From assembly GCA_903937405.1 (NCBI GenBank), contig CAIZZE010000039.1, positions 3,185-67,184 on the forward strand: DNA of 64,000 nt, read 5' to 3'. The translations under genes were made by a program, and so were the position numbers. Shown here in pieces: positions 1 through 64,000 of the stretch. Source of the DNA: an uncultured Alphaproteobacteria bacterium (lineage in GTDB: Bacteria > Pseudomonadota > Alphaproteobacteria > Rickettsiales > UBA1997). The notes under the pieces were generated by a model. That model was not told the DNA's origin, did no database searches, and saw only the letters and a list, made by a program, of their open reading frames with translations. The stretch's first letter is position 1. Every line of letters starts with the position of its first letter.

Positions 1-471
1 GATTGTAATAAAATGGTAATTACCTAAATTATCAGTAATTGTGCGACCCGACATGCTGAAATATTTATCAATATATTCGCTATTTGGTTCAAGCAAAGTG
101 TGATATTTTCCTGCAGCATTAGTTTGCCAGATTTCAATAACTGCGCCTTCAATCGGCACGCCGAAAGAATCAACAATTGTGCCTTGAAGAAAAATTACTT
201 CACCATAAGCACGATAAAACGAACCAACTTTTTTGGCGAGATTGTTTGTAGTAGCAAATGTGTCCGGCATTGACAAATCAGCAGAAAAAAAACGCGAAGG
301 AGTTGGTTTTTTTGGCTCAAAAGCTGATGGAACTGGTTTTGCAAAATTATTTACCACCTGACCTTTAACATCTTTATATTGCGGAGCTATTTCAACAGTT
401 GTGGAATCTTCAGCCGCAAAAGTTAGAGATGAAAAAACTAGCGCAAAAATGATAAAGAAAAATCTGATCAT
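1..471 (-). CDS. Intradiol ring-cleavage dioxygenase family protein (protocatechuate 3,4-dioxygenase beta-like), N-terminal 157 codons; the 3' part lies outside the window
   Basis: Not in the ORF track because it is truncated by the window edge. My reverse-strand translation from ATG at 471 gives [23 protein letters not shown]... (signal-peptide-like) and then ...[28 protein letters not shown]...[21 protein letters not shown]. This matches the EiWQ.n..G.Y / GR..Td..G.y.F.TI pattern of intradiol dioxygenases. The ATG overlaps the dcd stop (ATGA at 468-471). Confidence 0.6.
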
Positions 472-1037
472 ACCTTTGGCAGCGTTACTCCTGTTTGCTT
501 CATATATTTCCCCGAACGCATGTCATAAGAAATTTCGCACGGCTGATCACCTTTGAAAAATAAAAATTGGCATGCACCTTCAAAGGCATAAATTTTTGCT
601 GGAAGTGGTGTGGTGTTAGAAAATTCTAAAGTTACATGACCTTCCCAACCTGGTTCAAGCGGAGTTACATTTACAATAATTCCACAACGCGCATAAGTTG
701 ATTTACCAACACAGACTACCAAAACATCTTTTGGAATACGAAAATATTCAACTGTGCGCGCCAGAGCAAAGCTGTTTGGAGGAATAATACAAACATCAGT
801 TGTACGATTTACAAAACTGGTTTCGCAGAAATTTTTTGGATCAACTATTGCAGAATCAATATTGGTAAAAATCTTGAATTCGTTAGAAACCCGTGCATCA
901 TAGCCGTAAGATGAATTGCCGTAAGAAATAATTTTTTGACCTTTATCATCAAAACGCGTTTGATTAGCCACAAATGGTTCGATCATTTTTTGTTTAATAG
1001 CAAGTTCAGCAATTGATTTATCGGAAAGAATAGACAT
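468..1037 (-). CDS. dcd: dCTP deaminase
   Basis: 189-aa ORF. The N-terminus [13 protein letters not shown], the length and overall sequence are typical of Dcd. Confidence 0.9.
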
Positions 1038-1155
1038 TTCTTCAAATTGAATTTTTTAAGGATTTAGCAAGAAGTTTCTTGCCTGTAAGAGGAGTGGTTT
1101 TTATAAAAAACAAATCTCAAAAGACAATTTAAGATTATAGTATTTTAATTAAATT

Positions 1156-1239
1156 AGATCCTGAAACAAGTTCAGGATGACGATGTTGGAAATACTAATC
1201 CTAAAAAAACTCCGTCATCCTGAACTTGTTTCAGGATCT
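1156..1239. repeat. Palindromic repeat element, family 1 (RPE-like). Arms are AGATCCTGAAACAAGTTCAGGATGACG / CGTCATCCTGAACTTGTTTCAGGATCT.
   Basis: Near-perfect ~27-bp inverted arms separated by ~30 bp in the dcd-kefB intergenic region. The same arms recur at 3052, 32227, 33311, 43527, 45050 and 49065. Confidence 0.85.
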
Positions 1240-1274
1240 GTTTAATTCACAAACAACCAGAAACTTTATTATTC

Positions 1275-3041
1275 ATGCACGATATTAGTTACTTACGCGA
1301 CATTCTAATTCTACTTTTTGCCTCCGTCGCAATCGTAATTATTTTCAAACAACTCGGCCTAAGCCCCGCACTTGGTTATCTGGTTTCAGGTGCCGCAATC
1401 GGGCCTTTCGGATTTGGAGTTTTAACTAGCACCGAAACTACAAAATCAATCGCCGAACTTGGAATTGTATTTTTGCTTTTTGCCATCGGTCTAGAATTAA
1501 CCTTCAGCCGCTTGCTGGCTATGCGTAAATATGTTTTAGGCTTTGGTAGTTTACAGGTGATTTTAACTTCCGGCGTAATTTCATTAATCTGCAACAAATT
1601 TTTCCACATGAACCTCGACGCTTCAATCGTAATTGGAAGCGCGCTAGCTCTATCTTCAACTGCAATCGTAATGCAGGTTATTGCTGAACATGGCGAACAA
1701 TCAACAAGGGTTGGACGCTTATCATTTTCAATTCTTTTGATGCAAGATTTAGCCGTAATCCCGATTTTAGTTTTACTTCCTTTGCTGACAAAAACTGATT
1801 TAAATGTTGCTCACGCTTTAGGCGGCGCATTGCTTGATGCCTGCATCGCGATGGGAATTATCTTTGTTGTTGGCCGTCTTTTATTGCGCCCAGTTTATCG
1901 TTTAATTGCCGAAACCAAAAGTGATGTTTTATTTTTAAGCTTCACTTTGATCGTAGTTTTAGGATCAGCTTTTTTAAGTAATTATATGGGGTTATCTTTT
2001 GCCCTTGGTGCTTTCATTGCTGGTTTGATGGTGGCAGAAACTGAATATAAATATCGCGTTGAAGAAGAAATTTTATCCCTCAAATCACTTCTTTTAGGCT
2101 TGTTTTTCATGACTATCGGCATGTCTTTCGACTTTGATTTATTGTTGAGCAGCTTGCCTTACATCGTGATGGTTTCAATTGGTTTAATTATCGTAAAATG
2201 CGCGATCATCGTTTTATTATGCCGCATTTTCCGTTTTCCTTTAGCTCCGGCAATCCATACTGGCTTGCTTTTAGCACAAGGTGGTGAATTTGCTTTCGTA
2301 GTATTTTTGATGGCAGTTCAGCAAAAATTTATGGAAATTGATTTATCGCAATTTTTGATGACCGTTGTTACTTTTACCATGGCACTTACTCCACTGCTTG
2401 CAGCTTTGGGACGTAAGGCTAAAAGCTATCTTTATACCAAAGAAGTTCTTCACGATAACAAACTTAGACGCGAAATTGGCGATGTCGAAAAACACGTTAT
2501 TATTATTGGTTTTTCTAAATTAGGTCGCGTTGTTTCGTACATACTTCGTAAACGCGGCGTAAATTATTTAATTCTGGAAAATAACCATCGCATGGTGCGC
2601 ATCGAAAAAAACAACGGCTACAATATTTATTACGGCGATGCTATGAATGTTGATATTTTGCGCCATATCGGCGTTGACCGCGCTGAATCAGTAATTATCG
2701 CGCTGGAAGACGAAACCGCCTGCATGAAAATCACTCGCTTCATCAATGAAAATTTCCCAGATTCAACCGTAATTACCAAATCTGAAACCATCAATAATGC
2801 CGATCGCTTTAAAAAAGCCGGAGCCAATTTGGTAATATCAAAAAATCTAGAAACCGGCCTGCAACTAAGCTCAGCAGCCCTTGCCTCCGTTGGCATGAAA
2901 AGCGCCGATATCAACAGCGCTCTTTCAGCTTTCCGTGATATTAATGATGACATTATTAAAGATGTGATTCTTTACGATGAAAGCGCCGAAAGTGGTGAGA
3001 TTTTTAACAAGAAACCAGAAAGAAAAACTGAAGGTGAATAA
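1275..3041 (+). CDS. kefB: CPA2-family monovalent cation:proton antiporter with a C-terminal TrkA-N (RCK) domain, KefB/KefC-like
   Basis: 588 aa. The polytopic N-terminal domain (..GYLVSGAAIGPFGFG..ELGIVFLLFAIGLEL..) is followed by the Rossmann-like stretch HVIIIGFSKLGRVVSYIL. Confidence 0.75.
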   Translation: MHDISYLRDILILLFASVAIVIIFKQLGLSPALGYLVSGAAIGPFGFGVLTSTETTKSIAELGIVFLLFAIGLELTFSRLLAMRKYVLGFGSLQVILTSGVISLICNKFFHMNLDASIVIGSALALSSTAIVMQVIAEHGEQSTRVGRLSFSILLMQDLAVIPILVLLPLLTKTDLNVAHALGGALLDACIAMGIIFVVGRLLLRPVYRLIAETKSDVLFLSFTLIVVLGSAFLSNYMGLSFALGAFIAGLMVAETEYKYRVEEEILSLKSLLLGLFFMTIGMSFDFDLLLSSLPYIVMVSIGLIIVKCAIIVLLCRIFRFPLAPAIHTGLLLAQGGEFAFVVFLMAVQQKFMEIDLSQFLMTVVTFTMALTPLLAALGRKAKSYLYTKEVLHDNKLRREIGDVEKHVIIIGFSKLGRVVSYILRKRGVNYLILENNHRMVRIEKNNGYNIYYGDAMNVDILRHIGVDRAESVIIALEDETACMKITRFINENFPDSTVITKSETINNADRFKKAGANLVISKNLETGLQLSSAALASVGMKSADINSALSAFRDINDDIIKDVILYDESAESGEIFNKKPERKTEGE

Positions 3042-3051
3042 AATTCACACT

Positions 3052-3079
3052 AGATCCTAAAAACAAGTTCAGGATGAAG
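3052..3079. repeat. Family 1 palindromic element, solo half-copy (one degenerate arm only)
   Basis: AGATCCTAAAAACAAGTTCAGGATGAAG lies directly after the kefB stop. No matching right arm was found nearby. Confidence 0.6.
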
Positions 3080-3216
3080 ATGTGGTAAGAATTTTTCTAA
3101 GTATTTTGATTGATGGTGGGGTTGGAAAAGCTCTTGAAGGAGGAAGTGTATTAAACATACTCGACCGACTGAGAGAGTTTTTCCAACCCCAGCAACGATC
3201 AAAAGACGACGAAAAA

Positions 3217-3294
3217 TGGTCGGGGCGGAGAGATTCGAACTCCCGACCCCCTGGTCCCAAACCAGGTGCGCTAGCCAGACTGCGCTACGCCCCG
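3217..3294 (-). tRNA. tRNA-Pro (anticodon UGG), CCA encoded
   Basis: The reverse complement reads CGGGGCGTAGCGCAGTCTGGCTAGCGCACCTGGTTTGGGACCAGGGGGTCGGGAGTTCGAATCTCTCCGCCCCGACCA. I folded it by hand into a cloverleaf with a 7-bp acceptor, D arm GCGC/GCGC, anticodon stem CCTGG/CCAGG with loop TTTGGGA, and T arm GGGAG-TTCGAAT-CTCTC. Confidence 0.93.
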
Positions 3295-3406
3295 ACAGTA
3301 AAATTTTTCTTGAAAGTAAAATTTAAAAAAGGAAATTGTGATATTCGCGTTTCGTTCATTTTTTTCGAGGCGCGAAATAAACAAACAACCGCACCAAAAG
3401 TCAACC

Positions 3407-3703
3407 ATGAAAATCACCAATAAAAAAACTTTTTTACTTTTCACATTTTTAACCCTTATCTTCCACATAAATTCCAGCTTTGCCTGGGATGGTTATGATT
3501 ACGATAATAAAACCGCAATTGAAATCGGGCCCGGAAATTTAGTTCGCGAAGGCTCGGTCTTTCAGTTTTATGATTCAAAAATGGATAATTACCGCACCGG
3601 AAAAATATTATTCATGGATTCAGTTGCGGGTGGCACAAGACTTCAACTACAAGATCTCGACTCCAAAAAAGAGCGAACCTTTATCATGAAAGAACAACAA
3701 TAA
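3407..3703 (+). CDS. Small hypothetical secreted protein
   Basis: The ORF track gives 3338..3703. I prefer the internal ATG at 3407 (MKITNKKTFLLFTFLTLIFHINSSFA|WDG...), which yields a classic signal peptide. No recognisable family. Confidence 0.45.
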   Translation: MKITNKKTFLLFTFLTLIFHINSSFAWDGYDYDNKTAIEIGPGNLVREGSVFQFYDSKMDNYRTGKILFMDSVAGGTRLQLQDLDSKKERTFIMKEQQ

Positions 3704-3714
3704 ATTCAGCAAAA

Positions 3715-4593
3715 ATGAAAGGAATTATACTCGCCGGCGGCAGCGGAACAAGACTTGCGCCTTTAACAAACATAATCAGCAAACAATTATTGCCGGTTTA
3801 TGACAAGCCAATGATTTGCTATCCGCTTGCCACTTTGATGAATCTGAATATTAAAGAAATTTTAATCATTTCAACTCCGCAAGACACGCCAAATATTGAA
3901 AAATTTTTAGGCGATGGATCGGATTATGGATTAAATCTTTCTTACGCCGCGCAAGATGAACCCAAAGGAATTGCCGAAGCATTTTTGATTGGTGAAAAAT
4001 TTATCCAAAATGAAAATGTCTGCCTGATTTTAGGAGATAATATTTTTTACGGCGCGGAAATAAATCACGAAAATTTGGAAGATAAAATTGCCCAAGTTGA
4101 ATCTGGCAAAATCGGCGGATTAGTTTTTGCTTATCACATTTCCGACCCTGAAAGATATGGCGTTGTGGAGTTTGATGAAAATGACAGAGTCCTTTCAATT
4201 GAAGAAAAACCAAAACAACCGAAATCAAATTTCGCTGTTACGGGACTTTATATTTATAATTGTGATGTGGTTAAGATTACCAAAAATCTAAAACCGTCTG
4301 ATCGCGGCGAGCTAGAAATCACCGATGTAAATATTGCTTATCTAAAAGAGAAAAAACTCGGAATCATTAAGTTAAGACGTGGATTTGCCTGGCTCGATGC
4401 TGGAACACCAGATTCACTTTTGGAATCCTCGCAATTCATTCATACAATTGAAAAAAGACAGGGATTGAAAATTGCTTGTATTGAAGAAATGGCTTTTAAC
4501 AAAGGTTTTATCGATGCCAAGCAATTTGATGCCTTAAGAGAAAAATACAAAAAAGGTTCGCCTTATAGAAATTACTTAGAACATCTTATTTAA
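3715..4593 (+). CDS. rfbA: Glucose-1-phosphate thymidylyltransferase
   Basis: 292 aa. MKGIILAGGSGTRLAPLT...SKQLLPVYDKPMI and the RmlA-typical remainder. Confidence 0.93.
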   Translation: MKGIILAGGSGTRLAPLTNIISKQLLPVYDKPMICYPLATLMNLNIKEILIISTPQDTPNIEKFLGDGSDYGLNLSYAAQDEPKGIAEAFLIGEKFIQNENVCLILGDNIFYGAEINHENLEDKIAQVESGKIGGLVFAYHISDPERYGVVEFDENDRVLSIEEKPKQPKSNFAVTGLYIYNCDVVKITKNLKPSDRGELEITDVNIAYLKEKKLGIIKLRRGFAWLDAGTPDSLLESSQFIHTIEKRQGLKIACIEEMAFNKGFIDAKQFDALREKYKKGSPYRNYLEHLI

Positions 4594-4628
4594 ACAATCA
4601 TTTCAAAGAAATTTAATAAATTATAAGA

Positions 4629-6896
4629 ATGAAGAGATTAGTAATATTTGCTCACTACGATAAGGATGGCTTAATCGACGATTACGTCATAGATTACCTC
4701 AAAGAGTTAAAAAAATTTGCCCAAGATATATTCTTCATTTCAGACTGCAAAATTGATCAGGAAGAACTTTTGAAATTAGATGGGATAGTTTCTCATTCCA
4801 TTTGTCAGAAACATGGTGAGTACGATTTCGGAAGCTATAAGAGAGGAATATTTGCGGCGAAGAATGAGTTACAAAATTATGACCAACTAATTCTTACTAA
4901 TGATTCTTGTTATTTATTAACCACCCTAACTCCAGTCTTTGAAGAGATGTCTAGCAGGAATTATGTTGACTTTTGGGGGCTAATCCAAAGCACTCAGACA
5001 TTCCCACTTCATCTTCAGAGCTATTTTATAGTTTTTAATAAAAGTGTTTTTCTTAGTGATGATTTTTTAACTTTTTTCTCTGCAGTAAAAAAGGGAAAAT
5101 CAAAGATCGACATTATAAGAAATTACGAAGTTGGGCTAACCCAGACTCTCTTGAATTGCGGCTTTAAAAAAGATTCTTTTTTTCAAGAAATTTTTGAGAA
5201 ACCACCTGCACATGTCTTACTTTCCAATCTTGTTCCTAGAGGGTTCCCCTTCATAAAAGTTGAGATGTTGCGGCAAAATATTTCGAGAATAAATCCCAAA
5301 GAACTGAGTAAGTGGAGAGGTTTTGTTGATAGAGAAAGAGCTCTAATAATAGAAAATCATTTAAAAAGATTTGAGCTCCATTCATCAAGAATTATCAATT
5401 TGGCACTAAATAACAAAGTTACTTTTCAATCATTGGTTAAGGAAGCGATAAATGAAACTAATGAATTAGTAAAAATTGAACTGCTTTCTAAGGCAGCCTC
5501 ATTTGCTACCTATCATGTTTGTGGAGCTTTCAACTCGAAAGATATAGAGCAGGAACTATTAACGATATCTCAAAACCACTTTATAGAACTAGCTTCTAAA
5601 ACACAAAAAAATTCCTTTCTTCATGTTTTTACTGAATGCTATGTCACCGGTGGACACACAAGAGTTTGCGAGAGATGGATAGAATTCTCACCAAGCAACG
5701 AGATACATTCTGTTATACTGCTGAAACAAAGTAGCGACATACCCAATCGTTTAAGAGAGGTGGTAAAAGATAAAGGCGGTAAATTTTTAGTTCAAAATAA
5801 TAGCCATAACTCCATTGAAAAGGCTTTAGAGCTCAGAAAAATTGCATCTGAATATGATGTAATAATACTGCATGTCCATATGGATGACGTCGTGCCAATT
5901 ATTGCCTTTGGAACAGAGGAATTTAAAAGACCGGTTATTTTTTTTAATCATGCCGACCACCTATTTTGGCTAGGTGTTAGTATATCCGATCAGGTCGTTA
6001 ATTTAAGAACCTTTGCTAAAAAATTAGATATAAAATACAGAGGCACTTCCAAAAACTTTGTTTTACCCTTACCTATTCACGAAGTTTCTGTGCCTAAAAA
6101 TTTAGATCAAATCGCCAAAATAAAACTTGGGTTGGGCTTTGCAGCCTCAGCAAAAATAATTTTAACCATAGCCGCTAGTTGGAAATTCAAACCGTTTGGC
6201 AAATATAATTTTGTTGAAATGGCATTTGAATTAGTTTCTAAAAATAAAGATATTGTCGTTCTTGCGATAGGCCCAAGTAGAAATGAAGAATTGTGGGATT
6301 TGGCATTTAAAAAAAGTGGTGGCAGAATAAATGCAATAGGATGCGTCGATAATGATGAGGTGGAAAAGTATCTAAGTATTGCCGATATTGCCATTGATAG
6401 TTTTCCCATTTCATCATTTACCTCAATGTTAGATGTGGCAAAATACGGCATTCCTTGCCTATCAATAAAAACTCCGCTTAATGAGATTGACACCTTCGTG
6501 GAAGCAAACATTTACTGCGCCGATCAAGAAGATTTGGTGAAAAAGATTTTACACATCCTCAAAACAAAATCTCGAAACAACCTACTTGAAATCTTGACTA
6601 AAAATCACTTCAAAGATTCTTTTAAAGAAAATCTAAAAAATCTTTATAAAGAAACTCCGCGTAAACATCGGGTACATGATTTTTTTGATGATAGCATGAG
6701 AACAGAAATAACAGATATGGAGCTATTACTAGCATCATTATCTTATACAGAAATCAAAATACCAAAAAAAACTCTTATCAAAAAATTCAAGATCAGTTGC
6801 AAAAAAAGAATTATCTCAATCAAGAATCTCCCATCAAGATTAAAAAAAAGTTCAAAAAAAAGAATATTATCCCTAACTAATTACATATCGCGGTGA
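4629..6896 (+). CDS. Rhamnan-synthesis-F (RgpF)-family glycosyltransferase fused to a C-terminal GT-B-like domain
   Basis: 755 aa. The N-terminal ~250 aa (RLVIFAHYDKDGLIDDYVIDYL...GEYDFGSYKRG...LQSYFIVF) are paralogous to the 7015 and 9607 ORFs and fit the RgpF pattern as I remember it. The C-terminal half (..YVTGGHTRV..) looks like a separate sugar-transferase domain. Confidence 0.65.
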   Translation: MKRLVIFAHYDKDGLIDDYVIDYLKELKKFAQDIFFISDCKIDQEELLKLDGIVSHSICQKHGEYDFGSYKRGIFAAKNELQNYDQLILTNDSCYLLTTLTPVFEEMSSRNYVDFWGLIQSTQTFPLHLQSYFIVFNKSVFLSDDFLTFFSAVKKGKSKIDIIRNYEVGLTQTLLNCGFKKDSFFQEIFEKPPAHVLLSNLVPRGFPFIKVEMLRQNISRINPKELSKWRGFVDRERALIIENHLKRFELHSSRIINLALNNKVTFQSLVKEAINETNELVKIELLSKAASFATYHVCGAFNSKDIEQELLTISQNHFIELASKTQKNSFLHVFTECYVTGGHTRVCERWIEFSPSNEIHSVILLKQSSDIPNRLREVVKDKGGKFLVQNNSHNSIEKALELRKIASEYDVIILHVHMDDVVPIIAFGTEEFKRPVIFFNHADHLFWLGVSISDQVVNLRTFAKKLDIKYRGTSKNFVLPLPIHEVSVPKNLDQIAKIKLGLGFAASAKIILTIAASWKFKPFGKYNFVEMAFELVSKNKDIVVLAIGPSRNEELWDLAFKKSGGRINAIGCVDNDEVEKYLSIADIAIDSFPISSFTSMLDVAKYGIPCLSIKTPLNEIDTFVEANIYCADQEDLVKKILHILKTKSRNNLLEILTKNHFKDSFKENLKNLYKETPRKHRVHDFFDDSMRTEITDMELLLASLSYTEIKIPKKTLIKKFKISCKKRIISIKNLPSRLKKSSKKRILSLTNYISR

Positions 6897-6991
6897 TGAA
6901 CATTGACGAAAATAAATTTGATATCTTGAAGAAAAAATATAAAAAGGCTCACCTTATAGATCTTATTTGGAATCACTTGCTTAGAGATTAA
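6896..6991 (+). pseudogene. Relic copy of the 3' end of rfbA (duplication scar)
   Basis: A 31-codon frame, MNIDENKFDILKKKYKKAHLIDLIWNHLLRD*, parallels the RfbA C-terminus IDAKQFDALREKYKKGSPYRNYLEHLI*. Nucleotide similarity is visible (GAAAAATACAAAAAAGGTTCGCCTTATAGA vs AAAAAATATAAAAAGGCTCACCTTATAGA). It sits at the same distance upstream of an RgpF paralogue as the real rfbA end. Confidence 0.55.
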
Positions 6992-7014
6992 TTCAAAAAT
7001 TACCCAATAATAAA

Positions 7015-8208
7015 ATGAAGAGACTAGCAATATTTGCTCACTATGACAAGCAATCCATTATTGACGAATACGTAATATTTTATTTGGAATCTTTAAAGAA
7101 AAGTATCGATAAAATTATTTTTGCTTCCGACTGTATTTTAAACGCAACTGAATTAAAAAAAATTAATCATCTAGTCTTTCAAACTATCTGCGAGAATCAT
7201 GGAGAATATGATTTTGGAAGCTATAAGCGAGGTCTAGCCCTACTTATAAAACAGTTCCCAAACGAACTTTCAGAAGCTGATGAATTAGTATTTGCGAACG
7301 ACTCTTGTTACTGCTTAAGAGATCTTGAGAATATTTTTTTAGACACTGAAAACAAGGATTGTGATGCTTGGTCCCTTGGAGATGACTATGAAAACCCTCA
7401 TGCTAACAGCTTTTACAAAACAAAGAAATATTACCTGCAAAGCTATTTTATCGTTTTTAGAAAAAGTGTTTTTTTAGAAAGTTTTTTTCAAAACTTTCTC
7501 AGTGGGGTAAAAAAACTAGAACATAAACACCAGATTATTTTTGAATATGAAGAAGGACTTAGTCGACTTCTAACCGCAAATAACAAGAAATTATTTGCTT
7601 ATTTTTCTGCAAATAGAGTATCTCATTATATCTGCGATCACTACTTGAAGCAAGTTGAGGAATTGGTTGATCTTATAAAAAAAACTTCTCATTGCAGCGA
7701 AGACGAGGCATTTTCTATTATCAATGGCAGCTTTGATATTTCACGCATGAACTACATCCATTCTAACAAATTTTATTTTCTTTTAGAAATTGGATTTCCA
7801 CTGATCAAAAGAGCGATCATCTGCAAGAACATCAAAACATTCGACAGCGAAAGATTGACATTCTTCTGGAAAGAAATTGTAGAGAAATTAACGCATTTTA
7901 ACACTGGGATAATCTTAAATCACCTAGATAGAATTTCGGTAGAGGCTAAGAAATCATCAGACTTTGCCAAGTTAGCTAATCCTTCGCCTCTTTATCGCAA
8001 ACCAACTCCGCGATATCAATCTATGCGTCAAATACTATCCGCTAGAACTTTATTACAAGTTAAGTGCACAAAAAATAATCGTCTGATTATCAAAATATTA
8101 AAAATTCCTTTAATTAGGTGTGCGAAAAATAATCGCTTTATTATCAAGATATTAAAAATTTCTTTTTTTAATCGATATTTAATTAGCGAAAAATTTCTTC
8201 ACCATTAA
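7015..8208 (+). CDS. Rhamnan-synthesis-F (RgpF)-family protein, paralogue 2
   Basis: 397 aa. RLAIFAHYDKQSIIDEYVIFYL...GEYDFGSYKRG...LQSYFIVFRKSVF. The C-terminus carries an internal tandem duplication (KNNRLIIKILKIPLIR / KNNRFIIKILKISFF). Confidence 0.65.
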   Translation: MKRLAIFAHYDKQSIIDEYVIFYLESLKKSIDKIIFASDCILNATELKKINHLVFQTICENHGEYDFGSYKRGLALLIKQFPNELSEADELVFANDSCYCLRDLENIFLDTENKDCDAWSLGDDYENPHANSFYKTKKYYLQSYFIVFRKSVFLESFFQNFLSGVKKLEHKHQIIFEYEEGLSRLLTANNKKLFAYFSANRVSHYICDHYLKQVEELVDLIKKTSHCSEDEAFSIINGSFDISRMNYIHSNKFYFLLEIGFPLIKRAIICKNIKTFDSERLTFFWKEIVEKLTHFNTGIILNHLDRISVEAKKSSDFAKLANPSPLYRKPTPRYQSMRQILSARTLLQVKCTKNNRLIIKILKIPLIRCAKNNRFIIKILKISFFNRYLISEKFLHH

Positions 8209-8222
8209 AAAATAAATAATTA

Positions 8223-9047
8223 CTAATTTTGTAAATAACTATGCAGCGCTTCTTCCCATCTTCTCAACATTTTACTATTTTCCATCGCTGAAAATTTCGG
8301 TCTTTTGGCGGGGCGAGGAAATTCAGCGGTTGCAACCGGAATCACCTCAATTTCAATTTTTAGAATTTCAAAAATCTTTTTGGCAAATTCAAACCAACTC
8401 GTAGCACCGCCGCCGCAAATTTGATAGGTGCCAAAAGGCATATTTTTCTCAATTAAGTTTTTTACGCCATCCGCCAAATCAACCGTCCAAGTTGGACAGC
8501 CGAATTGGTCATTTACAACCTTAATTGATTTTTGGGTTTTGCTTAGGTTGATCATGGTGTCAACAAAGTTTTTTCCGTTTTTGCCATAGAGCCAACTTGT
8601 TCTTGCTATGTAGTGTTTGGGGTTTTCTTTTTTTACATTTTCTTCACCCATAAGCTTAGAAGCGCCGTAAATATTGAGTGGATTTGTTTTGTCGCTTGGC
8701 AAATAAGGCGCGCCTTTTTCGCCGTCAAAAACGTAATCGGTGCTAATATAAATCATCGGCACTAATTTTTCATTTGAAGCAATTGCCACATTTTTTGCTC
8801 CTTTTGCATTAATCAAAAAAGCTAAATCCTCATTGGTTTCAGCATCATCAACTTTGGTGTAAGCTGCGGCATGCAGTACAAAATCAATTTTATTTTTGGC
8901 AAAAAATTCTCGAACCTGTGCCAAATTTGTCACATCTAAATCGGCTTTATTGGCTTTTAAAACATTGTAACCTGAATCAAAAAATAACTGCGCCGCATCT
9001 TTTCCAAACATACCGCCAGCGCCTGTAATCAAAATAGTTTTTTTCAT
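8223..9047 (-). CDS. rfbD: dTDP-4-dehydrorhamnose reductase
   Basis: 274 aa. KTILITGAGGMFGKD Rossmann N-terminus, RmlD-like length and motifs (..STDYVFDG..). Abuts rfbC. Confidence 0.88.
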   Translation of the reverse strand: MKKTILITGAGGMFGKDAAQLFFDSGYNVLKANKADLDVTNLAQVREFFAKNKIDFVLHAAAYTKVDDAETNEDLAFLINAKGAKNVAIASNEKLVPMIYISTDYVFDGEKGAPYLPSDKTNPLNIYGASKLMGEENVKKENPKHYIARTSWLYGKNGKNFVDTMINLSKTQKSIKVVNDQFGCPTWTVDLADGVKNLIEKNMPFGTYQICGGGATSWFEFAKKIFEILKIEIEVIPVATAEFPRPAKRPKFSAMENSKMLRRWEEALHSYLQN

Positions 9048-9599
9048 CTAAAAAAAATTTGGCAGATCATTTAAAAAAGGTAAAATCTGATCCTTATCAG
9101 AAACAATTGGGTTTTTCACCTTCCAATCAATTCCTAAAGTTGGGTCATTAAAACGAATTCCAGCTTCTGATTTCTGGTCATATTCGCCGCCCGACACATC
9201 GTAGGAAACTTCAGCTTCAAAAGAAAGCACTGAAAATCCGTGAGCAAAGCCAACCGGAATGTATAACATCACCTTATTTTCAGCGGAAAGATGGATGCCA
9301 AAAAACTTTCCATAAGTCGGAGAATTTTTGCGCAGATCAACCGCCACATCATAAATTTCACCCTGCAAACATCTGACTAATTTTGCCTGTGCACTTTTGC
9401 CAGTTTGAAAATGCAAACCACGCACCACATTTTGAAAAGAGAATGATTGATTGGTTTGAATAAAATCATCAGCCAAGTTAAACCCCTTGAAAGCAGAGGC
9501 TTTGTAAGTTTCAAAAAAATATCCGCGACTATCTTTGAAAGTTTTTGGGACAATGATTTTTAATCCCGAAAATTGGTTGGTTTCAACTGTGAAGTTCAT
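9048..9599 (-). CDS. rfbC: dTDP-4-dehydrorhamnose 3,5-epimerase
   Basis: 183 aa. ..FKDSRGYFFETYK...RGLHFQ...KLVRCLQGEIYDVAVDLR..GFAHGF, a canonical RmlC cupin. Confidence 0.9.
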   Translation of the reverse strand: MNFTVETNQFSGLKIIVPKTFKDSRGYFFETYKASAFKGFNLADDFIQTNQSFSFQNVVRGLHFQTGKSAQAKLVRCLQGEIYDVAVDLRKNSPTYGKFFGIHLSAENKVMLYIPVGFAHGFSVLSFEAEVSYDVSGGEYDQKSEAGIRFNDPTLGIDWKVKNPIVSDKDQILPFLNDLPNFF

Positions 9600-9606
9600 A
9601 ATTTTT

Positions 9607-10524
9607 TTAATTGAAGTGACTATTTAAATCTATTTTTAAAATTTGAATCCCGAATAATTTTATAAAAAGCTTGCCATATTTAAGCCTAATCAAAAATAGC
9701 TTTTTGTGAATTAAGTATCTGCTGAAGTGGTTGAATATGTGATTAACTCTGAGAAGATTATCCAAACCAATTCTGCGTACGAGATTGTTGTTAATAATTT
9801 TAAGATTTTTATCGCTAATAAAATCCTTGAAATGATCAGCTGTAAAGCAAGCAAGAACTAAAATTTTAATTTTTAAAAAAGGATATCCCTCGCTAATCAA
9901 GCGCTTGAGAATTTTTTTATTACTGATGTCTTTGAAAAAAATCTGACCAAAAAAACTCCCTACCTTAAAACCACTTTCGGTTAAAGCTTTAGTCAAACCA
10001 ACCTCGTATTTCTCAATTACATCATCAATCGAATTTTCTTTTTTGACGTTATTTAAAAAACTATCAAAACCCTTGTCTTTAAAAGCCTTAGACCCGACAA
10101 TAAAAAAATAACTATGAACGTGATTATGACCATATTGAAAACTTTCTGCGATACCCCAGAAATCTAAACATTTTTTAGACATATCTTCAAAAATCTGAGT
10201 CAAATCTTTGATCAAATAACACGAATCATTAGCAAAAATTATCTCTTCAATAGTATTTAATTCGTTGAGATATTTATCTTTCAAAAGATTAAACCCTCTC
10301 TTGTAACTTCCAAAATCGTACTCTCCATGCTTAACGGCAATCACATCAGAACATATTATCGAAATTTTTTCTCTCTCGCTATCTGCAAGATCTCCGTCTG
10401 AAACAAAAATTATTTTTCTCGAAACCTGTGCCAGCCCCAACAAATAATTTACTACATATTCGTCAATCAGTTGCTCCTTATCAAAATGAGCAAATATCGC
10501 GATGCGTTTGTTGGAAGCGCTCAT
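9607..10524 (-). CDS. Rhamnan-synthesis-F (RgpF)-family protein, paralogue 3
   Basis: 305 aa. RIAIFAHFDKEQLIDEYVVNYL...GEYDFGSYKRG...HSYFFIV. Confidence 0.65.
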   Translation of the reverse strand: MSASNKRIAIFAHFDKEQLIDEYVVNYLLGLAQVSRKIIFVSDGDLADSEREKISIICSDVIAVKHGEYDFGSYKRGFNLLKDKYLNELNTIEEIIFANDSCYLIKDLTQIFEDMSKKCLDFWGIAESFQYGHNHVHSYFFIVGSKAFKDKGFDSFLNNVKKENSIDDVIEKYEVGLTKALTESGFKVGSFFGQIFFKDISNKKILKRLISEGYPFLKIKILVLACFTADHFKDFISDKNLKIINNNLVRRIGLDNLLRVNHIFNHFSRYLIHKKLFLIRLKYGKLFIKLFGIQILKIDLNSHFN

Positions 10525-10526
10525 AT

Positions 10527-11438
10527 CTATCCTCTGCTATTGCCATTTTTATCAAAAGCTCTTAAACCAATAAAAAATGCCAAAGAACCTGCGCAACCTC
10601 CAAGATTTTTTACCAACTTTTCCGCATCAAATCTTAACGCAAAAACCAAACTCTTCACCAAATAAACCAGAACAAATTTAAATGCCGAGCGTTTGGCGCG
10701 CAGCTTTCCTTTGCGCAAATATTTCCAATAAAGCTTTGACCAAGATAAATGCCAACTTTTTTTGTAGGTCACTTTTAGACTAGAGCCAGAAGACTTTCCG
10801 CCGCCGCCAATGTGAAATGCGGTTGCTGAAGGAATAACAAAATTGTAAAAACCGTTAGCCCTAACTCTAGCACAAATTTCATCATCTTCGTAATAAAGAA
10901 AAATCTCCTTATCGAAAAATCCAATTTTTTTCATCGTGGCAACTTGCATAAAAAGTGCAGCACCGATTAAAAATCTTACTGAAAAATTGCCGTCGATTTT
11001 TTCGTAATACTTATCTTTTATGCCCGCCAAATCTTGTTCCATGTTGGCAATTTTTTCTGCCAATTCTTTTTGCTCTAGTGGAAAATTATTAAGAATCACT
11101 GGCCCTGCCATTGCGACAAGCAGATTTTTCTTCATCACCTCCAAAACAATCTCAATATCTTTTTCAAAAATGACTGCATCAGGATTTAAGATCAGCGCAA
11201 ACTCTGTTTCTACCTGATTCAAAGCCATATTATTACCATTGCCGTAACCAATGTTTCTTGGCAATTCTTGCACCAAAACTTGTGGAAAATTTTGTCTAAC
11301 AAATTCTGCAGTGCCGTCTTTGCTGGCGTTATCTACAACCACGACTTTGTATTTTTCAAAATTCAAAACCTCTAAGCAGCTCTTAATAATTTTAGCGCTG
11401 TTATAGGTTAAAATAATAATGGTTAGGTTTAATGGCAT
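10527..11438 (-). CDS. Family 2 glycosyltransferase (rhamnosyltransferase-like)
   Basis: I prefer the start at internal Met MPLNLTIIILTYNSAKII (ATG at 11438); the track ORF extends to 11468. GT2 signatures are present: ILTYN, VVDNASKDGT, YYEDDE. Confidence 0.8.
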   Translation of the reverse strand: MPLNLTIIILTYNSAKIIKSCLEVLNFEKYKVVVVDNASKDGTAEFVRQNFPQVLVQELPRNIGYGNGNNMALNQVETEFALILNPDAVIFEKDIEIVLEVMKKNLLVAMAGPVILNNFPLEQKELAEKIANMEQDLAGIKDKYYEKIDGNFSVRFLIGAALFMQVATMKKIGFFDKEIFLYYEDDEICARVRANGFYNFVIPSATAFHIGGGGKSSGSSLKVTYKKSWHLSWSKLYWKYLRKGKLRAKRSAFKFVLVYLVKSLVFALRFDAEKLVKNLGGCAGSLAFFIGLRAFDKNGNSRG

Positions 11439-11569
11439 TTTTAAAATTATTGATTGGCTAAAAACCAACTTACCGTTTTATTAGTTAATTTATTTTACGA
11501 ATACGCCATTTAAGTTGAGGATATCGAGTTCAGTTTCTCGAATCACTTTTGCCATAAATCAAAGCTGAT

Positions 11570-12145
11570 TTAAGAATTAGAGTCCGCTTTAAAGTAAGCT
11601 CTTCTAGCTATTTTATCTATCATAGCAAAATGATCTTTACGTCTTAAAATGTAGTCTTCCTTCTTAAATATAAAATGAAAATTCTCGTAATCTTCTTTTA
11701 CAATAACTGATCCCATTCTCAGATGAAAATTGATGACTGATTTATTATTTTTTCTAACATCAAAATGTGATTGAGAAAATCCTAAAGTGAAAAAGGCATA
11801 TTCATAAAGCAAAATAGCCGATTCAAAGCTGGAGCGCATTCTTTCTTCGGGTAAAATAATCCAACTCCCCCAACAAAAACTATCTTCAATCAAATCATAA
11901 ATTCGAATTGTGCCAACGGGTTTATTAACTTTATTTTCTATGATAAAATACCATTCCCGAGAATTTTTGCGCGATGTAATCCAATTTCTCTGTTTAACAA
12001 CATCATTTTCAACCGCAGAAATATTTTTGTTTAAAGCTGAATCTGTTCTTAACAATAAAATGAACTCCGCATCATTTTCTTCAACTATCCTAAAATTAAT
12101 ATTTTTGCCTTCAATTGTGGTTAGTTTATTACAATTCAAATCCAT
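11570..12145 (-). CDS. GNAT-family N-acetyltransferase (probable sugar or amino-sugar acetylase of the glycan locus)
   Basis: 191 aa. INFRIVEENDAEFILLLR... N-terminus and GNAT-like length and organisation, sitting inside the rml locus. The family call comes from general pattern only. Confidence 0.5.
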   Translation of the reverse strand: MDLNCNKLTTIEGKNINFRIVEENDAEFILLLRTDSALNKNISAVENDVVKQRNWITSRKNSREWYFIIENKVNKPVGTIRIYDLIEDSFCWGSWIILPEERMRSSFESAILLYEYAFFTLGFSQSHFDVRKNNKSVINFHLRMGSVIVKEDYENFHFIFKKEDYILRRKDHFAMIDKIARRAYFKADSNS

Positions 12146-12208
12146 TTTTAAAAATCCGTAATTTTAATTTTTAATATTTTTTTCTTAAAAAAAATCATCG
12201 GTACTTGA

Positions 12209-13213
12209 TTATAAATTTATTAAAAACCACGTCACCGTTTCTTGCAAACGCTCTTCAAAAGATTTTGAAACCTTGTAACCAAGTTCTGCAATAACTTTGG
12301 CATTATCAATCGCATAACGCTTGTCGTGGCCCAAGCGGTCTTGAACAAAATTAATTTGTTTTGCGTAAGATTTTTTGTCAGCGCGTGGTTTTAAAACATC
12401 GAGAATTTCACAGATTTTATAGGCAATTTCGATATTGGTTTTTTCGCATTCTCCACCAAAACAATAAGTTTGCCCTATTCTTCCTTCATGTAAAGCTTTT
12501 AACAAGCCGTCAACGTGATCTTTTACAAAAATCCAGTCGCGGATATTTTTGCCATTACCATAAATCGGAATTATTTTATCCGAAATAGCAGAGCGAATAA
12601 TTGTTGGAATTAGTTTTTCGCTATGTTGATGCGGTCCGAAATTATTGGAGCAATTTGTGACGATCACCGGCAAAGAATAAGTTTCAAACCAAGCGCGCGC
12701 TAAATGGTCGGAAGCCGCTTTAGAAGCGGAATAAGGTGAATTTGGTTTGTAAGAAGATTCTTCGGTAAATTTCGGATCAGATTCTTCGAGCGATCCATAA
12801 ACTTCATCGGTTGAAACATGTAAAAAACGAAATTGCGATTTTTTTTCTGCGCTCAAATTTTTCCAATAATTAAGCCCGCAATTAAGCAAATTAAAAGTTC
12901 CAACAATGTTAGTCTGGATAAAACTTTCCGGAGATTTTATTGAATTATCGACATGCGATTCGGCAGCGAAGTGAACTATATAATCAATTTTTTCATCGAC
13001 TAAAATTTCATTAATCAATTTTTGATCGATGATATTTCCTTTGATGAATTTCAATGAATCTAGGTTTTTTATTTCGGCTAAATTTTGCATATTCGCTGCG
13101 TAAGTAAGCGCGTCCAAAACTATTGCTTTATGTCCAAGTTGAGCAATTTTAATTGCAAAATGGCTGCCGATAAACCCTGCGCCGCCGGTGATTAAGTAAT
13201 TTTTGATTGTCAT
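12209..13213 (-). CDS. rfbB: dTDP-glucose 4,6-dehydratase
   Basis: 334 aa. LITGGAGFIGSHF, HFAAESHVDNS, STDEVYG, YSASKAASDHL, a canonical RmlB. Confidence 0.93.
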   Translation of the reverse strand: MTIKNYLITGGAGFIGSHFAIKIAQLGHKAIVLDALTYAANMQNLAEIKNLDSLKFIKGNIIDQKLINEILVDEKIDYIVHFAAESHVDNSIKSPESFIQTNIVGTFNLLNCGLNYWKNLSAEKKSQFRFLHVSTDEVYGSLEESDPKFTEESSYKPNSPYSASKAASDHLARAWFETYSLPVIVTNCSNNFGPHQHSEKLIPTIIRSAISDKIIPIYGNGKNIRDWIFVKDHVDGLLKALHEGRIGQTYCFGGECEKTNIEIAYKICEILDVLKPRADKKSYAKQINFVQDRLGHDKRYAIDNAKVIAELGYKVSKSFEERLQETVTWFLINL

Positions 13214-13263
13214 TTTTTTATGTCTAAGAATTTTTGATTATTTACTTGTTGTAACACCGCATA

Positions 13264-13413
13264 GACCCCGTCGTAAAGACGGGGTGACAATGGAGCGAGA
13301 TCTTCCCAAGCTGTCAAGACGGGGTGACAATGGAGCGAGATCTTCCCAAGCTGTCAAGACGCGGGTGACAATGGGGGGAGATCTTCCCAAGCTGTCACCC
13401 CGTCTTTACGACG
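13264..13413. repeat. Family 2 hairpin/MITE-like element with an internal ~40-bp tandem triplication
   Basis: The left terminus GACCCCGTCGTAAAGACGGGGTGACA and right terminus TGTCACCCCGTCTTTACGACG are inverted copies. Between them are three copies of AAGACGGGGTGACAATGGAGCGAGATCTTCCCAAGCTGTC, the third slightly diverged. Confidence 0.85.
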
Positions 13414-13442
13414 ACTTCCACTCGATTTTGAAACATATTTAA

Positions 13443-14216
13443 TTACCCAAGGTTACTAGAAATTTTAGAAAACTGCACCCAGTTTTTCATGATTAATTTT
13501 TTCGCGCGCCAGAAAATCTGAAATCTTTCTAGCGGTTTTTTGGCATATTTTAATTGTACGGCGATTGTTTCCAATCTTTGCTTCAAAGCGTTTGCCGAAG
13601 AAATATTTTCACCAGTATGAACATTAAAAACCGCTGAAATGTTTATTGGATAAAAAAGTTTTTTCGCCGATGCCAAAGCCATGTTAAGTTCGTAATCCAT
13701 GCAATAACGATTTCTTTCGTTAAATTTGAATGAATCAAAAATCTGACGGCGATAATAAAAAGATTCTCCCGAACCAATTGGTGCATGCTTTATCAGGTTT
13801 CTTTTGGTAACGCGAATTGTGGCGCTCGCATCAAATGTGTTAAATAAACCTACGGAATAACTATTAAAATAAAGCACATCAAAACTGGAATTAGCTTGGG
13901 CGTAATAGGCCATTTCGTTGAAAAAATTCTTATGAAAAAAATCATCCGCACTCAAAAAACCAACAACATCGCCACTCGTATGTTTTAGGGCAATATTTCT
14001 GGCGTGAGAAATTCCCAAGTCTTTTTCCTTGATCCATTTTATGAAATGCGGGAAACGCGATTGGTAATCAGCAATTATTTTATGAGTGCCGTCAGTTGAA
14101 ATATTATCAATAATTACCAACTCTTTTTGTTCGTAATCCTGCGCCAGGAAAGACTCCACAGCTTTAGGCAAATATTTAGCCTCATTAAAAGTTGTGATGA
14201 TAACCGAAATTTTCAT
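13443..14216 (-). CDS. Family 2 glycosyltransferase
   Basis: 257 aa. MKISVIITTFNEAKYL...VIIDNISTDGT...SADDFF. Confidence 0.8.
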   Translation of the reverse strand: MKISVIITTFNEAKYLPKAVESFLAQDYEQKELVIIDNISTDGTHKIIADYQSRFPHFIKWIKEKDLGISHARNIALKHTSGDVVGFLSADDFFHKNFFNEMAYYAQANSSFDVLYFNSYSVGLFNTFDASATIRVTKRNLIKHAPIGSGESFYYRRQIFDSFKFNERNRYCMDYELNMALASAKKLFYPINISAVFNVHTGENISSANALKQRLETIAVQLKYAKKPLERFQIFWRAKKLIMKNWVQFSKISSNLG

Positions 14217-14300
14217 GAAATATTTTGTAGAAAGTTTTGAAAGGCACGTGTTTTATTAGATAACTAACTTATCTCTTCAAAATTTTAAAAATCAAAAAAT

Positions 14301-15185
14301 ATGTCAGACTTAGTCCCTTTTGATCAACGCGATGGCTTTATATGGTATAACGGAAAATTCGTTGAATGGAAAGAAGCCAAAGTACACGTTTTAAATCACG
14401 GCCTTCACTATGCTTCATGCGTGTTTGAAGGTGAAAAAATTTATGACAAAAAAATCTTTAAATGTACCGAACATTCCACGCGTTTACATGCTTCAGCAGA
14501 AATGATGGGTTTTGAAATTCCTTATTCGATTGAAGAATTAGATAAAATCAAAAAAGAATCTGTAGTTAAACAAAATATCCAAGACGGTTACATGCGCGCA
14601 TTTGCTTGGCGTGGTTCAGAAAAAATGGCAATTTCGGCGCAACATAACAAAATTCACGTAGCAGTTGCCTGCTGGCCATGGCCGCCATATTATTCGGAAG
14701 AAGCGCGCAGAGCCGGATTAAAATTAAAATTCGCTAAATATAAACGCCCTTCTCCCGAAACCGCACCAGTTGCAGCAAAGGCCGCTGGACTTTACATGAT
14801 TTGCACAATTTCCAAACATGAAGCCGAGCGCGAAGGTTATAATGATGCTTTGATGTTGGATTATCGTGGTTTTTTAGCTGAAGCAACTGGCGCCAATTTA
14901 TTTTTGGTAATGAAAAACGGCGAGCTCCACACGCCGCTTCCTGATTGTTTTTTAAATGGAATTACTCGTTTAACTGTAATTGAACTGGCAAAAAAACGCG
15001 GAATTAAAGTTGTAGAACGCCACATCAAACCAGAAGAATTGGCTGATGCAAAAGACGTTTTCTTAACCGGAAGTGCTGCTGAAATCACCAGAATTGGCGC
15101 GATTGAAGATAAACATTCTTATCCTGAAGCCAGCCAAATTACATTAGATTTAATGGATGATTATCACCGCTTGGTGCGCAGCTAA
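14301..15185 (+). CDS. ilvE: Branched-chain amino acid aminotransferase (fold-type IV PLP enzyme)
   Basis: 294 aa. ..IWYNGKFVEWKEAKVHVLNHGLHYASCVFEGEK.., ..GANLFLV..G.L.TP....LNGITR... Confidence 0.87.
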   Translation: MSDLVPFDQRDGFIWYNGKFVEWKEAKVHVLNHGLHYASCVFEGEKIYDKKIFKCTEHSTRLHASAEMMGFEIPYSIEELDKIKKESVVKQNIQDGYMRAFAWRGSEKMAISAQHNKIHVAVACWPWPPYYSEEARRAGLKLKFAKYKRPSPETAPVAAKAAGLYMICTISKHEAEREGYNDALMLDYRGFLAEATGANLFLVMKNGELHTPLPDCFLNGITRLTVIELAKKRGIKVVERHIKPEELADAKDVFLTGSAAEITRIGAIEDKHSYPEASQITLDLMDDYHRLVRS

Positions 15186-15748
15186 TGAAAGAAAAAATTC
15201 AGAATCTTTTTACCACCATTTTTCTGGGATTTTTTTGCTTCACTGTTTTTGAGGTTGCGACCTCAAAAACAGCTGCTTCGCAAAGTAATTATTTCCGCGT
15301 AAAATCGCATCCGCAATTTGATAAAAAATTCGCCGGGAAAACTCATGTTCTTGATGGCGATTCAATAAAAGTCGGATCAAAAGAAGTTCGTCTTTATGGA
15401 CTCGATGCGCCGGAATTTCACCAAACTTGTTTTGATGAAAAAAATGAAGAATATCGCTGCGGTCAAGCTAGTTATGATTTCTTAACTAAACTTGCTGAAG
15501 GAAAAGAAGTAAATTGCATCTATTCCGGCAAAGACAAATATGACCGCTTTCTTTCAAAATGTTTTATCGATAAAATTTCGATTAATGAAGAAATTGTAAA
15601 AAATGGCATGGCGGTGATTTATAATTTTACGGAAAGTAGTGAAACAATGAATGCTTTGGAAGCGCAGGCGCAGAAGGAAAAATCAGGAATTTGGAAAGGC
15701 GCTTTTCAGCTTCCGAAAGATTATCGCAAATCGCATCCAAGAAATTAA
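15185..15748 (+). CDS. Thermonuclease (staphylococcal nuclease, SNase-like) with an N-terminal signal/anchor
   Basis: 187 aa. Hydrophobic N-terminus, then VLDGDSIKV...VRLYGLDAPE...YDRFL..C....I.N.E.V.NG.A. Its start overlaps the ilvE stop. Confidence 0.75.
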   Translation: MKEKIQNLFTTIFLGFFCFTVFEVATSKTAASQSNYFRVKSHPQFDKKFAGKTHVLDGDSIKVGSKEVRLYGLDAPEFHQTCFDEKNEEYRCGQASYDFLTKLAEGKEVNCIYSGKDKYDRFLSKCFIDKISINEEIVKNGMAVIYNFTESSETMNALEAQAQKEKSGIWKGAFQLPKDYRKSHPRN

Positions 15749-15779
15749 TATAATCATTCAAGTTGAAGACATCGAACTT

Positions 15780-15860
15780 TCGATGTCATGCTGAGCTTGT
15801 CGAAGCATGATTCAAAGAACTGACCTGAATCATGCTTCGACAAGCTCAGCATGACATCGA
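15780..15860. repeat. Family 3 palindromic element (perfect 35-bp inverted arms)
   Basis: TCGATGTCATGCTGAGCTTGTCGAAGCATGATTCA (15780-15814) and its exact reverse complement (15826-15860) are separated by 11 bp. It lies between the nuclease gene and argC. Confidence 0.85.
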
Positions 15861-15914
15861 GTTCGGCTTTTTGAATCATTTGACCATATAAACTAAATAG
15901 ATTCTAAAAACAAA

Positions 15915-16964
15915 ATGAACAAAATCAAAGCTGCAATCATCGGCGCATCAGGTTATACGGGTGCTGAACTTATCAGAATTTTACTGAACCATAAAAAAGT
16001 GGAAATCAGCGCTTTAATCGCCAATAGCAATGCTGGACAAAAAATCGAACAGCTTTATCCGCATTTGGTTCATTACAATTTGCCTGATTTAAAAAAAATT
16101 GAAGAAATCGATTTTACTAAAATTGATGTGGTTTTTGGCTGCTTGCCGCATACAACTTCGCAAGAAACTTTTAAAAAACTTTTATCTGATCCAAAAAACT
16201 CTCACCTAAAAATCATCGATCTTTCTGCTGATTTCAGGCTGGAAAATCCTGACGATTATCAAAAATGGTACGATCACGAGCATATCGCCAAAGACTTACA
16301 ACCACAAGCAGTTTACGGCTTGCCAGAAATTCATAGAAACAAAATCAAAAAATCAAATTTAATCGCTTGTCCAGGTTGTTATCCAACTTCAGCTTTACTG
16401 CCTTTAATTCCACTTTTGGAAAATAACTTAATTGAAAAACATGATATTATTATTGATTCTAAATCAGGAGCCACAGGCGCTGGCAGATCACTAAAACAAG
16501 GCAATTTATTTTGTGAAATTAATGAATCAGTAAAAGCCTATTCAGTTGGCAAACACAGACATATGGGCGAAATTGAACAAGAGCTGGGAAAGGCTGCCAA
16601 TGCTGTAATTGAAATTGATTTCACACCGCATTTATTGCCGATAAATAGAGGAATTATTTCGACAATTTACGCTAAAATTAATCCAAAATTTTCAATTGAA
16701 GATGTCAAAAATTGTTTACAGACTAAATATGAAGACGAACCTTTCGTAAAAGTAATTGAAGGCGATCCAAATATTAAAGATGTTGTTGGCACAAATTTTT
16801 GCATAATGTCAGTTAAAAAAGCCAGAACTACAAATAAAGTTATTATCGTTTCAGTAATTGATAATCTGTGCAAAGGTGCTTCTGGTCAGGCTGTACAAAA
16901 TATGAATATTCTTTTTGGGCTTGATGAAAAAGAAGGTTTAGAATTAGCTCCGTTATTTCCTTAA
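15915..16964 (+). CDS. argC: N-acetyl-gamma-glutamyl-phosphate reductase
   Basis: 349 aa. IIGASGYTGAELIRIL N-terminus and catalytic CPGCYPTS motif. Confidence 0.9.
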   Translation: MNKIKAAIIGASGYTGAELIRILLNHKKVEISALIANSNAGQKIEQLYPHLVHYNLPDLKKIEEIDFTKIDVVFGCLPHTTSQETFKKLLSDPKNSHLKIIDLSADFRLENPDDYQKWYDHEHIAKDLQPQAVYGLPEIHRNKIKKSNLIACPGCYPTSALLPLIPLLENNLIEKHDIIIDSKSGATGAGRSLKQGNLFCEINESVKAYSVGKHRHMGEIEQELGKAANAVIEIDFTPHLLPINRGIISTIYAKINPKFSIEDVKNCLQTKYEDEPFVKVIEGDPNIKDVVGTNFCIMSVKKARTTNKVIIVSVIDNLCKGASGQAVQNMNILFGLDEKEGLELAPLFP

Positions 16965-16968
16965 ATAA

Positions 16969-18267
16969 ATGCCTACTATTTTCTCACCAATCACTTCACC
17001 AGTTCGAGCAGGAATTTCAGTGATTCGAATATCTGGTCCACAAGTTGTTTCTTGTTTGCAGATTCTTGGATTTAAAGGAAATCCTGAGCATTCAAAGATT
17101 ACATTTCAAAAAATTCGTGATCCAAAAACGTCAGAAATTATTGACGAAGTTTTAGTTTCTTTTTTTCAATCACCAAAAAGTTTTACTGGCGAAGATGTTG
17201 CTGAAATTTCAATTCACGCCTCACCTTTTATCGCTAAAAAAATTTTTGAAATTTTATCCGACCAAAAAAATTGTCGCTTCGCTGAAGCTGGCGAATTTTC
17301 CAAACGCGCTTTTTTAAATGGGAAACTTGATCTTGTTCAAGCTGAAGCAATTCCTGATTTAATTGCCGCTGAAACTGCAGCTCAACACAAACAAGCGCTG
17401 CGCCAACTTGAAGGAAAATTGGGTGCAATTTATGAAGATTGGCGTTTTCGACTTATAGAAATTTCGGCGATGATTGAAGCGGCGATTGATTTTCCCGATG
17501 AAGATTTACCAAAAAATATTATCGATAAAGTTGAAAGTGACGTTGAAAAACTAAAAAACGAAATCGCTTCCCATTTGAATGATAATAAAGTTGGTCAAAA
17601 AATTAAAGATGGCTTGAACCTTGCAATTATTGGCGCGCCGAATGTTGGAAAATCTAGTTTAATAAATTTTTTAGCTCAAAGCGAAGTGGCGATTGTTTCA
17701 GAAATTGCCGGAACCACGCGCGATGTTGTTGAAACTCATTTATCAATTGCTGGCGTTGCGGTTAAAATTTCTGACACTGCTGGAATTCGCGAAACTGAAG
17801 ATAAAATTGAAGCGGAAGGAATTCGTCGCGCCTTAAAAAAAGCCAGTGAAGCAGATTTAAAAATTTTCTTAATCGATGCAAAAAATCCGGTTTTACGCGC
17901 TGATTTAATTGATCAAAACACGATTATTGTCGTGAATAAAATTGATCTAGAATCTTTTAATTTTGATGGCGCCGTTGGAATCTCTTTGACCAACAATGTA
18001 AATACGACGCAATTACTTAAAAAACTGGAAGAAAAAATCCTCGAATTAATCCCTAACCACAATTCTCCACTCATAACTCAAGAGAGATATCGCTCTGCTT
18101 TGCGAAATTCTGTTACAAATTTGGAAAGTTTTTCTCTTGAAAAAAACATCGAGCTTGCAGCCGAAGACTTAAGAATGACGGCACGCGAGATCGGAAAAAT
18201 CAACGGAAAAGTTGATATAGAAAATATATTAGATGTGATTTTTTCGCGCTTTTGTATTGGAAAATAA
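16969..18267 (+). CDS. mnmE: tRNA modification GTPase MnmE (TrmE)
   Basis: 432 aa. G1 motif GAPNVGKSSL, DTAGIRE, NKIDL, and the diagnostic C-terminal CIGK. Confidence 0.92.
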   Translation: MPTIFSPITSPVRAGISVIRISGPQVVSCLQILGFKGNPEHSKITFQKIRDPKTSEIIDEVLVSFFQSPKSFTGEDVAEISIHASPFIAKKIFEILSDQKNCRFAEAGEFSKRAFLNGKLDLVQAEAIPDLIAAETAAQHKQALRQLEGKLGAIYEDWRFRLIEISAMIEAAIDFPDEDLPKNIIDKVESDVEKLKNEIASHLNDNKVGQKIKDGLNLAIIGAPNVGKSSLINFLAQSEVAIVSEIAGTTRDVVETHLSIAGVAVKISDTAGIRETEDKIEAEGIRRALKKASEADLKIFLIDAKNPVLRADLIDQNTIIVVNKIDLESFNFDGAVGISLTNNVNTTQLLKKLEEKILELIPNHNSPLITQERYRSALRNSVTNLESFSLEKNIELAAEDLRMTAREIGKINGKVDIENILDVIFSRFCIGK

Positions 18268-18327
18268 GAGTCGCTATCTAAAATCAATTTCAGAAATCTT
18301 TATAATTAAAAATATTAGACTAGAGAA

Positions 18328-18810
18328 GTGACGCTAATAATAATGCCATCCATTGGCTCATTAATGCTCGATTTTGGTAATTTTCTCTCCCTTCACCCCG
18401 CTTTAATTAATGAGGTTGCGGGCCATGCTTTGGCGCACCAGCTTTACAGTCACATTCGTCGTGCTGGTCGTGGTCGAGTTAGCCGCAGACAAGCTAGAAA
18501 AATGTCGAATCGGAAAAGACGTTGGTTCGTAGATAATATCATCATGCATCATAAAAGATTGCATGACAGAAACCGTGAACTCTTAATTTCCAATGCCAGA
18601 ACCCGCGCCCTTGCTAGACGTAAGGCTCAAGAAAAACAACCACCAATGGGAGCATCACCAACTTTACAAAAAGATCGCGATCAACCAATCAAATGGCGCG
18701 ATACCGTGAGCTTAAAACAAAGAGGTGCTGATCTCAGAGGTCGTTCTGATGCTAGAAAATTAAGAGCTAGAAGTAGATGGTTAACGGTTGCAGCGAGCGT
18801 GGCAAGTTAA
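18328..18810 (+). CDS. Hypothetical arginine-rich, highly basic protein (coding status uncertain)
   Basis: 160-aa ORF with a GTG start in the track; ATG alternative at 18343. Local GC is well above the surroundings (I counted 34/60 in 18421-18480). The sequence is rich in R/K runs (RRAGRGRVSRRQARKMSNRKRRW, ARRKAQEK, RKLRARSRW). No recognisable family. Confidence 0.35.
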   Translation: MTLIIMPSIGSLMLDFGNFLSLHPALINEVAGHALAHQLYSHIRRAGRGRVSRRQARKMSNRKRRWFVDNIIMHHKRLHDRNRELLISNARTRALARRKAQEKQPPMGASPTLQKDRDQPIKWRDTVSLKQRGADLRGRSDARKLRARSRWLTVAASVAS

Positions 18811-18853
18811 AAAATAGATTTACAAGAGAAGTTTTAATAGAAAGCTTAAGCAA

Positions 18854-19318
18854 TTAATCGCGATGATAAGGATGGCCTTCAATAATGGTTTGGGCGCGAT
18901 AAAGTTGCTCGGCTAAAACTGAACGCACCATTAAATGAGGTAAAGTCATAAGTCCGAAAGAAACTTTTAAGGAAGATTTTTTTAGAAGTTCTGATGCTAA
19001 ACCATCAGCGCCGCCAATTACGAAAGTTAAATCAGAATCTCCAGCAACAGCAAAATCAGAAATTAATTTAGCAAAATCGCGACTGGCAAATTGTTTGCCT
19101 TTGTCATCAAGTAAAATCATTTTTGAACTTGGTCGCCAAGCTTTTAAAATTAAGGCTCCTTCTCCTTCTTTAATTTTATCAACCGACATGTTTTGGGAAT
19201 TTTTTAATTCCAATTCGCGCAGCTCAACTTTCCATTTCAACCTTTTTAAATAAGTTTCAAAAACAGCTTTATGCGGCGAGTTTTCGAACTTTCCGATGGA
19301 TAAAATTGAGACGCGCAT
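18854..19318 (-). CDS. rlmH: 23S rRNA (pseudouridine1915-N3)-methyltransferase RlmH
   Basis: 154 aa. SPOUT-family pattern ..FVIGGADGL.. with C-terminal ..GHPYHRD. Confidence 0.88.
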   Translation of the reverse strand: MRVSILSIGKFENSPHKAVFETYLKRLKWKVELRELELKNSQNMSVDKIKEGEGALILKAWRPSSKMILLDDKGKQFASRDFAKLISDFAVAGDSDLTFVIGGADGLASELLKKSSLKVSFGLMTLPHLMVRSVLAEQLYRAQTIIEGHPYHRD

Positions 19319-19369
19319 GATTAAAATTATTTTAAATTTAAACTAAGTTTGAATTTAGTTTTATTTGAA

Positions 19370-19403
19370 TTGCTGCGCATGGGATAAACCCGTGCATCCG
19401 CAA
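19370..19403. repeat. Small hairpin repeat, family 4 (TTGCTRCGCA..loop..GTGCATCCGCAA)
   Basis: TTGCTGCGCATGGGATAAACCCGTGCATCCGCAA. The reverse complement of 38118-38153 reads (G)TTGCTACGCACGAAGTAAATTCGTGCATCCGCAA(C), so the flanks are shared but the loop differs. Confidence 0.5.
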
Positions 19404-19472
19404 TAGATTTATTTATTTTAAGGATCTATAATGAAGCTAATTTAGGAATCTGAAATTTAATATTTTAAATAT

Positions 19473-19961
19473 ATGAGAATCGCAATTTATCCCGGAACTT
19501 TTGATCCGATCACTTTTGGTCATCTTGATATTATTAAAAGAGCAAGTGAGCTTTTTGATCATTTGATTATTGCCGCTGCAAAAGATAATTACAAAAATCC
19601 TCTTTTCACGCTGGATGAGAGAGTAAAATTGATTGAGGAAGAAACGCAATTTTTAAATAAGAATAATAATATTACGGTAGAAAAATTTGAAGGTTTGTTG
19701 GTGGAATATGCTAGCAAAAGAAATTCAAAAGTTATTATTCGTGGACTTCGCGCCGTTTCAGATTTTGAATATGAGTTTCAAATGTATGGCATGAATTCGA
19801 AGTTGAATCCCGAAATTCAGACTATTTTTTTACCAGCTTCGGAAACTAATCACTTTATTGCATCGAGATTGGTAAAAGAAGTTGCGAGATTAGGTGGAAA
19901 TATTTCAGGATTTGTTTCACCGAATGTGGAAAAGAAATTGATGGATAAATTAGGAAAATAA
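19473..19961 (+). CDS. coaD: Phosphopantetheine adenylyltransferase
   Basis: 162 aa. AIYPGTFDPITFGHLDII, RGLRAVSDFEYE. Confidence 0.92.
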   Translation: MRIAIYPGTFDPITFGHLDIIKRASELFDHLIIAAAKDNYKNPLFTLDERVKLIEEETQFLNKNNNITVEKFEGLLVEYASKRNSKVIIRGLRAVSDFEYEFQMYGMNSKLNPEIQTIFLPASETNHFIASRLVKEVARLGGNISGFVSPNVEKKLMDKLGK

Positions 19962-19979
19962 CAAACAGAAAATAAAATA

Positions 19980-20966
19980 ATGATTATCAAAGACGAAATT
20001 TGGATACTTGGAGACAACAGACCCGGAACGGTTTCACAAAGTATTGGATTAGCGGAGGAAATTGGGTTTGATTATAAAATTATCAATCTCACTTATAATT
20101 TCTTAGCGTTTTTACCCAATTTTTTATTTAGCCGCTCAATGATTCGATTAACCAAAGATGTCAAAAATAAGTTCCAGAATCTTGATTATCTTCCAAGCAT
20201 TATTATTTCAGCTGGCAGAAGATCTGCGCCAGTAGCGCTTTATTTAAAAAAATTATCCGATAATCGCACAAAAATTGTGCAAATCATGAATCCGAATTTG
20301 AATTTTAATAAATTTGATTTCGTGATTTTACCAAAACATGATGAAGCTGATGAATCTGCACATTCCAATTTAATCACCACAATTGGCGCACTTACCAAAA
20401 CTAACGAAAAATCAATTGCCAAAGAACGCGAAAGATTTGCCACTTGGTTTGCTGAAATTAAAAAACCAAAAATCGCCTTAATGCTTGGCGGCTCTTCTAA
20501 TAAAACCAAATTTACCACCGATTCTGGGATTGAACTAGCCCAAATTATTTCTGAAATTTGCAATAATATGGATGCAACTTTGTTGGTTTTAAACAGCAGA
20601 AGATCGGGCGATGAATTATCGCAAGCAGTAAAATCAAATCTGAATTGTGATTTTAAATTTTTCGACTGGAAAGAAACCAAAAATGAAAATCCTTATCTGG
20701 CAATTTTAGGATATGCTGATTTTTTTGTGATTACCGGCGATTCAGTTTCGATGATTTCAGAATGTTGTTCAACTGGCAAACCAGTTTATATTTTTGATGA
20801 ACAAGAAATTTCTTCCAAAAAACATCACAAGTTTCATCAGAATCTAATTGCCGAAAATTATGCCAAAAAACTTTCACGAAATATTTATGAGCTAGAAAAA
20901 AACTCTTCTTCCAAAAAACTTTTGGAAACAAAAAGAGTGGCAAATTTAATTAGAGCTAAGTTTTAG
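19980..20966 (+). CDS. ELM1 / DUF1022-family protein (predicted GT-B-like, COG3660)
   Basis: 328 aa. The N-terminus ILGDNRPGTVSQSIGLAEEIG resembles the G..nQ..GLAe.lg signature of alphaproteobacterial ELM1-family proteins. Length is typical. Confidence 0.6.
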   Translation: MIIKDEIWILGDNRPGTVSQSIGLAEEIGFDYKIINLTYNFLAFLPNFLFSRSMIRLTKDVKNKFQNLDYLPSIIISAGRRSAPVALYLKKLSDNRTKIVQIMNPNLNFNKFDFVILPKHDEADESAHSNLITTIGALTKTNEKSIAKERERFATWFAEIKKPKIALMLGGSSNKTKFTTDSGIELAQIISEICNNMDATLLVLNSRRSGDELSQAVKSNLNCDFKFFDWKETKNENPYLAILGYADFFVITGDSVSMISECCSTGKPVYIFDEQEISSKKHHKFHQNLIAENYAKKLSRNIYELEKNSSSKKLLETKRVANLIRAKF

Positions 20967-21043
20967 CTTGATTAAGTTCTTGCTGTTTTTAGCATCCCTT
21001 TGAATTTTATTTAAAATAATCCCCAAGCAAATAGTCTCTAGTC

Positions 21044-24000
21044 TTGATCAAGAATTGGTTTAAAAAAATCCAGCATCAGAAAATCTGCGCCAAGACGGCA
21101 ATTTTATTGCTATTTTTTGCCCTTTCTTCTTCCTGCACTGATCAAGGTTGTATTGATGCCAATGATTTTGGTGAATATGAAAGCCAAACAATTGAGGTTT
21201 CTGCCAACTCTCAACAAGAGAAATGTACCTATGATGGCTCGAAAGAACTAACTGATTCAACTCAAGGCAGCGGACTTAAATCATGTCTTGCTTCCGGTAG
21301 CACCACAGTTTATGATGAAAACGGCAATTCTAAAAGCAGCGCTAGCGGCTGCTATGGTTTTAATAATGATGCTGCTTATAAAAATTTATGTGTTACTACC
21401 TGCGTACAGAAATGTTTGTCCGACACTGGAGTTTCTGGAAGTCCTGAACCAGATTGGGTTTCAACCGACAAAAGATCAACTACTGCAAATAGCGGCGTTA
21501 CAATCAGACCTGGATCAGAAATCATTATACGCGCAGTTGGGACAATTCATTTAGGTGATATTATAAGTTATAATCCAATTCATGTTCAAGCTACCAACCC
21601 TATTCCTCATGCAAAAAAGGCAGCTTGGTCAAGTGGATCTACTGATGTATTTTTTGATGTTAGAAACGGACAAACTATTAATTTGAAGTTTAGCGGTTTA
21701 TGGTCTGACGGCACTTATAATGTAGGTTCTGGAGCCGGAACAATTAGCAATGCTACTTATACTGGCGCACGCAAAATTATTGCTTACGTAATTCCTCATC
21801 CAGAGGGTTATAATTTTGACACTTCTCAATCAAGCGAAAAATCCGGAACCAAAGGAGTTCCACTTTTACCTGATGCTCTAGCTTGGACTTGCGACTATAA
21901 TGGCGATTCTTTAACAGAATCAACTTGTCATAATACTTCTTACACCGCTTATCCAGCCGAATATACCAATGCTAATAACTCTTTAGCCAAAGATGTATTT
22001 CCTTTATCTTCTGAAGACGCAACTGCTATTCTTACATCTTATGGCGGTATTATTCGTTGGACCGGAGATAACTTAACTTCTTTCACCGACGACGATGTTT
22101 TCAAAAATTCTAATATAGCTTGCAATATCAACGGAGAATGCAACAACTTAGGTAACATTAAATCAACTTCAGGGAAAATTCTTGGAGATCTTTCCGCTAC
22201 CCCAGTCACAATTGAAAATCCTACTTCTGATACTGCTTTCCGAGTTTCATTCAAGTCTCTTCTAACTGACAATTCCTCCTGCAATGTTACATTAAAAGTT
22301 AAAGATAGTAACGATGTTGAATACTCAACCGCAGTTACAAATAGCGGTTGGAGCGACGATAAAGAAATTCCACTTGAAGTTGGAAAAACACTTTCGGTCG
22401 CACAACTTGATTCCCTTGGCAATTGTGGCAAAGCTATTGGGGTTAGATTTAATAAATACCACGAATTAAAAATGCAAAAATCTGGTTTTGTCAAATTTAC
22501 CATGCTTAACGGCAGCGGCAGCAGTACTTGCAAAATTAAGGCTCGCATCATGAATCCGAAAGGAACTTTTGATAATGACCCTTCTAAAAGTGACATCTAT
22601 GAATATGATGATTTCGCTACGGCAACATCCAAAGATCCCCTTGCCGATTTAACCGTATCTGCATCTGCAACAAACCCGATAAATTGGTCAGAGTTATCTT
22701 TTGTTAGAAAAGGACAAATAATCCGCTTCTCACCTAAGAGTTGGGATGGAACATGGACAACAAGTGTTGGACCCCGCCAGTGTGGTATTGGAATGGCAAT
22801 GATGATTGAACCAAGACCAGCATTACTTTGCAAAGGAACAGCCACTGATTATGTTTTAAATACAGCATGCACCCAAGAATATAATAGTAGCGGAACATTA
22901 ATCGGCTGCAAAGCATATGCCAGCGAATGTTCTGACAGCGCATCTACAGCTAATTATTGTCCACTTACTAATTGCCAATCAACCGTAACTTGTCCTGACG
23001 GCGTTTATCCTCTTTATCAGAAAGGAGCCTGTACATTAACAGCACCAACCATAGTTGCCTGCCCTTCAGCCTCTTATACTGACACCATCACTTCTACAAC
23101 CTGCACCGCTTGCTCTAAAAAGATGAAAGATAATGCTGAACGGGCAGGTAAAGTTGAAGTAAATAACATGATTCAATGTTACGACCTGGAAAATTACACC
23201 AGCAAAGTATCATCAATTCAGGAAACTGGATATACCGATGCAGAACTTGCAAATCCACTAATTACCAAAGGCCTTGCCAAAATTAGTGCGTTTAATGGCA
23301 GTTATGGAAATCTTGAAAACTTTGTTGATTCTGGAAACCGCGATTCAAACGGCAATAATAAAATCTTCCAACTCAAGCAACCTCTGACTTTTGGAACAGA
23401 AGGCAGGTTAAGATTTTTTATGCTTGATGGTTCTGATTTTAATGGTAATGATGGCGCCTATGATGCCTACGAAAACAACACTGAAAGTGGTAACTCTTAT
23501 ACCGGCTCCAATGGTTTTAAAATCAGTCTGTCCGGAATGCTTGATTTTGCTAACGGTCAATGGTTGCAAGCGCGTTTATGCTCAGAAGATAATGATAGTG
23601 GAATACTTTGTAAAAACTCCAATCCGATTTCTGTTAGCGATCAACCACAATTAATTGAGATCACTCCAACTGACGGCGCAACGCCAGCGGGAACTCCACC
23701 AAATATTTTAACAAGTTACGGATTTGATGGCTATGGCAATATCATACGCAATGATAATAATCTTTTAGTTGTTGACGGAACCACCAAGGATTGTACTGCA
23801 AATAATAATGGCGTTGCCTCAGTTGCTGGCGCTAACTTCTACTGTCATACTTACCAATATTTTTCTGCCTCTGCCCTAAAAGCAAAATCAAAGAGTGATC
23901 AAAGTTCTATTGAAAGCTCAATCCAAAAATTAAGACTAACTTTCAAGATTCTGGATCCTGAAGTTACCAATTGTAATATCTCTAGTGGAGTAGATGCTAC

Positions 24001-27000
24001 TGGAGTAGATGCTACTGGTAGCAAACTTGCAAATCCAGCTTATCGCCCAAATAGCTGCAAAGTTAATGCAGGTAGCTCTGCAAACGACGGTTATTATTCA
24101 GCATCTGATGGCACGTGCGAATCAAACTCTTCAAATACCGGCTCCACTTGTAGCGCCAATGACTTAGCTGGATCCTGCATAAAACAATATTACTGCGCCA
24201 ACAAATATGGTAATAATAGTGGCTCATATTTCGTTAACGTTAAAGTAAAAAGTGAAGTTAGCGGCACCATTTCCAGCATTATTGGCGGAGTGATTACTCC
24301 TGTAATTGAAGTTATGGATGGCCCAAAAACACGTAACTGCAGCACAACTGGCAACATTTTCTCAAACGATGGCGTAAGAACTAATAATTCTTTATATGTC
24401 GCAAGCATATCTAACACCGGTGCCACCTGCGTTGCAAGCGATGGCAATGAGTGCACTAAACAATATTATTGCAAAAAAGCGAGCCTTGGTCAGGCAGAAA
24501 GAGTTTATAAACTGGTCATTGCTGATGCCAAATTCAAGGCAATCGTAACCATGTGCTTCGTAGTGATGTTTAGCTTTTACGGCGTTGGCTATCTAATGGG
24601 AACCAGTGAATTAAATCACTCCGAGATTATGAATCGCATCATCAAGATCGGTATAATCTATCTCTTTATTGGCGAAACCGGTTGGGACTGGTTCAATAAT
24701 TTAGTAGTGAGGTTCTTTAAAAATGGTACCGACTACCTTGCCTTCATGATGGCATCATCCTTTGACAGCTCAAGTAATCACGCCGTCTCTGACGCAATCG
24801 CCAATAGTGATTATTATGATAAATCTGTTCTTTTCAGCAGCGTCGATAATGTTTTCAGCATGTTCTTCTCTCAAGCTGTTCAGAAAAAAGTTTCCGCTTT
24901 GTTATTTGCCAGCATCTTCGGTTGGGCCTACTTAATCATCATCTATCAAAGCTTCATGCTTTATGTTTACTCAGTTGCAAATGCCGTATTACTCTATTTA
25001 ACCGCGCAGGTATTTATCTCAATCCTCTTCACTTTAGGTCCAATATTCCTCATATTCACACTCTTCAATCAGACTAAGGAAATGTTTGATAATTGGCTCA
25101 AGCAATTGATCGCCTTCTCGCTACAACAAATTTTCTTACTCACCACTCTCGCCTTCTTCAACATGTTAATGTATGAAGTTATTAAACTTTCGCTTGGTTA
25201 CAAAATCTGCTGGGATGAAGTCTGGACCATTAACATCATCACCCGCATAACATTATTATCATTCTGGACAATTGCTTCGTTGCCAGCAAGAACCAATGCC
25301 CAATCTGATGTTGGAAACATTGGAAACCCAGAAGGAATTCCATCATTATTTTCAATTCTCTTTATTTGGGTAATTGCATCACTAATGAATAAATTCATTG
25401 GCTTTATGACAGATCTTGCCGCTTCAATTAGTGGCGGTTTATCAGCCAGTTCACTTGGCAAAGGCATTGCTGATGCAGTTAAAGGAGCTAGCGATATGGC
25501 TAAAAAAGGCCGTCAAGATTTATGGAACAAAACTGGTGGTCAAGCCATACAAAGAATGGATAAAGCTCTTTTTGATTCTGGAGCCATGGCTGATAAGGAA
25601 CGCGACGCCCGCAAAGCCAATAATGCTAAAGACTTCTCAAATAAAAGTGCCCTGGCAAAAGCTGGTAACAAAGCTAAAAAGGATTATATTGATAAAAATA
25701 AAGTCGCCCTTTCCGGCATGAGTAAAGAAGAGCAAAGAAAAACACTGAAAGGTGTTGAAGATGCAGCTCAAACCAAAGCAGGCAAAGATCTTGGCTTGAA
25801 TAATGAGGACATTGATAGATTGAAAAATGACAAAGGCTTCAAATTCGAAGGAGATACTCTTGGTGGAGCTGCTGCCAGCACTCTTAAACAAAGATTCATG
25901 GGCGGTAAAACTCTCAATGAGTCTTTAAGTGACAAATCATCAGATCTTAAACTTTCTGTTGCTCAAGCTTCAGGAAAAGGCTTGAGCACCGAAGATGCTA
26001 AAACACTCAAAGATAATATTGCCAAAGGCAATGTTGATGTCGAAAAAAATACTGCCGCAAAACTTTCAGATGCAGCTAAAACCGTCAGTGGCGCAACTGG
26101 AGCGGTAGGCGGCGCAATGAGTAGTGCAGCAAGTGGCGCGAAAGCTCTTGCAACAAGCTCAGAAGCAAGACAAAAAGCAGCAACAGCAGCGAAAGGAGCT
26201 ATAAAAGGAGGGTTATCAAGTGCCGGTGGCGCAGTTAGTAGCGCGGCCACAAGTACGGGCAATGCAATCTCAGGAGCAGCATCAAGCGCAGCAACGACAG
26301 TAAGTGGCGCTGCTTCTAGAGCTAAAGATTCAGTTGTTACTGGAGCTAAACTTGCCGTAAACGATCCAAAAGAAGCCGTAAAAATTGCCGCTGGAGCAGC
26401 AAAAACGGCTGTCACTGCGCCATTGAAAGCAGCTGCTGGAGTAGTATCAAGTGCAGCAAATGCAATGTCATCAGCCGCTGATACTGCTGAAAAAATGGCA
26501 GATTCAAAAGGTTATGAAGCAACTAAACAATTAGAAAAAGAAGGTGCTATTAATAGAATGGCCGCAGGAACAAATTTTGCTCGTCCAGATGAAGAGAAGA
26601 AGATGATTCAAGACAGAGTGAAACAAAATGAAAATGAGAAAAAATCTCAAATCAAAACACCTGATTTAAATACCATGACCGGCATCGCCAAAGAAGAAGC
26701 TTATAATAAAGAAATTGCCGCGATTGATCCAAATGCCAGACTCTCTGAACAAATAGGAGCAAGAATGACAGCTGCAGCCAAAAGATATAACCCAATGGGC
26801 AAACAAAGTGCAGAAACCAAAAAAGACTTGCTCAAAGCCGCCCAGGAACAAGGAAAAGAAAAACTGGTCACAGTTAAAGGTGAAAAAGGTAATTTAGAAA
26901 AAGGTCGCGCAACTGCGATGGAAGATTACGATAAAGCTACTGACGCAGTTGAAGATTATAAAAAACAACCTGAATTCACAGAAAGAGCTGAGTTAGTAAA

Positions 27001-28066
27001 AGAACTAACTGAAAAAGCTCAAAAAACTCATGAAGGTGTTACCGGTACTTTACCAAGAATCTTCAACTCTGCCGCCAGAAAAGAAGATAAGGAAGCTAGA
27101 AAAGCTCAATTCGAACTCAGACGAATGGGTGGTGCTGAAGATTCAAAACTTGCCAAACTTACCAAAAAACAAGATTTGGCCGGTGCTGCTGTCAGACAAA
27201 TCGATACCAAGTTGGCCAATGTTGAAGAGAAACTTAAGGCAACAGAAGAATTTGACACCGCAGCAACAACCGCTAGTGAAATTAGCGAAGAAGGTCAACA
27301 AAGAGCTGATTTACTGAACAATAAGGAGGAAGAGCTAAAAAAATCAGAAGAAACAACATCAGAAACCATGAATCCACTTAATACTTCTACAAATGATGGA
27401 TCAACGACAGGAACAGCAGCAGGAGGAGGAACAACAGGAGGAGGATCAACCACCAGCGGTTCTACAACTTCAGGAACTGGCACAGCAGCACCTAGAAATA
27501 AAAATATTTCCAACTTTATAGATAACCAAACTGGAGCTGTACAAACAATAGCCGATAAAAAAACTGCCGCCAAAGAAAAAGTAGCAATGGCAACGACAAC
27601 AAAAGAAGAAGCTGCCAAAGAACGCCCTCCTCTTATGAAAAGAATGGCTGATAAATTAACCTTAACCGGCAAATTAGATCCTAAAGAACAATCCTATCAA
27701 AATGCTGTCAAAGAAGAAAAGGAAAGCAAAAAAGAATTAGATAACGTGAAGAGACTTGGCAATGCAGTTGAAAAAGCTGATGCTCTTTCAAACCACGCCA
27801 GAGACTTAATGGCAAAAGAAGATGCAGCAAGAGACACAGACTCTAAAAACCAAACTCCATATAGCGGATCTTATCAACGCGCTGAAAAATTAGTTAAAGA
27901 ATATGACAACTTGAAATCGCCAGAAGACGCAGAAAAATTTGTGAAAGAGCAAGAGGAAAGATCAAAAGCAATTGCCAAAGCTAGTGAAGACTTAGACTCA
28001 CCTGAAGAATTCAAAAAATTCGCCGAAAGGTTTGATGGATATAATGGCAAAGATGAAGATAAATAG
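21044..28066 (+). CDS. Giant (2340 aa) envelope protein: lipoprotein-like signal, ~1150-aa Cys-rich ectodomain, VirB6/TrbL-like polytopic membrane domain, and ~890-aa Ala/Lys/Glu-rich low-complexity tail
   Basis: TTG start in the track. N-terminus ..AILLLFFALSSSC|TDQGC. I counted ~43 Cys in aa 1-1160. Hydrophobic segments span roughly aa 1166-1452 (nt ~24540-25400) and include FTLGPIFLIFTLFNQTKEMFDNWLKQLIAFSLQQIF. That matches the LGPiF..lLF..T...F..W...L pattern I associate with TrbL/VirB6 (PF04610). The tail is low complexity (AAKTVSGATGAVGGAMSSAASGAK..., KE/KA-rich, TTGGGSTTSGSTTSG). Confidence 0.6.
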   Translation: MIKNWFKKIQHQKICAKTAILLLFFALSSSCTDQGCIDANDFGEYESQTIEVSANSQQEKCTYDGSKELTDSTQGSGLKSCLASGSTTVYDENGNSKSSASGCYGFNNDAAYKNLCVTTCVQKCLSDTGVSGSPEPDWVSTDKRSTTANSGVTIRPGSEIIIRAVGTIHLGDIISYNPIHVQATNPIPHAKKAAWSSGSTDVFFDVRNGQTINLKFSGLWSDGTYNVGSGAGTISNATYTGARKIIAYVIPHPEGYNFDTSQSSEKSGTKGVPLLPDALAWTCDYNGDSLTESTCHNTSYTAYPAEYTNANNSLAKDVFPLSSEDATAILTSYGGIIRWTGDNLTSFTDDDVFKNSNIACNINGECNNLGNIKSTSGKILGDLSATPVTIENPTSDTAFRVSFKSLLTDNSSCNVTLKVKDSNDVEYSTAVTNSGWSDDKEIPLEVGKTLSVAQLDSLGNCGKAIGVRFNKYHELKMQKSGFVKFTMLNGSGSSTCKIKARIMNPKGTFDNDPSKSDIYEYDDFATATSKDPLADLTVSASATNPINWSELSFVRKGQIIRFSPKSWDGTWTTSVGPRQCGIGMAMMIEPRPALLCKGTATDYVLNTACTQEYNSSGTLIGCKAYASECSDSASTANYCPLTNCQSTVTCPDGVYPLYQKGACTLTAPTIVACPSASYTDTITSTTCTACSKKMKDNAERAGKVEVNNMIQCYDLENYTSKVSSIQETGYTDAELANPLITKGLAKISAFNGSYGNLENFVDSGNRDSNGNNKIFQLKQPLTFGTEGRLRFFMLDGSDFNGNDGAYDAYENNTESGNSYTGSNGFKISLSGMLDFANGQWLQARLCSEDNDSGILCKNSNPISVSDQPQLIEITPTDGATPAGTPPNILTSYGFDGYGNIIRNDNNLLVVDGTTKDCTANNNGVASVAGANFYCHTYQYFSASALKAKSKSDQSSIESSIQKLRLTFKILDPEVTNCNISSGVDATGVDATGSKLANPAYRPNSCKVNAGSSANDGYYSASDGTCESNSSNTGSTCSANDLAGSCIKQYYCANKYGNNSGSYFVNVKVKSEVSGTISSIIGGVITPVIEVMDGPKTRNCSTTGNIFSNDGVRTNNSLYVASISNTGATCVASDGNECTKQYYCKKASLGQAERVYKLVIADAKFKAIVTMCFVVMFSFYGVGYLMGTSELNHSEIMNRIIKIGIIYLFIGETGWDWFNNLVVRFFKNGTDYLAFMMASSFDSSSNHAVSDAIANSDYYDKSVLFSSVDNVFSMFFSQAVQKKVSALLFASIFGWAYLIIIYQSFMLYVYSVANAVLLYLTAQVFISILFTLGPIFLIFTLFNQTKEMFDNWLKQLIAFSLQQIFLLTTLAFFNMLMYEVIKLSLGYKICWDEVWTINIITRITLLSFWTIASLPARTNAQSDVGNIGNPEGIPSLFSILFIWVIASLMNKFIGFMTDLAASISGGLSASSLGKGIADAVKGASDMAKKGRQDLWNKTGGQAIQRMDKALFDSGAMADKERDARKANNAKDFSNKSALAKAGNKAKKDYIDKNKVALSGMSKEEQRKTLKGVEDAAQTKAGKDLGLNNEDIDRLKNDKGFKFEGDTLGGAAASTLKQRFMGGKTLNESLSDKSSDLKLSVAQASGKGLSTEDAKTLKDNIAKGNVDVEKNTAAKLSDAAKTVSGATGAVGGAMSSAASGAKALATSSEARQKAATAAKGAIKGGLSSAGGAVSSAATSTGNAISGAASSAATTVSGAASRAKDSVVTGAKLAVNDPKEAVKIAAGAAKTAVTAPLKAAAGVVSSAANAMSSAADTAEKMADSKGYEATKQLEKEGAINRMAAGTNFARPDEEKKMIQDRVKQNENEKKSQIKTPDLNTMTGIAKEEAYNKEIAAIDPNARLSEQIGARMTAAAKRYNPMGKQSAETKKDLLKAAQEQGKEKLVTVKGEKGNLEKGRATAMEDYDKATDAVEDYKKQPEFTERAELVKELTEKAQKTHEGVTGTLPRIFNSAARKEDKEARKAQFELRRMGGAEDSKLAKLTKKQDLAGAAVRQIDTKLANVEEKLKATEEFDTAATTASEISEEGQQRADLLNNKEEELKKSEETTSETMNPLNTSTNDGSTTGTAAGGGTTGGGSTTSGSTTSGTGTAAPRNKNISNFIDNQTGAVQTIADKKTAAKEKVAMATTTKEEAAKERPPLMKRMADKLTLTGKLDPKEQSYQNAVKEEKESKKELDNVKRLGNAVEKADALSNHARDLMAKEDAARDTDSKNQTPYSGSYQRAEKLVKEYDNLKSPEDAEKFVKEQEERSKAIAKASEDLDSPEEFKKFAERFDGYNGKDEDK

Positions 28067-28073
28067 AAAATTT

Positions 28074-28784
28074 ATGAAAAATAAAAATTCTAAAAATGCT
28101 TTCACCATTATCGAATTTTTAATCGCACTTTGCATTATTTTCATAGCTATTGCCGGCATTTTCTTTGTTAAAAAAATAATCAAAGAAAATAATGTAAAAT
28201 CCCTCATCATGCAGATCAAAAAATATGATGCTGCACTCAATAATTTTACTCAAAAATACCAAGCCCTTCCTGGAGATCTTAAAAGTACCGTCACTTACGG
28301 CATCACCGAATATAGCACCGATGGTAATAACGATAATATAATTACAGATAGAGTGCAGCAAATCCTCATGGCTAATGGTGAAATAACTAAGTTCTGGCTC
28401 CATTTATCAAAAACAAAAATGATCGATGAAAATTATGATGGCAAAGATGATAGCGATGCAAAAAACGGCAGCACTTTTCCACTTAGTAAAATCGGAGAAA
28501 ATTCCGGCATTGCGGTTTTTGGAAATGAAGGAAAAACTTTTTACCAAATTGGTTTTAAATTTGCTGATACTGATCGCCTTTACACAAATAATCGCAGCCT
28601 GAAAAGCGAAGAAGCTTTTTTGTTTGATCGAAAAATGGATGATGGAAATCCGCAAAAAGGCAGAATTATTGCAGTTGGTGGCGATATGTTAAATGTTCCA
28701 ACAAATGAAGAATGTGTGAAGCTTGGCGAATATAATCAAAGCACAATTAGTCCAGTTTGCCAATTGAGAATTGAAGCAAGATAG
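28074..28784 (+). CDS. Prepilin-type N-terminal cleavage/methylation-domain protein (type IV pilin / pseudopilin-like)
   Basis: I prefer ATG at 28074, 8 nt after the giant gene's stop; the track ORF starts at 28032. The leader MKNKNSKNA|FTIIEFLIALCIIFIAIAGIFFV is a class III signal with Ala at -1, Phe +1 and Glu +5. Later pilin-like motifs are ..YQALPGD.. and ..FDRKMDDGNPQKGRI.., plus a C-terminal Cys pair (C..C). Confidence 0.7.
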   Translation: MKNKNSKNAFTIIEFLIALCIIFIAIAGIFFVKKIIKENNVKSLIMQIKKYDAALNNFTQKYQALPGDLKSTVTYGITEYSTDGNNDNIITDRVQQILMANGEITKFWLHLSKTKMIDENYDGKDDSDAKNGSTFPLSKIGENSGIAVFGNEGKTFYQIGFKFADTDRLYTNNRSLKSEEAFLFDRKMDDGNPQKGRIIAVGGDMLNVPTNEECVKLGEYNQSTISPVCQLRIEAR

Positions 28785-28896
28785 TTTTACGCTTTTGTTG
28801 GAAGATGTATTTTGTACATACAAACTCACTCTTACATAAAACCCGCAAGAAACATTATAAATTTTCAATCAAAAAACTTCTTAAAAAAACCCGACC

Positions 28897-29649
28897 ATGA
28901 ATAAAAAAAACTTCATGACACTCAACGAACATTTTGTCGAACTTCGCAAACGCGTAATTTTTTCTCTAATATTTTTCATCATCTCTTTTTCACTCTGCTA
29001 TTTTTTTTCCGAAAAAATTTACGAATTTTTATTGCAACCTTTCGCAGAAATTTCACAAAATAATCAGAATCGTAAATTGATCTACACCAGCCCCACTGAA
29101 GCGTTCATGACCTATCTAAAACTTTCTCTTTCATCAGCATTATTTTTTTCTTTCCCAATTTTTGCGGCAGAAATTTATCTTTTTTTATCTCCAGCTTTAT
29201 ACAAAAATGAGAAAAAAAATATTCTGTTAACATTTTTTTTCGCTCCACTTTTATTTTTATGCGGCGCGATTTTTGCCTATTATTTTATTTTGCCAGTCGC
29301 TTTTCAATTCTTCGCGAGCTTTGAAATTCAAGGCTCCGCAACATCCGCTTCACTTCCAATTCAACTTGAAACACGCATTAGTGAATATTTAAATTTTGTC
29401 ACAAATTTACTATTTGGATTTGGCATCGCATTTGAATTACCAATCTTGTTGCTTTTTTTAATTAAAGTTGGTTGTTTGTCCGCCAATGATTTAAGAAAGA
29501 AGAGAAGATACTGGATTGTGATCATTTTTTTAGTGGCCGCCGTCCTTACTCCCCCAGACATCTTGAGTCAGGTTAGTTTAGCAATTCCGATGATTTTATT
29601 ATTCGAAATTGCAATTCTTATTGGTAAAAATTTTAACAATAAAAAGTAA
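28897..29649 (+). CDS. tatC: Twin-arginine translocase subunit TatC
   Basis: 250 aa with six hydrophobic segments. HFVELRKRVI N-terminus and ..LTPPDILSQ.. motif. Confidence 0.9.
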   Translation: MNKKNFMTLNEHFVELRKRVIFSLIFFIISFSLCYFFSEKIYEFLLQPFAEISQNNQNRKLIYTSPTEAFMTYLKLSLSSALFFSFPIFAAEIYLFLSPALYKNEKKNILLTFFFAPLLFLCGAIFAYYFILPVAFQFFASFEIQGSATSASLPIQLETRISEYLNFVTNLLFGFGIAFELPILLLFLIKVGCLSANDLRKKRRYWIVIIFLVAAVLTPPDILSQVSLAIPMILLFEIAILIGKNFNNKK

Positions 29650-29656
29650 AAAAATT

Positions 29657-29860
29657 ATGGCCCCTATCAAAAAAGTAGTTGAGAAAAAAGCTCCAGCTAA
29701 AAAAACTGTTGTAAAAAAAGCTCCAGCTAAAAAAGTAGTTGCAAAAAAAACTGTAGCTAAAAAACCAGTTGCTAAAAAAGTAGTTGCGAAAAAAACCGTT
29801 GCTAAAAAACCAGTTGTTAAAAAAGCTCCTGCTAAAAAAACTGTAGCTAAGAAAAAGTAG
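29657..29860 (+). CDS. Lysine/alanine-rich histone H1-like repeat protein (putative nucleoid protein)
   Basis: I prefer ATG at 29657 (MAPIKKVVEKKAPAKKTVVKKAPAKKVVAKKTVAKKPVAKK...). The track start at 29609 would overlap tatC. The protein is essentially repeats of KKxPAKK / VAKK. Confidence 0.55.
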   Translation: MAPIKKVVEKKAPAKKTVVKKAPAKKVVAKKTVAKKPVAKKVVAKKTVAKKPVVKKAPAKKTVAKKK

Positions 29861-29896
29861 TTTTAGAAAGTAGAAAATCTAAAAAGTAAATGAAAA

Positions 29897-29928
29897 GGCG
29901 GGATCTCCAACGAGATCCCGCCTTTTTC
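29897..29928. terminator. Bidirectional rho-independent terminator
   Basis: GGCGGGATCTC-caac-GAGATCCCGCC, an 11-bp perfect GC-rich stem. It is followed by TTTTTC on the plus strand and by TTTTCATTT on the minus strand, and lies between convergent genes. Confidence 0.8.
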
Positions 29929-29984
29929 TATTGATTCTTTTGACACAAGACGAACTTGATTAGAATTACAAATGTTAACTATGT

Positions 29985-30488
29985 TTATAAAATCTTTTCC
30001 GCACCTTGAGAAACACCAAATAACTTTTTAATTGTAATTTTTACCGGCGAAGTATTTGGAGTTCTGGCTTGGTTTTCTGTATTTACAATGTCACACAAAA
30101 TATCCAGCGAAACACCGCCATCTGAACACATGCAGATTGCAAAAGTTTTTTTATCCAACTCTTCAATCATTTTACGATTGATAATTCTTAATCCACCAGA
30201 TTTAGAAAATTTACGCGAGAATATGAAAAGGCGATTCAGAATTTGAATATATTTATTAATGCGCGGATTTTTATGAAATGGGATCGTGCCATTCATAATC
30301 TCTTCATCTGTAGCATTGATCAAATAATCAAAAATCAATTCCGCCATTTCTGCGGTTTCTTCTTCAATCTTTTGGAAAACCTCGCTGATTAATTGCAAAT
30401 TGGCGATGATTTCTGCCGAGGCATTATTTGGAATTGATGATGGAACATCAAGATTCTGGTTCACTAAATCATTTTTTTTAGTAGCCAT
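29985..30488 (-). CDS. Hypothetical protein
   Basis: I prefer the start at MATKKNDLVNQ (ATG at 30488), 4 nt downstream of the preceding gene's stop. No recognisable motif. It occupies the slot where murU often follows amgK in alphaproteobacteria, but it has no nucleotidyltransferase G-x-G-t-R motif. Confidence 0.4.
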   Translation of the reverse strand: MATKKNDLVNQNLDVPSSIPNNASAEIIANLQLISEVFQKIEEETAEMAELIFDYLINATDEEIMNGTIPFHKNPRINKYIQILNRLFIFSRKFSKSGGLRIINRKMIEELDKKTFAICMCSDGGVSLDILCDIVNTENQARTPNTSPVKITIKKLFGVSQGAEKIL

Positions 30489-30492
30489 ATTT

Positions 30493-31491
30493 TTAAATAA
30501 ATTTTTTAAGCAATTGAGACATTTCAGCAAAAATCGGATTTCCTGATTCTAGTCTGGACTTTACAAAACCAAGAACCCGCGGCAATAATTTTAAATAATC
30601 ATTTTTACCATCACGCATCGAAAGTCGTGAAAAAATTCCAACTATTTTTATGTTTCGCTGCAAAGATAAAATTTCATAATCGCGCGTAAATTCTGCTTTA
30701 TCGCAATTAGATTTTTCTAAATAATAATCAAAAAGTTTTAAGCGATTTGCAGAATTAACATCACGTCTTGCATCTTCAAGAAGCGAAACCAAATCATAGG
30801 CTTTTGATCCGATAACTGCATCTTGAAAATCAAGCAAACCAACTTGTTTGTAGCCTTCGCGACTTGGCAAAATCATTAAATTATCAGCGTGATAATCACG
30901 CAAAACCAAAACTGAAGTTGAGTTTTTTTCCAAATGATTGCGCACGCCGTTAAATTGACTTAATTGGTCAAAAAGCTGAAACCATAAAAATTTAAACTGG
31001 GCTTTTTCTTGTAAAGTTATTTCCTGTTTTTGCGAAGGTATGTACCAATCAATAAACAACATTACTTCGCGGAAAAGCAAAGCGTGATTGTAAAGCGGCA
31101 AGTTTTTGGGTGCTTCCAATTTGTGCAATTCAAGCAAGCAATCACAAGCTTTTTCATAAAGCGCCAGCTCTTGCGAGTCATCAGTTGCAAGGACGCGGCC
31201 GTAGGTGTTATCATTTAAATCTTCTAGAAGTAGAAAGCCTAATTCTTCATCGCGGGCAAAAATTTTGGGAGCAGAAAAATTATTTAAAACCAAAAATTCA
31301 TCAATCTTCGCAAATGGTCGCACATCTTCATAACCGGGAGGTGCAAACATTAAAATGTTAGTTTCTTCACCAAAAAAAATTCGGTAATATGAGCGAAAAG
31401 AAGCATCTCCGGCGATTTTTTTTATCTCGCAATCTTTGATATTATTTTTAGCAAGAAACTCGCGCGCTTGCTTTTCATCTAGGTTAATCAT
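30493..31491 (-). CDS. Aminoglycoside-phosphotransferase-fold kinase, AmgK-like (anomeric MurNAc/GlcNAc kinase candidate)
   Basis: 332 aa. ..GDASFRSYYRI.., catalytic LRDYHADNLMIL and LLDFQDA motifs. Confidence 0.65.
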   Translation of the reverse strand: MINLDEKQAREFLAKNNIKDCEIKKIAGDASFRSYYRIFFGEETNILMFAPPGYEDVRPFAKIDEFLVLNNFSAPKIFARDEELGFLLLEDLNDNTYGRVLATDDSQELALYEKACDCLLELHKLEAPKNLPLYNHALLFREVMLFIDWYIPSQKQEITLQEKAQFKFLWFQLFDQLSQFNGVRNHLEKNSTSVLVLRDYHADNLMILPSREGYKQVGLLDFQDAVIGSKAYDLVSLLEDARRDVNSANRLKLFDYYLEKSNCDKAEFTRDYEILSLQRNIKIVGIFSRLSMRDGKNDYLKLLPRVLGFVKSRLESGNPIFAEMSQLLKKFI

Positions 31492-31495
31492 GTTT

Positions 31496-32173
31496 TTAGA
31501 AATCTAATTTAGAATACCATTCAGGTGGGTTTACGTTGGGAATTCGGTCTTTTAAAATTTCGCCGAAAATTTTGTGCGATTTAATCAAGCTATACCAATC
31601 TTTCGCCGGCAAATAATGATGCCAATTAATATCGCCAAAATAATCCAAAACTGAAATTTGCGCCGCAGCAGAAAAATCAGCAACCGAAATATGATCTCCG
31701 CCTAGGTATTTTCTGGTTTCAAGCAAATATTCAATATAGCTTAAATGAATGTTTAAATTGCGTCTCGCAACTCTCAAAACTTCTGAATCAGGAGCATTAA
31801 CTCCGGGTAAATAGCGGTTAAAATGACGTTCGTTTAAAACATGTTTGCTAACTTCATTATAAAATTTTTCATCAAACCAATTTTGTAAACGACGCACTTC
31901 CGCCCTTGTTACAACTGAATCACCGATGAAATTTTTGGTTTCTTGATGTTTTTCTTCAATATATTCAACGATTGTTGAACTGTTTGAAATTACTGCCGAA
32001 TTTGCATTATCAAATAATACCGGCAAGGTTCCGGCTGGATTCATGGCGATAAATTCTTTGCGTCTTTCCCAGAAATTTTCAGGAACCAACTCAAAGCCAA
32101 TTCCCTTCGCAGCCATGTGAACTCGTACTTTGCGCGAAAATGGACAAAGTGAATGATGGTAAAGGCGATACAT
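31496..32173 (-). CDS. Glutathione S-transferase family protein
   Basis: 225 aa. LYHHSLCPFSRKVRV...NPAGTLPVL thioredoxin-like N-domain, then a helical C-domain. Confidence 0.8.
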   Translation of the reverse strand: MYRLYHHSLCPFSRKVRVHMAAKGIGFELVPENFWERRKEFIAMNPAGTLPVLFDNANSAVISNSSTIVEYIEEKHQETKNFIGDSVVTRAEVRRLQNWFDEKFYNEVSKHVLNERHFNRYLPGVNAPDSEVLRVARRNLNIHLSYIEYLLETRKYLGGDHISVADFSAAAQISVLDYFGDINWHHYLPAKDWYSLIKSHKIFGEILKDRIPNVNPPEWYSKLDF

Positions 32174-32226
32174 AATTTTGGATTTTAGATTTAGGATTGG
32201 TTATTTTTCTTGTGATGAGATTAGAT

Positions 32227-32303
32227 AGATCCTGAAACAAGTTCAGGATGACAGATTTGGTAGATTTTTCTTCCCTCGTCATCCTGAACTTGTTTCAGGA
32301 TCT
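32227..32303. repeat. Family 1 palindromic element
   Basis: AGATCCTGAAACAAGTTCAGGATGACA...CGTCATCCTGAACTTGTTTCAGGATCT in the GST-polA intergenic region. Confidence 0.85.
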
Positions 32304-32418
32304 ATCCATAATTTTAGTAAACTTTGTTATATCTAACTAGAGTTTGTTATTAAATTTACAAAAAGCAAAACTTGAAGCTAAATAAATTAATTCCAACTTT
32401 AAATAATTTGTAATTCCC

Positions 32419-35235
32419 ATGTCCAAAAAAATCGCCTTAATTGACGGTTATGGCTTCGTATTTCGTGCCTTTCATTCTTTGCCGCCTTTAACCAGACCAG
32501 ATGGCACACCAGTTGGCGCGGTTTATGGTTTCACCAATATGCTAATTAAACTTTTAGCCGGACTTAACGTAACCCACGCTGCTGTTGTTTTTGATTCAGG
32601 TTCTAAAACTTTTAGAAATGATATTTATCCAGCTTACAAAGCCAACCGTCCGCCCTGCCCTGAAGAATTAATTCCACAATTTTCAATCGTTCGTGAAAGT
32701 GCAGAATCATTAAATTTATCGATACTTGAAAAAATAGGATTTGAAGCTGATGACATCATCGCAACCATCGCCAAAAAAGCGGAAGCTGAAGGCTACGAAG
32801 TTTTAATCGTTTCATCTGACAAAGACTTGATGCAGCTAGTTGGAGAAAATATCCACATGTATGATTCGATGAAAAATCGTATGATTGGAATTGAGCAAGT
32901 TATAGAAAAATTTGAAGTGGGCCCCAAAAAAGTTTTAGATATGTTGTCATTAATTGGTGACGCATCGGATAATATTCCCGGTGTAAAAGGCATTGGCCCA
33001 AAAACTGCTGCCGAATTAATTAAGCAGTTTGGAAGTTTAGAAAATATTTTCGAAAATCTGGATCAAATCAAGCAAGAGAAGCGTCGCCAGCTTTTGACCG
33101 AAGGAGCTGAAAAAGCAAAACTATCAAAAATTTTAGCGGCTTTAAAAGAGGATGTGGAATTAGGAATTAGTTTAGATGAATTAGAAATTCGCGCTCTTGA
33201 TCCACATAAATTAATTTCATTTTTGCAGGTTCAGGGCTTTCATTCATTGATTACACGAGTTCGTAAAGAATTTGGGATTTCAGAAAATGTCGAAGTTCGA
33301 GCGAACGAAAAGATCCAAAATCAAGTTCAGTATGACGCAAAGAGAGAGATGAGTTCATCTTCAAACTCCCAACATCGTCATCCTGAACTTGTTTCAGGAT
33401 CTAGCGTGTTTTCATCATGCAAAAAAACTTTAATTTCGTCTCCCGAAATCATCGCGCGACTCAATAAAGAAGGATCTTCAAATGGTTTGGTCACAATTGA
33501 TCGCGATAAAAATTTTATCACAATTTCAACTTGTAAATCAGGCGAATCGCCAAAAGAAATTTTTTATTTCGAGATAAAAAAATCCGCAAAAACTACAAAT
33601 CAAAATCAATCTTTTGATTTATTCAGTTTTAATCATGAGCCAGAAAGCCTTGAAAACGAAGGTTTCAACATCAAAATTTTAGAAAAAATTCTAACCGATG
33701 ATTCAATTAAAAAAATCTTTTTTGATGCCAAGAATTTCCTAAAATTCGCCAAAACAAATTCTTACGAAGATGTTGCGACTATTCATCATCTCTTAACTTC
33801 CTCGGTAAAAAATGACTTACGCGAGCTCATAGATCTTAATCTCAACGAAGATGTTGAACAATTAGGTTTTGGTAAAATTTTTTCTGAAATTGAAAAAGAT
33901 CGCGAACCAGAAATTTTTTCTGACCTTGATAAAAAAACTGAATTTTTAGCTTTTAGAAATTTCGCAATTTATCAACTTTATAAATTATTCGCGCCAAAAA
34001 TTACGCCCGAAAAATTAACTGAAACTTATCTTTCTTTTGAGCGCCCATTAATTGATGTTCTAGCACAAATCGAAACTAATGGCATTAAAATTGATGTAGC
34101 AAAATTACGCCAACTTTCACAGGAATTCGGTAAAAAAATCGCCGAATTAAGCAGCGAAATTTACGCACTCGCCGGACATGAATTTAACATCGCTTCGGCC
34201 AAACAACTTTCAGAAGTTTTATTTGAAAAAATGGGTTTGGCTTCCGGCAAAAAATCGAAAAAAACCGGCGCGCTTTCAACTGGCGTTGGCGTGCTAGAAG
34301 AGCTTGATGAAGCTGGACATCCGATCGCACGAAAAATTCTTGATTTTCGTAAATTTTCTAAATTGAAAAATACTTACACCGATGCTTTACCAGAAGAAAT
34401 TAATCCGCAAACTGGCAGAATTCACACTCATTTTTCTACAACTTCCACAATTACCGGACGCTTGAGTTCACGCTATCCAAACCTGCAAAATATTCCGATA
34501 AAAAGTTTGGAAGGTCAAAAAATCCGCGAAAGTTTTATTTCAGAAAAAAATCATTTTTTAATTTCCGCCGACTATTCACAAATTGAACTGCGCGTTATTG
34601 CTCACGCCGCCAAAATCGAAAATTTAATTACAGCTTTTAAAGAAGATAAAGATATTCACCGCATTACGGCAGCACAGGTTTTTGGCGTTGCTGAAGATGC
34701 AGTTGATGATTCTTTGCGCTCTAAAGCTAAAGCAATTAATTTCGGAATTATTTACGGAATCAGCGCTTTTGGTTTAGCGCGTCAATTAGATATTTCGCGT
34801 CAGGAAGCGGCGATTTATATCAAATCTTATTTAGAAACTTATCCGGGAATTGATATTTCGATGAAAAATTACATCGAATTGGCACGGAAAAATGGCTATG
34901 TGCAAACGCTTTCGGGACGCAAATGTTTTATCCGCGATATTAATAATAAAAACCCAATGATTCGCGCTGAAGCTGAAAGATTGGCGATTAACGCCCCGAT
35001 TCAAGGAAGTGCGGCTGATATTATCAAAAAAGCGATGATTCGTTTAAGTAAGAGATTTAAGGAAGAGAATTTAAAATCAAAAATTATTTTACAAATTCAT
35101 GACGAATTGATCGTGGAAGCGCCAGAAAATGAAGTGGAAATTGCGACAAAGATTTTGAAATATGAAATGGAAAATGCGGCGATTTTAAATGTGCCGTTAA
35201 AGGTTGATGTGACTGTTGCCGATTGTTGGAAGTAA
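32419..35235 (+). CDS. polA: DNA polymerase I
   Basis: 938 aa. 5' nuclease N-terminus (LIDGYGFVFRAFH...), Klenow-like C-terminus (..ADYSQIELRV.., ..QIHDELIVE..). A family 1 repeat element lies in the inter-domain linker. Confidence 0.93.
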   Translation: MSKKIALIDGYGFVFRAFHSLPPLTRPDGTPVGAVYGFTNMLIKLLAGLNVTHAAVVFDSGSKTFRNDIYPAYKANRPPCPEELIPQFSIVRESAESLNLSILEKIGFEADDIIATIAKKAEAEGYEVLIVSSDKDLMQLVGENIHMYDSMKNRMIGIEQVIEKFEVGPKKVLDMLSLIGDASDNIPGVKGIGPKTAAELIKQFGSLENIFENLDQIKQEKRRQLLTEGAEKAKLSKILAALKEDVELGISLDELEIRALDPHKLISFLQVQGFHSLITRVRKEFGISENVEVRANEKIQNQVQYDAKREMSSSSNSQHRHPELVSGSSVFSSCKKTLISSPEIIARLNKEGSSNGLVTIDRDKNFITISTCKSGESPKEIFYFEIKKSAKTTNQNQSFDLFSFNHEPESLENEGFNIKILEKILTDDSIKKIFFDAKNFLKFAKTNSYEDVATIHHLLTSSVKNDLRELIDLNLNEDVEQLGFGKIFSEIEKDREPEIFSDLDKKTEFLAFRNFAIYQLYKLFAPKITPEKLTETYLSFERPLIDVLAQIETNGIKIDVAKLRQLSQEFGKKIAELSSEIYALAGHEFNIASAKQLSEVLFEKMGLASGKKSKKTGALSTGVGVLEELDEAGHPIARKILDFRKFSKLKNTYTDALPEEINPQTGRIHTHFSTTSTITGRLSSRYPNLQNIPIKSLEGQKIRESFISEKNHFLISADYSQIELRVIAHAAKIENLITAFKEDKDIHRITAAQVFGVAEDAVDDSLRSKAKAINFGIIYGISAFGLARQLDISRQEAAIYIKSYLETYPGIDISMKNYIELARKNGYVQTLSGRKCFIRDINNKNPMIRAEAERLAINAPIQGSAADIIKKAMIRLSKRFKEENLKSKIILQIHDELIVEAPENEVEIATKILKYEMENAAILNVPLKVDVTVADCWK
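33311..33402. repeat. Family 1 palindromic element inserted in-frame inside polA
   Basis: Degenerate left arm AGATCCAAAATCAAGTTCAGTATGACG and intact right arm CGTCATCCTGAACTTGTTTCAGGATCT. Translated as ..KIQNQVQYDAKREMSSSSNSQHRHPELVSGSS.. (about aa 298-328 of PolA). Confidence 0.8.
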
Positions 35236-35285
35236 ATACTAAATTTAGAGCAGGACGAGGTTACAAAACCCTTCCTGCTCCAGTC

Positions 35286-36371
35286 TTAACTTTTAACCCT
35301 TCCAACAATCTCTTCAAAATATTTCTCCAACGCCTTGTAAGAAAATTTATCATTTACCTTCGCAAAGGCGTTCGCAACCAATTTATCCGCCAATTCCGGC
35401 TCACTAACCATTCTCAAAACCGCATCAGCAATTCTGTTTTCTACACTTTCCAAAGGCTGCAAATTCACCATCAAAGCATCAATCTCATTTCTCAAAAACT
35501 CTTTTGGGCCATCAGCATCTGTTGAAATTATCGGCTTGCAAAACTTCATCGCTTCTAAAACTACCAAACCAAAAGTTTCACGCTCCGATGACATTACAAA
35601 AATGTCAATCGATTCGAAAAATCCTTTTTTATTTTTCATCCAGCCCAAAAATTCTATCTGGCTTTCAATATTTAATTCCTTCACCAAATTGCGCAAATAA
35701 TCCTCTTGCACACCAGATCCAGCAAGTTTGAAAACAAATTTTTTATTTAAATTATTTGCCTTAGTAAAATCTTCCAATTTTTTTATCGCTTTAATCGTAA
35801 AGTAAAAACCTTTTGCAATATCGAGGCGACCCATTCCGCCGAGGATAATTGTTTCCTTATTTTGCAAATCAATTTTCGATGCAACTTTTGGCGCATCGCT
35901 CAAATCAATCGCATTTTGAATCACGAAGCTTTTGGTTTCACTTTGTCCGGCATTTATGGTGCGCAGAAAAATTTCCTTATTCACCGAAAGAATAATATCA
36001 GCGCCGATTGAACGCTTCACATTCATGCTGTGATTTACGGCGATTAAGAAAGTTTTTTTATTTTTGATTTTGACAATTGCGCGTCGCGCTAAAACAGTTG
36101 ATCTTCCAGCATGAGCTATCACCGCATCGGCATTAAATTCTTTTAGAATTTCATGAATTTTTTTAACTGTAAAAATATCATAAAATCCCAATTTATTGGG
36201 AACTTTTTTTACCGTAATTCCTAAATTTTCAACTTCAGCTGCGTAAGGCGCATCATTTTTTATGATCGCTAAAATTTCATGACCGAGATTTTTCAAAGCC
36301 ACTGAATAATCAATAAAAGCCTGCTCCGCTCCGCCATTTTGGGAAGTTAAAATTATGTGAGCAATTTTCAT
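35286..36371 (-). CDS. Group 1 (GT4-like, GT-B fold) glycosyltransferase
   Basis: 361 aa. MKIAHIILTSQNGGAEQ N-terminus and the E(x7)E-type region ..SSERETFGLVVLEAM... Confidence 0.8.
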   Translation of the reverse strand: MKIAHIILTSQNGGAEQAFIDYSVALKNLGHEILAIIKNDAPYAAEVENLGITVKKVPNKLGFYDIFTVKKIHEILKEFNADAVIAHAGRSTVLARRAIVKIKNKKTFLIAVNHSMNVKRSIGADIILSVNKEIFLRTINAGQSETKSFVIQNAIDLSDAPKVASKIDLQNKETIILGGMGRLDIAKGFYFTIKAIKKLEDFTKANNLNKKFVFKLAGSGVQEDYLRNLVKELNIESQIEFLGWMKNKKGFFESIDIFVMSSERETFGLVVLEAMKFCKPIISTDADGPKEFLRNEIDALMVNLQPLESVENRIADAVLRMVSEPELADKLVANAFAKVNDKFSYKALEKYFEEIVGRVKS

Positions 36372-37126
36372 TTGGATAATTTTTCTTGAGCTTTAAGACT
36401 TGAAACCAATGGATAAAGTCCGGCGAGAATTGCAATTAGAACCCCCAGCGCACCTTCTTTATAACCTTTTTTGAAGAAAAAAGATTTTATGAAGCGCAAT
36501 TTAAAATTGACGATTACTCTAAAAAGGCCGACGCATTTTGTTTTATTTTTAGAAATCATGTCGTTAGCACGCCAGTTGGTGTAGCGGTTAAAACGGGCAA
36601 TGAAATCAGAAATATCTTCATCAACTAAATGGATAATTGGATTTTGAAAATATTTTATTCCGGCACCTAAATCACAAGTCGGGTGAACTTCTTTATCTTC
36701 ATGATATTTTTTTAAACCCTTATAAGCCAAAGTCTGGCGACTCAACACACACAAAGTTCGAAGCCAGCCATATTTTACGTGACGTTTGCCAATGTAATTA
36801 GCAATTGGCACAATTACAGCGCAAGGTGGCGAATTTTTTATCGCCAAAATTTCTTGCGCCAATTCCGGCGAAACTCTTTCATCAGCATCAATTTCAAAAA
36901 TCCATTCATGGCTGGCAGAATTTAGCGCCACATTACGGCGCGCGCCTTCAATTTTCCATGAACCTTCAATAATTTTATCGGTAAATTCCAAAACAATTTC
37001 TTTGGTTTGATCGGTACATTTATCAAGCACAACTACGATTTCATCAGCAAATGAAAGACTGCGCAAACAATCAGCGATTTTCTTTTCTTCATTATGCGCC
37101 ACGATGACAGCAGATATTTTTGACAT
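36368..37126 (-). CDS. Family 2 glycosyltransferase
   Basis: I prefer the start at MSKISAVIVAHNEEKKI (ATG at 37126). The track ORF extends to 37231 across a palindrome. It overlaps the downstream GT4 gene by 4 nt. Confidence 0.75.
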   Translation of the reverse strand: MSKISAVIVAHNEEKKIADCLRSLSFADEIVVVLDKCTDQTKEIVLEFTDKIIEGSWKIEGARRNVALNSASHEWIFEIDADERVSPELAQEILAIKNSPPCAVIVPIANYIGKRHVKYGWLRTLCVLSRQTLAYKGLKKYHEDKEVHPTCDLGAGIKYFQNPIIHLVDEDISDFIARFNRYTNWRANDMISKNKTKCVGLFRVIVNFKLRFIKSFFFKKGYKEGALGVLIAILAGLYPLVSSLKAQEKLSK

Positions 37127-37190
37127 GGTTTTGGTGAAAAAATAAAATGATAATTGACATGCGAGCGAGCCAAAATAGGTTGGTTGGTCT

Positions 37191-37352
37191 AGAAACTGTT
37201 TAGCATATTTTTTAACCACAGATTTTGGCATATTTTTAGCGCTTTTTTGACAAAATTTTGACGAATATCGGAATATATTTGGAGAAATTTTGTCAAAAAA
37301 TAAGCAAAAATAGGGCGAAATATGTGGTTAAAAAATATGCTAAACAGTTTCT
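37191..37352. repeat. ~162-bp nested palindrome in the divergent GT2/sodB intergenic region
   Basis: The outer 30-bp arms are perfect: AGAAACTGTTTAGCATATTTTTTAACCACA (37191-37220) and its reverse complement (37323-37352). The inner 16-bp arms TTTTTTGACAAAATTT (37243-37258) / AAATTTTGTCAAAAAA (37285-37300) are also perfect. The segments between them are imperfectly symmetric. Confidence 0.85.
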
Positions 37353-37377
37353 CAGCAACAAAACTAGGTTGTCACCC

Positions 37378-38100
37378 ATGCAAATGTCAAAAAGAAAATT
37401 CATTAAAAATGTTTGTCTTTCTTCGGCCTTTCTTCTTGGCGCTTGTAAAATCAAGAGCTTAAGTGGCATTACTAATTCTAAGTCAAAATCTTTTGGAGGA
37501 TCCATGCACAAAATCGAATTACCTAAATTGCCTTATGATAAAGGCGCTCTAGCTCCTTACATCTCTGAAAATACCATGAATTTTCACTATGGAAAACATC
37601 ATCAGGCTTATGTTACTAACTTAAATAACTTAATTGCTGGCACTGATTTAGATGGAAAATCTTTAGAAGAAATCATCAAAATTTCTCATGCCGACAAAGC
37701 CAAAGCCGGAATTTTCAACAATTCAGCGCAAGTTTGGAATCACACTTTTTACTGGCATTCAATGAAACCAAATGGCGGTGGCAAACCATCTGCTGATGTT
37801 TTGAAAAAAATTGAAGCCGATTTTGGTTCTTACGAAAATTTTGTAACTGAATTTAAAAATGCTGGTGCAACTCAATTTGGTTCAGGATGGGCTTGGTTAG
37901 TTTTGGAAAATGGCAAATTGAAAGTTACTAAAACTGGCAATGCTGAAACTCCACTCACAACTTCTGCAATTCCATTAATGACGATGGACGTTTGGGAACA
38001 TGCTTATTATTTGGATTACCAAAATGCTCGCCCAACCTACATCGACACTTTCTTAAACCACCTAGTAAACTGGGATTTCGTTTCTGAAAATTTAAAATAG
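37378..38100 (+). CDS. sodB: Fe/Mn superoxide dismutase with a possible N-terminal lipoprotein or Tat-like signal extension
   Basis: The catalytic core starts at MHKIELPKLPYDKGALAPYIS..HYGKHHQAYV (ATG 37504) and ends ..DVWEHAYYLDYQN. An in-frame upstream ATG at 37378 adds MQMSKRKFIKNVCLSSAFLLGAC|KIKS. The true start is unresolved (37378 or 37504). Confidence 0.85.
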   Translation: MQMSKRKFIKNVCLSSAFLLGACKIKSLSGITNSKSKSFGGSMHKIELPKLPYDKGALAPYISENTMNFHYGKHHQAYVTNLNNLIAGTDLDGKSLEEIIKISHADKAKAGIFNNSAQVWNHTFYWHSMKPNGGGKPSADVLKKIEADFGSYENFVTEFKNAGATQFGSGWAWLVLENGKLKVTKTGNAETPLTTSAIPLMTMDVWEHAYYLDYQNARPTYIDTFLNHLVNWDFVSENLK

Positions 38101-38117
38101 CCAAGTTTAGAAAAATG

Positions 38118-38153
38118 GTTGCGGATGCACGAATTTACTTCGTGCGTAGCAAC
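38118..38153. repeat. Small hairpin repeat, family 4 (possible sodB terminator)
   Basis: GTTGCGGATGCACGAA-TTTAC-TTCGTGCGTAGCAAC lies 18 nt after the sodB stop. Its flanks match the copy at 19370-19403 in the opposite orientation. Confidence 0.5.
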
Positions 38154-38198
38154 TTAATTATTCTAAATTCAAATGAAATTTGAATTTAATTAAAATCA

Positions 38199-38786
38199 AT
38201 GCGCACAGCAAAAATCGAACGCAACACCAAGGAAACTAAAATTAAAGTTGAAATAAATCTCGACGGAACCGGTCAATTCAAAGTTGATACTGGAATCGGA
38301 TTTTTAAATCATATGATTGAACAACTTTCACATCATAGTTTGATCGACATCACTTGCGAAGTAAAAGGTGATTTACATATCGATTTCCACCACACAACTG
38401 AAGATGCCGCTTTAGCAATTGGCGAAGCTTTCAAACAGGCTTTGGGCGATAAAAAAGGCATCACCCGTTTTGGTCATTCTTATGTTCCGATGGATGAAAC
38501 CTTAACGCGCTGCGTTATCGATTTATCTGGTCGCGCTTATCCAATTTTTAATTGCGAATTTAAACGCGATAAAGTCGGCGACATGGATTCTGAATTATTT
38601 CGCGAATGGTTTCACGCTTTCGCACAAGCCGCTGAATGCAATTTGCACATCGAAAATCTTTACGGCGTTAATAATCATCACATTGTTGAATCATGCTTCA
38701 AAGCCTTGGCAAGAGCGCTTCGCGTGGCAATTACGATTGATGAAAGAAAAAAAGATGCGATTAACTCCACAAAAGGGGTTTTGTAA
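38199..38786 (+). CDS. hisB: Imidazoleglycerol-phosphate dehydratase
   Basis: 195 aa. ..[14 protein letters not shown].., ..[16 protein letters not shown].., ..[17 protein letters not shown]... Confidence 0.9.
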
Positions 38787-38804
38787 ATACAATCTTTAAA
38801 AAAC

Positions 38805-39764
38805 ATGACGCTTTTAAAAAAAATATCCGAAAACAAAAACGCCACCAAGCCTGTAATTTACGGCATTTCCAGCCTTGAACTCACAGATGAAGAAAGGAAG
38901 TTTTTTTCTAAAAACGGTGCACTTGGTTTCATTTTATTCGCCCGCAATATTTCCAATAAAACTCAATTAAAAAAATTAACCGATTCTCTGCGCGAATTAA
39001 TGCAAGGCGAAATTCTGGTTTTAGTTGATCAAGAAGGCGGTCGCGTCGCGCGCATGAAAGAACCAGATTGGAAAAAATATCCCGCCGGAAAATATTTCTC
39101 TGATCTTTACGAAGAAAATCCATTACAAGCCGAAGAAGAATTATATGAAAATTTTCAAGAAATCGGCCGCAATTTAATTGACGCCGGAATCAATGTCAAT
39201 TGTGCTCCGGTGCTTGATATTTTAACTGACAAAACTCACCAAGTTATTGGCGATCGCGCTTATGGAAGAAATGCCAAGCAAGTTGCAGATTTGGGTCGCA
39301 AAGTTTGCGAAGGTTTGCTTTCGCAAGGTGTTTATCCTGTAATTAAACACATTCCCGGTCACGGCCGCGGCACTTCTGACAGTCATTTAGAATTACCAAT
39401 CGTTGATGCAACTTTGGAAGAATTAAGAAAAACTGACTTTCTAACTTTCCAAAAATTACGCGACCAAAAATTTGCGATGACGGCACATATTTTATTTTCA
39501 GCAATCGATAAAGTTAATTGCGCCACAACTTCTAAAACCGCGATTGATTTAGTCAGAAATGAAATTGGCTTCAAAAATATTTTAATGAGCGACGACGTTT
39601 CGATGAAAGCGCTTAAAGGCAATTTCCACGATAAATCAAAAGCCATTTTAAATGCCGGCTGCGATTTGGTTTTACACTGCAATGGTAAAATGGATGAAAT
39701 GCTGGAAATTAATTCGGCGCTGCCAAATTTAACTGATGAGTTTTGGGGAAGATTTACTCATTAA
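38805..39764 (+). CDS. nagZ: Beta-N-acetylhexosaminidase (GH3, NagZ)
   Basis: 319 aa. LVDQEGGRVARM and KHIPGHGRGTSDSHLELP motifs. Confidence 0.85.
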   Translation: MTLLKKISENKNATKPVIYGISSLELTDEERKFFSKNGALGFILFARNISNKTQLKKLTDSLRELMQGEILVLVDQEGGRVARMKEPDWKKYPAGKYFSDLYEENPLQAEEELYENFQEIGRNLIDAGINVNCAPVLDILTDKTHQVIGDRAYGRNAKQVADLGRKVCEGLLSQGVYPVIKHIPGHGRGTSDSHLELPIVDATLEELRKTDFLTFQKLRDQKFAMTAHILFSAIDKVNCATTSKTAIDLVRNEIGFKNILMSDDVSMKALKGNFHDKSKAILNAGCDLVLHCNGKMDEMLEINSALPNLTDEFWGRFTH

Positions 39765-39789
39765 ACCTAAAAATAATAAATTTTAAAAA

Positions 39790-41193
39790 ATGAAATTTAC
39801 TTTTAATAATGTCGGCTTGATTGATAAAACGAAGTTAGATCTAGCTGATTTAACTATTATTTGCGGAGAGAATAACACAGGCAAAACTTATGCCACTTAT
39901 TCGATTTATGGATTTTACTATAACTGGAAATCTCATTTAAGAGAAGAATTGCAGCTTATTTCAAAAGAAGCTTTGAAAGAATCAAACGGCGTTCAAATTG
40001 ATCTCAATAAAATTTTTTTAGGCAAAATTAATGAATTACTAAAAAAAGCTTCGGAAAAATACTCAAAAAACTTAAATCAAATTTTTTCTTCCGGCGAAGA
40101 ATTTTTTAAAGACTCAATTTTTCTAGCTGAATTAGGAAAAGAGCCTTTAGAGCTAAACTTTACGAAGGATTATCTTGAAGAGATTTCGGATGCTAAGGGA
40201 AAGCCACTTGCCACAATTGAGAAAAAAGAAAATTCTTCTATTTTAGAAATTCTGATAACCAGCAATGAGCAGCAGGATTTAGATTTAACATCACGTATCG
40301 CCTATGCTACAGCGCAAATTATTTTCAAACCCTACTTTCCTGACATCTTCATTTCCAGCACCGAAAGAACTGGTGCAGCAATTTTTTCGAAGGATCTTAA
40401 TTTTAATGAAGCCAGAGCTTTAGAGGTTATAGCTCAACAAAAAGATAAAAAGACAAAAACTAAAAATGATATTCCTTTTGGAATGAAGATGTTTAGAGGA
40501 ATTTTTGAAAACAGATACCCCCAACCAGTCGAAAATAACGTAGAATTTATTCGCCACATCGAAGATCTTGAAAAAGATTCAAGCCAAGTTTCAAAAGATT
40601 GCCCAGAAATAATTTCAGCTTTTGAGGAGATGGTTGGAGGTAAATATAGACTAGTAAAAAACCTTGGAATTCGATTCTTTCCAAAAAGATCTCTTATCAA
40701 AAAAGGCTTCTCTATGCTTGAATCTTCAAGTGCAATAAGAGCTCTACTTGATATTAATTTTTACTTGAAATGTGCAGCTGAAAAAGGCGATATACTAGTT
40801 ATCGACGAACCAGAACTTAACTTACATCCAACTAATCAACGCGCATTTGCCCGTTTAATTGCAAGACTTGTTAATTATGGAATTAAAGTTTTTGTAACCA
40901 CTCATAGCGATTACATTATTCAAGAGCTAAATACTCTAATAATGTTAAATGCTAGAACTGATCACGCCAAAAAAATTCAGCTAAAGTACAACTATAAAGA
41001 CGAAGAGTTGTTAAGTTGCGATAAAATAAAACTCTTCACTACTACTCCAGATAAGAAAACAAAAACTTATAAACTAGTAGAATCTTCGGTAGATAGAGAA
41101 AAGGGGATTGAAGCTAAAACTTTCGACAAAAATATAGACGAACTAAATATAATTCAGCAGTCTATTTACTACGGAGTAAAACAACACCAATGA
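39790..41193 (+). CDS. ABC-type (AAA_15/AAA_21-like) ATPase, first gene of a candidate two-gene defence module
   Basis: 467 aa. Walker A GENNTGKT (K32), a long helical insertion, signature-like ESSSAIRAL, Walker B ILVIDEPELNLHP, and H-loop VTTHS. No TOPRIM, HNH or transmembrane part is visible. Confidence 0.7.
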   Translation: MKFTFNNVGLIDKTKLDLADLTIICGENNTGKTYATYSIYGFYYNWKSHLREELQLISKEALKESNGVQIDLNKIFLGKINELLKKASEKYSKNLNQIFSSGEEFFKDSIFLAELGKEPLELNFTKDYLEEISDAKGKPLATIEKKENSSILEILITSNEQQDLDLTSRIAYATAQIIFKPYFPDIFISSTERTGAAIFSKDLNFNEARALEVIAQQKDKKTKTKNDIPFGMKMFRGIFENRYPQPVENNVEFIRHIEDLEKDSSQVSKDCPEIISAFEEMVGGKYRLVKNLGIRFFPKRSLIKKGFSMLESSSAIRALLDINFYLKCAAEKGDILVIDEPELNLHPTNQRAFARLIARLVNYGIKVFVTTHSDYIIQELNTLIMLNARTDHAKKIQLKYNYKDEELLSCDKIKLFTTTPDKKTKTYKLVESSVDREKGIEAKTFDKNIDELNIIQQSIYYGVKQHQ

Positions 41194-41849
41194 ACGAAAA
41201 TCTAGAAACAATCAAAAACGCACTACAAATTGATGAAAAAAGTTTCGCTTTAGGTAGCCAGCACAGTCACTTTTTAGTACAAGAAAGAAAAAATTTTAAT
41301 CAAATAGAGCCAAAAAACTGTCTAAAGAAAGTAACTATAGAAGTTCAGAAAGGATTTAGGGATTTCTTTGCATTTAGTCCAGACGACTTTCTTAATGGCA
41401 AAAATTTAAAAAAGAAAAAATATCCACTTCATCCTCTTTTATCAAATACTGAAGACTACCAAAAATGTTGTGACAAAGTAATAATCTTCATGGGAAAAAA
41501 TCAGTTAGAAATGGTTTTTATTGAGATGAAGAACTCCCTTGGTGGTGGAAATTTAGGAAAAGCAAGAATTCAACTCTGTAACACAAAGAATTTCTTTAAA
41601 CACCTAGTAAATCTTATAATTGAACATAATGAAATCACAGGCACAAAAACTCCAACTCTAAAAAAACTGTTTGATAACAATAAAGTTAGATTTCATTCAT
41701 TAATTTTTACGGCTGAAAGCGAAAAACCTAAATATTTAGCAAAAAAACCTTGTCGAGGAAACTCAAAACAGGAAATATCCATTCCAGAAAATATAGAATA
41801 TAACCTTACAAATTCTAGCACCTTACATCTAACAGATTTAATAAAATAA
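41190..41849 (+). CDS. Small protein with a PD-(D/E)xK nuclease signature, second gene of the candidate module
   Basis: 219 aa. The start ATG overlaps the ATPase stop (ATGA at 41190-41193). The motif CC-D95-KVIIFMGKNQLEMVFI-E112-M-K114-NS fits D-hhhh...hhh-E-h-K. The following helix carries GKARIQL. No other family is recognisable. Confidence 0.45.
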   Translation: MNENLETIKNALQIDEKSFALGSQHSHFLVQERKNFNQIEPKNCLKKVTIEVQKGFRDFFAFSPDDFLNGKNLKKKKYPLHPLLSNTEDYQKCCDKVIIFMGKNQLEMVFIEMKNSLGGGNLGKARIQLCNTKNFFKHLVNLIIEHNEITGTKTPTLKKLFDNNKVRFHSLIFTAESEKPKYLAKKPCRGNSKQEISIPENIEYNLTNSSTLHLTDLIK

Positions 41850-41859
41850 ACTAACTTTT

Positions 41860-42471
41860 ATGGTCAATTTCCTACATAAAAACGATCTTCCTTCCGATAT
41901 TAATTTTAAAGGTTCAATCGCCATTGATTCCGAAACAATGGGTTTGAACATAATTCGTGATCGTCTTTGCGTGGTGCAAATTTCTGATGGCAAAGGCGAT
42001 GCGCATTTGGTACAATTTGAACAAGGAAAATATGATGCGCCAAACTTGTGCAAAATTTTGGCTGATGAAAAAATCCAAAAAATCTTTCACTTTGCGCGCT
42101 TTGATTTAGCGGCTTTGCAGCATTATTTAAAAGTTGAAATCAAAAATATTTACTGCACAAAAATTGCTTCAAAATTAGTTCGTACATACACCGATGCTCA
42201 CGGATTAAAATCACTTTGCGACGAACTTTTGGGAATTGAACTTTCCAAAAAACAACAAACTTCTGATTGGGGAAATGCTGAAATTACTGAGAAACAATTA
42301 GAATATGCCGCTTCCGATGTTTTGCATTTGCATAAATTGAAAGTAAAATTGGATGAAATGTTAAAAAGAGAAAATCGCCTAGAAATTTTTGAAGCTTGCG
42401 TAAAATTTTTACCAACCCGCGCCAAGCTTGATGTTCAAGGATTTGGTTCGGCTGATATTTTTTCGCATTAG
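41860..42471 (+). CDS. rnd: Ribonuclease D-like 3'-5' exonuclease (short DEDDy form)
   Basis: 203 aa. ..IAIDSETMGL.., ..KIFHFARFDL.., ..YAASDVLHL.. (Exo I-III motifs). Confidence 0.8.
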   Translation: MVNFLHKNDLPSDINFKGSIAIDSETMGLNIIRDRLCVVQISDGKGDAHLVQFEQGKYDAPNLCKILADEKIQKIFHFARFDLAALQHYLKVEIKNIYCTKIASKLVRTYTDAHGLKSLCDELLGIELSKKQQTSDWGNAEITEKQLEYAASDVLHLHKLKVKLDEMLKRENRLEIFEACVKFLPTRAKLDVQGFGSADIFSH

Positions 42472-42474
42472 TTT

Positions 42475-43497
42475 TTAATATAAATTCTCATGCGACGATT
42501 TCCCGCGAAACACGTGGTAAGAAAAAGCAGTATAAGTCAAAATCACCGGCATAACAATTGCCACTCCCACAAATAAAAGTGACAGCGAAGTTGAAGCGGC
42601 TGCGGCATCTTTGAAAGTTAGTGCGTAAGGCACAGCGTAAGGAAAAAGGCTGATCGCGAGGCCTGTGTAACATAAAACAAACAGAAAAATAACCATCAAA
42701 AAAGGTTGAGATTCTTTCTTTTCATTCAAACCTTTGATCAAAAAAATAAATCCTAAAATCGTAATTAACGGAATTGGCAAAAGATAAAAAATTGTCGGTT
42801 TGCTAAACCAGCGTTCGAAAATTTCGATTTTTAAAAATGCCGTCCAGCCGCTTACCAGCGCTATAAAAAATGCCACAAAACTGCTGACATAAGTTGCAAC
42901 ATATCGCGCCCAGATTTGGGTTTTATCATGGGTTTTCATCACCAACCAAGTGCTGCCAATTAAGGCGTAGCCAAAGATTAGAGCAATTCCGGTTGTAACG
43001 GAAAATGCGTTTAGCCAGTCGAATGGGTGTCCGACAAAAGACAGATTTTCAACTTTTACACCCTGAATAAAAGCACCTAAAATTGTGCCTTGGAAAAAAG
43101 TGGCAATTAGTGAACCGAAGTGAAATGAATAATCCCAAATTCGTTGTTCGCGTTGTGATTTGGTTTTAGCGCGAAATTCAAAAGCAACACCGCGAAAAAT
43201 TAATCCCAAAAGCATGAGAATAATTGGGATGTAATATGCTGGCATTAACACCGAATAAGCGGCAGGAAAAGCGGCTAATAAACCAGCACCACCCATGACC
43301 AACCAAGTTTCGTTGCCATCCCAAAAAGGAGCGACGGAATTCATCATTTTGCTGCGGCATTCGTCGGTTGGAGCAAAAGGGAAAATGATGCCGATGCCGA
43401 GATCAAATCCATCGAGAAGTACATACATGAAAATGGAAAATGCGATTACGCATCCAAAAATTAGTGGGAGATTGAGGAATGATGAGAAGTCGAACAT
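42475..43497 (-). CDS. cydB: Cytochrome bd ubiquinol oxidase subunit II
   Basis: 340 aa, polytopic. ..VLLDGFDLGIGI..PFWDGNETWLV... Confidence 0.9.
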   Translation of the reverse strand: MFDFSSFLNLPLIFGCVIAFSIFMYVLLDGFDLGIGIIFPFAPTDECRSKMMNSVAPFWDGNETWLVMGGAGLLAAFPAAYSVLMPAYYIPIILMLLGLIFRGVAFEFRAKTKSQREQRIWDYSFHFGSLIATFFQGTILGAFIQGVKVENLSFVGHPFDWLNAFSVTTGIALIFGYALIGSTWLVMKTHDKTQIWARYVATYVSSFVAFFIALVSGWTAFLKIEIFERWFSKPTIFYLLPIPLITILGFIFLIKGLNEKKESQPFLMVIFLFVLCYTGLAISLFPYAVPYALTFKDAAAASTSLSLLFVGVAIVMPVILTYTAFSYHVFRGKSSHENLY

Positions 43498-43526
43498 AGG
43501 TTTTCTATTTGTTTTTAGGATCGAAT

Positions 43527-43620
43527 AGATCCTGAAACGAGTTCAGGATGACAGAGTGGTGAGTTTTATGTTCGAACTTCTACCTCCACACTACGTCATC
43601 CTGAAGTCGTTTCAGGATCT
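43527..43620. repeat. Family 1 palindromic element occupying the cydA-cydB spacer
   Basis: AGATCCTGAAACGAGTTCAGGATGACA...ACGTCATCCTGAAGTCGTTTCAGGATCT fills most of the 131-nt gap between two genes that are normally adjacent. Confidence 0.85.
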
Positions 43621-43628
43621 ATCCGTAA

Positions 43629-44942
43629 TTACAATTTCTGCGGCCCTTTAGCAATTTGTCTTAAAATATAAAAAGTTGCTGAACCAAAAATCACAAAATA
43701 AACCACCACAAAAACAATCAGCGAAAACATCACCTGCCCTGAAGATATAACTGAAGCGGCTTCTCTTGTACGAAGTAAACCATAAACTACATAAGGCTGG
43801 CGGCCAATTTCAGTTACAAACCAACCCGAAAGCAATGCGATAAATCCGCTTGGTGTCATCAACATACACCAAACTTGAAACCATCTCGCTTCAAACAATT
43901 TTCTTTTACGATATAAGTACAAAGCCATTACACCGGTTGCCAACATTAAAAACCCAATTCCAACCATTACGCGAAAGAAAATAAAAATCGGCAACACTGG
44001 TGGGCGTTGATCTTTGGGGAAAGATTTTAATCCAGCAATTTCACCTTTTGGATCATGAGTTAAAATCATGCTCGCCATTTTTGGAATTTGAATTGCATAT
44101 TTTGTGGTTTCACTTTCTTCATCAGGAATTCCAAAAAGTGTAAGCGGCGCGCCTTTTTCAGTTTCCCAAATTCCTTCCATTGCCGCAACTTTTGCCGGCT
44201 GGTGATGCAGCGTATTTATGCCATGCATGTCACCAACTGCAATTTGCAACGGCACAAAAATTATGATAAAATTGAGCGCCATTTTAAGCATTATTTTGGC
44301 GTGAGACGATTCGCGGTTTTTCCATAATAACCAGGAAGAAACGCCAGCCACAACAAAAGTGCAGGTTAAATAAGTGGCGATCAGCATGTGGAAAAAACGA
44401 TAAGGAAAAGAAGGATTAAAAATAATTTGCAGCCAATTTACCGGATAGAAAATATTATTTTTAACGATGAAGCCTTGCGGGGTGTGCATCCAACTATTTG
44501 CTGCCAAAATCCAAAATGCTGAAACAACAGTTCCAAACGCAACTATACAAGTTGCAGTAAAATGCATTTTTTTGGAAACTCGTTCCCAACCAAAAAGCAT
44601 GATTCCTAAAAATGAAGCTTCGAGAAAAAAAGCGGTTAAAACTTCAAAGCCAAAAAGCGGGCCTAAAACATTGGAAGTAGCAAAAGAAAATCCCGCCCAA
44701 TTTGTTCCAAGTTCGTAAGATAAAACCACGCCAGAAACAACGCCCATGCCAAAAATTATGGCAAAAATCTTGACCCAAAATTTGTAGATTTCTTTATAAA
44801 TGATGTTTTTGGTTTTGAGATAAAGTGCTTCAATTGCCGCTAAATAGCCGGCAAGTCCAATAGTGAAGGCAGGGAAAATAATGTGAAAACTAATGGTGAA
44901 AGCAAACTGGATGCGAGCTAGTAGAACTGGATCAAAAAACAT
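43629..44942 (-). CDS. cydA: Cytochrome bd ubiquinol oxidase subunit I (short Q-loop, CioA-like length)
   Basis: 437 aa. MFFDPVLLARIQFAFTISFHIIFPAFTIGLA.., ..GWFVTEIGRQPYVVYG... Confidence 0.9.
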   Translation of the reverse strand: MFFDPVLLARIQFAFTISFHIIFPAFTIGLAGYLAAIEALYLKTKNIIYKEIYKFWVKIFAIIFGMGVVSGVVLSYELGTNWAGFSFATSNVLGPLFGFEVLTAFFLEASFLGIMLFGWERVSKKMHFTATCIVAFGTVVSAFWILAANSWMHTPQGFIVKNNIFYPVNWLQIIFNPSFPYRFFHMLIATYLTCTFVVAGVSSWLLWKNRESSHAKIMLKMALNFIIIFVPLQIAVGDMHGINTLHHQPAKVAAMEGIWETEKGAPLTLFGIPDEESETTKYAIQIPKMASMILTHDPKGEIAGLKSFPKDQRPPVLPIFIFFRVMVGIGFLMLATGVMALYLYRKRKLFEARWFQVWCMLMTPSGFIALLSGWFVTEIGRQPYVVYGLLRTREAASVISSGQVMFSLIVFVVVYFVIFGSATFYILRQIAKGPQKL

Positions 44943-45049
44943 GGCTCTTTGGATTTGAGTTAGCTTGAACTGAAATGATCAAATCCTTTTTAACTTCAAA
45001 TGCAAATCCTAAAAAGCTTTTAGGACAATTTGTCCAAGATATACCAAAT

Positions 45050-45126
45050 AGATCCTGAAACAAGTTCAGGATGACGATGGGCGGAAGATATACCAGATCC
45101 GTCATCCTGAACTTGTTTTAGGATCT
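45050..45126. repeat. Family 1 palindromic element
   Basis: AGATCCTGAAACAAGTTCAGGATGACG...CGTCATCCTGAACTTGTTTTAGGATCT, upstream of cydA. Confidence 0.85.
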
Positions 45127-45164
45127 ATCCGATCTCATCACAAGAAAAATAACCAATTTATATA

Positions 45165-45201
45165 CCGTCATTCTTAGATAATTTGTGCTCAAGAATGACG
45201 G
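45165..45201 (-). terminator. Hairpin downstream of yceI (possible terminator)
   Basis: CCGTCATTCTT-15 nt-AAGAATGACGG lies 21 nt beyond the yceI stop. On the minus strand a T-rich stretch follows only after ~12 nt, so it is not a textbook intrinsic terminator. Confidence 0.3.
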
Positions 45202-45222
45202 CACTATTGGTAAATTCGTAGA

Positions 45223-45801
45223 TTAACGATTAGCTTCAACTTCAATAACTAATTTAACTTTGTCAGCAACTCCTGGAATTGCATATTCCAAACCAAATTC
45301 TGAACGATTGATTTCGGCGGTCGCGCTAAAACCGATAGTTGGTTTTTGAGTAACAGCACTAACTCCCGATTTGTTCATTTTAGCATCAAGAATAACTGTT
45401 TTAGTCACGCCATGCATAGTTAAATCACCTTCGATTTTCGATTTATCTTTGCCAGTAACTTTAATTTTTTTACTCACAAATTTCGCAGTTGGAAATTTTT
45501 CAGCATCAAAAAAATCAGCACTTTTCAAATGCTGGTCAAATTTTGCTAAACCCGTAACCAAGCTGGCAATTTTAATTGTGACATCAACTGAAGAATTAGC
45601 AGGCTTTGCTTCATCAAAAACAATTTCACCGCTAACATCAGAAAATTTTCCTGATTGGTTAGAGAAACCAAAGTGATTTGCAAACCATACAGCAGAAGTG
45701 TGATTTGGCTCGATTTGGTATGTAACAGCTTCAGCAAAAGATGCCTTGGCAGAAAAAGCGAAAGCAATAGTTGCAATCGCAATCAATTTTAATTTGGTCA
45801 T
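45223..45801 (-). CDS. yceI: YceI-family periplasmic (polyisoprenoid-binding) protein
   Basis: 192 aa. Signal peptide, then YQIEPNHTSAVWFANHFGFSNQSGKF.. and ..GDLTMHGVTK... Confidence 0.85.
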   Translation of the reverse strand: MTKLKLIAIATIAFAFSAKASFAEAVTYQIEPNHTSAVWFANHFGFSNQSGKFSDVSGEIVFDEAKPANSSVDVTIKIASLVTGLAKFDQHLKSADFFDAEKFPTAKFVSKKIKVTGKDKSKIEGDLTMHGVTKTVILDAKMNKSGVSAVTQKPTIGFSATAEINRSEFGLEYAIPGVADKVKLVIEVEANR

Positions 45802-45911
45802 GATTTTTATTTTTTAAATTTAGGGAAAATTACGGGTAAATAATTAGCTAACAGTGTCTAAATCAAGTAGGTGCCTTAAAGTAACCAAAAAAAATTTTAA
45901 GAATTCAAAAA

Positions 45912-46268
45912 ATGGCACAGAAGAAGAAAACCAGTTCTGTAAAATCCATCAGCGAAAACATGAAAATCCGCTGCCCGATGCAACATCTATTAAACTTACT
46001 CTCCGGCACTTGGACAACATATATTTTATGGCTGATTAAATCAAAAGGCCCACAAAGATTTGGCGAAATTAAAAAAAATATTCCTCAAATTTCATCAAAA
46101 GTTTTAACTGAAAGATTGCGCATGTTGGAAGAAGAAAAAATCCTTAATCGCCTTCAGGAAGAAACAATTCCACCAAAAGTTACTTACAGCCTAACTAAAC
46201 AAGGCAAACAACTTGATAAAATTCTGGAAGAAATAAATAAACTCGCGCAAAAGTGGTACAGCGCTTAA
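45912..46268 (+). CDS. HxlR-family winged-helix transcriptional regulator
   Basis: 118 aa. CPMQHLLNLLSGTWTTYILWLI..GPQRFGEIKKNIPQISSKVLTERLRMLEEEKIL.R. Confidence 0.8.
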   Translation: MAQKKKTSSVKSISENMKIRCPMQHLLNLLSGTWTTYILWLIKSKGPQRFGEIKKNIPQISSKVLTERLRMLEEEKILNRLQEETIPPKVTYSLTKQGKQLDKILEEINKLAQKWYSA

Positions 46269-46309
46269 AAAATTATTTTTAAATCAATAACTAACTTTCT
46301 AAAAATAAC

Positions 46310-46540
46310 GTGATTACAAAATTAAGAACTCCTCGTTTTCTTTTCCCTTTCATCATGGCGATGATCATGGCTTTCATCATGTCTGGAGTGATGATTTTGA
46401 TTAATGCCGGTTTCATTAATGAGTTTCTGATTAACTGGTTTAGAACATTTTCAGTTGCTTTCTGGGTGGCTTTTCCGGTTGCTTATTTTGCCTCACCAAT
46501 TGTGCATAAATTGGTTAGAAAAATTCAGATTAAAGAGTAA
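46310..46540 (+). CDS. DUF2798-like small membrane protein
   Basis: 76 aa with a GTG start and two hydrophobic helices (FPFIMAMIMAFIMSGVMILINAG, FSVAFWVAFPVAYFASP). The pairing with an HxlR regulator is common for this family, as I recall. Confidence 0.5.
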   Translation: MITKLRTPRFLFPFIMAMIMAFIMSGVMILINAGFINEFLINWFRTFSVAFWVAFPVAYFASPIVHKLVRKIQIKE

Positions 46541-46554
46541 TTGATTCACAAGAA

Positions 46555-49017
46555 TTATAAAATCACCTCCACTAACTTCTCTTCTGCAACCAACTCAATC
46601 TCCTTGGCGTTGCAAACATTCGCCAAATCTTCGAGAAACTTTTCAATCCCAGCAACCCGCGCCACTCTTACTTTCTCAACCGTAGTTTTCATCGAAATAT
46701 TTTTTTCCGATTTAAATTTTCTCACCTCAAAAATCACATCCAACAACAATTTTCCATCTTTAATCAAGCCGTCATTATAAAATTTTGAATTAACTTGCGG
46801 CCAGTTTCCACGGGCGTTGACTGAATTATTTTTCGCAAATTCATCAGCAAAAAATACTGAATAAATTTCATCACAAATATGCGGAATAAAAGGTGCAAAA
46901 AGTTTTAACAAAGTGTTTAAACAAATTCGCAAAGTTAAAATCGCACTTTGTTGTTTGGCAGAAATTTCGGCTTTTTGTTGATCGTTTAATTCAAGTCCAG
47001 CAACTTTTTCCGCTGCAATTCCGTAAGATCTAACTTTGCAAATTTCCAAATAATTATCGCAAAAATCACGCCAAAAAAATTCTTCAATCGCTTCACGCGC
47101 TCTTGCATATTCAAAGCTTTCAAATTCTTTAGTTGCGCGTTCTACAACTTGTTGCAAACGAGCTAGAATCCATAAATCAGAAGCTTCATTTACTTTAGCA
47201 TCATCTTGCAACAAGGCAAAATTCATTGAAGCAAATTTCGCAGCGTTAAAAAATTTAGTGATTAATTTTTGGCCGATTTTAAATACTTCCTCCGAGTAAG
47301 CTGTGTCAGCGCCAAGATGCGAAGTTGAAGCCCAATAACGCACAATGTCGGAGCCTTTTTCTTCAATCAAAGAAGTTGGAGTAACTACATTTCCTTTTGA
47401 TTTACTCATTTTGGTTTTGTCCGCCGCCAAGCACCAGCCTGAAATCATCAGGTTTTTCCACGGGATTGAATTTTGGTGTAACGCTGATTTCACAATCGTG
47501 TAAAACGCCCAAGTACGAATAATTTCGTGCGCTTGCGGGCGCAAATCTGCGGGAAAAAGTTTTTCGTGGCGTTGTTTGTCGAAAGAAATTTCGCTGGAAA
47601 TTCCTTTGCTTGAAAGCTGCGGAGAAATTGACGAAGTCGCCCAAGTGTCCATAATGTCGGTTTCTGCCGTCACTTCATCGCGTGAATAACCATTTGGTAA
47701 ATCAACATTTGGATCACACGGAAGCTGTGAATGATCCGCCACCAAAATTTCCCCTTCTTCGCCTGCCCTTTTTGAATACCAAACTGGAAACGCTACGCCG
47801 AAAAATCTCTGGCGAGAAATACACCAATCCCACTGCAAACCATCAATCCATTGATCGATGCGCACTTTCATATATTCAGGAAACCAGTTACATTCCGCAG
47901 CTTTGCTTTTGAGCAATTCTTTTTTATCGAGAATTTTAATAAACCATTGCGGCGCAACTAGAATTTCAATTGGAACTCCGGAACGCTCGGCGCATTTAAC
48001 TGGGCGCCTGATGGTTTCTTGTTTTAGCAAAAGATTTTTGGCTTTTAGATCTTCAATTACTTTTTCTTTAAATTGCTTGATTGAAATGCCTTCAATTCTG
48101 CCATCTTTTTGAATAATTATTTTGAGCGGTAAATTGTGTTTTTTCCACCAACGAATATCGGTTTCATCGCCGAAAGTACAGCACATAACAGCACCAGTTC
48201 CTTTATCTAATTGAACTAAATCATCAGCGATAATTTGAACTTTAACGCCAAAAAGTGGCGTAACTGCGTTTTGTCCGTGGAATTTTTTATAACGCTCATC
48301 TTCAGGATGAACCATTACAGCGACACAAGCGGGCAGAAGCTCGGGACGCGTTGTCATAATGATAATTTTTTCATCACTTCCTTCAATTGAAAATTCAATT
48401 TCGTTCATCACGCCTTCAACTTCTTTATCGATCAAATCTGCTTGCGCTAGAGCGGTGCGGTCTGAAATGTCCCAAAAAACTGGTTCAAATTTTTTTTCAA
48501 CTAAATTTTTGCGATATAAATCAACAAAACTGGCTTGCGAAATTTTTTGTGATTCTGGTGAAATCGTTTGATATTTCTGGTCCCAATCCACTGAAAGCGC
48601 GATGGAATTAAATAAAATTTCAAATTCTTTTTCTGCCTCAAAAACAACTTCGCGACATTTTTTTACGAAAGATCCGTGGCCATTTTCGGCCTCAAAAACT
48701 CCCGCCTTTTTATCAATTATTTTTTCAACTAAACGTTCAGTCGGCAGTCCGTTATCGTCAAATCCCATTGGATAAAAGACATCTTTACCCGACATTCTCA
48801 TGTAACGCGCAACGAAGTCAGCTTGGGTGTAAGAAAAAACATGACCCATGTGCAAAACGCCAGAAACTGTTGGTGGCGGCGTGTCGATTACGAAAGTTTG
48901 AGCTTTGGGAAGATCATTTTTCCAGGCAAATATTTTGTTTTCCTTCCAGTAATTCTGCCAGAATTTCTCGCGGGATTTTGGATCGTATTTATCGGTAAGT
49001 TTTATTTGTTCTGACAT
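46555..49017 (-). CDS. valS: Valine--tRNA ligase, short archaeal/rickettsial type
   Basis: 820 aa. ..PPPTVSGVLHMGHVFSYTQADFVARYMRMSGKDVFYPMGFDDNGLPTE.. and KMSKSKGN. The GFDDNGLP form (rather than bacterial PG.DHAGIATQ) and the short length match the archaeal-like ValRS described for Rickettsia. Confidence 0.88.
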   Translation of the reverse strand: MSEQIKLTDKYDPKSREKFWQNYWKENKIFAWKNDLPKAQTFVIDTPPPTVSGVLHMGHVFSYTQADFVARYMRMSGKDVFYPMGFDDNGLPTERLVEKIIDKKAGVFEAENGHGSFVKKCREVVFEAEKEFEILFNSIALSVDWDQKYQTISPESQKISQASFVDLYRKNLVEKKFEPVFWDISDRTALAQADLIDKEVEGVMNEIEFSIEGSDEKIIIMTTRPELLPACVAVMVHPEDERYKKFHGQNAVTPLFGVKVQIIADDLVQLDKGTGAVMCCTFGDETDIRWWKKHNLPLKIIIQKDGRIEGISIKQFKEKVIEDLKAKNLLLKQETIRRPVKCAERSGVPIEILVAPQWFIKILDKKELLKSKAAECNWFPEYMKVRIDQWIDGLQWDWCISRQRFFGVAFPVWYSKRAGEEGEILVADHSQLPCDPNVDLPNGYSRDEVTAETDIMDTWATSSISPQLSSKGISSEISFDKQRHEKLFPADLRPQAHEIIRTWAFYTIVKSALHQNSIPWKNLMISGWCLAADKTKMSKSKGNVVTPTSLIEEKGSDIVRYWASTSHLGADTAYSEEVFKIGQKLITKFFNAAKFASMNFALLQDDAKVNEASDLWILARLQQVVERATKEFESFEYARAREAIEEFFWRDFCDNYLEICKVRSYGIAAEKVAGLELNDQQKAEISAKQQSAILTLRICLNTLLKLFAPFIPHICDEIYSVFFADEFAKNNSVNARGNWPQVNSKFYNDGLIKDGKLLLDVIFEVRKFKSEKNISMKTTVEKVRVARVAGIEKFLEDLANVCNAKEIELVAEEKLVEVIL

Positions 49018-49064
49018 TTTTAGTTTATTTATTTACGTTTGAGAGTTTTCTCTTGAAGCAAAAT

Positions 49065-49150
49065 AGATCCCAAAAACAAGTTCAGGATGACGGAGTTTTT
49101 GTTTATTTTCTAATCTAAGCATCGTCATCCTGAACTTGTTTTAAGGATCT
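49065..49150. repeat. Family 1 palindromic element
   Basis: AGATCCCAAAAACAAGTTCAGGATGACG...CGTCATCCTGAACTTGTTTTAAGGATCT, between valS and bamB. Confidence 0.85.
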
Positions 49151-49168
49151 ATTAATTGCCTCAAATAA

Positions 49169-50500
49169 CTATTCCACTTCCACCAAATCAACTACATATT
49201 TTCCTAAAATATGTAGATAAATTTTGTTTCCGACAACCGCCGGAGAATGAGAAATTCTTTTGCCGACCAAAAAAGTTTTTTCCACTTTTCCATCAATTGG
49301 AGAGGCAACCAATAACGTGCCGCTATTATTTGAAATCACCAATTTATCGCCAGCCATAATCACGCCGCTGTAAATTATTCTGGTTTCCAATTTATCTTTT
49401 TTCGCCAAATTCGGCAATTGCGAAATCCATTTTATACCGCCGGTTTTTCTGTGAATTGCTAATAATTTATTGTCATTATTAATCACATATAAAAAGTCGC
49501 CGGCAAGCCAGAAATCAACAATTCCGGCGATTTCTTTGCGCCATAAATAATTACCGTTTTTAGTTGAAATTGCCATCATCCAACCGCCATTTCCGATGGT
49601 GTAAATCATGTCATCTTTGGCAAGTGGAGTTGCATCAATATCGTTCAAATAAAAGTCGGAATTGGTTGCTTTACTAAGATTTAAATTTTGCGACCACAGC
49701 GATTCACCAGTTTTTTTATTAACTCCATAAATTTCACCGGAAGAATAAGAAACAATTATTGAATCTTTGTAAATTACAGGGTCCGCCGCGCCAAAAATTG
49801 CGGTGGTGCGCAGAATTCCAGATTGAAACCATTGCAATTCACCGTCATTTATATTTAACGCGTAAAGCTTATTGTCATTGGTTGAAACATAAACCAAATT
49901 GCCCTCAGAAACCGGCGTTGAAACTGGAATTGAAGAAATGTCACGCGACCATAAAATTTTGCCATCAATTTCATCTACAGCCAATATTTTATTGGTTCCA
50001 GCAGTTGCAAAAATTTTACCTTGAGCATAGCCAATTTTTGGGGCGCGGTAATTTTTAAGAATTTTTTTGTGGAAGATTTGTGACTTCCAAACTTTTTTCT
50101 CAGTCTTTAAATTATAAGCTACCAACTCGCCGGTAGTGTCTAAAATATAAGCAATATCGCCGTTAATTACTGGAGAAAAAACGAAATGGTCGTTGAGGTT
50201 GCCGCTGTAAAAAGTCCAGAATTGTGAAGATTCTTTTAAAGAAATTTGGCGGGATTTTTTTAGGGAAAAAACTTTGGTGAAATTTTCAATGCGTTGGTTG
50301 CTTTCGCTGGCCGATGCTAGCCATAAATTATTTTGCTGTTGTTTTGGAAGCTTGATTTCAGTGCTTTCAAGGCTTTTATCAATTGTAATTGGGTCGATTG
50401 CAATGAAGGCGGAAATTGCTTTGGCCTTGTCATATTTTTCATCTTTATCGCAGGCGGAGATTAGAAGAATTACCAAAAAGAGTGATGATAGTTTTTTCAT
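49169..50500 (-). CDS. bamB: Outer-membrane protein assembly factor BamB (PQQ-like beta-propeller lipoprotein)
   Basis: 443 aa. Lipobox LLISAC, repeated ..G.l.A.d..tGk..W.. propeller blades, and yfgM-like/bamB synteny. Confidence 0.8.
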   Translation of the reverse strand: MKKLSSLFLVILLISACDKDEKYDKAKAISAFIAIDPITIDKSLESTEIKLPKQQQNNLWLASASESNQRIENFTKVFSLKKSRQISLKESSQFWTFYSGNLNDHFVFSPVINGDIAYILDTTGELVAYNLKTEKKVWKSQIFHKKILKNYRAPKIGYAQGKIFATAGTNKILAVDEIDGKILWSRDISSIPVSTPVSEGNLVYVSTNDNKLYALNINDGELQWFQSGILRTTAIFGAADPVIYKDSIIVSYSSGEIYGVNKKTGESLWSQNLNLSKATNSDFYLNDIDATPLAKDDMIYTIGNGGWMMAISTKNGNYLWRKEIAGIVDFWLAGDFLYVINNDNKLLAIHRKTGGIKWISQLPNLAKKDKLETRIIYSGVIMAGDKLVISNNSGTLLVASPIDGKVEKTFLVGKRISHSPAVVGNKIYLHILGKYVVDLVEVE

Positions 50501-50533
50501 TTTTGATATTATTGAGATTCAATTATAGATCGT

Positions 50534-50629
50534 ATGGACCCCGTCGTGAAGACGGGGTGACAAATTGTTGTCCGAGGGAAAAACTCTAAATACACTTAAG
50601 TGTCACCCCGTCTTCACGACGGGGTCCAT
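50534..50629. repeat. Family 2 hairpin/MITE-like element (compact form)
   Basis: ATGGACCCCGTCGTGAAGACGGGGTGACA...TGTCACCCCGTCTTCACGACGGGGTCCAT. The 29-bp termini are perfect inverted copies around a ~38-bp core. Confidence 0.85.
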
Positions 50630-50649
50630 GCGATTTTTATGTTAGATTC

Positions 50650-51411
50650 TTACTTTTTTTCTTCCGCTTTTTCTTCTTTCTCTTCTTCTTTTTTCACATC
50701 TTTTTCAACTTCTTTAATATCAACTTTCGGCTCATAACCTTTCGCCGCAATTATTTTTAAACCATCAGCTGCTCTAGCTTTAAGCACTTGTGAACTTTCA
50801 GGATTTTTAGCAATTTGCTCGTAAATTTTATAAGCTTTTTCCAAATTGTTTCTGTGTAATTCAAGCATCGCTCTTTGCTCGGCAATGTGATATCTAAGCA
50901 CTTTACCACCATTTTCTACTTTTTCGATTCTGGTGTTCAAATCATCTTTATTCAATTCCGCTTCATCAGAAAGCCAAGTTCTAACTGCTAGCAAAGCGCC
51001 AAGATCTTTGATGTAAGTATCGCAAGATCCGCAACCGCTAACTTCTAAATAAATTTTAGCTGAATCCTGTTTATTGCCTTCTTCCAAAAGAATCGCCGCC
51101 AGACGAAGTGAAGCCAAAGATCTAACACCACTTGGCGCTGATTTAGCGTCATAGATTTGTTTTAAATCTTTTTTTGCTTCTTCAATATTTCCAACTTGCT
51201 GATTCAACAACGATTTATGAAGGATTTCAGAATATTTGGCTTCTTGCGAATTTTGATAAGATTTAAATCCAAAAAGAACGATCAAACCAACAATTGCAAA
51301 AATCACTAAACGCGCAATATTTTTGCCGTTTTTAGCGAAAAAATTTCCAATGGATTCAGCTCTAGATTGAGCGCGGGCTTGGTTAATTAAGTTCATTGCT
51401 TCGTCTGACAT
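50650..51411 (-). CDS. YfgM-like membrane-anchored TPR-like protein
   Basis: 253 aa. A single N-terminal TM (ARLVIFAIVGLIVLFGF), a helical repeat body and an acidic/lysine tail. Its position upstream of bamB mirrors the yfgM-bamB arrangement. Confidence 0.55.
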   Translation of the reverse strand: MSDEAMNLINQARAQSRAESIGNFFAKNGKNIARLVIFAIVGLIVLFGFKSYQNSQEAKYSEILHKSLLNQQVGNIEEAKKDLKQIYDAKSAPSGVRSLASLRLAAILLEEGNKQDSAKIYLEVSGCGSCDTYIKDLGALLAVRTWLSDEAELNKDDLNTRIEKVENGGKVLRYHIAEQRAMLELHRNNLEKAYKIYEQIAKNPESSQVLKARAADGLKIIAAKGYEPKVDIKEVEKDVKKEEEKEEKAEEKK

Positions 51412-51428
51412 AGTTTCCTTTTTAATAA

Positions 51429-52313
51429 TTAATTAATAATTTTTAGACAGCAGTCCAAAGTGTTTTTTAGTAAATAAGCGATAGTCATAGGCCCTACTCC
51501 ACCCGGAACTGGGCTGGTTGCGTAAGCAATATCTTTAACATTTTCAAAATCAACATCGCCGACTAATTTTGTTTTTCCATCGGCCAAAGTGATGCGATTA
51601 ATACCAACGTCAATAATAACTGCGCCTTTTTTTACCATATCCGCCTTGATTAAATTGGGAACGCCAGCAGCAGAAATAATTACATCGGCTTGCAAACATT
51701 CATTTTTCAAATCTTTTGTTGAACGATTAGCGATTGTAACGGTGCAGCTTTCGAGCATTAAAAGTCGCGCCAGCGGACGACCAACGATGTTTGAAGAACC
51801 AATCACCAAAGTTTTTAAACCAGATAAATCGGCGCCTTTTACCGATTTTAATAAATGCACGCAACCAAGCGGCGTGCAAGGAACCATGGCTTTATCAATG
51901 CCCGAAATTTCGCCAACCGAAAGTTTTCCAACATTAATTATGTTAAAACCATCGACATCTTTGCGGTGATCAATTGCGTGAATTACATTGCGCGCATCAA
52001 TATGCTTTGGAAGTGGCAATTGCACCAAAATGCCGTGAATTTTTTTATCTTCATTTAACTCACGAATTTTGGCGACTAAATCATCTTCAGAAATATCCGC
52101 CGCCATTTTAAATTGCAGCGAATTCATACCCACCGCATGCGCCGCTTTTTCTTTATTTCCAACATAAACTTCACTGGCTGGATCGTTTCCCACCAAGATC
52201 ACAGCGAGACTTGGAATAACATTAAAATTCTTTTTAATTTCTTGAATTTGAACAGCAATTTCCAGCTTCATTGAAGCAGCAATTTCTTTGCCATTGATGA
52301 TTTGAGATGTCAT
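51429..52313 (-). CDS. folD: Bifunctional methylenetetrahydrofolate dehydrogenase/cyclohydrolase
   Basis: 294 aa. ..LAVILVGNDPASEVYVGNKEK.., ..GILVQLPLPKHI.., ..PVPGGVGPMTIA... Confidence 0.92.
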   Translation of the reverse strand: MTSQIINGKEIAASMKLEIAVQIQEIKKNFNVIPSLAVILVGNDPASEVYVGNKEKAAHAVGMNSLQFKMAADISEDDLVAKIRELNEDKKIHGILVQLPLPKHIDARNVIHAIDHRKDVDGFNIINVGKLSVGEISGIDKAMVPCTPLGCVHLLKSVKGADLSGLKTLVIGSSNIVGRPLARLLMLESCTVTIANRSTKDLKNECLQADVIISAAGVPNLIKADMVKKGAVIIDVGINRITLADGKTKLVGDVDFENVKDIAYATSPVPGGVGPMTIAYLLKNTLDCCLKIIN

Positions 52314-52463
52314 TTATTTTTGAAAGTTTGTATGAAAATATAGCCGTAATCAAGCCCGACTTCACGGAATTAAAGAAATGTCTTTTGATAAGACAGATTT
52401 AATAGAGTAAATACAGCTTTCCAAATTATCACTAACTTTCAGACTCTGTATTAATTATTTTTT

Positions 52464-53300
52464 TTACTTCTCAATTTTATAGGGATTTTTAATTTTCTTA
52501 AATTTCTTTCTGATTTTTGGAGAAAAGAAAAACATCAAAAGCCCTACATTACACAAATGCTTCTTTATCTTAAATAAGATGAAAGATTGAATTTTATAGA
52601 ACCTAATTTCTCTACTTGAAAAATATTTTTTGTGAATCTCTCTAATCTCTCCTATTCCCACTTGCTTCAATTTTGAATCCGTACTCATTCCATCGTAGGC
52701 TTTAAAGCAGGAAATGATTTTGTTAATGTAGTCATATGAAGATTTATGTTTAAAAATAAACCTGATAAACATTTCTGCATCGGCAGCGCTGCGGTAATTT
52801 ACATCATATAAACCGAACTTCTGGAATAAATCTTTTTTAATGAAAGCAGATTGATGTCGTAGAGAAAAATTATGTAAAAAATAATAGGCGTTCATTTTTT
52901 TAGGACCGGTTTTTAAAATATAAAATCTCTTCTTATCTTCAGAAGAGAGAATAAATTTTTCATTACCATAAATGATATCACTTGTGAAATTTTTACTAAA
53001 AACTTCTTCTAAAATTCCCGCATTTTCCAGATAATCTCCGCCATTTAAAAATAACAAATACTCTCCTTGAGCCAAATGGATTCCCTTGTTCATAGCATAA
53101 TAAATTCCTTTATCACGCTCGGAAATGAAATGGGACATTTTTTCTTTATATTTTTCTAAAATATCCAATGTGCCATCGCTTGATTCACCATCAATAACAA
53201 TCCATTCAAAATTTTTATAAGTTTGAATGGCAACGCTTCTACAAGTGTCTTCTATCTCTTTCGCTTCATTGCGACATATTGTAATTATTGACAATTTCAT
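52464..53300 (-). CDS. Family 2 glycosyltransferase
   Basis: 278 aa. MKLSIITICRNEAKEI...WIVIDGESSDGT...LFLNGGD. Confidence 0.8.
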   Translation of the reverse strand: MKLSIITICRNEAKEIEDTCRSVAIQTYKNFEWIVIDGESSDGTLDILEKYKEKMSHFISERDKGIYYAMNKGIHLAQGEYLLFLNGGDYLENAGILEEVFSKNFTSDIIYGNEKFILSSEDKKRFYILKTGPKKMNAYYFLHNFSLRHQSAFIKKDLFQKFGLYDVNYRSAADAEMFIRFIFKHKSSYDYINKIISCFKAYDGMSTDSKLKQVGIGEIREIHKKYFSSREIRFYKIQSFILFKIKKHLCNVGLLMFFFSPKIRKKFKKIKNPYKIEK

Positions 53301-53323
53301 AGTTATAGTCCCGATTTCCGTAA

Positions 53324-54303
53324 TTATAAAAGTTTTTTCCTGATTTTTCGCCTTTTATCTTTTGGCATCAGACAACACAACGCTTTAACGCCAAATCTAA
53401 AAACTCTTCTTTTAAGAAAAGCTATTTTCAAATCATAGCCATAAAAGATAACCATTAAATTATTGCGGACAAACTCTGGTTTCAATTCAAAACTTTCGGT
53501 AATTTTTTTGTTATTGCGAAGAGATTTTTTAATTCTTAGATAATGTGCATTTGCCAAATCTTTATTGATTTGGGTATAAATAAACCAGATTACTGCTTTG
53601 CGGTAAAAGACAAAAAGATTACCTTCTCGCAAGCTGACAAACAGTGCGAATCTAAAATAACCTGATCTCCTAAAAGAATTTTATTTTCAGCATCTCTTTG
53701 CTCATAATGAAGCCCTTCCCGACCAGAAGATTTTAAAGTATCATTGACAATAATGTTGTTAAATCCGTTCTTTTGAAAAAAGAAATCTTTTATTTTTTCA
53801 ACCACTCCTTCTTCATCTGTTGCGATAAAAATATTATCAAAATTTCCGGACTTAAGTTCCTTTTCTACTGTGGCAATATAAGTCGGTAACTCAACTCTAT
53901 CAGTATGAAAATGATCCGTTCCTCTAAAATGAATTCCTAAAGTTCTTTTCGGAATTTTAACATTTTCCTTTAAGAATTTTTCGATACGCGAATTGTAAGG
54001 AAAATATTTTCTATATTCCGTCAAACATAATTCTTCTTTAGTGGGCCAAGCACTCAAGGCGTATGATTTTGTGGTTTTAAATTTTTTCTTCCGATCTTCT
54101 GAACTAACTTTAGCTGCTTCAAACCAATTTTTGGGATTTCCATAAAGCGAAAACATATTTTCAGAAATAAATAATTTTTCCGGATTATATTTGCGTTTTT
54201 TTATCAACTCCCGAGCCGAAGTTAGAATGGTAATGTAATTTGAAAGAAAACCGCGCTGAATCCACTCAGTTAAAACAACATCTGACCTAAAATAATTTAG
54301 CAT
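53324..54303 (-). pseudogene. Putative fucosyltransferase-like glycosyltransferase, apparently split by a frameshift (ORFs 53590..54303 and 53324..53632)
   Basis: The upstream ORF has ..LGIHFRGTDH.. (resembling the HxRRGD motif of GT11-type enzymes), ..NIFIATDEE.. and ..LDSHCLSACEKVI.., then stops. The overlapping +1 ORF continues with ..GNLFVFYRKAVIW.. where an (S/G)N..F...A motif would be expected. The two frames overlap across a T5 run. fcl lies nearby. Confidence 0.35.
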
Positions 54304-55255
54304 TTCTTTGAATTTGATTAATGATTTTGTCGGTTAATTCTTCCTGATTTAAAAATTTATCAATGATGATTTCAGAAAAATTTCCGTCCTCAAAAATATT
54401 GTTCAAACTATATGCTTTTTGAGATTGGAGATCGGGATATAAAACCACAAGATTAGCTTTGCTAAAGGCAAGAAGATCACAAATTCCGCTTCTAAGGGAA
54501 ATTGTAAAAGCGCTGATTCTGGCAATTGCTACAATTTCTTTTAATTCAACATCAAGGAAAATTACTTTTTCTTCATCAGTATGAAAATTCTTTTTGTCTG
54601 CGGCATTTATAATTATATTAAAATTATGGCAGCGCAATTTGGAAATAATTTCATTCCATAAATCAACTGAAATCATTGGAATAGAATTAGCCTTAGGCAT
54701 AATAACTACAGTTTTAGCCGGATCAAAACCCATTTTATTTAAAAAATCTTTAGCCTTGGAAATATTATAAATATTAAGATCAGCTGTTTCTAACTTAGCC
54801 GATTCATCCAGTTTTAGCGCTATTTTATACATATCAACTAAAGACAAATTTTTATAGCCTAATATTGCAACCAAACTTGACAAATTAGAATTTAACAACG
54901 GATGGGGAATAAAAATTCTGCCTTTTTTAATTAAAGATGTATTGCAAATTTTTTCGTAGCGAAAATTTAGAAAAGTGGATTTTAAAATAATAGATTGATC
55001 AACCGCGGGAAACATTTGCACTAAAATCTGATGATTTTTTTTCACCAGAATTACAACTTTACCGCCATTTTTTAACTTAAATTCATGAATCAAAGAAGAT
55101 AAAAACAAAGTGTCGCCAAGTCCGAAAGGCAAAAGAAAAATCCAATCTTTTTTAGTAACACCATTAATTTTTAATAAAAAAAACAATTGGATTTTAGTAA
55201 TTAATTGCGCCGCTGTAATCTTAATAAATTTTTTAATTTTCTTAGTTAATTTCAT
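54287..55255 (-). CDS. GT9-like (heptosyltransferase-fold) glycosyltransferase
   Basis: 322 aa. ..IFLLPFGLGDTLFLSSLIHEFKLKNGGKVVILVKKNHQILVQMFPAVDQ.. resembles the iGD....p.l..lk...p...i..l pattern of GT9 enzymes. Confidence 0.5.
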   Translation of the reverse strand: MKLTKKIKKFIKITAAQLITKIQLFFLLKINGVTKKDWIFLLPFGLGDTLFLSSLIHEFKLKNGGKVVILVKKNHQILVQMFPAVDQSIILKSTFLNFRYEKICNTSLIKKGRIFIPHPLLNSNLSSLVAILGYKNLSLVDMYKIALKLDESAKLETADLNIYNISKAKDFLNKMGFDPAKTVVIMPKANSIPMISVDLWNEIISKLRCHNFNIIINAADKKNFHTDEEKVIFLDVELKEIVAIARISAFTISLRSGICDLLAFSKANLVVLYPDLQSQKAYSLNNIFEDGNFSEIIIDKFLNQEELTDKIINQIQRNAKLF

Positions 55256-55620
55256 AAATTTTCATCGATTGAAAAATTAACCAAAAGCGGCGCATCTCTG
55301 TCTTTATTGATTGCATAAGCAGTTTTTAATCCTGATGGTTTTTTGTCATTTATTAAAATTCTTTCTCCAAAAGGCAGATCAAAAATTATTTCATCGTAAC
55401 GCAGATTAAATTTTTTGAGAAATTTTTTTAAATCAGCTTCATATTTTTTCTGACGCGAAGTGGTTAAAATCACCTTGTCTTTTGGCGTAATTTTAGAAAA
55501 AAAATCAATAACGCCATCAAGAAGTTTATCTTCTCCTTTCAAATAACCATTATGCTCAACTATTGTGCCATCAACATCAATTATCCAAGTTTTAGGAAGT
55601 GGCGAAAAAATTAAATTCAT
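55252..55620 (-). CDS. Small HAD-superfamily phosphatase-like protein
   Basis: 122 aa with the DxDGT motif (WIIDVDGTIVEH). It overlaps both neighbours (4 nt downstream, 1 nt upstream). Confidence 0.55.
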   Translation of the reverse strand: MNLIFSPLPKTWIIDVDGTIVEHNGYLKGEDKLLDGVIDFFSKITPKDKVILTTSRQKKYEADLKKFLKKFNLRYDEIIFDLPFGERILINDKKPSGLKTAYAINKDRDAPLLVNFSIDENL

Positions 55621-56483
55621 TAGTTTATAATTTTATTTAAGTGCAGTAAGCCATTATAAAATGAACAACATACAGAATCATAATCTTCCCAAGCATAGGT
55701 GGTTAGAGATAGCCAAATCAAGGCGTGGAGAATTTTTATTTTTTCTTGATTCGCTTTTGTTAATTCAAAAAAACAGTCTTCTAAATCTTCCCAAGAATTT
55801 GAATCAATTCTTAGTGAAATCGCATCTTGCCCAATTTCCAAAGCAAAATCTTTGCGATTAAACTGATCATAATTTCCAACTAGCGAATAATAAATTTTTG
55901 CCCAGTCATAATCTTTATCTCCGTAAAGTTTTGTATTTCCAAAATAGCCGCGCGGATCAATAAGAACTGGCTCAACTTCTTCATTTCTAATCATGATATT
56001 AGAAAATGTAGGATCTCCATGAATTAGAAAAAACTGCTGCGGAAAATATTGGGAAACAAGTTCAGAAAATTCTTTTTCTAAGTAAAAAATATTTTTACAA
56101 TTTTTGCCGTTAATCGTAATATATTCGTCACCAGCAAAGGGAATCAGATTTTTTACTTTCGAAATTCTCTCAAAAGTTTTTTTAATGTAATTATCAAAAC
56201 AATCTTCCTGTTTTGCGGCAATTGCTGGCAGTAATTGATGAAGTTTTTCTAGCTTGGAAATAATTTTTGAGAGAATTTCTTTTTTCTGAGAAAATGTAAA
56301 ATTTTTATAGTCAAAAACATTTCTTCCATCAATTTTTTCCATTTTAAAAGGTTCAAAACTCAAAATTTTAGGAATGTCTTTGAAGCCAAGATCAGTTACT
56401 TTTCTATACCAATTCAACTCATCAACCATGATGGCTTTTCCATAATCATTAACTGCCAATTTTAGTGACATAATTTTCCTCAA
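55620..56483 (-). CDS. Protein-kinase-fold (APH/choline-kinase-like) small-molecule kinase
   Basis: Catalytic FLIHGDPTFSNIMI and LIDPRG motifs. The probable start is ATG at 56471 (MSLKLAV..). The N-lobe looks truncated and may continue from the 3' end of the upstream ORF (see findings). Confidence 0.6.
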   Translation of the reverse strand: MRKIMSLKLAVNDYGKAIMVDELNWYRKVTDLGFKDIPKILSFEPFKMEKIDGRNVFDYKNFTFSQKKEILSKIISKLEKLHQLLPAIAAKQEDCFDNYIKKTFERISKVKNLIPFAGDEYITINGKNCKNIFYLEKEFSELVSQYFPQQFFLIHGDPTFSNIMIRNEEVEPVLIDPRGYFGNTKLYGDKDYDWAKIYYSLVGNYDQFNRKDFALEIGQDAISLRIDSNSWEDLEDCFFELTKANQEKIKILHALIWLSLTTYAWEDYDSVCCSFYNGLLHLNKIIN

Positions 56484-57138
56484 AAATCATTTTATTAAAA
56501 GGACGACATTTTGCTTCTTTAGAATCATTTTCATTGTAAGACAGCATGGTTCCTACTTCACGAGCATTAACAAGGTTGAAAGAATCGAAAAGAATTTTAT
56601 TATTTTGTAACCATAAAACAAATTCGCCCTCCAATCCGACATCAATAATTTGCTGTTTATTCTTGAGCAAAAATAAACCCGCAACTCCCTTTTCTTTGGA
56701 AGGAGTTTTCGTAAATTGATTGTCATCAAAAGACCAACGGCATTCAAAACTTTTTGATAGAGCTATTAAATTACAATCAATTGAATTTGGTATTTCGGTT
56801 TTTTGAGAAAATAAAAGATCGCACCAACTTAAAATAAAAGGCTCATCTTGTGGAATTAAATCCAGAGCTTGCCTGATGCCAGAACATGTTCCCTTCTTAT
56901 CAGTTTTTACCAATTCATAAGAAATTTCGCTGGCAAATGTTTGTAAATATTTTTCCAGAACTTCTGATTTATAATCACAAATAATGATAAATTTTTTTCC
57001 TTCAAATTTTTCAAATAAATGAAAAAGCAAAGGCCTATTTTCAATTGGCACCAAACATTTTGGTTTATTGATAGTCAAAGTTTCCAATCTCGAACCTCGA
57101 CCACCTGCTTGCACAATTACATATTCTATTTTTTTCAT
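56449..57138 (-). CDS. Sugar-phosphate nucleotidyltransferase (NTP_transferase fold)
   Basis: I prefer the start at MKKIEYVIVQAGGRGSRLETLTINKPKCLVPI (ATG 57138, 1 nt after the fcl stop). It carries the canonical GGxGxRL...KP signature. Confidence 0.75.
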   Translation of the reverse strand: MKKIEYVIVQAGGRGSRLETLTINKPKCLVPIENRPLLFHLFEKFEGKKFIIICDYKSEVLEKYLQTFASEISYELVKTDKKGTCSGIRQALDLIPQDEPFILSWCDLLFSQKTEIPNSIDCNLIALSKSFECRWSFDDNQFTKTPSKEKGVAGLFLLKNKQQIIDVGLEGEFVLWLQNNKILFDSFNLVNAREVGTMLSYNENDSKEAKCRPFNKMIFEENYVTKIGS

Positions 57139-57139
57139 C

Positions 57140-58066
57140 TTATGAGTTTTGCAAATACCATTGATAAACTTTAGCAATTCCTTCTTCCAAAGAAATTTCT
57201 GCCCTCCAGCCTAAAGCATTAATTTTTGAAACATCCATACATTTGCGCGGAGTGCCGTCGGGCTTGGTGGTATCTAATTTTATTTCGCCATTATAGCCGA
57301 TAATTTTTTTAATTAATTTTGCTAATTCTGCGATCGTAACATCTTCGCCGGTGCCGATATTTGTAAGACCTGCGACTTTTTTATTATTCATCGCAAAAAC
57401 ACAAGCTTTGGCCAAATCATCAACATATAAAAATTCGCGCATTGGCGTGCCGCTGCCCCAAACTTCAACAACAGGTTTTCCTGCAATTTTTGCTTCATGA
57501 AATTTGCGCAATAAAGCTGGCAAAACATGCGATCCGTTTAAATCAAAATTATCGTTAATTCCGTAAAGATTAGTTGGCATTAGCGCGATGAAATCGCAGC
57601 CATATTGATCGCGATAAGCTTCGCACATTTTTACGCCGGCGATTTTGGCAATTGCATAACCATAATTTGTTGGCTCAAGTGGACCAGTTAAAAGATATTC
57701 TTCTTTGATTGGCTGCGGCGCCATTCTTGGATAAATGCAGGAACTTCCTAAAAAAACCAAACGCTTTACGTCGTTTAAATAGGAATTATGAATTATATTA
57801 TTTTGAATTTGTAAATTTTCATAAGTGAAAGCGCCTTGCTGCGTGCGATTTGCCTCAATGCCACCAACTTTTGCGGCGGATAAAAAAACATATTCTGGTT
57901 TTTCTTGGGCGAAAAAATCACGCACCGCTTTTTGATCAATTAAATCAAGTTCTAAACGAGTTTTGGTTAGAATATTTTTATAACCTTGATTTTGCAATTC
58001 GCGAACAATCGCCGATCCAACCATTCCGCGATGTCCGGCAACAAAAATTTTTGCTGTTTTGTCCAT
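57140..58066 (-). CDS. fcl: GDP-L-fucose synthase
   Basis: 308 aa. KIFVAGHRGMVGSAIVR.L...G, ..LSAAKVGGI.AN......F...N..I..N... Confidence 0.9.
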   Translation of the reverse strand: MDKTAKIFVAGHRGMVGSAIVRELQNQGYKNILTKTRLELDLIDQKAVRDFFAQEKPEYVFLSAAKVGGIEANRTQQGAFTYENLQIQNNIIHNSYLNDVKRLVFLGSSCIYPRMAPQPIKEEYLLTGPLEPTNYGYAIAKIAGVKMCEAYRDQYGCDFIALMPTNLYGINDNFDLNGSHVLPALLRKFHEAKIAGKPVVEVWGSGTPMREFLYVDDLAKACVFAMNNKKVAGLTNIGTGEDVTIAELAKLIKKIIGYNGEIKLDTTKPDGTPRKCMDVSKINALGWRAEISLEEGIAKVYQWYLQNS

Positions 58067-58068
58067 GA

Positions 58069-59139
58069 TTATATTTGGTTAATTATTTCAAGATTTTTCT
58101 CCAAAGCCGCTATATCAACAATTATATCGTCATTGGCATTTTTTTCATCAGAAACTTGCCGACATTTCAGAAGCAAATAATTTACAGCAGCGCTTGAAGC
58201 GAGATTATAAAAATGCATCCTATCCATATTTTCATTAATCAATTCAAGAACAAAACTATTTCTTTCCATAAATAAAATATTGGCCAATCCCGCTCCATGA
58301 CAAGATATCAAACAATTAGCATTGTGAGAAATTGCAACTTGCTCGAGGAATGAATAATCCTCCATATTTACTATCTTAAAATCATGTTTTTTTAAGAGAT
58401 TAATTACTTCATTTTCATTTCTGACTTTGCGATATAAGGCTTTTTCTCTGCTAATATAAATTTTTTTACCCAAATTAAATTCCAGATTATCGCGATGAAA
58501 AATTTTGATTTTTTCGCGCACTAAATTCAATAAATCTTCACGAAAATAAGATGGATCTTGCGTCGCATGACTTGGCATTAAAAGCTCATCAACTTTTACC
58601 TTTTGATTTTTTTCTATTTTCAAAATTTGACTTTCATCAATATTAAAAGCTCGCAGCGACTCTAAAATTACTTCATTTTTTAAACTAAATTTTTCGTAAG
58701 GAACAATAAACATCATATCTTTTTCCAAACTTGGAGAAACTGCCGCAACGCGCATCATAGCATCGCAAAGCCAGTGGTAATAATTGATTTGTGACCACGG
58801 ATCTAAAGCCAAAACCGCTTTTTTTAGATGAATGGTTTTGCGTTTGAGATAATTTTTTCTGAAAAAATGAAACTTATCGATAAGTTTTGTATAAAGTTTT
58901 TTGACATCTCCGTAAAAAATCGATTCTTCTGAAAATGAAAAATTTTTAAAAATAATTCCTTCCGAAGAGACAAATACATTTCTGAATTTAAACAAATCCA
59001 TTGCCTGGATAATCTTAGACTTAGGACCGTTAAATGGATTTTCTTGATAGTTAAGTGGCAGTTTTATTTGGGCTTCAAATTCAGGAAAAAGATTAATTTT
59101 TTCAGCTTTTTTATCTAATCCAAAATATTCAAACTGCAC
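58069..59139 (-). CDS. GT61 / DUF563-family glycosyltransferase
   Basis: 356 aa. ..NYYHWLCDAMMRV.. and ..ISCHGAGLANILFM.. are the two motifs I associate with DUF563. Confidence 0.65.
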   Translation of the reverse strand: MQFEYFGLDKKAEKINLFPEFEAQIKLPLNYQENPFNGPKSKIIQAMDLFKFRNVFVSSEGIIFKNFSFSEESIFYGDVKKLYTKLIDKFHFFRKNYLKRKTIHLKKAVLALDPWSQINYYHWLCDAMMRVAAVSPSLEKDMMFIVPYEKFSLKNEVILESLRAFNIDESQILKIEKNQKVKVDELLMPSHATQDPSYFREDLLNLVREKIKIFHRDNLEFNLGKKIYISREKALYRKVRNENEVINLLKKHDFKIVNMEDYSFLEQVAISHNANCLISCHGAGLANILFMERNSFVLELINENMDRMHFYNLASSAAVNYLLLKCRQVSDEKNANDDIIVDIAALEKNLEIINQI

Positions 59140-59853
59140 TTAAATTACTCCAATTTCTTTTAAAAATGCTTTATCGAGACTATCTTGTGAATGCTTGTCT
59201 TTAAAGCCTTGCGGAGTTCCGTGATAAGTTATTTTGGTGTTATTTAAAACAGCGATTGAATCACATATTTCATCCATATCAGATAAAATATGTGAGCTAA
59301 AAAAGACAGTTTTGCCGGATTTTTTATAAGCTAAAAGTTCGCGTTTTAAAGCGATGCGGGCTTTTGGATCAAGGCCGCTCATTGGTTCATCTAAAATTAT
59401 CAATTCGGCATCGGATAAAAAAACTGCTAAAAGACCGAGTTTTTGAGTCATGCCTTTGGAATATTTTGTGACTTTTTGTTTTAGAACTTCGAAACGTAAA
59501 TCAAGATTTTCGCAAATGATGCGCGCCTTTTCCATATCTGGTTTTTTGCCGTAAAAATCGAGAACAAATTTTAAAAATTCTTCGCCTTTTAAATGTGAAG
59601 ATGGCTGGAATTTTTCAGGCAAATAGCAAAGTTTTTTGCGAGCTTCCGGCAAGGCGCGCGACACGCCGAAAATTTCAACTTCGCCATTATCTTGATCGAG
59701 AAGATCGAGAATAATTTTAATTAATGTAGTTTTTCCAACGCCGTTTAATCCGATGAATCCGAAAATTTCATTGGGTTTTACGTCGAAGTTTACATTGTCC
59801 AAAACTGCTCGGGCAAAGGATTTGGAGATTTCAGAAATTTTTAGTGGGAGCAT
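59140..59853 (-). CDS. ABC transporter ATP-binding protein (ABC-2 type); no permease gene adjacent in this window
   Basis: 237 aa. Walker A GLNGVGKTT, signature YSKGMTQKL, Walker B LIILDEP. Confidence 0.85.
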   Translation of the reverse strand: MLPLKISEISKSFARAVLDNVNFDVKPNEIFGFIGLNGVGKTTLIKIILDLLDQDNGEVEIFGVSRALPEARKKLCYLPEKFQPSSHLKGEEFLKFVLDFYGKKPDMEKARIICENLDLRFEVLKQKVTKYSKGMTQKLGLLAVFLSDAELIILDEPMSGLDPKARIALKRELLAYKKSGKTVFFSSHILSDMDEICDSIAVLNNTKITYHGTPQGFKDKHSQDSLDKAFLKEIGVI

Positions 59854-59899
59854 TAATTTTTTATTTTACTTAAAATTATTAATTACATTTATTCGACAT

Positions 59900-60133
59900 C
59901 CAGTGGACCCCGTCGTAAAGACGGGGTGACAATGGAGGTGTGTTTTCTGCGAAACTGTTACAGCCTCAAAACTTAAAGACTGAGGTAATATGGTGACGCT
60001 GTCAACTCGTCGTGCTGTCAACTAGTCGTGCTTGTCAACCCCGTCGTGCTTGTCACCCCGTCATGCTTGTCACCCCGTCATGCTTGTCACCCCGTCGTGC
60101 TTGTCACCCCGTCTTTACGACGGGGTCCACTGG
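59900..60133. repeat. Family 2 MITE-like element (234 bp) with an internal 17-bp tandem array
   Basis: Termini CCAGTGGACCCCGTCGTAAAGACGGGGTGACA (from 59900) and TGTCACCCCGTCTTTACGACGGGGTCCACTGG (to 60133) are perfect inverted copies. The interior holds ~5-6 copies of TGTCACCCCGTC(A/G)TGCT (about 60015-60105). Confidence 0.85.
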
Positions 60134-60135
60134 AT

Positions 60136-60414
60136 TTACAACTCAAAGTACAAATCTTTCCATTCAGGATTCATCTCCCGAATCGTTTCAATTTTCATGG
60201 ATCTTCTCCATTTTTTTATAAGCTTTTCACGACTTATTGCCTCTCTAACATCGTCGTGAATTTCGTAATAAACCAAAGTTTTTATACCATATTTTTTGGT
60301 AAATCCTTCTACTAATTCTTCTTTATGTTCAAAGATTCTTTTTTGAAGGTTGCTGGTTATTCCAACATAGAAAGTTCCGCCGGGTTTATTGGTTAAAATA
60401 TAGGTGTAATACAT
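60136..60414 (-). CDS. Small GIY-YIG (URI-domain) endonuclease family protein
   Basis: I prefer the start at MYYTYILTNKPGGTFYVGITSNLQKRIFEHK..GFTKKYGIKTLVYYE..REKLIKKW.. (92 aa, ATG at 60414). The longer track ORF (to 60606) only adds translated tandem repeat. The stop codon lies 2 nt from the terminus of the 59900-60133 element. Confidence 0.8.
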   Translation of the reverse strand: MYYTYILTNKPGGTFYVGITSNLQKRIFEHKEELVEGFTKKYGIKTLVYYEIHDDVREAISREKLIKKWRRSMKIETIREMNPEWKDLYFEL

Positions 60415-60454
60415 TTTTGTGTTTAGTGGGGTTTTTGCGTAGTGTTTTAGTCTG

Positions 60455-60590
60455 CATGGACCCCGTCGTAAAGACGGGGTGACAAACTTTAGTTTGCCCG
60501 AAGGAACAAACTTTAGTTTGCCCGAAGGAACAAACTTTAGTTTGCCCGAAGGAACAAACTTTAGTTTGCCCGAAGGAACAAATTTTAGTA
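60455..60590. repeat. Solo family 2 hairpin terminus followed by a 24-bp tandem array (~4.5 copies)
   Basis: CATGGACCCCGTCGTAAAGACGGGGTGACA (60455-60484), then ACAAACTTTAGTTTGCCCGAAGGA x4 plus a partial copy (60482-60590). No matching right terminus appears before aroQ. Confidence 0.85.
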
Positions 60591-60595
60591 TCCAG

Positions 60596-61033
60596 TTATT
60601 TCTCAATCATGTTGTTAATTGCGAGTAACGAAATTGTATAACCGTCAATTCCCAATCCAGAAATTACCGCATCAACAACATCGCTCAAAAATGAATTTTG
60701 GCGAAATTCTTCACGTTTAAAAATGTTGGAAATGTGCAATTCAATTTTTGGTTTATGAAACATTTCCAAAGCATCACGAATTGCAACTGAAGTGTGTGTG
60801 TAAGCGGCGGCGTTGATGATTATTCCGTCGAAATCATCGATCGCTTCTTGAATAATATTAACCAATTCTCCTTCAGAATTTGACTGCTTCAATTCAACCT
60901 TCAAAGCCAATTCTGACGCTAATTTATAGCAATCATCCTCAATTTTTTTAAGCGAAATATCGCCGTAAATTGATTTATCTCTTTTGTGTAAAAGATTAAG
61001 ATTGGGGCCATTTAAAATCAGGATTTTTTTCAT
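60596..61033 (-). CDS. aroQ: Type II 3-dehydroquinate dehydratase
   Basis: 145 aa. KILILNGPNLNLL..R....YG, ..SNSEGELV..IQ.., ..IIINAAAYTHTSVAIRDA... Confidence 0.9.
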   Translation of the reverse strand: MKKILILNGPNLNLLHKRDKSIYGDISLKKIEDDCYKLASELALKVELKQSNSEGELVNIIQEAIDDFDGIIINAAAYTHTSVAIRDALEMFHKPKIELHISNIFKREEFRQNSFLSDVVDAVISGLGIDGYTISLLAINNMIEK

Positions 61034-61054
61034 AAATAATCTGTTTAGTTCACG

Positions 61055-61840
61055 CTACTTTTTAATTGAACCCAGCTCGATTTTTACATAAGAAAAAATT
61101 GTCACCGGAATTGAAAAACCATAAGTGATGCCAATGATTGCAAGAGTTAACCACGGTTCAAGCAACAGTCCGATAATGATTGAGCCTAAAATTAGTAAAG
61201 TCAGATAAGCAAATTCATTTTTGATTGGGATTTTTTTAATTGAAATTGTCGGAACGCGACTCGCCATTAAAACCGCCAGAACTGCGGTGTAAGTAATAAC
61301 TAAAACTGGGTTACAATAAAAACCATCACCAAATTCATAACTTAAAACCATTGGTAACATTGTCATTGCAGCGCCAACTGGAGCTGGAATTCCTTTGAAG
61401 AAATATTTTTCTAAAGTTGGGTTTACAACTTCGCGAGCCATATCAACATTGAATCTGGCTAATCGAATTGCGCCGCAAACTGCGAAGAATAAAACCATCG
61501 CCCAATCTAAACCCGGAAGAATTGAGTAAGAATTAACCCAAGAATAAATTACGAAACCCGGAACCACACCGAAATTTACGAAATCAACTAATGAATCTAA
61601 TTGCGCGCCGAAATCGCTGCTTGAGTTCAAGAAGCGAGCCAGTCGGCCGTCAACGCCATCCATAAATCCGGCGAAAAGTAAAAATGCCGAAGCGCGATAA
61701 AAATCACCCATATTGGCGTAACGAATTGCTGACAAAGCGATGCACAAACTTGTAAGCGTAACGAGATTTGGCAAAAGCCTAAAAAGCGGAAAATAGCCGC
61801 CGTCAGCCTGACGAATTTGCTGAATAATTTGTTTTGACAT
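61055..61840 (-). CDS. pssA: CDP-diacylglycerol--serine O-phosphatidyltransferase
   Basis: 261 aa. CDP-alcohol phosphatidyltransferase motif DGVDGRLAR....S.FGAQLDSLVD in a polytopic protein. Confidence 0.87.
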   Translation of the reverse strand: MSKQIIQQIRQADGGYFPLFRLLPNLVTLTSLCIALSAIRYANMGDFYRASAFLLFAGFMDGVDGRLARFLNSSSDFGAQLDSLVDFVNFGVVPGFVIYSWVNSYSILPGLDWAMVLFFAVCGAIRLARFNVDMAREVVNPTLEKYFFKGIPAPVGAAMTMLPMVLSYEFGDGFYCNPVLVITYTAVLAVLMASRVPTISIKKIPIKNEFAYLTLLILGSIIIGLLLEPWLTLAIIGITYGFSIPVTIFSYVKIELGSIKK

Positions 61841-61956
61841 GAGATGGGGGAAAAGTCTTAAAAATTTGGAATTGCTTTATCACGAAAGCGGAGTTAATTT
61901 CGCGCCGCTTCACAAAAAAAGCAATCAAACATTTCCTCACATTTTCCAAAAACAAG

Positions 61957-63954
61957 ATGAACAAAACTGAAACAGCGCAAATGCTTGCCAATTCTATTCG
62001 CTTTTTGTCAATTGATGGCGTTGAACGCGCTAATTCCGGACATCCCGGAATGCCAATGGGAATGGCTGATGTGGCGACAATTCTTTTTACTGAATTTCTA
62101 AATTTTAATCCAAAACATCCACACTGGTTAAATCGCGACCGCTTTATTTTATCAGCCGGACACGGTTCAATGTTAATTTACTCGCTGCTTTTTTTGACTG
62201 GCTACGAAGATATTTCAATTGATGATCTTAAAAATTTCCGCCAACTTCACGCTAAATGCGCCGGACATCCAGAATATGGTCACTTAAATGGCATTGAAAC
62301 TACAACCGGACCTTTAGGTCAAGGTTTAGCCAATGCAGTTGGCATGGCGCTTTCTGAAAAAATGTTGGCGGCGCGTTTGGACAAAAATTTAATCGACCAT
62401 AAAATTTATTGCTTAGTCGGAGATGGCTGTTTGATGGAAGGCATTTCGCAAGAAGCGATCTCAATTGCCGGACATTTGGAGTTAAATAATTTAATTGTGC
62501 TTTGGGATAATAACTCAATTTCAATTGATGGAAAAACTTCTATCACAACTTCTGAAAACATGAAAATGCGTTTTGAAGCTTGCGGTTTTGAAGTTATTCA
62601 AGTTGATGGTCATAATTTTGATGAAATTCGCAGCGCTTTAACTGCCGCTCAAAAATCACAAAAACCGCTAATGATTGATTGCAAAACCACAATTGGTTTT
62701 GGCTCGCCAAATAAAGCTGGTTCTGAAAAAGCACATGGTTCACCGCTCGGCGTTGAAGAAACAATTAAAGTTCGCGAAAAATTAAATTGGCCGCACGCCG
62801 CTTTTGAAATTCCACAAGATCTTAGAGATAAATGGTTAGAAGCTGGCAGAAGAGCCGACAGCAATTATGCCAAATGGGAAGAGAAATTTTCTAAATTAGA
62901 TGAAGTAAAAGCTGCAGAATTAAAAAGGGTTTTTGACAAAAAATTACCGACGGAATTTGAGCAAAAACTAAAAGCTTTCAAACAAAAAATCCGCGATGAA
63001 AAACCAAAACAGGCAACGCGCAAATCTTCACAAATTGCTTTAGAATTTTTAACCGGCGAATTACCAGAATTAATTGGCGGTTCTGCCGATTTAACCGAAT
63101 CGGTTTTAACCAAAACTTCACACACAAAATCAATTTCAAAAACTGATTTTTCACAGCGCTACATTCATTACGGCGTTCGCGAACACGCGATGGGAGCGAT
63201 CATGAATGGTTTGGCTTTACATGGAAAATTCATTCCATTTGGCGGCACTTTTCTGGTTTTTTCAGATTATATGAAACCTGCTATTCGCCTTGCAGCTTTG
63301 ATGAAACAGCAAGTTATTTATATTTTCACTCACGACTCAATTGGTCTTGGTGAAGATGGTCCAACTCATCAACCAATTGAACATTTGGCGATGTTGCGCG
63401 GCATTCCCAACTTAAATGTTTTCAGACCCGCAGATGCTGAAGAAACAATCGAATGTTTTGAAGCAGCTTTAAAATCAAGTCATACACCATCGGCGATGAT
63501 TTTAACGCGCCAGAATTTGCCGTTTTTAACTAAAGATCACGATCTGTGCCAACTTGGCGGATATATTTTATCTGACGCAGTAAAACCTGATGTTGTAATT
63601 CTCGCCTCCGGTTCCGAAGTTGCGACTGCAATTGAAACTAAAGAAAAATTATATAGTCACGGAATTGCTGCCCGCGTGATTTCAATGCCATGTTTAGAAA
63701 TTTTTAATCAGCAAGAACAATCCTATAAAAATCAGATTTTAGGTGATGAAAAAGTTTTAAAAGTTGCGATTGAAGCCGGAATTTCACAAGGCTGGCATCA
63801 ATATATCGGCGGCAATGGAATTTTTATTGGCATGAGTGATTTTGGCGCTTCGGGAAAAGCGGAAGATTTATTTAAGCATTTTGGAATTAATTCTGATGCA
63901 GCTTGCGAGAAAATTGTAAAGCGCTTGAAAAATAAAATTAAAACTGACGCTTAG
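61957..63954 (+). CDS. tkt: Transketolase
   Basis: 665 aa. ..ANSGHPGMPMGMADVA.., ..LSAGHGSMLIYSLL.., ..GEDGPTHQPIEHLA... Confidence 0.93.
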   Translation: MNKTETAQMLANSIRFLSIDGVERANSGHPGMPMGMADVATILFTEFLNFNPKHPHWLNRDRFILSAGHGSMLIYSLLFLTGYEDISIDDLKNFRQLHAKCAGHPEYGHLNGIETTTGPLGQGLANAVGMALSEKMLAARLDKNLIDHKIYCLVGDGCLMEGISQEAISIAGHLELNNLIVLWDNNSISIDGKTSITTSENMKMRFEACGFEVIQVDGHNFDEIRSALTAAQKSQKPLMIDCKTTIGFGSPNKAGSEKAHGSPLGVEETIKVREKLNWPHAAFEIPQDLRDKWLEAGRRADSNYAKWEEKFSKLDEVKAAELKRVFDKKLPTEFEQKLKAFKQKIRDEKPKQATRKSSQIALEFLTGELPELIGGSADLTESVLTKTSHTKSISKTDFSQRYIHYGVREHAMGAIMNGLALHGKFIPFGGTFLVFSDYMKPAIRLAALMKQQVIYIFTHDSIGLGEDGPTHQPIEHLAMLRGIPNLNVFRPADAEETIECFEAALKSSHTPSAMILTRQNLPFLTKDHDLCQLGGYILSDAVKPDVVILASGSEVATAIETKEKLYSHGIAARVISMPCLEIFNQQEQSYKNQILGDEKVLKVAIEAGISQGWHQYIGGNGIFIGMSDFGASGKAEDLFKHFGINSDAACEKIVKRLKNKIKTDA

Positions 63955-64000
63955 ATTTTAAAGCTGCGATGCAATTGAGCTAGCATCTCGACGACGCTTC

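Follow-up and report, generated by a model that had tools for sequence, protein, structure and literature searches.

In the 64-kb window analysed here, the whole stretch of DNA taken from an uncultured alphaproteobacterium, a single giant ORF of 2340 aa (21044–28066, + strand; TTG start, stop codon at 28064–28066) joins a signal, a Cys-rich ectodomain, a TrbL/VirB6 membrane block and a low-complexity tail, all four parts that an earlier note on this DNA had described. The giant gene belongs to the vertically inherited core of Candidatus Gamibacteraceae (GTDB UBA1997), a lineage of uncultured freshwater Rickettsiales. Our preferred reading, to which we give a probability of about 0.5, is that its product is a lineage-typical giant member of the extended RvhB6-type VirB6 proteins, working in the rvh T4SS. 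The protein is probably an attachment-and-secretion part of bacteria living on the algal surface.

That the giant ORF is more than chance follows from its identity in all of 16 independent contigs from separate samples, its intactness at almost every one of 70 related loci, and a dN/dS of 0.03–0.53 that varies with the region; its translation contains no internal stops, and the uninterrupted frame of the earlier note thus holds across independent assemblies. At least 70 species-level genomes carry full-length homologues, which form 89 clusters, every one with PF04610. An exhaustive profile search returned 2460 relatives, and the best 150 of these are almost all 1500–3387 aa long, with the TrbL block at about aa 1000–1800. 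Pfam covers nothing of the giant family (>200 clusters) outside the TrbL core, and no description of the family was found in the papers searched.

The link to VirB6 comes from the polytopic membrane block (24539–25453, + strand; aa 1166–1470), in which the earlier note had recognized a TrbL/VirB6 core. PF04610 bears this out, matching aa 1175–1380 with an E-value of 2.2e-18 and 67.2 bits (gathering score 25.9). By profile comparison the block also matches R388 TrwI/VirB6 (7o3v_F, E 6e-4), its LGP(I/L)F...F..W core aligning to TrwI residues 154–213, and tblastn against plasmid VirB6 genes gave 22–25% identity over approximately 65% of the block (E 2e-4). Seven to eight hydrophobic segments lie at aa 1167–1453, and W1351 is invariant. 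Identity of the block across the giant family is 62–96%, with a dN/dS of 0.03–0.05; in the relative P0064, the block is 69% identical, as against 65% for TatC and 63% for PolA. Judged by such sequence comparisons, the block is conserved like the housekeeping proteins PolA or TatC.

The N-terminus is a signal peptide with a lipobox-like end (21044–21136, + strand; aa 1–31), laid out as a positively charged n-region, a Leu/Phe-rich stretch and [LF]SS-C. The signal reads MIKNWFKKIQHQKICAKTAILLLFFALSSS directly before Cys31, the putative lipidated residue, and was compared with the pattern [LVI][ASTVI][GAS]C closing a signal peptide. Cys31 is kept in 99% of 87 homologues, always straight after the hydrophobic stretch ([LF]SSC, SSSC or similar), with Ser, Ala or Gly at −1, mostly Ser at −2, and S, F, L, Y or I at −3. 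The ectodomain that follows (21137–24538, + strand; aa 32–1165) is multi-domain and β-rich, with about 41 Cys after Cys31. Of the 45 Cys in the giant protein, 42 lie between aa 31 and 1143, and about 35 of these 42 are conserved at 92–100% among homologues, giving the 1130-aa ectodomain a potential for about 20 disulfides. The internal repeats quoted in the earlier note are visible in the translation: one motif occurs as GQTINLKFSGLWSDGTY and GQIIRFSPKSWDGTW, another as TCSANDLAGSCIKQYYC and TCVASDGNECTKQYYC, and the GVDAT-GVDAT duplication corresponds to a 15-nt tandem repeat of 2.5 copies (23982–24018, + strand; Tandem Repeats Finder, 95% matches, score 67). Roughly two in three homologues lack the second KQYYC module, and Cys1099–1143 are approximately 31% conserved.

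An AF2 model of the ectodomain (pLDDT 79.5, pTM 0.67) consists predominantly of β strands. A Pfam scan of the window protein placed no domain in the ectodomain, and Foldseek gave no match to the model at E ≤ 1e-3. Its weak matches, to CBM, CUB and HA70-type structures, are throughout carbohydrate-binding or adhesion-type β-sandwiches. As no Foldseek match is significant, the term ‘lectin-like’ rests on these matches together with the syntenic orthologue P0202, in which a SUEL_Lectin domain, a galactose/rhamnose-binding lectin domain, is inserted in the ectodomain (40.5 bits, gathering score 31.4). Lineage-specific insertions and duplications are frequent, the ectodomain's dN/dS is 0.32–0.46, and at three loci (L005–L007) its identity is 77%, as opposed to 92–100% for the housekeeping neighbours. 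The best reading of the ectodomain from these comparisons is a binding module that would be exposed and fast-evolving.

Behind the membrane block, a tail of about 870 aa is first Ala/Lys/Gly/Ser-rich and then Ala/Lys/Glu-rich, with no Cys. Its proximal part (25454–26083, + strand; aa 1471–1680) is moderately conserved, with motifs including LFDSG..AD and GK.LGL, conservation of 0.32–0.58, few gaps and a dN/dS of 0.20–0.27, and can be aligned even to the relative P0301 (27% identical). The distal part, including the stop codon (26084–28066, + strand; aa 1681–2340), is Ala/Lys/Glu/Thr-rich, of low complexity and variable length, free of Cys, and shows conservation of 0.10–0.37 with many gaps. 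More than 200 giant relatives were gathered, and among the 205 used for Cys statistics, the N-domains contain 3.25 Cys per 100 aa and the tails 0.01. The family therefore carries a compartment signature, an N-domain rich in invariant Cys and a tail without Cys. As the number of membrane helices is seven or eight, it is this asymmetry that indicates on which side the tail lies.

Just 7 nt past the giant stop codon is the ATG (28074) of a gene for a pilin-like protein of 236 aa (28074–28784, + strand), which begins with MKNKNSKNA/FTIIE and continues with a hydrophobic helix, a globular head and two C-terminal Cys. The earlier note had described this neighbour as prepilin-type. On the basis of an AF2 model with a pLDDT of 93.9, comprising a helix at 11–61 and a β sheet, the protein is confidently predicted to have a pilin fold; the top and sole credible Foldseek match is C. 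difficile PilA1 (4tsm_B; probability 0.99, E 0.02). A sequence search against solved pilins returned no matches. The signal of the window's protein falls short of class III, which calls for a short basic leader, Gly at −1, Phe at +1, Glu at +5 and PF07963 above threshold: the residue at −1 is Ala, as in every orthologue that keeps the motif, and PF07963 scores 16.3 bits, below the gathering score of 21.2. About 9 of 25 orthologues have no prepilin motif, and several have lost Glu5. The remote full-length homologues P0158–P0162 do carry PF07963, and C213 and C228 show little or no variation.

Conservation of the pilin-like gene beside the giant gene, on which the earlier note had staked its proposal, was seen at 23 of 47 informative loci, on the deepest branches as well as in the crown. 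No pilin-like gene lies between the giant gene and tatC at nine of the 47, other genes follow at 15, and about half of the species have no pilin-like gene nearby. The deepest-branching clade keeps the adjacency even though its giant N-domains are only 22–28% identical to that of the window. Where local synteny is broken (L016, L066 and L070), the pilin-like gene is kept upstream of the giant gene on the opposite strand, and where a tandem duplication has doubled the giant gene (L063, L068, L069 and L071), it stays with the second copy. The 58 clusters of pilin-like homologues at 41% identity or more are all apparently restricted to this lineage; several lie on the same contigs as giants. Because the arrangement recurs at 23 of 47 loci, in deep and crown clades, and survives rearrangement, comparative gene order indicates that the adjacency is not fortuitous. 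The divergent orientation at three loci means that co-transcription with the giant gene is not universal.

In the window, the giant gene is preceded by a promoter-like site (20989–21017, + strand; TTAGCA-17-TAAAAT, 9/12 in a consensus scan), a weak match of a kind common in this AT-rich DNA. The pilin-like gene is followed by tatC (28897–29649, + strand; PF00902, 230.8 bits), which comes after the giant or the pilin-like gene in most relatives. A scan found no terminator-like site from the giant gene through the pilin-like gene to tatC, and the three possibly share one transcription unit; a strong bidirectional intrinsic terminator (29892–29927; 16-bp stem, 8 G-C pairs, T-runs on both strands) closes the co-oriented block. 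The giant gene occupies a fixed housekeeping locus, MnmE-RlmH-CoaD-Elm1-X-(pilin)-TatC-...-PolA, and remote members of the family sit between ThiC and LepA, or by MetK and other housekeeping genes. The same window also contains RgpF and dTDP-rhamnose genes. As previously noted, no other T4SS gene is present in the 64 kb, and neither is any type IV pilus machinery gene; at 70 genome loci and five remote loci, no T4SS machinery gene, be it rvhB3, B4, B8–B11 or D4, lies within 10 kb of the giant gene, with a single exception. This is a VirB2/TrbC pilin gene (PF04956, 44 bits), 3.5–7 kb from it in five related loci.

The lineage was assigned from the syntenic giant gene in UBA2645 (L058) and RIFCSPLOWO2_01_FULL_40_26 (L037), both named Gamibacteraceae in PMC9352585. 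In a CARD-FISH study, members of the UBA1997 family were observed living as cryptophyte epibionts (bioRxiv 10.1101/2023.01.31.526412). For bin671, bin673, BfRick and UBA2645, Supplementary Data 4 of PMC9352585 lists VirB3, two VirB4, VirB8, two VirB9, VirB10, VirB11 and VirD4, as well as four VirB6-family genes per genome, of which the giant gene may be one; PilB, PilC, PilD, PilT and a secretin are also listed for family genomes. This inventory is that of the tabulated family genomes and not of the window's own. With rvh T4SS and type IV pilus machinery in the family, ‘solitary’, the earlier note's word for the giant protein, is true only locally. The rvh system is without VirB5, and its RvhB6 proteins have large extensions (PMC8035066, PMC2653234). 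Since rvh genes are usually scattered in islets in Rickettsiales (PMC2653234), the separation of the giant gene from them says little, and since the tabulated genomes all have a complete rvh set, independence from it is not needed to explain why the giant gene is retained.

In the arrangement that we propose for the preferred reading, the N-terminal signal, probably lipidated at Cys31, would export the 1130-residue ectodomain to the periplasmic or outer side as a disulfide-stapled array of β-sandwich domains. The TrbL/VirB6 helices would be placed in the inner membrane, leaving the tail of about 870 residues in the cytoplasm, where its conserved proximal part may act as a docking surface. The TrbL block would occupy the VirB6 position at the base of an rvh channel encoded elsewhere in the genome. 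Because the rvh system is without a VirB5 stalk/tip protein, the ectodomain could project along the channel axis and serve as a ligand- or glycan-binding contact module towards a eukaryotic (algal) surface. The pilin-fold protein, anchored in the same membrane via its N-terminal helix, may be an accessory partner of the ectodomain or of the membrane block, and not necessarily a filament subunit. The adhesin/channel hybrid suggested in the earlier note is plausible, and is the basis of our best explanation, but as a component of the rvh machinery, not as something separate. As the giant gene never adjoins rvhB3, B4, B8–B11 or D4, its physical membership of the T4SS is something that we infer. 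Moreover, an ectodomain anchored in the inner membrane would have to get past the outer membrane to meet a host, which counts against the preferred reading. In a bolder form of the preferred reading, which we think quite improbable, the VirB6 subunit would have grown its own stalk/tip, its pentamer sending a lectin-like ectodomain, stapled by disulfides, out across the rvh outer-membrane core, with the pilin-fold protein serving as adaptor or as a short pseudopilus; together they would form a hybrid T4SS/T4P organelle for attachment and injection by genome-reduced Rickettsiales that are epibionts of algae. The pilin-fold neighbour would then have been borrowed from type IV pili and, in some lineages, freed from prepilin processing.

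The giant protein could instead belong to a stand-alone VirB6-derived envelope device that works with its pilin-fold partner independently of rvh, as a periplasm-spanning adhesin with an inner-membrane anchor, a tether or its own conduit. This possibility, also raised in the earlier note, draws on the invariable housekeeping neighbourhood of the giant gene, shared by the remote members beside ThiC/LepA and MetK and never including rvh machinery, on a partner related to type IV pilins rather than T4SS pilins, and on block conservation like that of PolA and TatC, which is unusual for VirB6, the most variable rvh component (PMC2653234). However, every tabulated Gamibacteraceae genome has a complete rvh set (PMC9352585), the giant gene has no linked ATPase or outer-membrane component, VirB2 genes lie 3.5–7 kb away in five loci, and the normal scatter of rvh genes makes the separation uninformative; we regard such independence as unlikely. 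An ordinary dispersed RvhB6 paralogue, one of the four VirB6-family genes in each Gamibacteraceae genome, bearing the customary lineage-specific extensions and having the pilin-like gene as a functionally unrelated chance neighbour, strikes us as distinctly unlikely. Rickettsia RvhB6a–e (668–1154 aa) do have divergent flanks and Orientia rvhB6e is likewise unarrayed (PMC2653234), and the pilin-like gene is missing before tatC at nine loci and divergent at three, with other genes following at 15. Chance is nevertheless hard to reconcile with a gap of only 7 nt, with an adjacency found in the deepest-branching clade and across the crown, outlasting flanking synteny and following the second copy of duplicated giants, or with 58 pilin-like clusters apparently confined to the lineage, several on contigs with giants; and at 2340 aa, with a 1130-aa ectodomain and about 20 potential disulfides, the giant protein is twice the length of any Rickettsia RvhB6.

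Very unlikely, in our judgement, is a purely periplasmic role in which the ectodomain binds peptidoglycan or envelope glycans, for example a rhamnose-type polymer, as an envelope scaffold. An α-helical anchor does tie the giant protein to the inner membrane, the periplasm would satisfy its disulfide richness, and the SUEL lectin of P0202 binds rhamnose/galactose, in keeping with the RgpF and dTDP-rhamnose genes of the window. On the other hand, the ectodomain's dN/dS, its 77% identity next to neighbours at 92–100%, and the frequent lineage-specific insertions and duplications better fit an exposed, diversifying surface.

What makes Rickettsiales retain multiple VirB6 copies with such large extensions, and how rvh works without VirB5, are questions dating from 2009 (PMC2653234, PMC8035066). 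The giant family provides an unusually clean handle on them: a single, strongly conserved protein that can be aligned along its whole length and whose inside and outside are clearly marked, an ectodomain with a confident model, an orthologue bearing a lectin domain, a pilin-fold partner that recurs, and extracellular Rickettsiales as hosts, which have been found attached to cryptophyte algae. Should the ectodomain prove to be the part of rvh that contacts the host, attachment would be explained in the lineages nearest to where obligate host association arose, and testable predictions would follow for RvhB6 extensions in pathogens; if the hybrid organelle exists, the purpose of those extensions in pathogenic Rickettsiales would be directly shown.

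Among known systems, the Rickettsiales RvhB6 proteins (RvhB6a–e; Anaplasmataceae VirB6-1 to -4) are comparable in bacterial order, multiple copies and tandem duplication, in having extensions on both sides of the core (in the giant protein, 1165 aa precede it and about 870 aa follow), and in one paralogue, Orientia rvhB6e, that is likewise unlinked from the array. The giant protein differs from them in its size, its disulfide-rich ectodomain, its lipobox-like start, its end-to-end conservation in at least 70 species and a membrane block that matches housekeeping proteins in conservation. Its gene lies at a fixed housekeeping locus rather than downstream of an rvhB3-rvhB4-I array, with a pilin-fold gene as recurrent neighbour. 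Canonical VirB6/TrwI/TrbL proteins (R388 TrwI, PDB 7o3v; A. tumefaciens VirB6, 295 aa) share PF04610 and the core, but are about 300–350 aa long and encoded inside virB/trb operons with a separate VirB5 tip protein, whereas in the giant protein the core is 13% of the length, unlinked to an operon, in an rvh system without VirB5. With type IV pilins and T2SS pseudopilins (PF07963), the neighbour shares a short basic leader, FT(I/L)(I/V)E, an N-terminal helix of about 50 residues, a β-sheet head and a C-terminal Cys pair; it differs in having Ala instead of Gly at −1 and in its location next to a VirB6-like gene rather than among pilus genes. The VirB5/TraC tip adhesins and H. pylori CagL/CagY, with which the ectodomain has no detected similarity in sequence or fold, offer a functional analogy only, that of a T4SS-mounted module contacting a target cell; in the giant protein, that putative module and VirB6 are a single fused chain.

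The giant VirB6-like gene (21044–28066, + strand) is an uninterrupted ORF in the translation of the window, with a TTG start codon that is also the choice of independent gene callers and a product of 2340 aa. The identical protein is found on 16 contigs from several samples, so the ORF is not an assembly artefact, and it is unbroken in independent assemblies, a check that the earlier note had set; these copies and the purifying selection on the gene also rule out a pseudogene. The motifs quoted in that note are all present in the translation, and a 15-nt tandem repeat at 23982–24018 accounts for the GVDAT duplication. The proposal that the protein contains a TrbL/VirB6 core was confirmed by its sole Pfam domain, PF04610 at aa 1175–1380, which scored 67.2 bits (E=2.2e-18; gathering threshold 25.9). 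The VirB6 of R388, TrwI (7o3v_F), was also matched by a profile built from the membrane block of the family (E=6e-4), across the LGP(L/I)F...F..W core, and tblastn with the membrane block picked out plasmid VirB6 genes from Pseudochrobactrum, Brucella and Sinorhizobium at 22–25 % identity. Among the NCBIfam models, the giant protein scored only 23.8 bits on PRK13852, for which 206 are needed.

The distribution of cysteines is asymmetric. The giant protein has 45, of which 42 fall within aa 31–1143; the last 950 residues are free of them. In 205 giant relatives, the median number of cysteines is 38 (3.25 per 100 aa) on the N-terminal side of the membrane block and 0 (0.01 per 100 aa) on the C-terminal side, where 194 tails have no cysteine at all. 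Cys31, in a lipobox-like context at the N-terminal signal, is invariant. Taken together, the asymmetry, the signal and Cys31 place the N-terminal domain, by prediction, on the oxidising side of the membrane and the tail in the cytoplasm. Hydropathy analysis indicated seven to eight helices in the membrane block, a count that does not by itself settle their parity.

A homologue search with aa 1–1500 returned 89 clusters, nearly all at 97–100 % query coverage and 41–88 % identity, and all containing PF04610. Scanning one genome per species yielded 70 loci, all in uncultured aquatic MAGs labelled Rickettsiales or Alphaproteobacteria (the submitter labels are plainly wrong for a few), and the ORF is unbroken in nearly all of these, at 1760–2450 aa. 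An exhaustive HMM search with the membrane-block profile gave 2460 cluster representatives at E≤1e-3, of which 395 reach E≤1e-30. Of the 150 top-scoring ones, nearly all are 1500–3387 aa long and have the TrbL block at about residues 1000–1800. A word-indexed search with the membrane block of the giant protein gave nine fragments only, and no outgroup. The homologue P0301, which is 27 % identical to the giant protein, could be aligned at the N-terminal C..GCID..D.G start, in the C-terminal half of the ectodomain, and across the membrane block and proximal tail; alignment of three regions at this distance implies that the whole architecture is ancient.

Within the family, conservation is highest in the membrane block (62–96 % identity), lower in the ectodomain (about 40–50 %, with nearly all cysteines invariant), moderate in the proximal tail (aa 1471–1680) and poor in the distal tail, the length of which varies. 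Comparison of the window protein with three close relatives gave dN/dS values of 0.03–0.05 for the membrane block, 0.20–0.27 for the proximal tail, 0.32–0.46 for the ectodomain and 0.42–0.53 for the distal tail. Ectodomain identity to the closest relatives is 77 %, against 92–100 % for TatC, CoaD, GST and PolA.

The giant gene occupies a fixed position in the order MnmE, orf160, RlmH (−), CoaD, Elm1, giant, pilin-like gene (where present), TatC, orf180 (−), APH (−), GST (−), PolA, which is kept from 100 % to about 35 % giant-protein identity. This housekeeping synteny, and a GC content equal to that of the surroundings, rule out mobile-element cargo. Tandem giant pairs are found at four loci (L063, L068, L069 and L071). 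A promoter-like site lies 5′ of the giant gene, no terminator-like site was found from the giant gene through the pilin-like gene to tatC, and a strong bidirectional terminator with a 16-bp stem is located at 29892–29927; we infer that the three genes are co-transcribed. Directly 3′ of tatC, which has no adjoining tatA or tatB in the window, is a small Lys-rich ORF (29609–29860, + strand) that matches the histone H1-like HC2 family (44.6 bits, threshold 40). Further downstream, the window carries a two-gene PD-T4-4 anti-phage defence system (39790–41849, + strand; gene A, 467 aa, 519.8 bits, E=1.9e-156 on PD-T4-4_A; gene B, 219 aa, 43.8 bits on PD-T4-4_B), followed by a DEDDh/BrxH-like exonuclease-domain gene (41860–42471). 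Some relatives have other very large genes near the giant (2460–7376 (−) in locus L060, 586–5589 in L010, 566–4690 in L030 and 2469–6041 in L039). Among them are a 1638-aa protein with many ankyrin-like repeats by eye and a 1190–1667-aa family that opens with an M23-peptidase-like segment; either could be an effector or a surface protein.

The pilin-like gene (28074–28784, + strand) starts with an ATG 7 nt past the giant stop codon, and its product opens with MKNKNSKNA|FTIIE and a hydrophobic helix. The earlier description of this neighbour as prepilin-type stands with respect to its fold: the AlphaFold2 model is confident (pLDDT 93.9, pTM 0.86), with a 50-residue N-terminal helix followed by beta sheet, and its only credible Foldseek match is the Clostridioides difficile type IV pilin PilA1 (probability 0.99, E=0.02). 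The signal itself, however, is atypical, with Ala rather than Gly at −1 in all orthologues that have the FT(I/L)(I/V)E motif, and the PF07963 score of the protein, 16.3 bits, falls short of the gathering threshold (21.2). The canonical prepilin (KR|GFSLVE) of a related genome makes the Ala a derived feature. Remote full-length homologues (24–41 % identity) pass PF07963. By sequence, the pilin-like profile matched nothing among PDB chains beyond a chance ESAT-6 hit (E=0.14), and NCBIfam gave only weak N-terminal ComG/GspG-type matches far under the cut-offs. Two C-terminal cysteines are invariant or nearly so; in about nine orthologues, the motif and its Glu5 are gone and the N-terminal hydrophobic helix alone is kept. 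As modelled, the neighbour has a pilin fold and a membrane anchor, and in some lineages it may have ceased to serve as a filament subunit. Two independent contigs (L003, at 12361, and a contig of ERZ1426753) share the window sequence exactly as far as 28154, inside the pilin-like gene directly past the N-terminal helix, and then diverge completely, leaving a truncated 48-aa ORF; the break reflects either a chimeric assembly or, at strain level, a rearrangement or a replaced pilin head domain.

Conservation of the pairing in relatives was upheld. Among 47 informative giant genes, the pilin-like gene is adjacent in 23, TatC follows directly in nine and other genes follow in 15. Orthologues (45–97 % identity) lie directly 3′ of the giant gene in 22 loci, and at L016 the pilin-like gene is directly 5′ on the opposite strand; the same opposite-strand arrangement is seen in L066 and L070, two partial loci that lack the genes normally found upstream. 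In a rough neighbour-joining tree, adjacency is present in the clade that branches deepest as well as all through the crown, a pattern suggesting that the linkage is ancestral and was repeatedly lost or relocated. The remote pilin-like homologue P0159 stands alone in an unrelated context. The genes directly after the remote giants of L082 and L083 encode no pilins but a secreted and a beta-barrel-like protein, and the pilin-like gene 4.3 kb upstream of the L083 giant matches that of the window over the first 92 residues only and is left out of the orthologues. The wider neighbourhoods of remote relatives hold further type IV pilus (T4P) or type II secretion-type genes, namely a canonical prepilin with a Laminin_G_3 domain (L004, 26564–26846), a pilin with KA|FSLIE, again with Ala at −1 (L083, 4937–5668), and a secretin gene (L081, 14694–16376).

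The AlphaFold2 model of the ectodomain (aa 32–1165; pLDDT 79.5, pTM 0.67) consists of several domains, mostly of beta strands, with a Cys-dense linker around aa 600–700. Foldseek searches of PDB and BFVD with the whole 1134-residue model, a poor probe because it is multi-domain, gave no match at E≤1e-3. The weak matches (E>1e-3) are uniformly to beta-sandwich binding modules (CBM22, CBM35, CBM6, botulinum HA70, CUB, PA14 and phage distal tail proteins). The syntenic orthologue P0202 (MAG BJGH01, 3387 aa) has an inserted SUEL galactose/rhamnose-binding lectin domain (40.5 bits against the Pfam threshold of 31.4). Locus L080 (contig BJGH01000001.1) carries two giant VirB6-like genes (2836–7779 and 10001–20164) either side of CoaD–Elm1, the larger of which (3387 aa) has an expanded ectodomain with SUEL lectin and glycine-rich domain matches. 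The window itself contains two cell-surface polysaccharide clusters (3715–13213 and 52464–59853) encoding RgpF rhamnan-type transferases, dTDP-rhamnose synthesis and GT2/GT4/GT61 glycosyltransferases, which may be relevant if the ectodomain binds rhamnose-type glycans.

Two giant-bearing genomes, MAG UBA2645 (L058) and ‘Alphaproteobacteria bacterium RIFCSPLOWO2_01_FULL_40_26’ (L037), share window-type synteny, with neighbour proteins 61–88 % identical, and both have been placed in Candidatus Gamibacteraceae, sister to Deianiraeaceae (Schön et al. 2022, PMC9352585). Because MAG UBA1997 falls in the Gamibacteraceae clade of the marker tree in that study (PMC9352585), GTDB family UBA1997 is very likely Candidatus Gamibacteraceae. 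CARD-FISH has shown UBA1997 as small rod-shaped cells that attach to freshwater cryptophyte algae (Serra Moncadas et al., bioRxiv 10.1101/2023.01.31.526412).

The giant had been called solitary, and within the window it is: the rest of the 64 kb, which encodes housekeeping and envelope functions, contains no type IV secretion system (T4SS) or T4P machinery genes. For the genomes of the family, however, the description fails. Four Gamibacteraceae genomes carry the Rickettsiales T4SS (rvh) genes VirB3, both VirB4 paralogues, VirB8, two VirB9, VirB10, VirB11 and VirD4, four VirB6-family genes each, and also PilB, PilC, PilD, PilT and a secretin (Supplementary Data 4, PMC9352585). The loci examined here agree: in five of them (L022 19294–19767; L035 22617–23114 (−); L044 20565–21005; L046 20070–20507; L065 19225–19635), a gene for a TrbC/VirB2 pilin (PF04956, 44.4 bits; threshold 27.9) is located 3.5–7 kb downstream of the giant gene; no T4SS gene other than VirB2 was found within 10 kb of the giant in the 70 loci, or near the remote family members examined. 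In the L035 copy, a Cys-rich extension at the N-terminus contains VGCIDDAG, recalling the invariant N-terminal GCIDADDFG of the giant. [quoted passage not shown] A stand-alone VirB6-derived device would suit the window, but must be set against the rvh set of the family, and we regard it as unlikely. Somewhat less probable still is an ordinary dispersed paralogue with a pilin-like neighbour by chance, as chance would have to account for the recurrent pilin adjacency.

The reading that we prefer, at a probability of about one half, sets out from the observed domain content, conservation pattern, compartment signature, lineage, family rvh and T4P genes and pilin adjacency. The TrbL block would take the VirB6 position of the rvh machine and, because the rvh system is without VirB5, the N-terminal ectodomain would lie on the channel axis, where, exposed and diversifying, it would act as the module that contacts the algal host, probably by binding glycans. 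The pilin-fold protein would be an accessory partner, and the proximal tail a region for docking in the cytoplasm. A purely periplasmic scaffold seems improbable.

The full-text literature searched on Gamibacteraceae, on RvhB6 and on VirB6 in Rickettsiales MAGs describes neither the giant protein nor its pilin linkage. Extended VirB6 paralogues in Rickettsiales are already known; what is new is the combination of a giant disulfide-rich ectodomain, a fixed housekeeping locus, near-housekeeping conservation of the core and a pilin-fold partner. Identity with the Anaplasma-type VirB6-4, which we take to have its TrbL core near the N-terminus, was rejected, as about 1100 residues precede the core of the giant protein. 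Its predicted orientation agrees with the N-out, C-in topology reported for Agrobacterium tumefaciens VirB6 (as summarised in PMC2653234).

Follow-up and report, generated by a model that had tools for sequence, protein, structure and literature searches.

A probable divergent PD-T4-4-family anti-phage module in a nagZ|rnd hotspot of an uncultured alphaproteobacterium

Introduction

A functional selection carried out in E. coli brought PD-T4-4 to light (strain ECOR58; Vassallo et al. 2022, PMC9519451), and the system has already been described as an ATPase accompanied by a PD-(D/E)xK nuclease (PMC10952713; bioRxiv 10.1101/2025.07.10.664194; PMC12137116). Two CDSs ("ATPase, nuclease"; RCO57999.1/RCO57988.1) within 1,973 nt make up the system first described from E. 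coli, which protects against phage T4 (PMC9519451; bioRxiv 10.1101/2025.07.10.664194). Its proteins (EcPD-T4-4) assemble into higher-order complexes as judged by mass photometry; the purified system, however, cut none of 11 DNA substrates in vitro, dsDNA and ssDNA alike, and for this reason the "nuclease effector" of the entire PD-T4-4 family is a putative one.

The WonAB module (AWB73975.1, AWB73976.1), carried by the WASA-1 prophage of Vibrio cholerae, couples an OLD-like ABC ATPase to a small downstream nuclease of variant PD-(D/E)xK type, and belongs with the "OLD-ABC ATPase + novel REase" operon family; its authors relate WonAB to PD-T4-4, the two differing in the Insert 1/2 regions, the C-terminal extension and sometimes the nuclease (PMC12137116). 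Both genes are required, mutations in the ATPase motifs or of the nuclease lysine abolish protection, and inactivating the WonA ATPase leads to loss of WonB (PMC12137116). The predicted complex seats the nuclease on the ATPase's C-terminal extensions, and protection is by abortive infection, independent of lysis and exerted once phage DNA replication is under way (PMC12137116).

Here we compare with these systems a coupled gene pair (genes A and B) from an uncultured AT-rich alphaproteobacterium, found within a window of 64,000 nucleotides (the whole stretch of DNA analysed). The original prediction took the pair for an undescribed defence module, unassignable to any named system; PADLOC profiles for PD-T4-4 match both proteins, and placement in an already named system is what that prediction had itself set down as counting against it. 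The pair is very probably a divergent PD-T4-4-family anti-phage module, horizontally acquired into a nagZ|rnd hotspot. The module is real but not of a new kind, since PD-T4-4 is already named and experimentally validated.

Results

Organization of the locus

The cassette and its two flanking genes all lie on the + strand. Gene A (39790..41193) encodes a 467-aa ABC-type (OLD/SMC-like) ATPase, the presumed sensor/regulator, and gene B (41190..41849) encodes a 219-aa protein, the presumed PD-(D/E)xK-type nuclease effector. Direct reading of the sequence shows that the gene A stop and gene B start overlap in an ATGA (41190..41193), the two genes together (467+219 aa) spanning 2,060 nt. To the left lies a nagZ-like gene (38805..39764, 319 aa; Pfam Glyco_hydro_3 (GH3), E=6.3e-52), separated from gene A by a 25-nt spacer (39765..39789). 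To the right, a 10-nt spacer (41850..41859) marks the cassette edge and precedes an rnd-like gene encoding a short RNase D-like 3'-5' exonuclease (41860..42471, 203 aa; Pfam DNA_pol_A_exo1, E=2.1e-41). The ORF coordinates, overlap and both spacings are as originally read, and Pfam supports the two flanking genes; these flanks are outside the defence system, the nagZ-like gene being the left edge of the hotspot.

Genes A and B are, on sequence grounds, real genes rather than chance ORFs, because a search at E<=1e-10 finds upwards of 4,400 homologues of gene A, and a gene B protein of identical sequence is encoded on 28 contigs drawn from several samples. They sit in a tight co-directional run (hisB-nagZ-A-B-rnd) for which a promoter scan of the pair scored no better than shuffled controls and a terminator scan around it returned nothing convincing. 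Att-like direct repeats, inverted repeats, an integrase and a tRNA were looked for at the cassette borders and none was found (the sole tRNA lies at 3217-3294). The surroundings of the pair within the window are housekeeping genes, not a defence island.

Gene A is a full-length match to the PD-T4-4 ATPase

Gene A aligns along residues 1-464 with positions 1-459 of the 460-position PADLOC profile for PD-T4-4_A (PDLC04033, E=1.9e-156), and also matches PDLC04032 (E=3.2e-66) and the Pfam families AAA_15 (6.9e-24) and AAA_21 (1.4e-14). Foldseek searches with an AlphaFold model (pLDDT 82) confirm the ABC fold of the modelled protein, the top matches being PtuA, Rad50 and SMC heads at E~1e-9 (186 matches at E<=1e-3). 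Pfam, PADLOC and Foldseek agree with the proposal that gene A encodes a defence-sensor ATPase of ABC type (AAA_15/AAA_21).

Conservation of the nucleotide-binding motifs was scored across 21 homologues of 44-84% identity. The Walker A/P-loop (G26-E-N-N-T-G-K32-T33, 39865..39888) is invariant with the exception of E27, which is kept in >=90%. The Walker B and D-loop segment (ILVIDEPELNLHP, residues 335-347, 40792..40830) is invariant from D339 through P347, a span that takes in E340, E342 and H346. In the ABC signature-like stretch (E311-S-S-S-A-I-R317-A-L-L-D321, 40720..40752; ESSSAIRAL being 311-319), residues E311, S313, S314, R317, A318, L319, L320 and D321 do not vary, and the same holds for T370, H372 and S373 of the H-loop (T370-T-H372-S373, 40897..40908). 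The GENNTGKT, signature, Walker B and H-loop motifs picked out originally are thus all present and conserved. At the Q-loop position (S190-T-E-R193-T-G195, 40357..40374; S190, E192, R193, T194 and G195 invariant) an Arg replaces the Gln. We infer by analogy that R193 may be the counterpart of WonA R182, a residue whose replacement by Ala costs WonAB its defence (PMC12137116). The stretch of ~270 aa between Walker A and the signature, first read as a helical insertion, does exist, but it is not purely helical in the model, where four beta strands occupy residues 110-156.

Gene B is a divergent candidate PD-(D/E)xK nuclease

The partner gene is far more divergent. Gene B matches the PADLOC profile for PD-T4-4_B (PDLC04034) at E=5.5e-12, but this coverage is partial, running from aa 21-148 on profile positions 20-131 of 190 and so spanning only ~58% of the protein; PDLC04035 scores 2.7e-4. 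An exhaustive HMMER search of 1.84 billion proteins, needed to reach the family at all (a word-indexed search returned only 3 relatives), yielded only 15 representatives at E<=1e-3. All 15 of the aligned relatives match PDLC04034, the best at 2.9e-69, and canonical PD-T4-4_B members reach 5.8e-93. Identity to gene B descends from L004 (56%) and L005 (48%) to P0125-P0136 (21-32%), an unbroken series of intermediates leading to the canonical members.

Residue conservation was assessed in two alignments (A3 and A4, of 15 and 28 family members), and the residues that do not vary map, in a predicted model (pLDDT 76, pTM 0.78), onto a strand-strand-helix-strand core. D95 (41472..41474), the "D" of the PD motif, is invariant, follows an invariant C94 and sits at the start of the modelled strand 96-102. 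The (D/E)xK motif, E112-M-K114 (41523..41531), falls at the end of strand 105-114, with K114 invariant and position 112 either E or D throughout A3. Q128 (41571..41573), also invariant, lies in the long helix (121-150) next after the ExK strand, and E32 (41283..41285), invariant in both A3 and A4, is a candidate metal-binding or structural acidic residue. The D95, E112-M-K114 and Q128 positions read originally hold good in the alignments, invariant but for the E/D alternation at 112, as does the conserved restriction-endonuclease-type D...(D/E)xK...Q pattern that they compose.

The nuclease fold of gene B is presumed from E32/D95/E112/K114/Q128 together with the modelled topology. Pfam and NCBIfam gave nothing significant on gene B ("Thioredoxin_17" at E=0.0017 fell below cut-off and had no significant stretch), and a Pfam scan of the 28 family members returned noise and no nuclease family. 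A PDB sequence search with a gene B profile gave zero matches even at E<=10, and Foldseek comparison of the model against PDB and BFVD gave none at E<=1e-3 (best E=0.16, TM<0.3); REase-fold proteins are over-represented among these weak Foldseek matches, which is suggestive only. To call the arrangement "textbook" PD-(D/E)xK was an overstatement in view of the missing Pfam nuclease family and significant structural match. The founding PD-T4-4 nuclease call was likewise made from weak similarity at the level of motifs (HHpred probabilities of 30-76% to PD-(D/E)xK families), and gene B's Foldseek result mirrors it. The C-terminal third of gene B is poorly alignable across the family, and does not align even with the L005 allele from the same site.

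Pairing of A and B and comparison with named systems

The partnership between the two genes extends well beyond the window. A B-type gene lies adjacent to, and on the same strand as, the gene A relative in 71/71 testable metagenome loci, and in 59 of these it is a PD-T4-4_B-type gene directly 3' of A. The remaining 12 carry an adjacent ORF of 169-193 aa with the same motif pattern; all eight that were scanned belong to the sister subtype PDC-M47B. Spacing between A and B ranges across the family from an overlap to a 15-nt gap. Distantly homologous pairs turn up in defence settings: in Haemophilus haemolyticus inside a type I-C CRISPR-Cas locus, with cas3 and cas5 on either side; in Neisseria and Verminephrobacter beside methylase+ResIII modules; and in a P2-like Vibrio phage between CI and integrase (the prophage defence slot). 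The closest cassette of all (A at 84%) occurs in an unrelated context, beside a GmrSD fragment and a Bro-N gene. The strict co-occurrence and the defence loci bear out the view that A and B form a defence pair.

In layout and size (2,060 nt beside the 1,973 nt of the founding system) the pair resembles PD-T4-4 closely, having A before B, tightly packed on one strand, an AAA_15/AAA_21 ABC-type ATPase of ~460 aa and a protein of ~190-220 aa that has a D...(D/E)xK motif and no Pfam domain. It departs from typical members in its gene B (21-32% identical, 219 versus ~190 aa, with a divergent C-terminal third), in its host (uncultured, AT-rich and alphaproteobacterial, not gamma- or betaproteobacterial), and in its position, which is not an ICE-like element or a defence island but a gap between core housekeeping genes. 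PDC-M47, a PADLOC candidate system, has the same architecture; gene A matches PDC-M47A at E=2e-133, and PDC-M47B proteins share the C-x-x-x-D...ExK...Q-L-x-G pattern. Gene B, however, has no PDC-M47B match at E<=1, and PDC-M47B partners accompany gene A relatives of 38-43% identity. The likeness to WonAB is one of published description (PMC12137116), PADLOC 2.0.0 being older than that system.

More distant systems share the ATPase logic but not the partner. Septu (PtuAB) and the retron-associated PtuAB likewise pair an ABC ATPase with a nuclease, and among solved structures PtuA chains come nearest to the gene A model (E~1e-9); the PtuB partner, however, is an HNH nuclease, for which gene B has no Pfam or PADLOC match, and PtuA profiles score 2e-14 or weaker on gene A, against 1.9e-156 for PD-T4-4_A. 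PARIS (AriAB), Gabija (GajA) and OLD use AAA_15/AAA_21 ABC ATPase sensors (AriA 1e-25, GajA/Old ~1e-11 to 1e-13 on gene A), but their TOPRIM/DUF4435 effectors, fused or separate, are matched by neither window protein in Pfam or PADLOC. Septu, PARIS, Gabija/OLD, AbiL and Lamassu were all rejected, their partner domains being absent and their profiles scoring >100 orders of magnitude below PD-T4-4_A.

The nagZ|rnd junction is polymorphic for the cassette

Using the RNase D-like gene as an anchor, we recovered 80 related loci, the relatives being uncultured MAGs loosely labelled Rickettsiales/Alphaproteobacteria. Most close relatives have an empty site (at least 17, in which nagZ abuts rnd or lies <=171 nt from it and the cassette is absent), and others carry strongly divergent cassette alleles at the same junction. 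The empty locus L009 and the occupied locus L005 have flanks that are 96.5-98.7% identical. Between the window and L005, a nucleotide identity of ~93% gives way precisely at the cassette edges to 37-87%, and is back at ~93% from 41860/41900 onward. The 25-nt spacer is counted with the inserted cassette because the window and L005, which holds a different cassette allele, have it in identical form, and the empty loci L009 and L011 lack it. Cassette GC is below host GC in 7/7 loci examined. The empty interval and the divergence at its edges agree with the earlier view of the pair as an insertion unrelated to its housekeeping neighbours.

Gene B has also decayed at this site in relatives. In L031 it is reduced to an 83-aa remnant with the catalytic core deleted, gene A remaining intact, and L006 carries a frameshift. 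In all, four or more deeply divergent alleles occur at the junction, alongside decayed copies of gene B and, inside a single species-level lineage, an empty state.

Discussion

Should the module work as we envisage, gene A would dimerize head-to-head via its ABC ATPase sites, and its C-terminal extension would keep gene B bound and inactive. A phage-derived cue would alter the ATP-dependent conformation, and the putative gene B nuclease (with E32/D95/E112/K114 as its metal site) would thereby be licensed to cleave some nucleic acid, so that phage development stops and the infected cell is sacrificed. Given that purified EcPD-T4-4 left 11/11 DNA substrates uncut, RNA or DNA of a special structure may be what is cleaved.

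The alternative that survives best, improbable as we consider it, is a selfish toxin-antitoxin-like addiction module, in which a toxic nuclease B would be restrained by A to bring about post-segregational killing and not phage protection (a module may behave in a TA-like way and still defend by abortive infection). The Pfam name AAA_21 refers to the AbiEii/type IV TA family, the pair is both tightly coupled and mobile, nuclease stability is under ATPase control in WonAB, and the L031 locus, where gene A outlives the core of gene B, is as expected if B is dangerous. Against this, relatives protect experimentally against phage, loss of the ATPase in WonAB results in loss of WonB and not in toxicity, and nuclease-NTPase operons had no reported toxicity at the induction level used.

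A still less probable reading is that the pair is a decaying, non-functional defence relic. Decay of gene B at the same site in relatives (the L031 remnant and the L006 frameshift) and the atypical C-terminus of gene B would fit such a fate; yet both ORFs are intact, the ATGA overlap is retained, every catalytic and nucleotide-binding residue is kept, and the identical gene B protein persists on those 28 contigs from several samples.

That the pair is an undescribed ATPase-plus-nuclease defence system, distinct from all named ones, we regard as scarcely credible. The extreme divergence of gene B (those 15 representatives in 1.84 billion proteins) and a partial PD-T4-4_B match with an unalignable C-terminal third speak for it, but the match of gene A to PD-T4-4_A is full-length, gene B reaches 5.5e-12 against PD-T4-4_B with all family-invariant residues present, and the intermediates from L004 through L005 to the canonical members are continuous. 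Equally hard to credit is a housekeeping role within a nagZ-rnd operon (nucleic-acid repair, for example, or RNA processing with the RNase D-like exonuclease), to which the packed co-directional run without a recognisable promoter or terminator of its own and the exact protein kept on 28 contigs would lend themselves, but from which the absence of the pair in most close relatives (including a genome in the species-level lineage of an occupied one), cassette alleles that diverge far more than their flanks, the GC dip, and the closest cassette lying in an unrelated context near a GmrSD fragment and Bro-N gene all argue away.

The PD-T4-4-family assignment also admits a more specific extension, which we hold to be unlikely: that the extended, divergent C-terminal third of gene B and its few relatives reflects a shift, inside PD-T4-4, in target specificity or in the mode of regulation, with the junction serving as an arena of rapid, phage-driven cassette turnover in an uncultured freshwater alphaproteobacterium. 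If this were true, comparison of the alleles might show which part of the proteins senses phage.

Since the system already has a name, a PADLOC entry and validation in E. coli, the locus carries little weight as a discovery. It does widen the range of PD-T4-4 to include an uncultured alphaproteobacterial lineage, AT-rich and with small genomic neighbourhoods dense in housekeeping genes, and the family gains a gene B variant that is very divergent. The nagZ|rnd junction, with its empty, occupied, allelically replaced and decayed states, provides a clean core-gene hotspot that is useful for the study of defence-gene turnover.

Identification of the cassette as a PD-T4-4 gene pair

The ORF list and raw sequence place two open reading frames on the plus strand, gene A (39790..41193, 467 aa) and gene B (41190..41849, 219 aa), which are joined by an ATGA stop/start overlap at 41190-41193 read from the raw sequence. 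Pfam identifies the left neighbour, 25 nt upstream of gene A, as a 319-aa glycoside-hydrolase-3 (NagZ-like) gene, and the right neighbour, 10 nt downstream of gene B, as a 203-aa DNA_pol_A_exo1 (short RNase D-like) gene. This layout is as described in the original prediction, which also correctly located the motifs of gene A (GENNTGKT with K32, ESSSAIRAL, ILVIDEPELNLHP and TTHS) and the gene B residues D95, E112-M-K114 and Q128. Both are real genes: homologues of gene A number more than 4,400 at E<=1e-10, and 28 contigs from several metagenomes encode a protein identical to gene B.

Pfam assigns gene A to AAA_15 (6.9e-24) and AAA_21, and gives no significant match for gene B. At the level of profile comparison, the PADLOC matches are decisive in assigning the pair to PD-T4-4: gene A aligns over its whole length (1-464 against 1-459/460) with PD-T4-4_A (PDLC04033, E=1.9e-156), also matching the candidate family PDC-M47A (2e-133) and scoring no better than 1e-25 to 1e-9 against the AriA, PtuA, GajA, Old and AbiLi profiles, and gene B matches PD-T4-4_B (PDLC04034, E=5.5e-12; PDLC04035, 2.7e-4).

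Elsewhere in the 64-kb window, a single RNA gene was detected (tRNA-Pro(TGG), 3217-3294, minus strand), with no other Rfam match at gathering thresholds across 1-64000. The Fe/Mn superoxide dismutase ORF at 37258-38100 has an ambiguous start (280 aa from TTG in the window, against calls of 240, 259 or 273 aa on related contigs), and its longer forms begin with a hydrophobic stretch resembling a lipoprotein N-terminus (…SSAFLLGAC…), which hints at export or membrane anchoring of the enzyme.

A conserved ATPase and a divergent candidate nuclease

Gene A, unlike gene B, has a well-supported predicted structural assignment: its model (pLDDT 82) returned 186 Foldseek matches at E<=1e-3, headed by PtuA (of Septu and retron systems), Rad50 and SMC heads, and all of its nucleotide-binding motifs are invariant among homologues of 44-84% identity. 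Gene B, by comparison of sequences, is fast-evolving. A word-indexed search recovered three relatives, and when HMMER was run exhaustively against 1.84 billion representatives no more than 15 reached E<=1e-3; PD-T4-4_B matches 15/15 of the sequences aligned with window gene B (best 2.9e-69), and a profile search of the family recovers typical 190-aa members. Across alignments of 15 and 28 sequences, E32, C94, D95, K114 and Q128 are invariant and position 112 is E or D in every sequence, which is the E...D...(D/E)xK...Q arrangement of restriction-endonuclease-fold enzymes.

In an AlphaFold2 model built from the 28-sequence alignment (pLDDT 76, pTM 0.78), D95 sits where strand 96-102 begins, E112/K114 where strand 105-114 ends, and Q128 in the long helix (121-150) that follows, with an additional strand at 166-174; the predicted core carrying the conserved residues is compatible with a PD-(D/E)xK fold. 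Foldseek found no significant neighbour of this model in PDB or BFVD (best E=0.16 and 0.018, TM<0.3). Its weak matches are rich in REase-fold proteins (Nt.BspD6I, BsmI, Bse634I, FokI, McrC, the R2 endonuclease domain, DdmD, XisH and herpesvirus UL24), which is no more than suggestive of such a fold. None of the 28 family members matched a Pfam family, and the gene B profile matched no PDB sequence. Evidence for the nuclease fold is likewise weak in the founding member, PD-T4-4B, for which HHpred gives PD-(D/E)xK families at 30-76% probability only, over residues 77-114 (Vassallo et al, PMC9519451).

Gene A and gene B homologues are paired and sit in defence loci

Among 71 metagenome loci with enough sequence downstream of a gene A relative, a PD-T4-4_B-type gene directly follows A in 59; the other 12 carry a 169-193-aa ORF 6-15 nt downstream that shares the C-x-x-x-D...ExK...Q pattern (PDC-M47B, a sister subtype, in 8/8 of those scanned, most weakly cross-matching PD-T4-4_B). 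Pairing of A with B is thus effectively obligate in the family.

Downstream of each gene A relative of 45-47% identity in named genomes comes a PD-T4-4_B gene (185-200 aa, HMM E 1e-74 to 1e-80), and such pairs are located in defence loci. The Haemophilus haemolyticus pair (L089:5528-17223), its PD-T4-4_B assignment upheld by PADLOC, is flanked by cas3 and cas5d within a type I-C CRISPR-Cas locus, and those of Neisseria and Verminephrobacter adjoin N6_N4 methylase and ResIII modules. The Haemophilus locus also holds a second ATPase (539 aa, AAA_15/AAA_21/SMC_N) between cas4 and cas1, bringing to two the ABC-ATPase genes nested within a single CRISPR-Cas operon. A P2-like Vibrio phage carries a pair belonging to a different PD-T4-4 subtype (PDLC04032/04035) between its CI repressor and integrase.

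The nagZ-rnd junction is an insertion hotspot

Anchoring on the rnd protein gave 80 related loci among GTDB species representatives, and hisB, nagZ, A, B, rnd and cydB were mapped across this set. At least 17 relatives lack the cassette, with nagZ adjoining rnd or <=171 nt away; the closest, L009 and L011 (rnd 97-98% identical), are empty, with gaps of 2-6 nt. At this junction L005-L008 carry a different allele, with A at 73% and B at 48% identity (B over its N-terminal 137 aa only), L015 one with A at 47% and a complete 207-aa B, and L031 one with A at 61% and B shrunk to an 83-aa remnant. The L031 remnant (L031:5741-5992) stands beside an intact 476-aa gene A and, relative to the family protein P0125, has lost the whole catalytic core (~aa 7-120) by in-frame deletion, keeping the first 6 and last ~77 residues. 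In the L005-like locus L006 (L006:11419-12100), gene B is frameshifted in a poly-A run, leaving a 125-aa ORF and then a gap before rnd, which may reflect pseudogenisation or faulty assembly.

Nucleotide identity between the flanks of occupied L005 and those of empty L009 is 96.5% and 98.7% (the flanks of the window are ~93% identical to both), a cassette presence/absence polymorphism within one lineage. Between the window and L005, flank nucleotide identity of 89-99% drops to 37-87% exactly between 39790 and ~41860, the final nagZ codons and 25-nt spacer being identical despite the divergent cassette; such sharp boundaries point to allelic cassette exchange, or to a cassette evolving much faster. 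The cassette nearest to the window's, in L004 (A 84%, B 56%), lies in a context unrelated to nagZ-rnd, a sign of mobility; a GmrSD_N fragment before it (48 aa, 1467-1613) and a Bro-N domain gene after it (3712-4107) suggest degraded defence or mobile-element surroundings. Cassette GC is below host GC in 7/7 loci examined (31.3% against 36-37% in the window). Neither an integrase, tRNA or att-like repeat nor an own promoter or terminator is evident at the window cassette, and transfer by homologous recombination via the conserved flanking genes would be most economical.

In L013 (5856-6000), L014 (975-1144) and L017 (2387-2538), the nagZ-rnd spacer is 146-171 nt, GC-rich and bears long palindromes (in L013, CCCCTCCTTATCCAAGGAGGGG...CCCCTCCTTGGATAAGGAGGGG); these look like REP/MITE-type inserts, and the junction would thus take other small insertions too. 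In L010 (1-6000; rnd 97% identical), polA (inverted), GST, APH and a 181-aa ORF replace sodB-hisB-nagZ upstream of rnd, making its 5' border a rearrangement breakpoint as well. Right of rnd, L011 (6610-7640) is ~62% identical to the window cydB region with no cydB homologue detected, so this flank is not conserved in a close relative. Public titles of several of these MAGs (L009, L012, L020, L028, L031 and others) read 'Rickettsia typhi', 'Rhizobium sp. Q54' or 'uncultured Rhizobium sp.', implausible names for members of what is clearly a single clade of uncultured, AT-rich alphaproteobacteria, in which NCBI taxonomy labels are unreliable.

Proposed mechanism and alternatives

PD-T4-4 came from E. 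coli ECOR58 through functional selection against T4 (annotated 'ATPase, nuclease'; two CDSs, 1,973 nt, within an ICE-like element; Vassallo et al, 2022, PMC9519451), and is catalogued among PD-(D/E)xK plus P-loop domain systems and among ABC-ATPase defences. In the work of Ragucci et al, E. coli PD-T4-4 again protected against T4 and formed higher-order complexes; the purified system cleaved 0/11 DNA substrates. The related WonAB of V. cholerae requires both genes, ATPase motif residues K34, R182, E300 and H333 and the nuclease lysine K71, and WonB is lost when WonA is ATPase-dead (PMC12137116); its defence is a lysis-independent abortive infection, after the onset of phage DNA replication and without bulk DNA degradation.

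By analogy with these relatives, a gene A dimer with composite ATP sites would hold gene B; a phage cue would change the gene A ATPase cycle, licensing the metal-dependent nuclease site of gene B (E32/D95/E112/K114) to cut nucleic acid, with abortive arrest of phage development. Family membership, intact motifs, obligate pairing, homologues in defence loci and insertion polymorphism are directly supported, and we consider it very likely that the locus is a functional PD-T4-4 defence module. A TA-like addiction module, with which gene B decay in L031 and L006 is compatible, is a very unlikely reading, and one compatible with abortive-infection defence. Slightly less likely again is a dead relic, both ORFs and all motifs being intact. 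A co-opted housekeeping function is contradicted by absence of the pair from relatives and is most improbable. Equally so is a truly new system: the original inference of an ATPase plus nuclease defence pair is largely right, but its claim that no named system applies falls, on its own terms, to the PD-T4-4_A and PD-T4-4_B matches.

The pair is thus assigned, by its profile matches, to a known system that already has a name, as a divergent, newly found member from a sparsely sampled host; two features alone, the polymorphism of the hotspot and the unusual divergence of gene B, merit follow-up.
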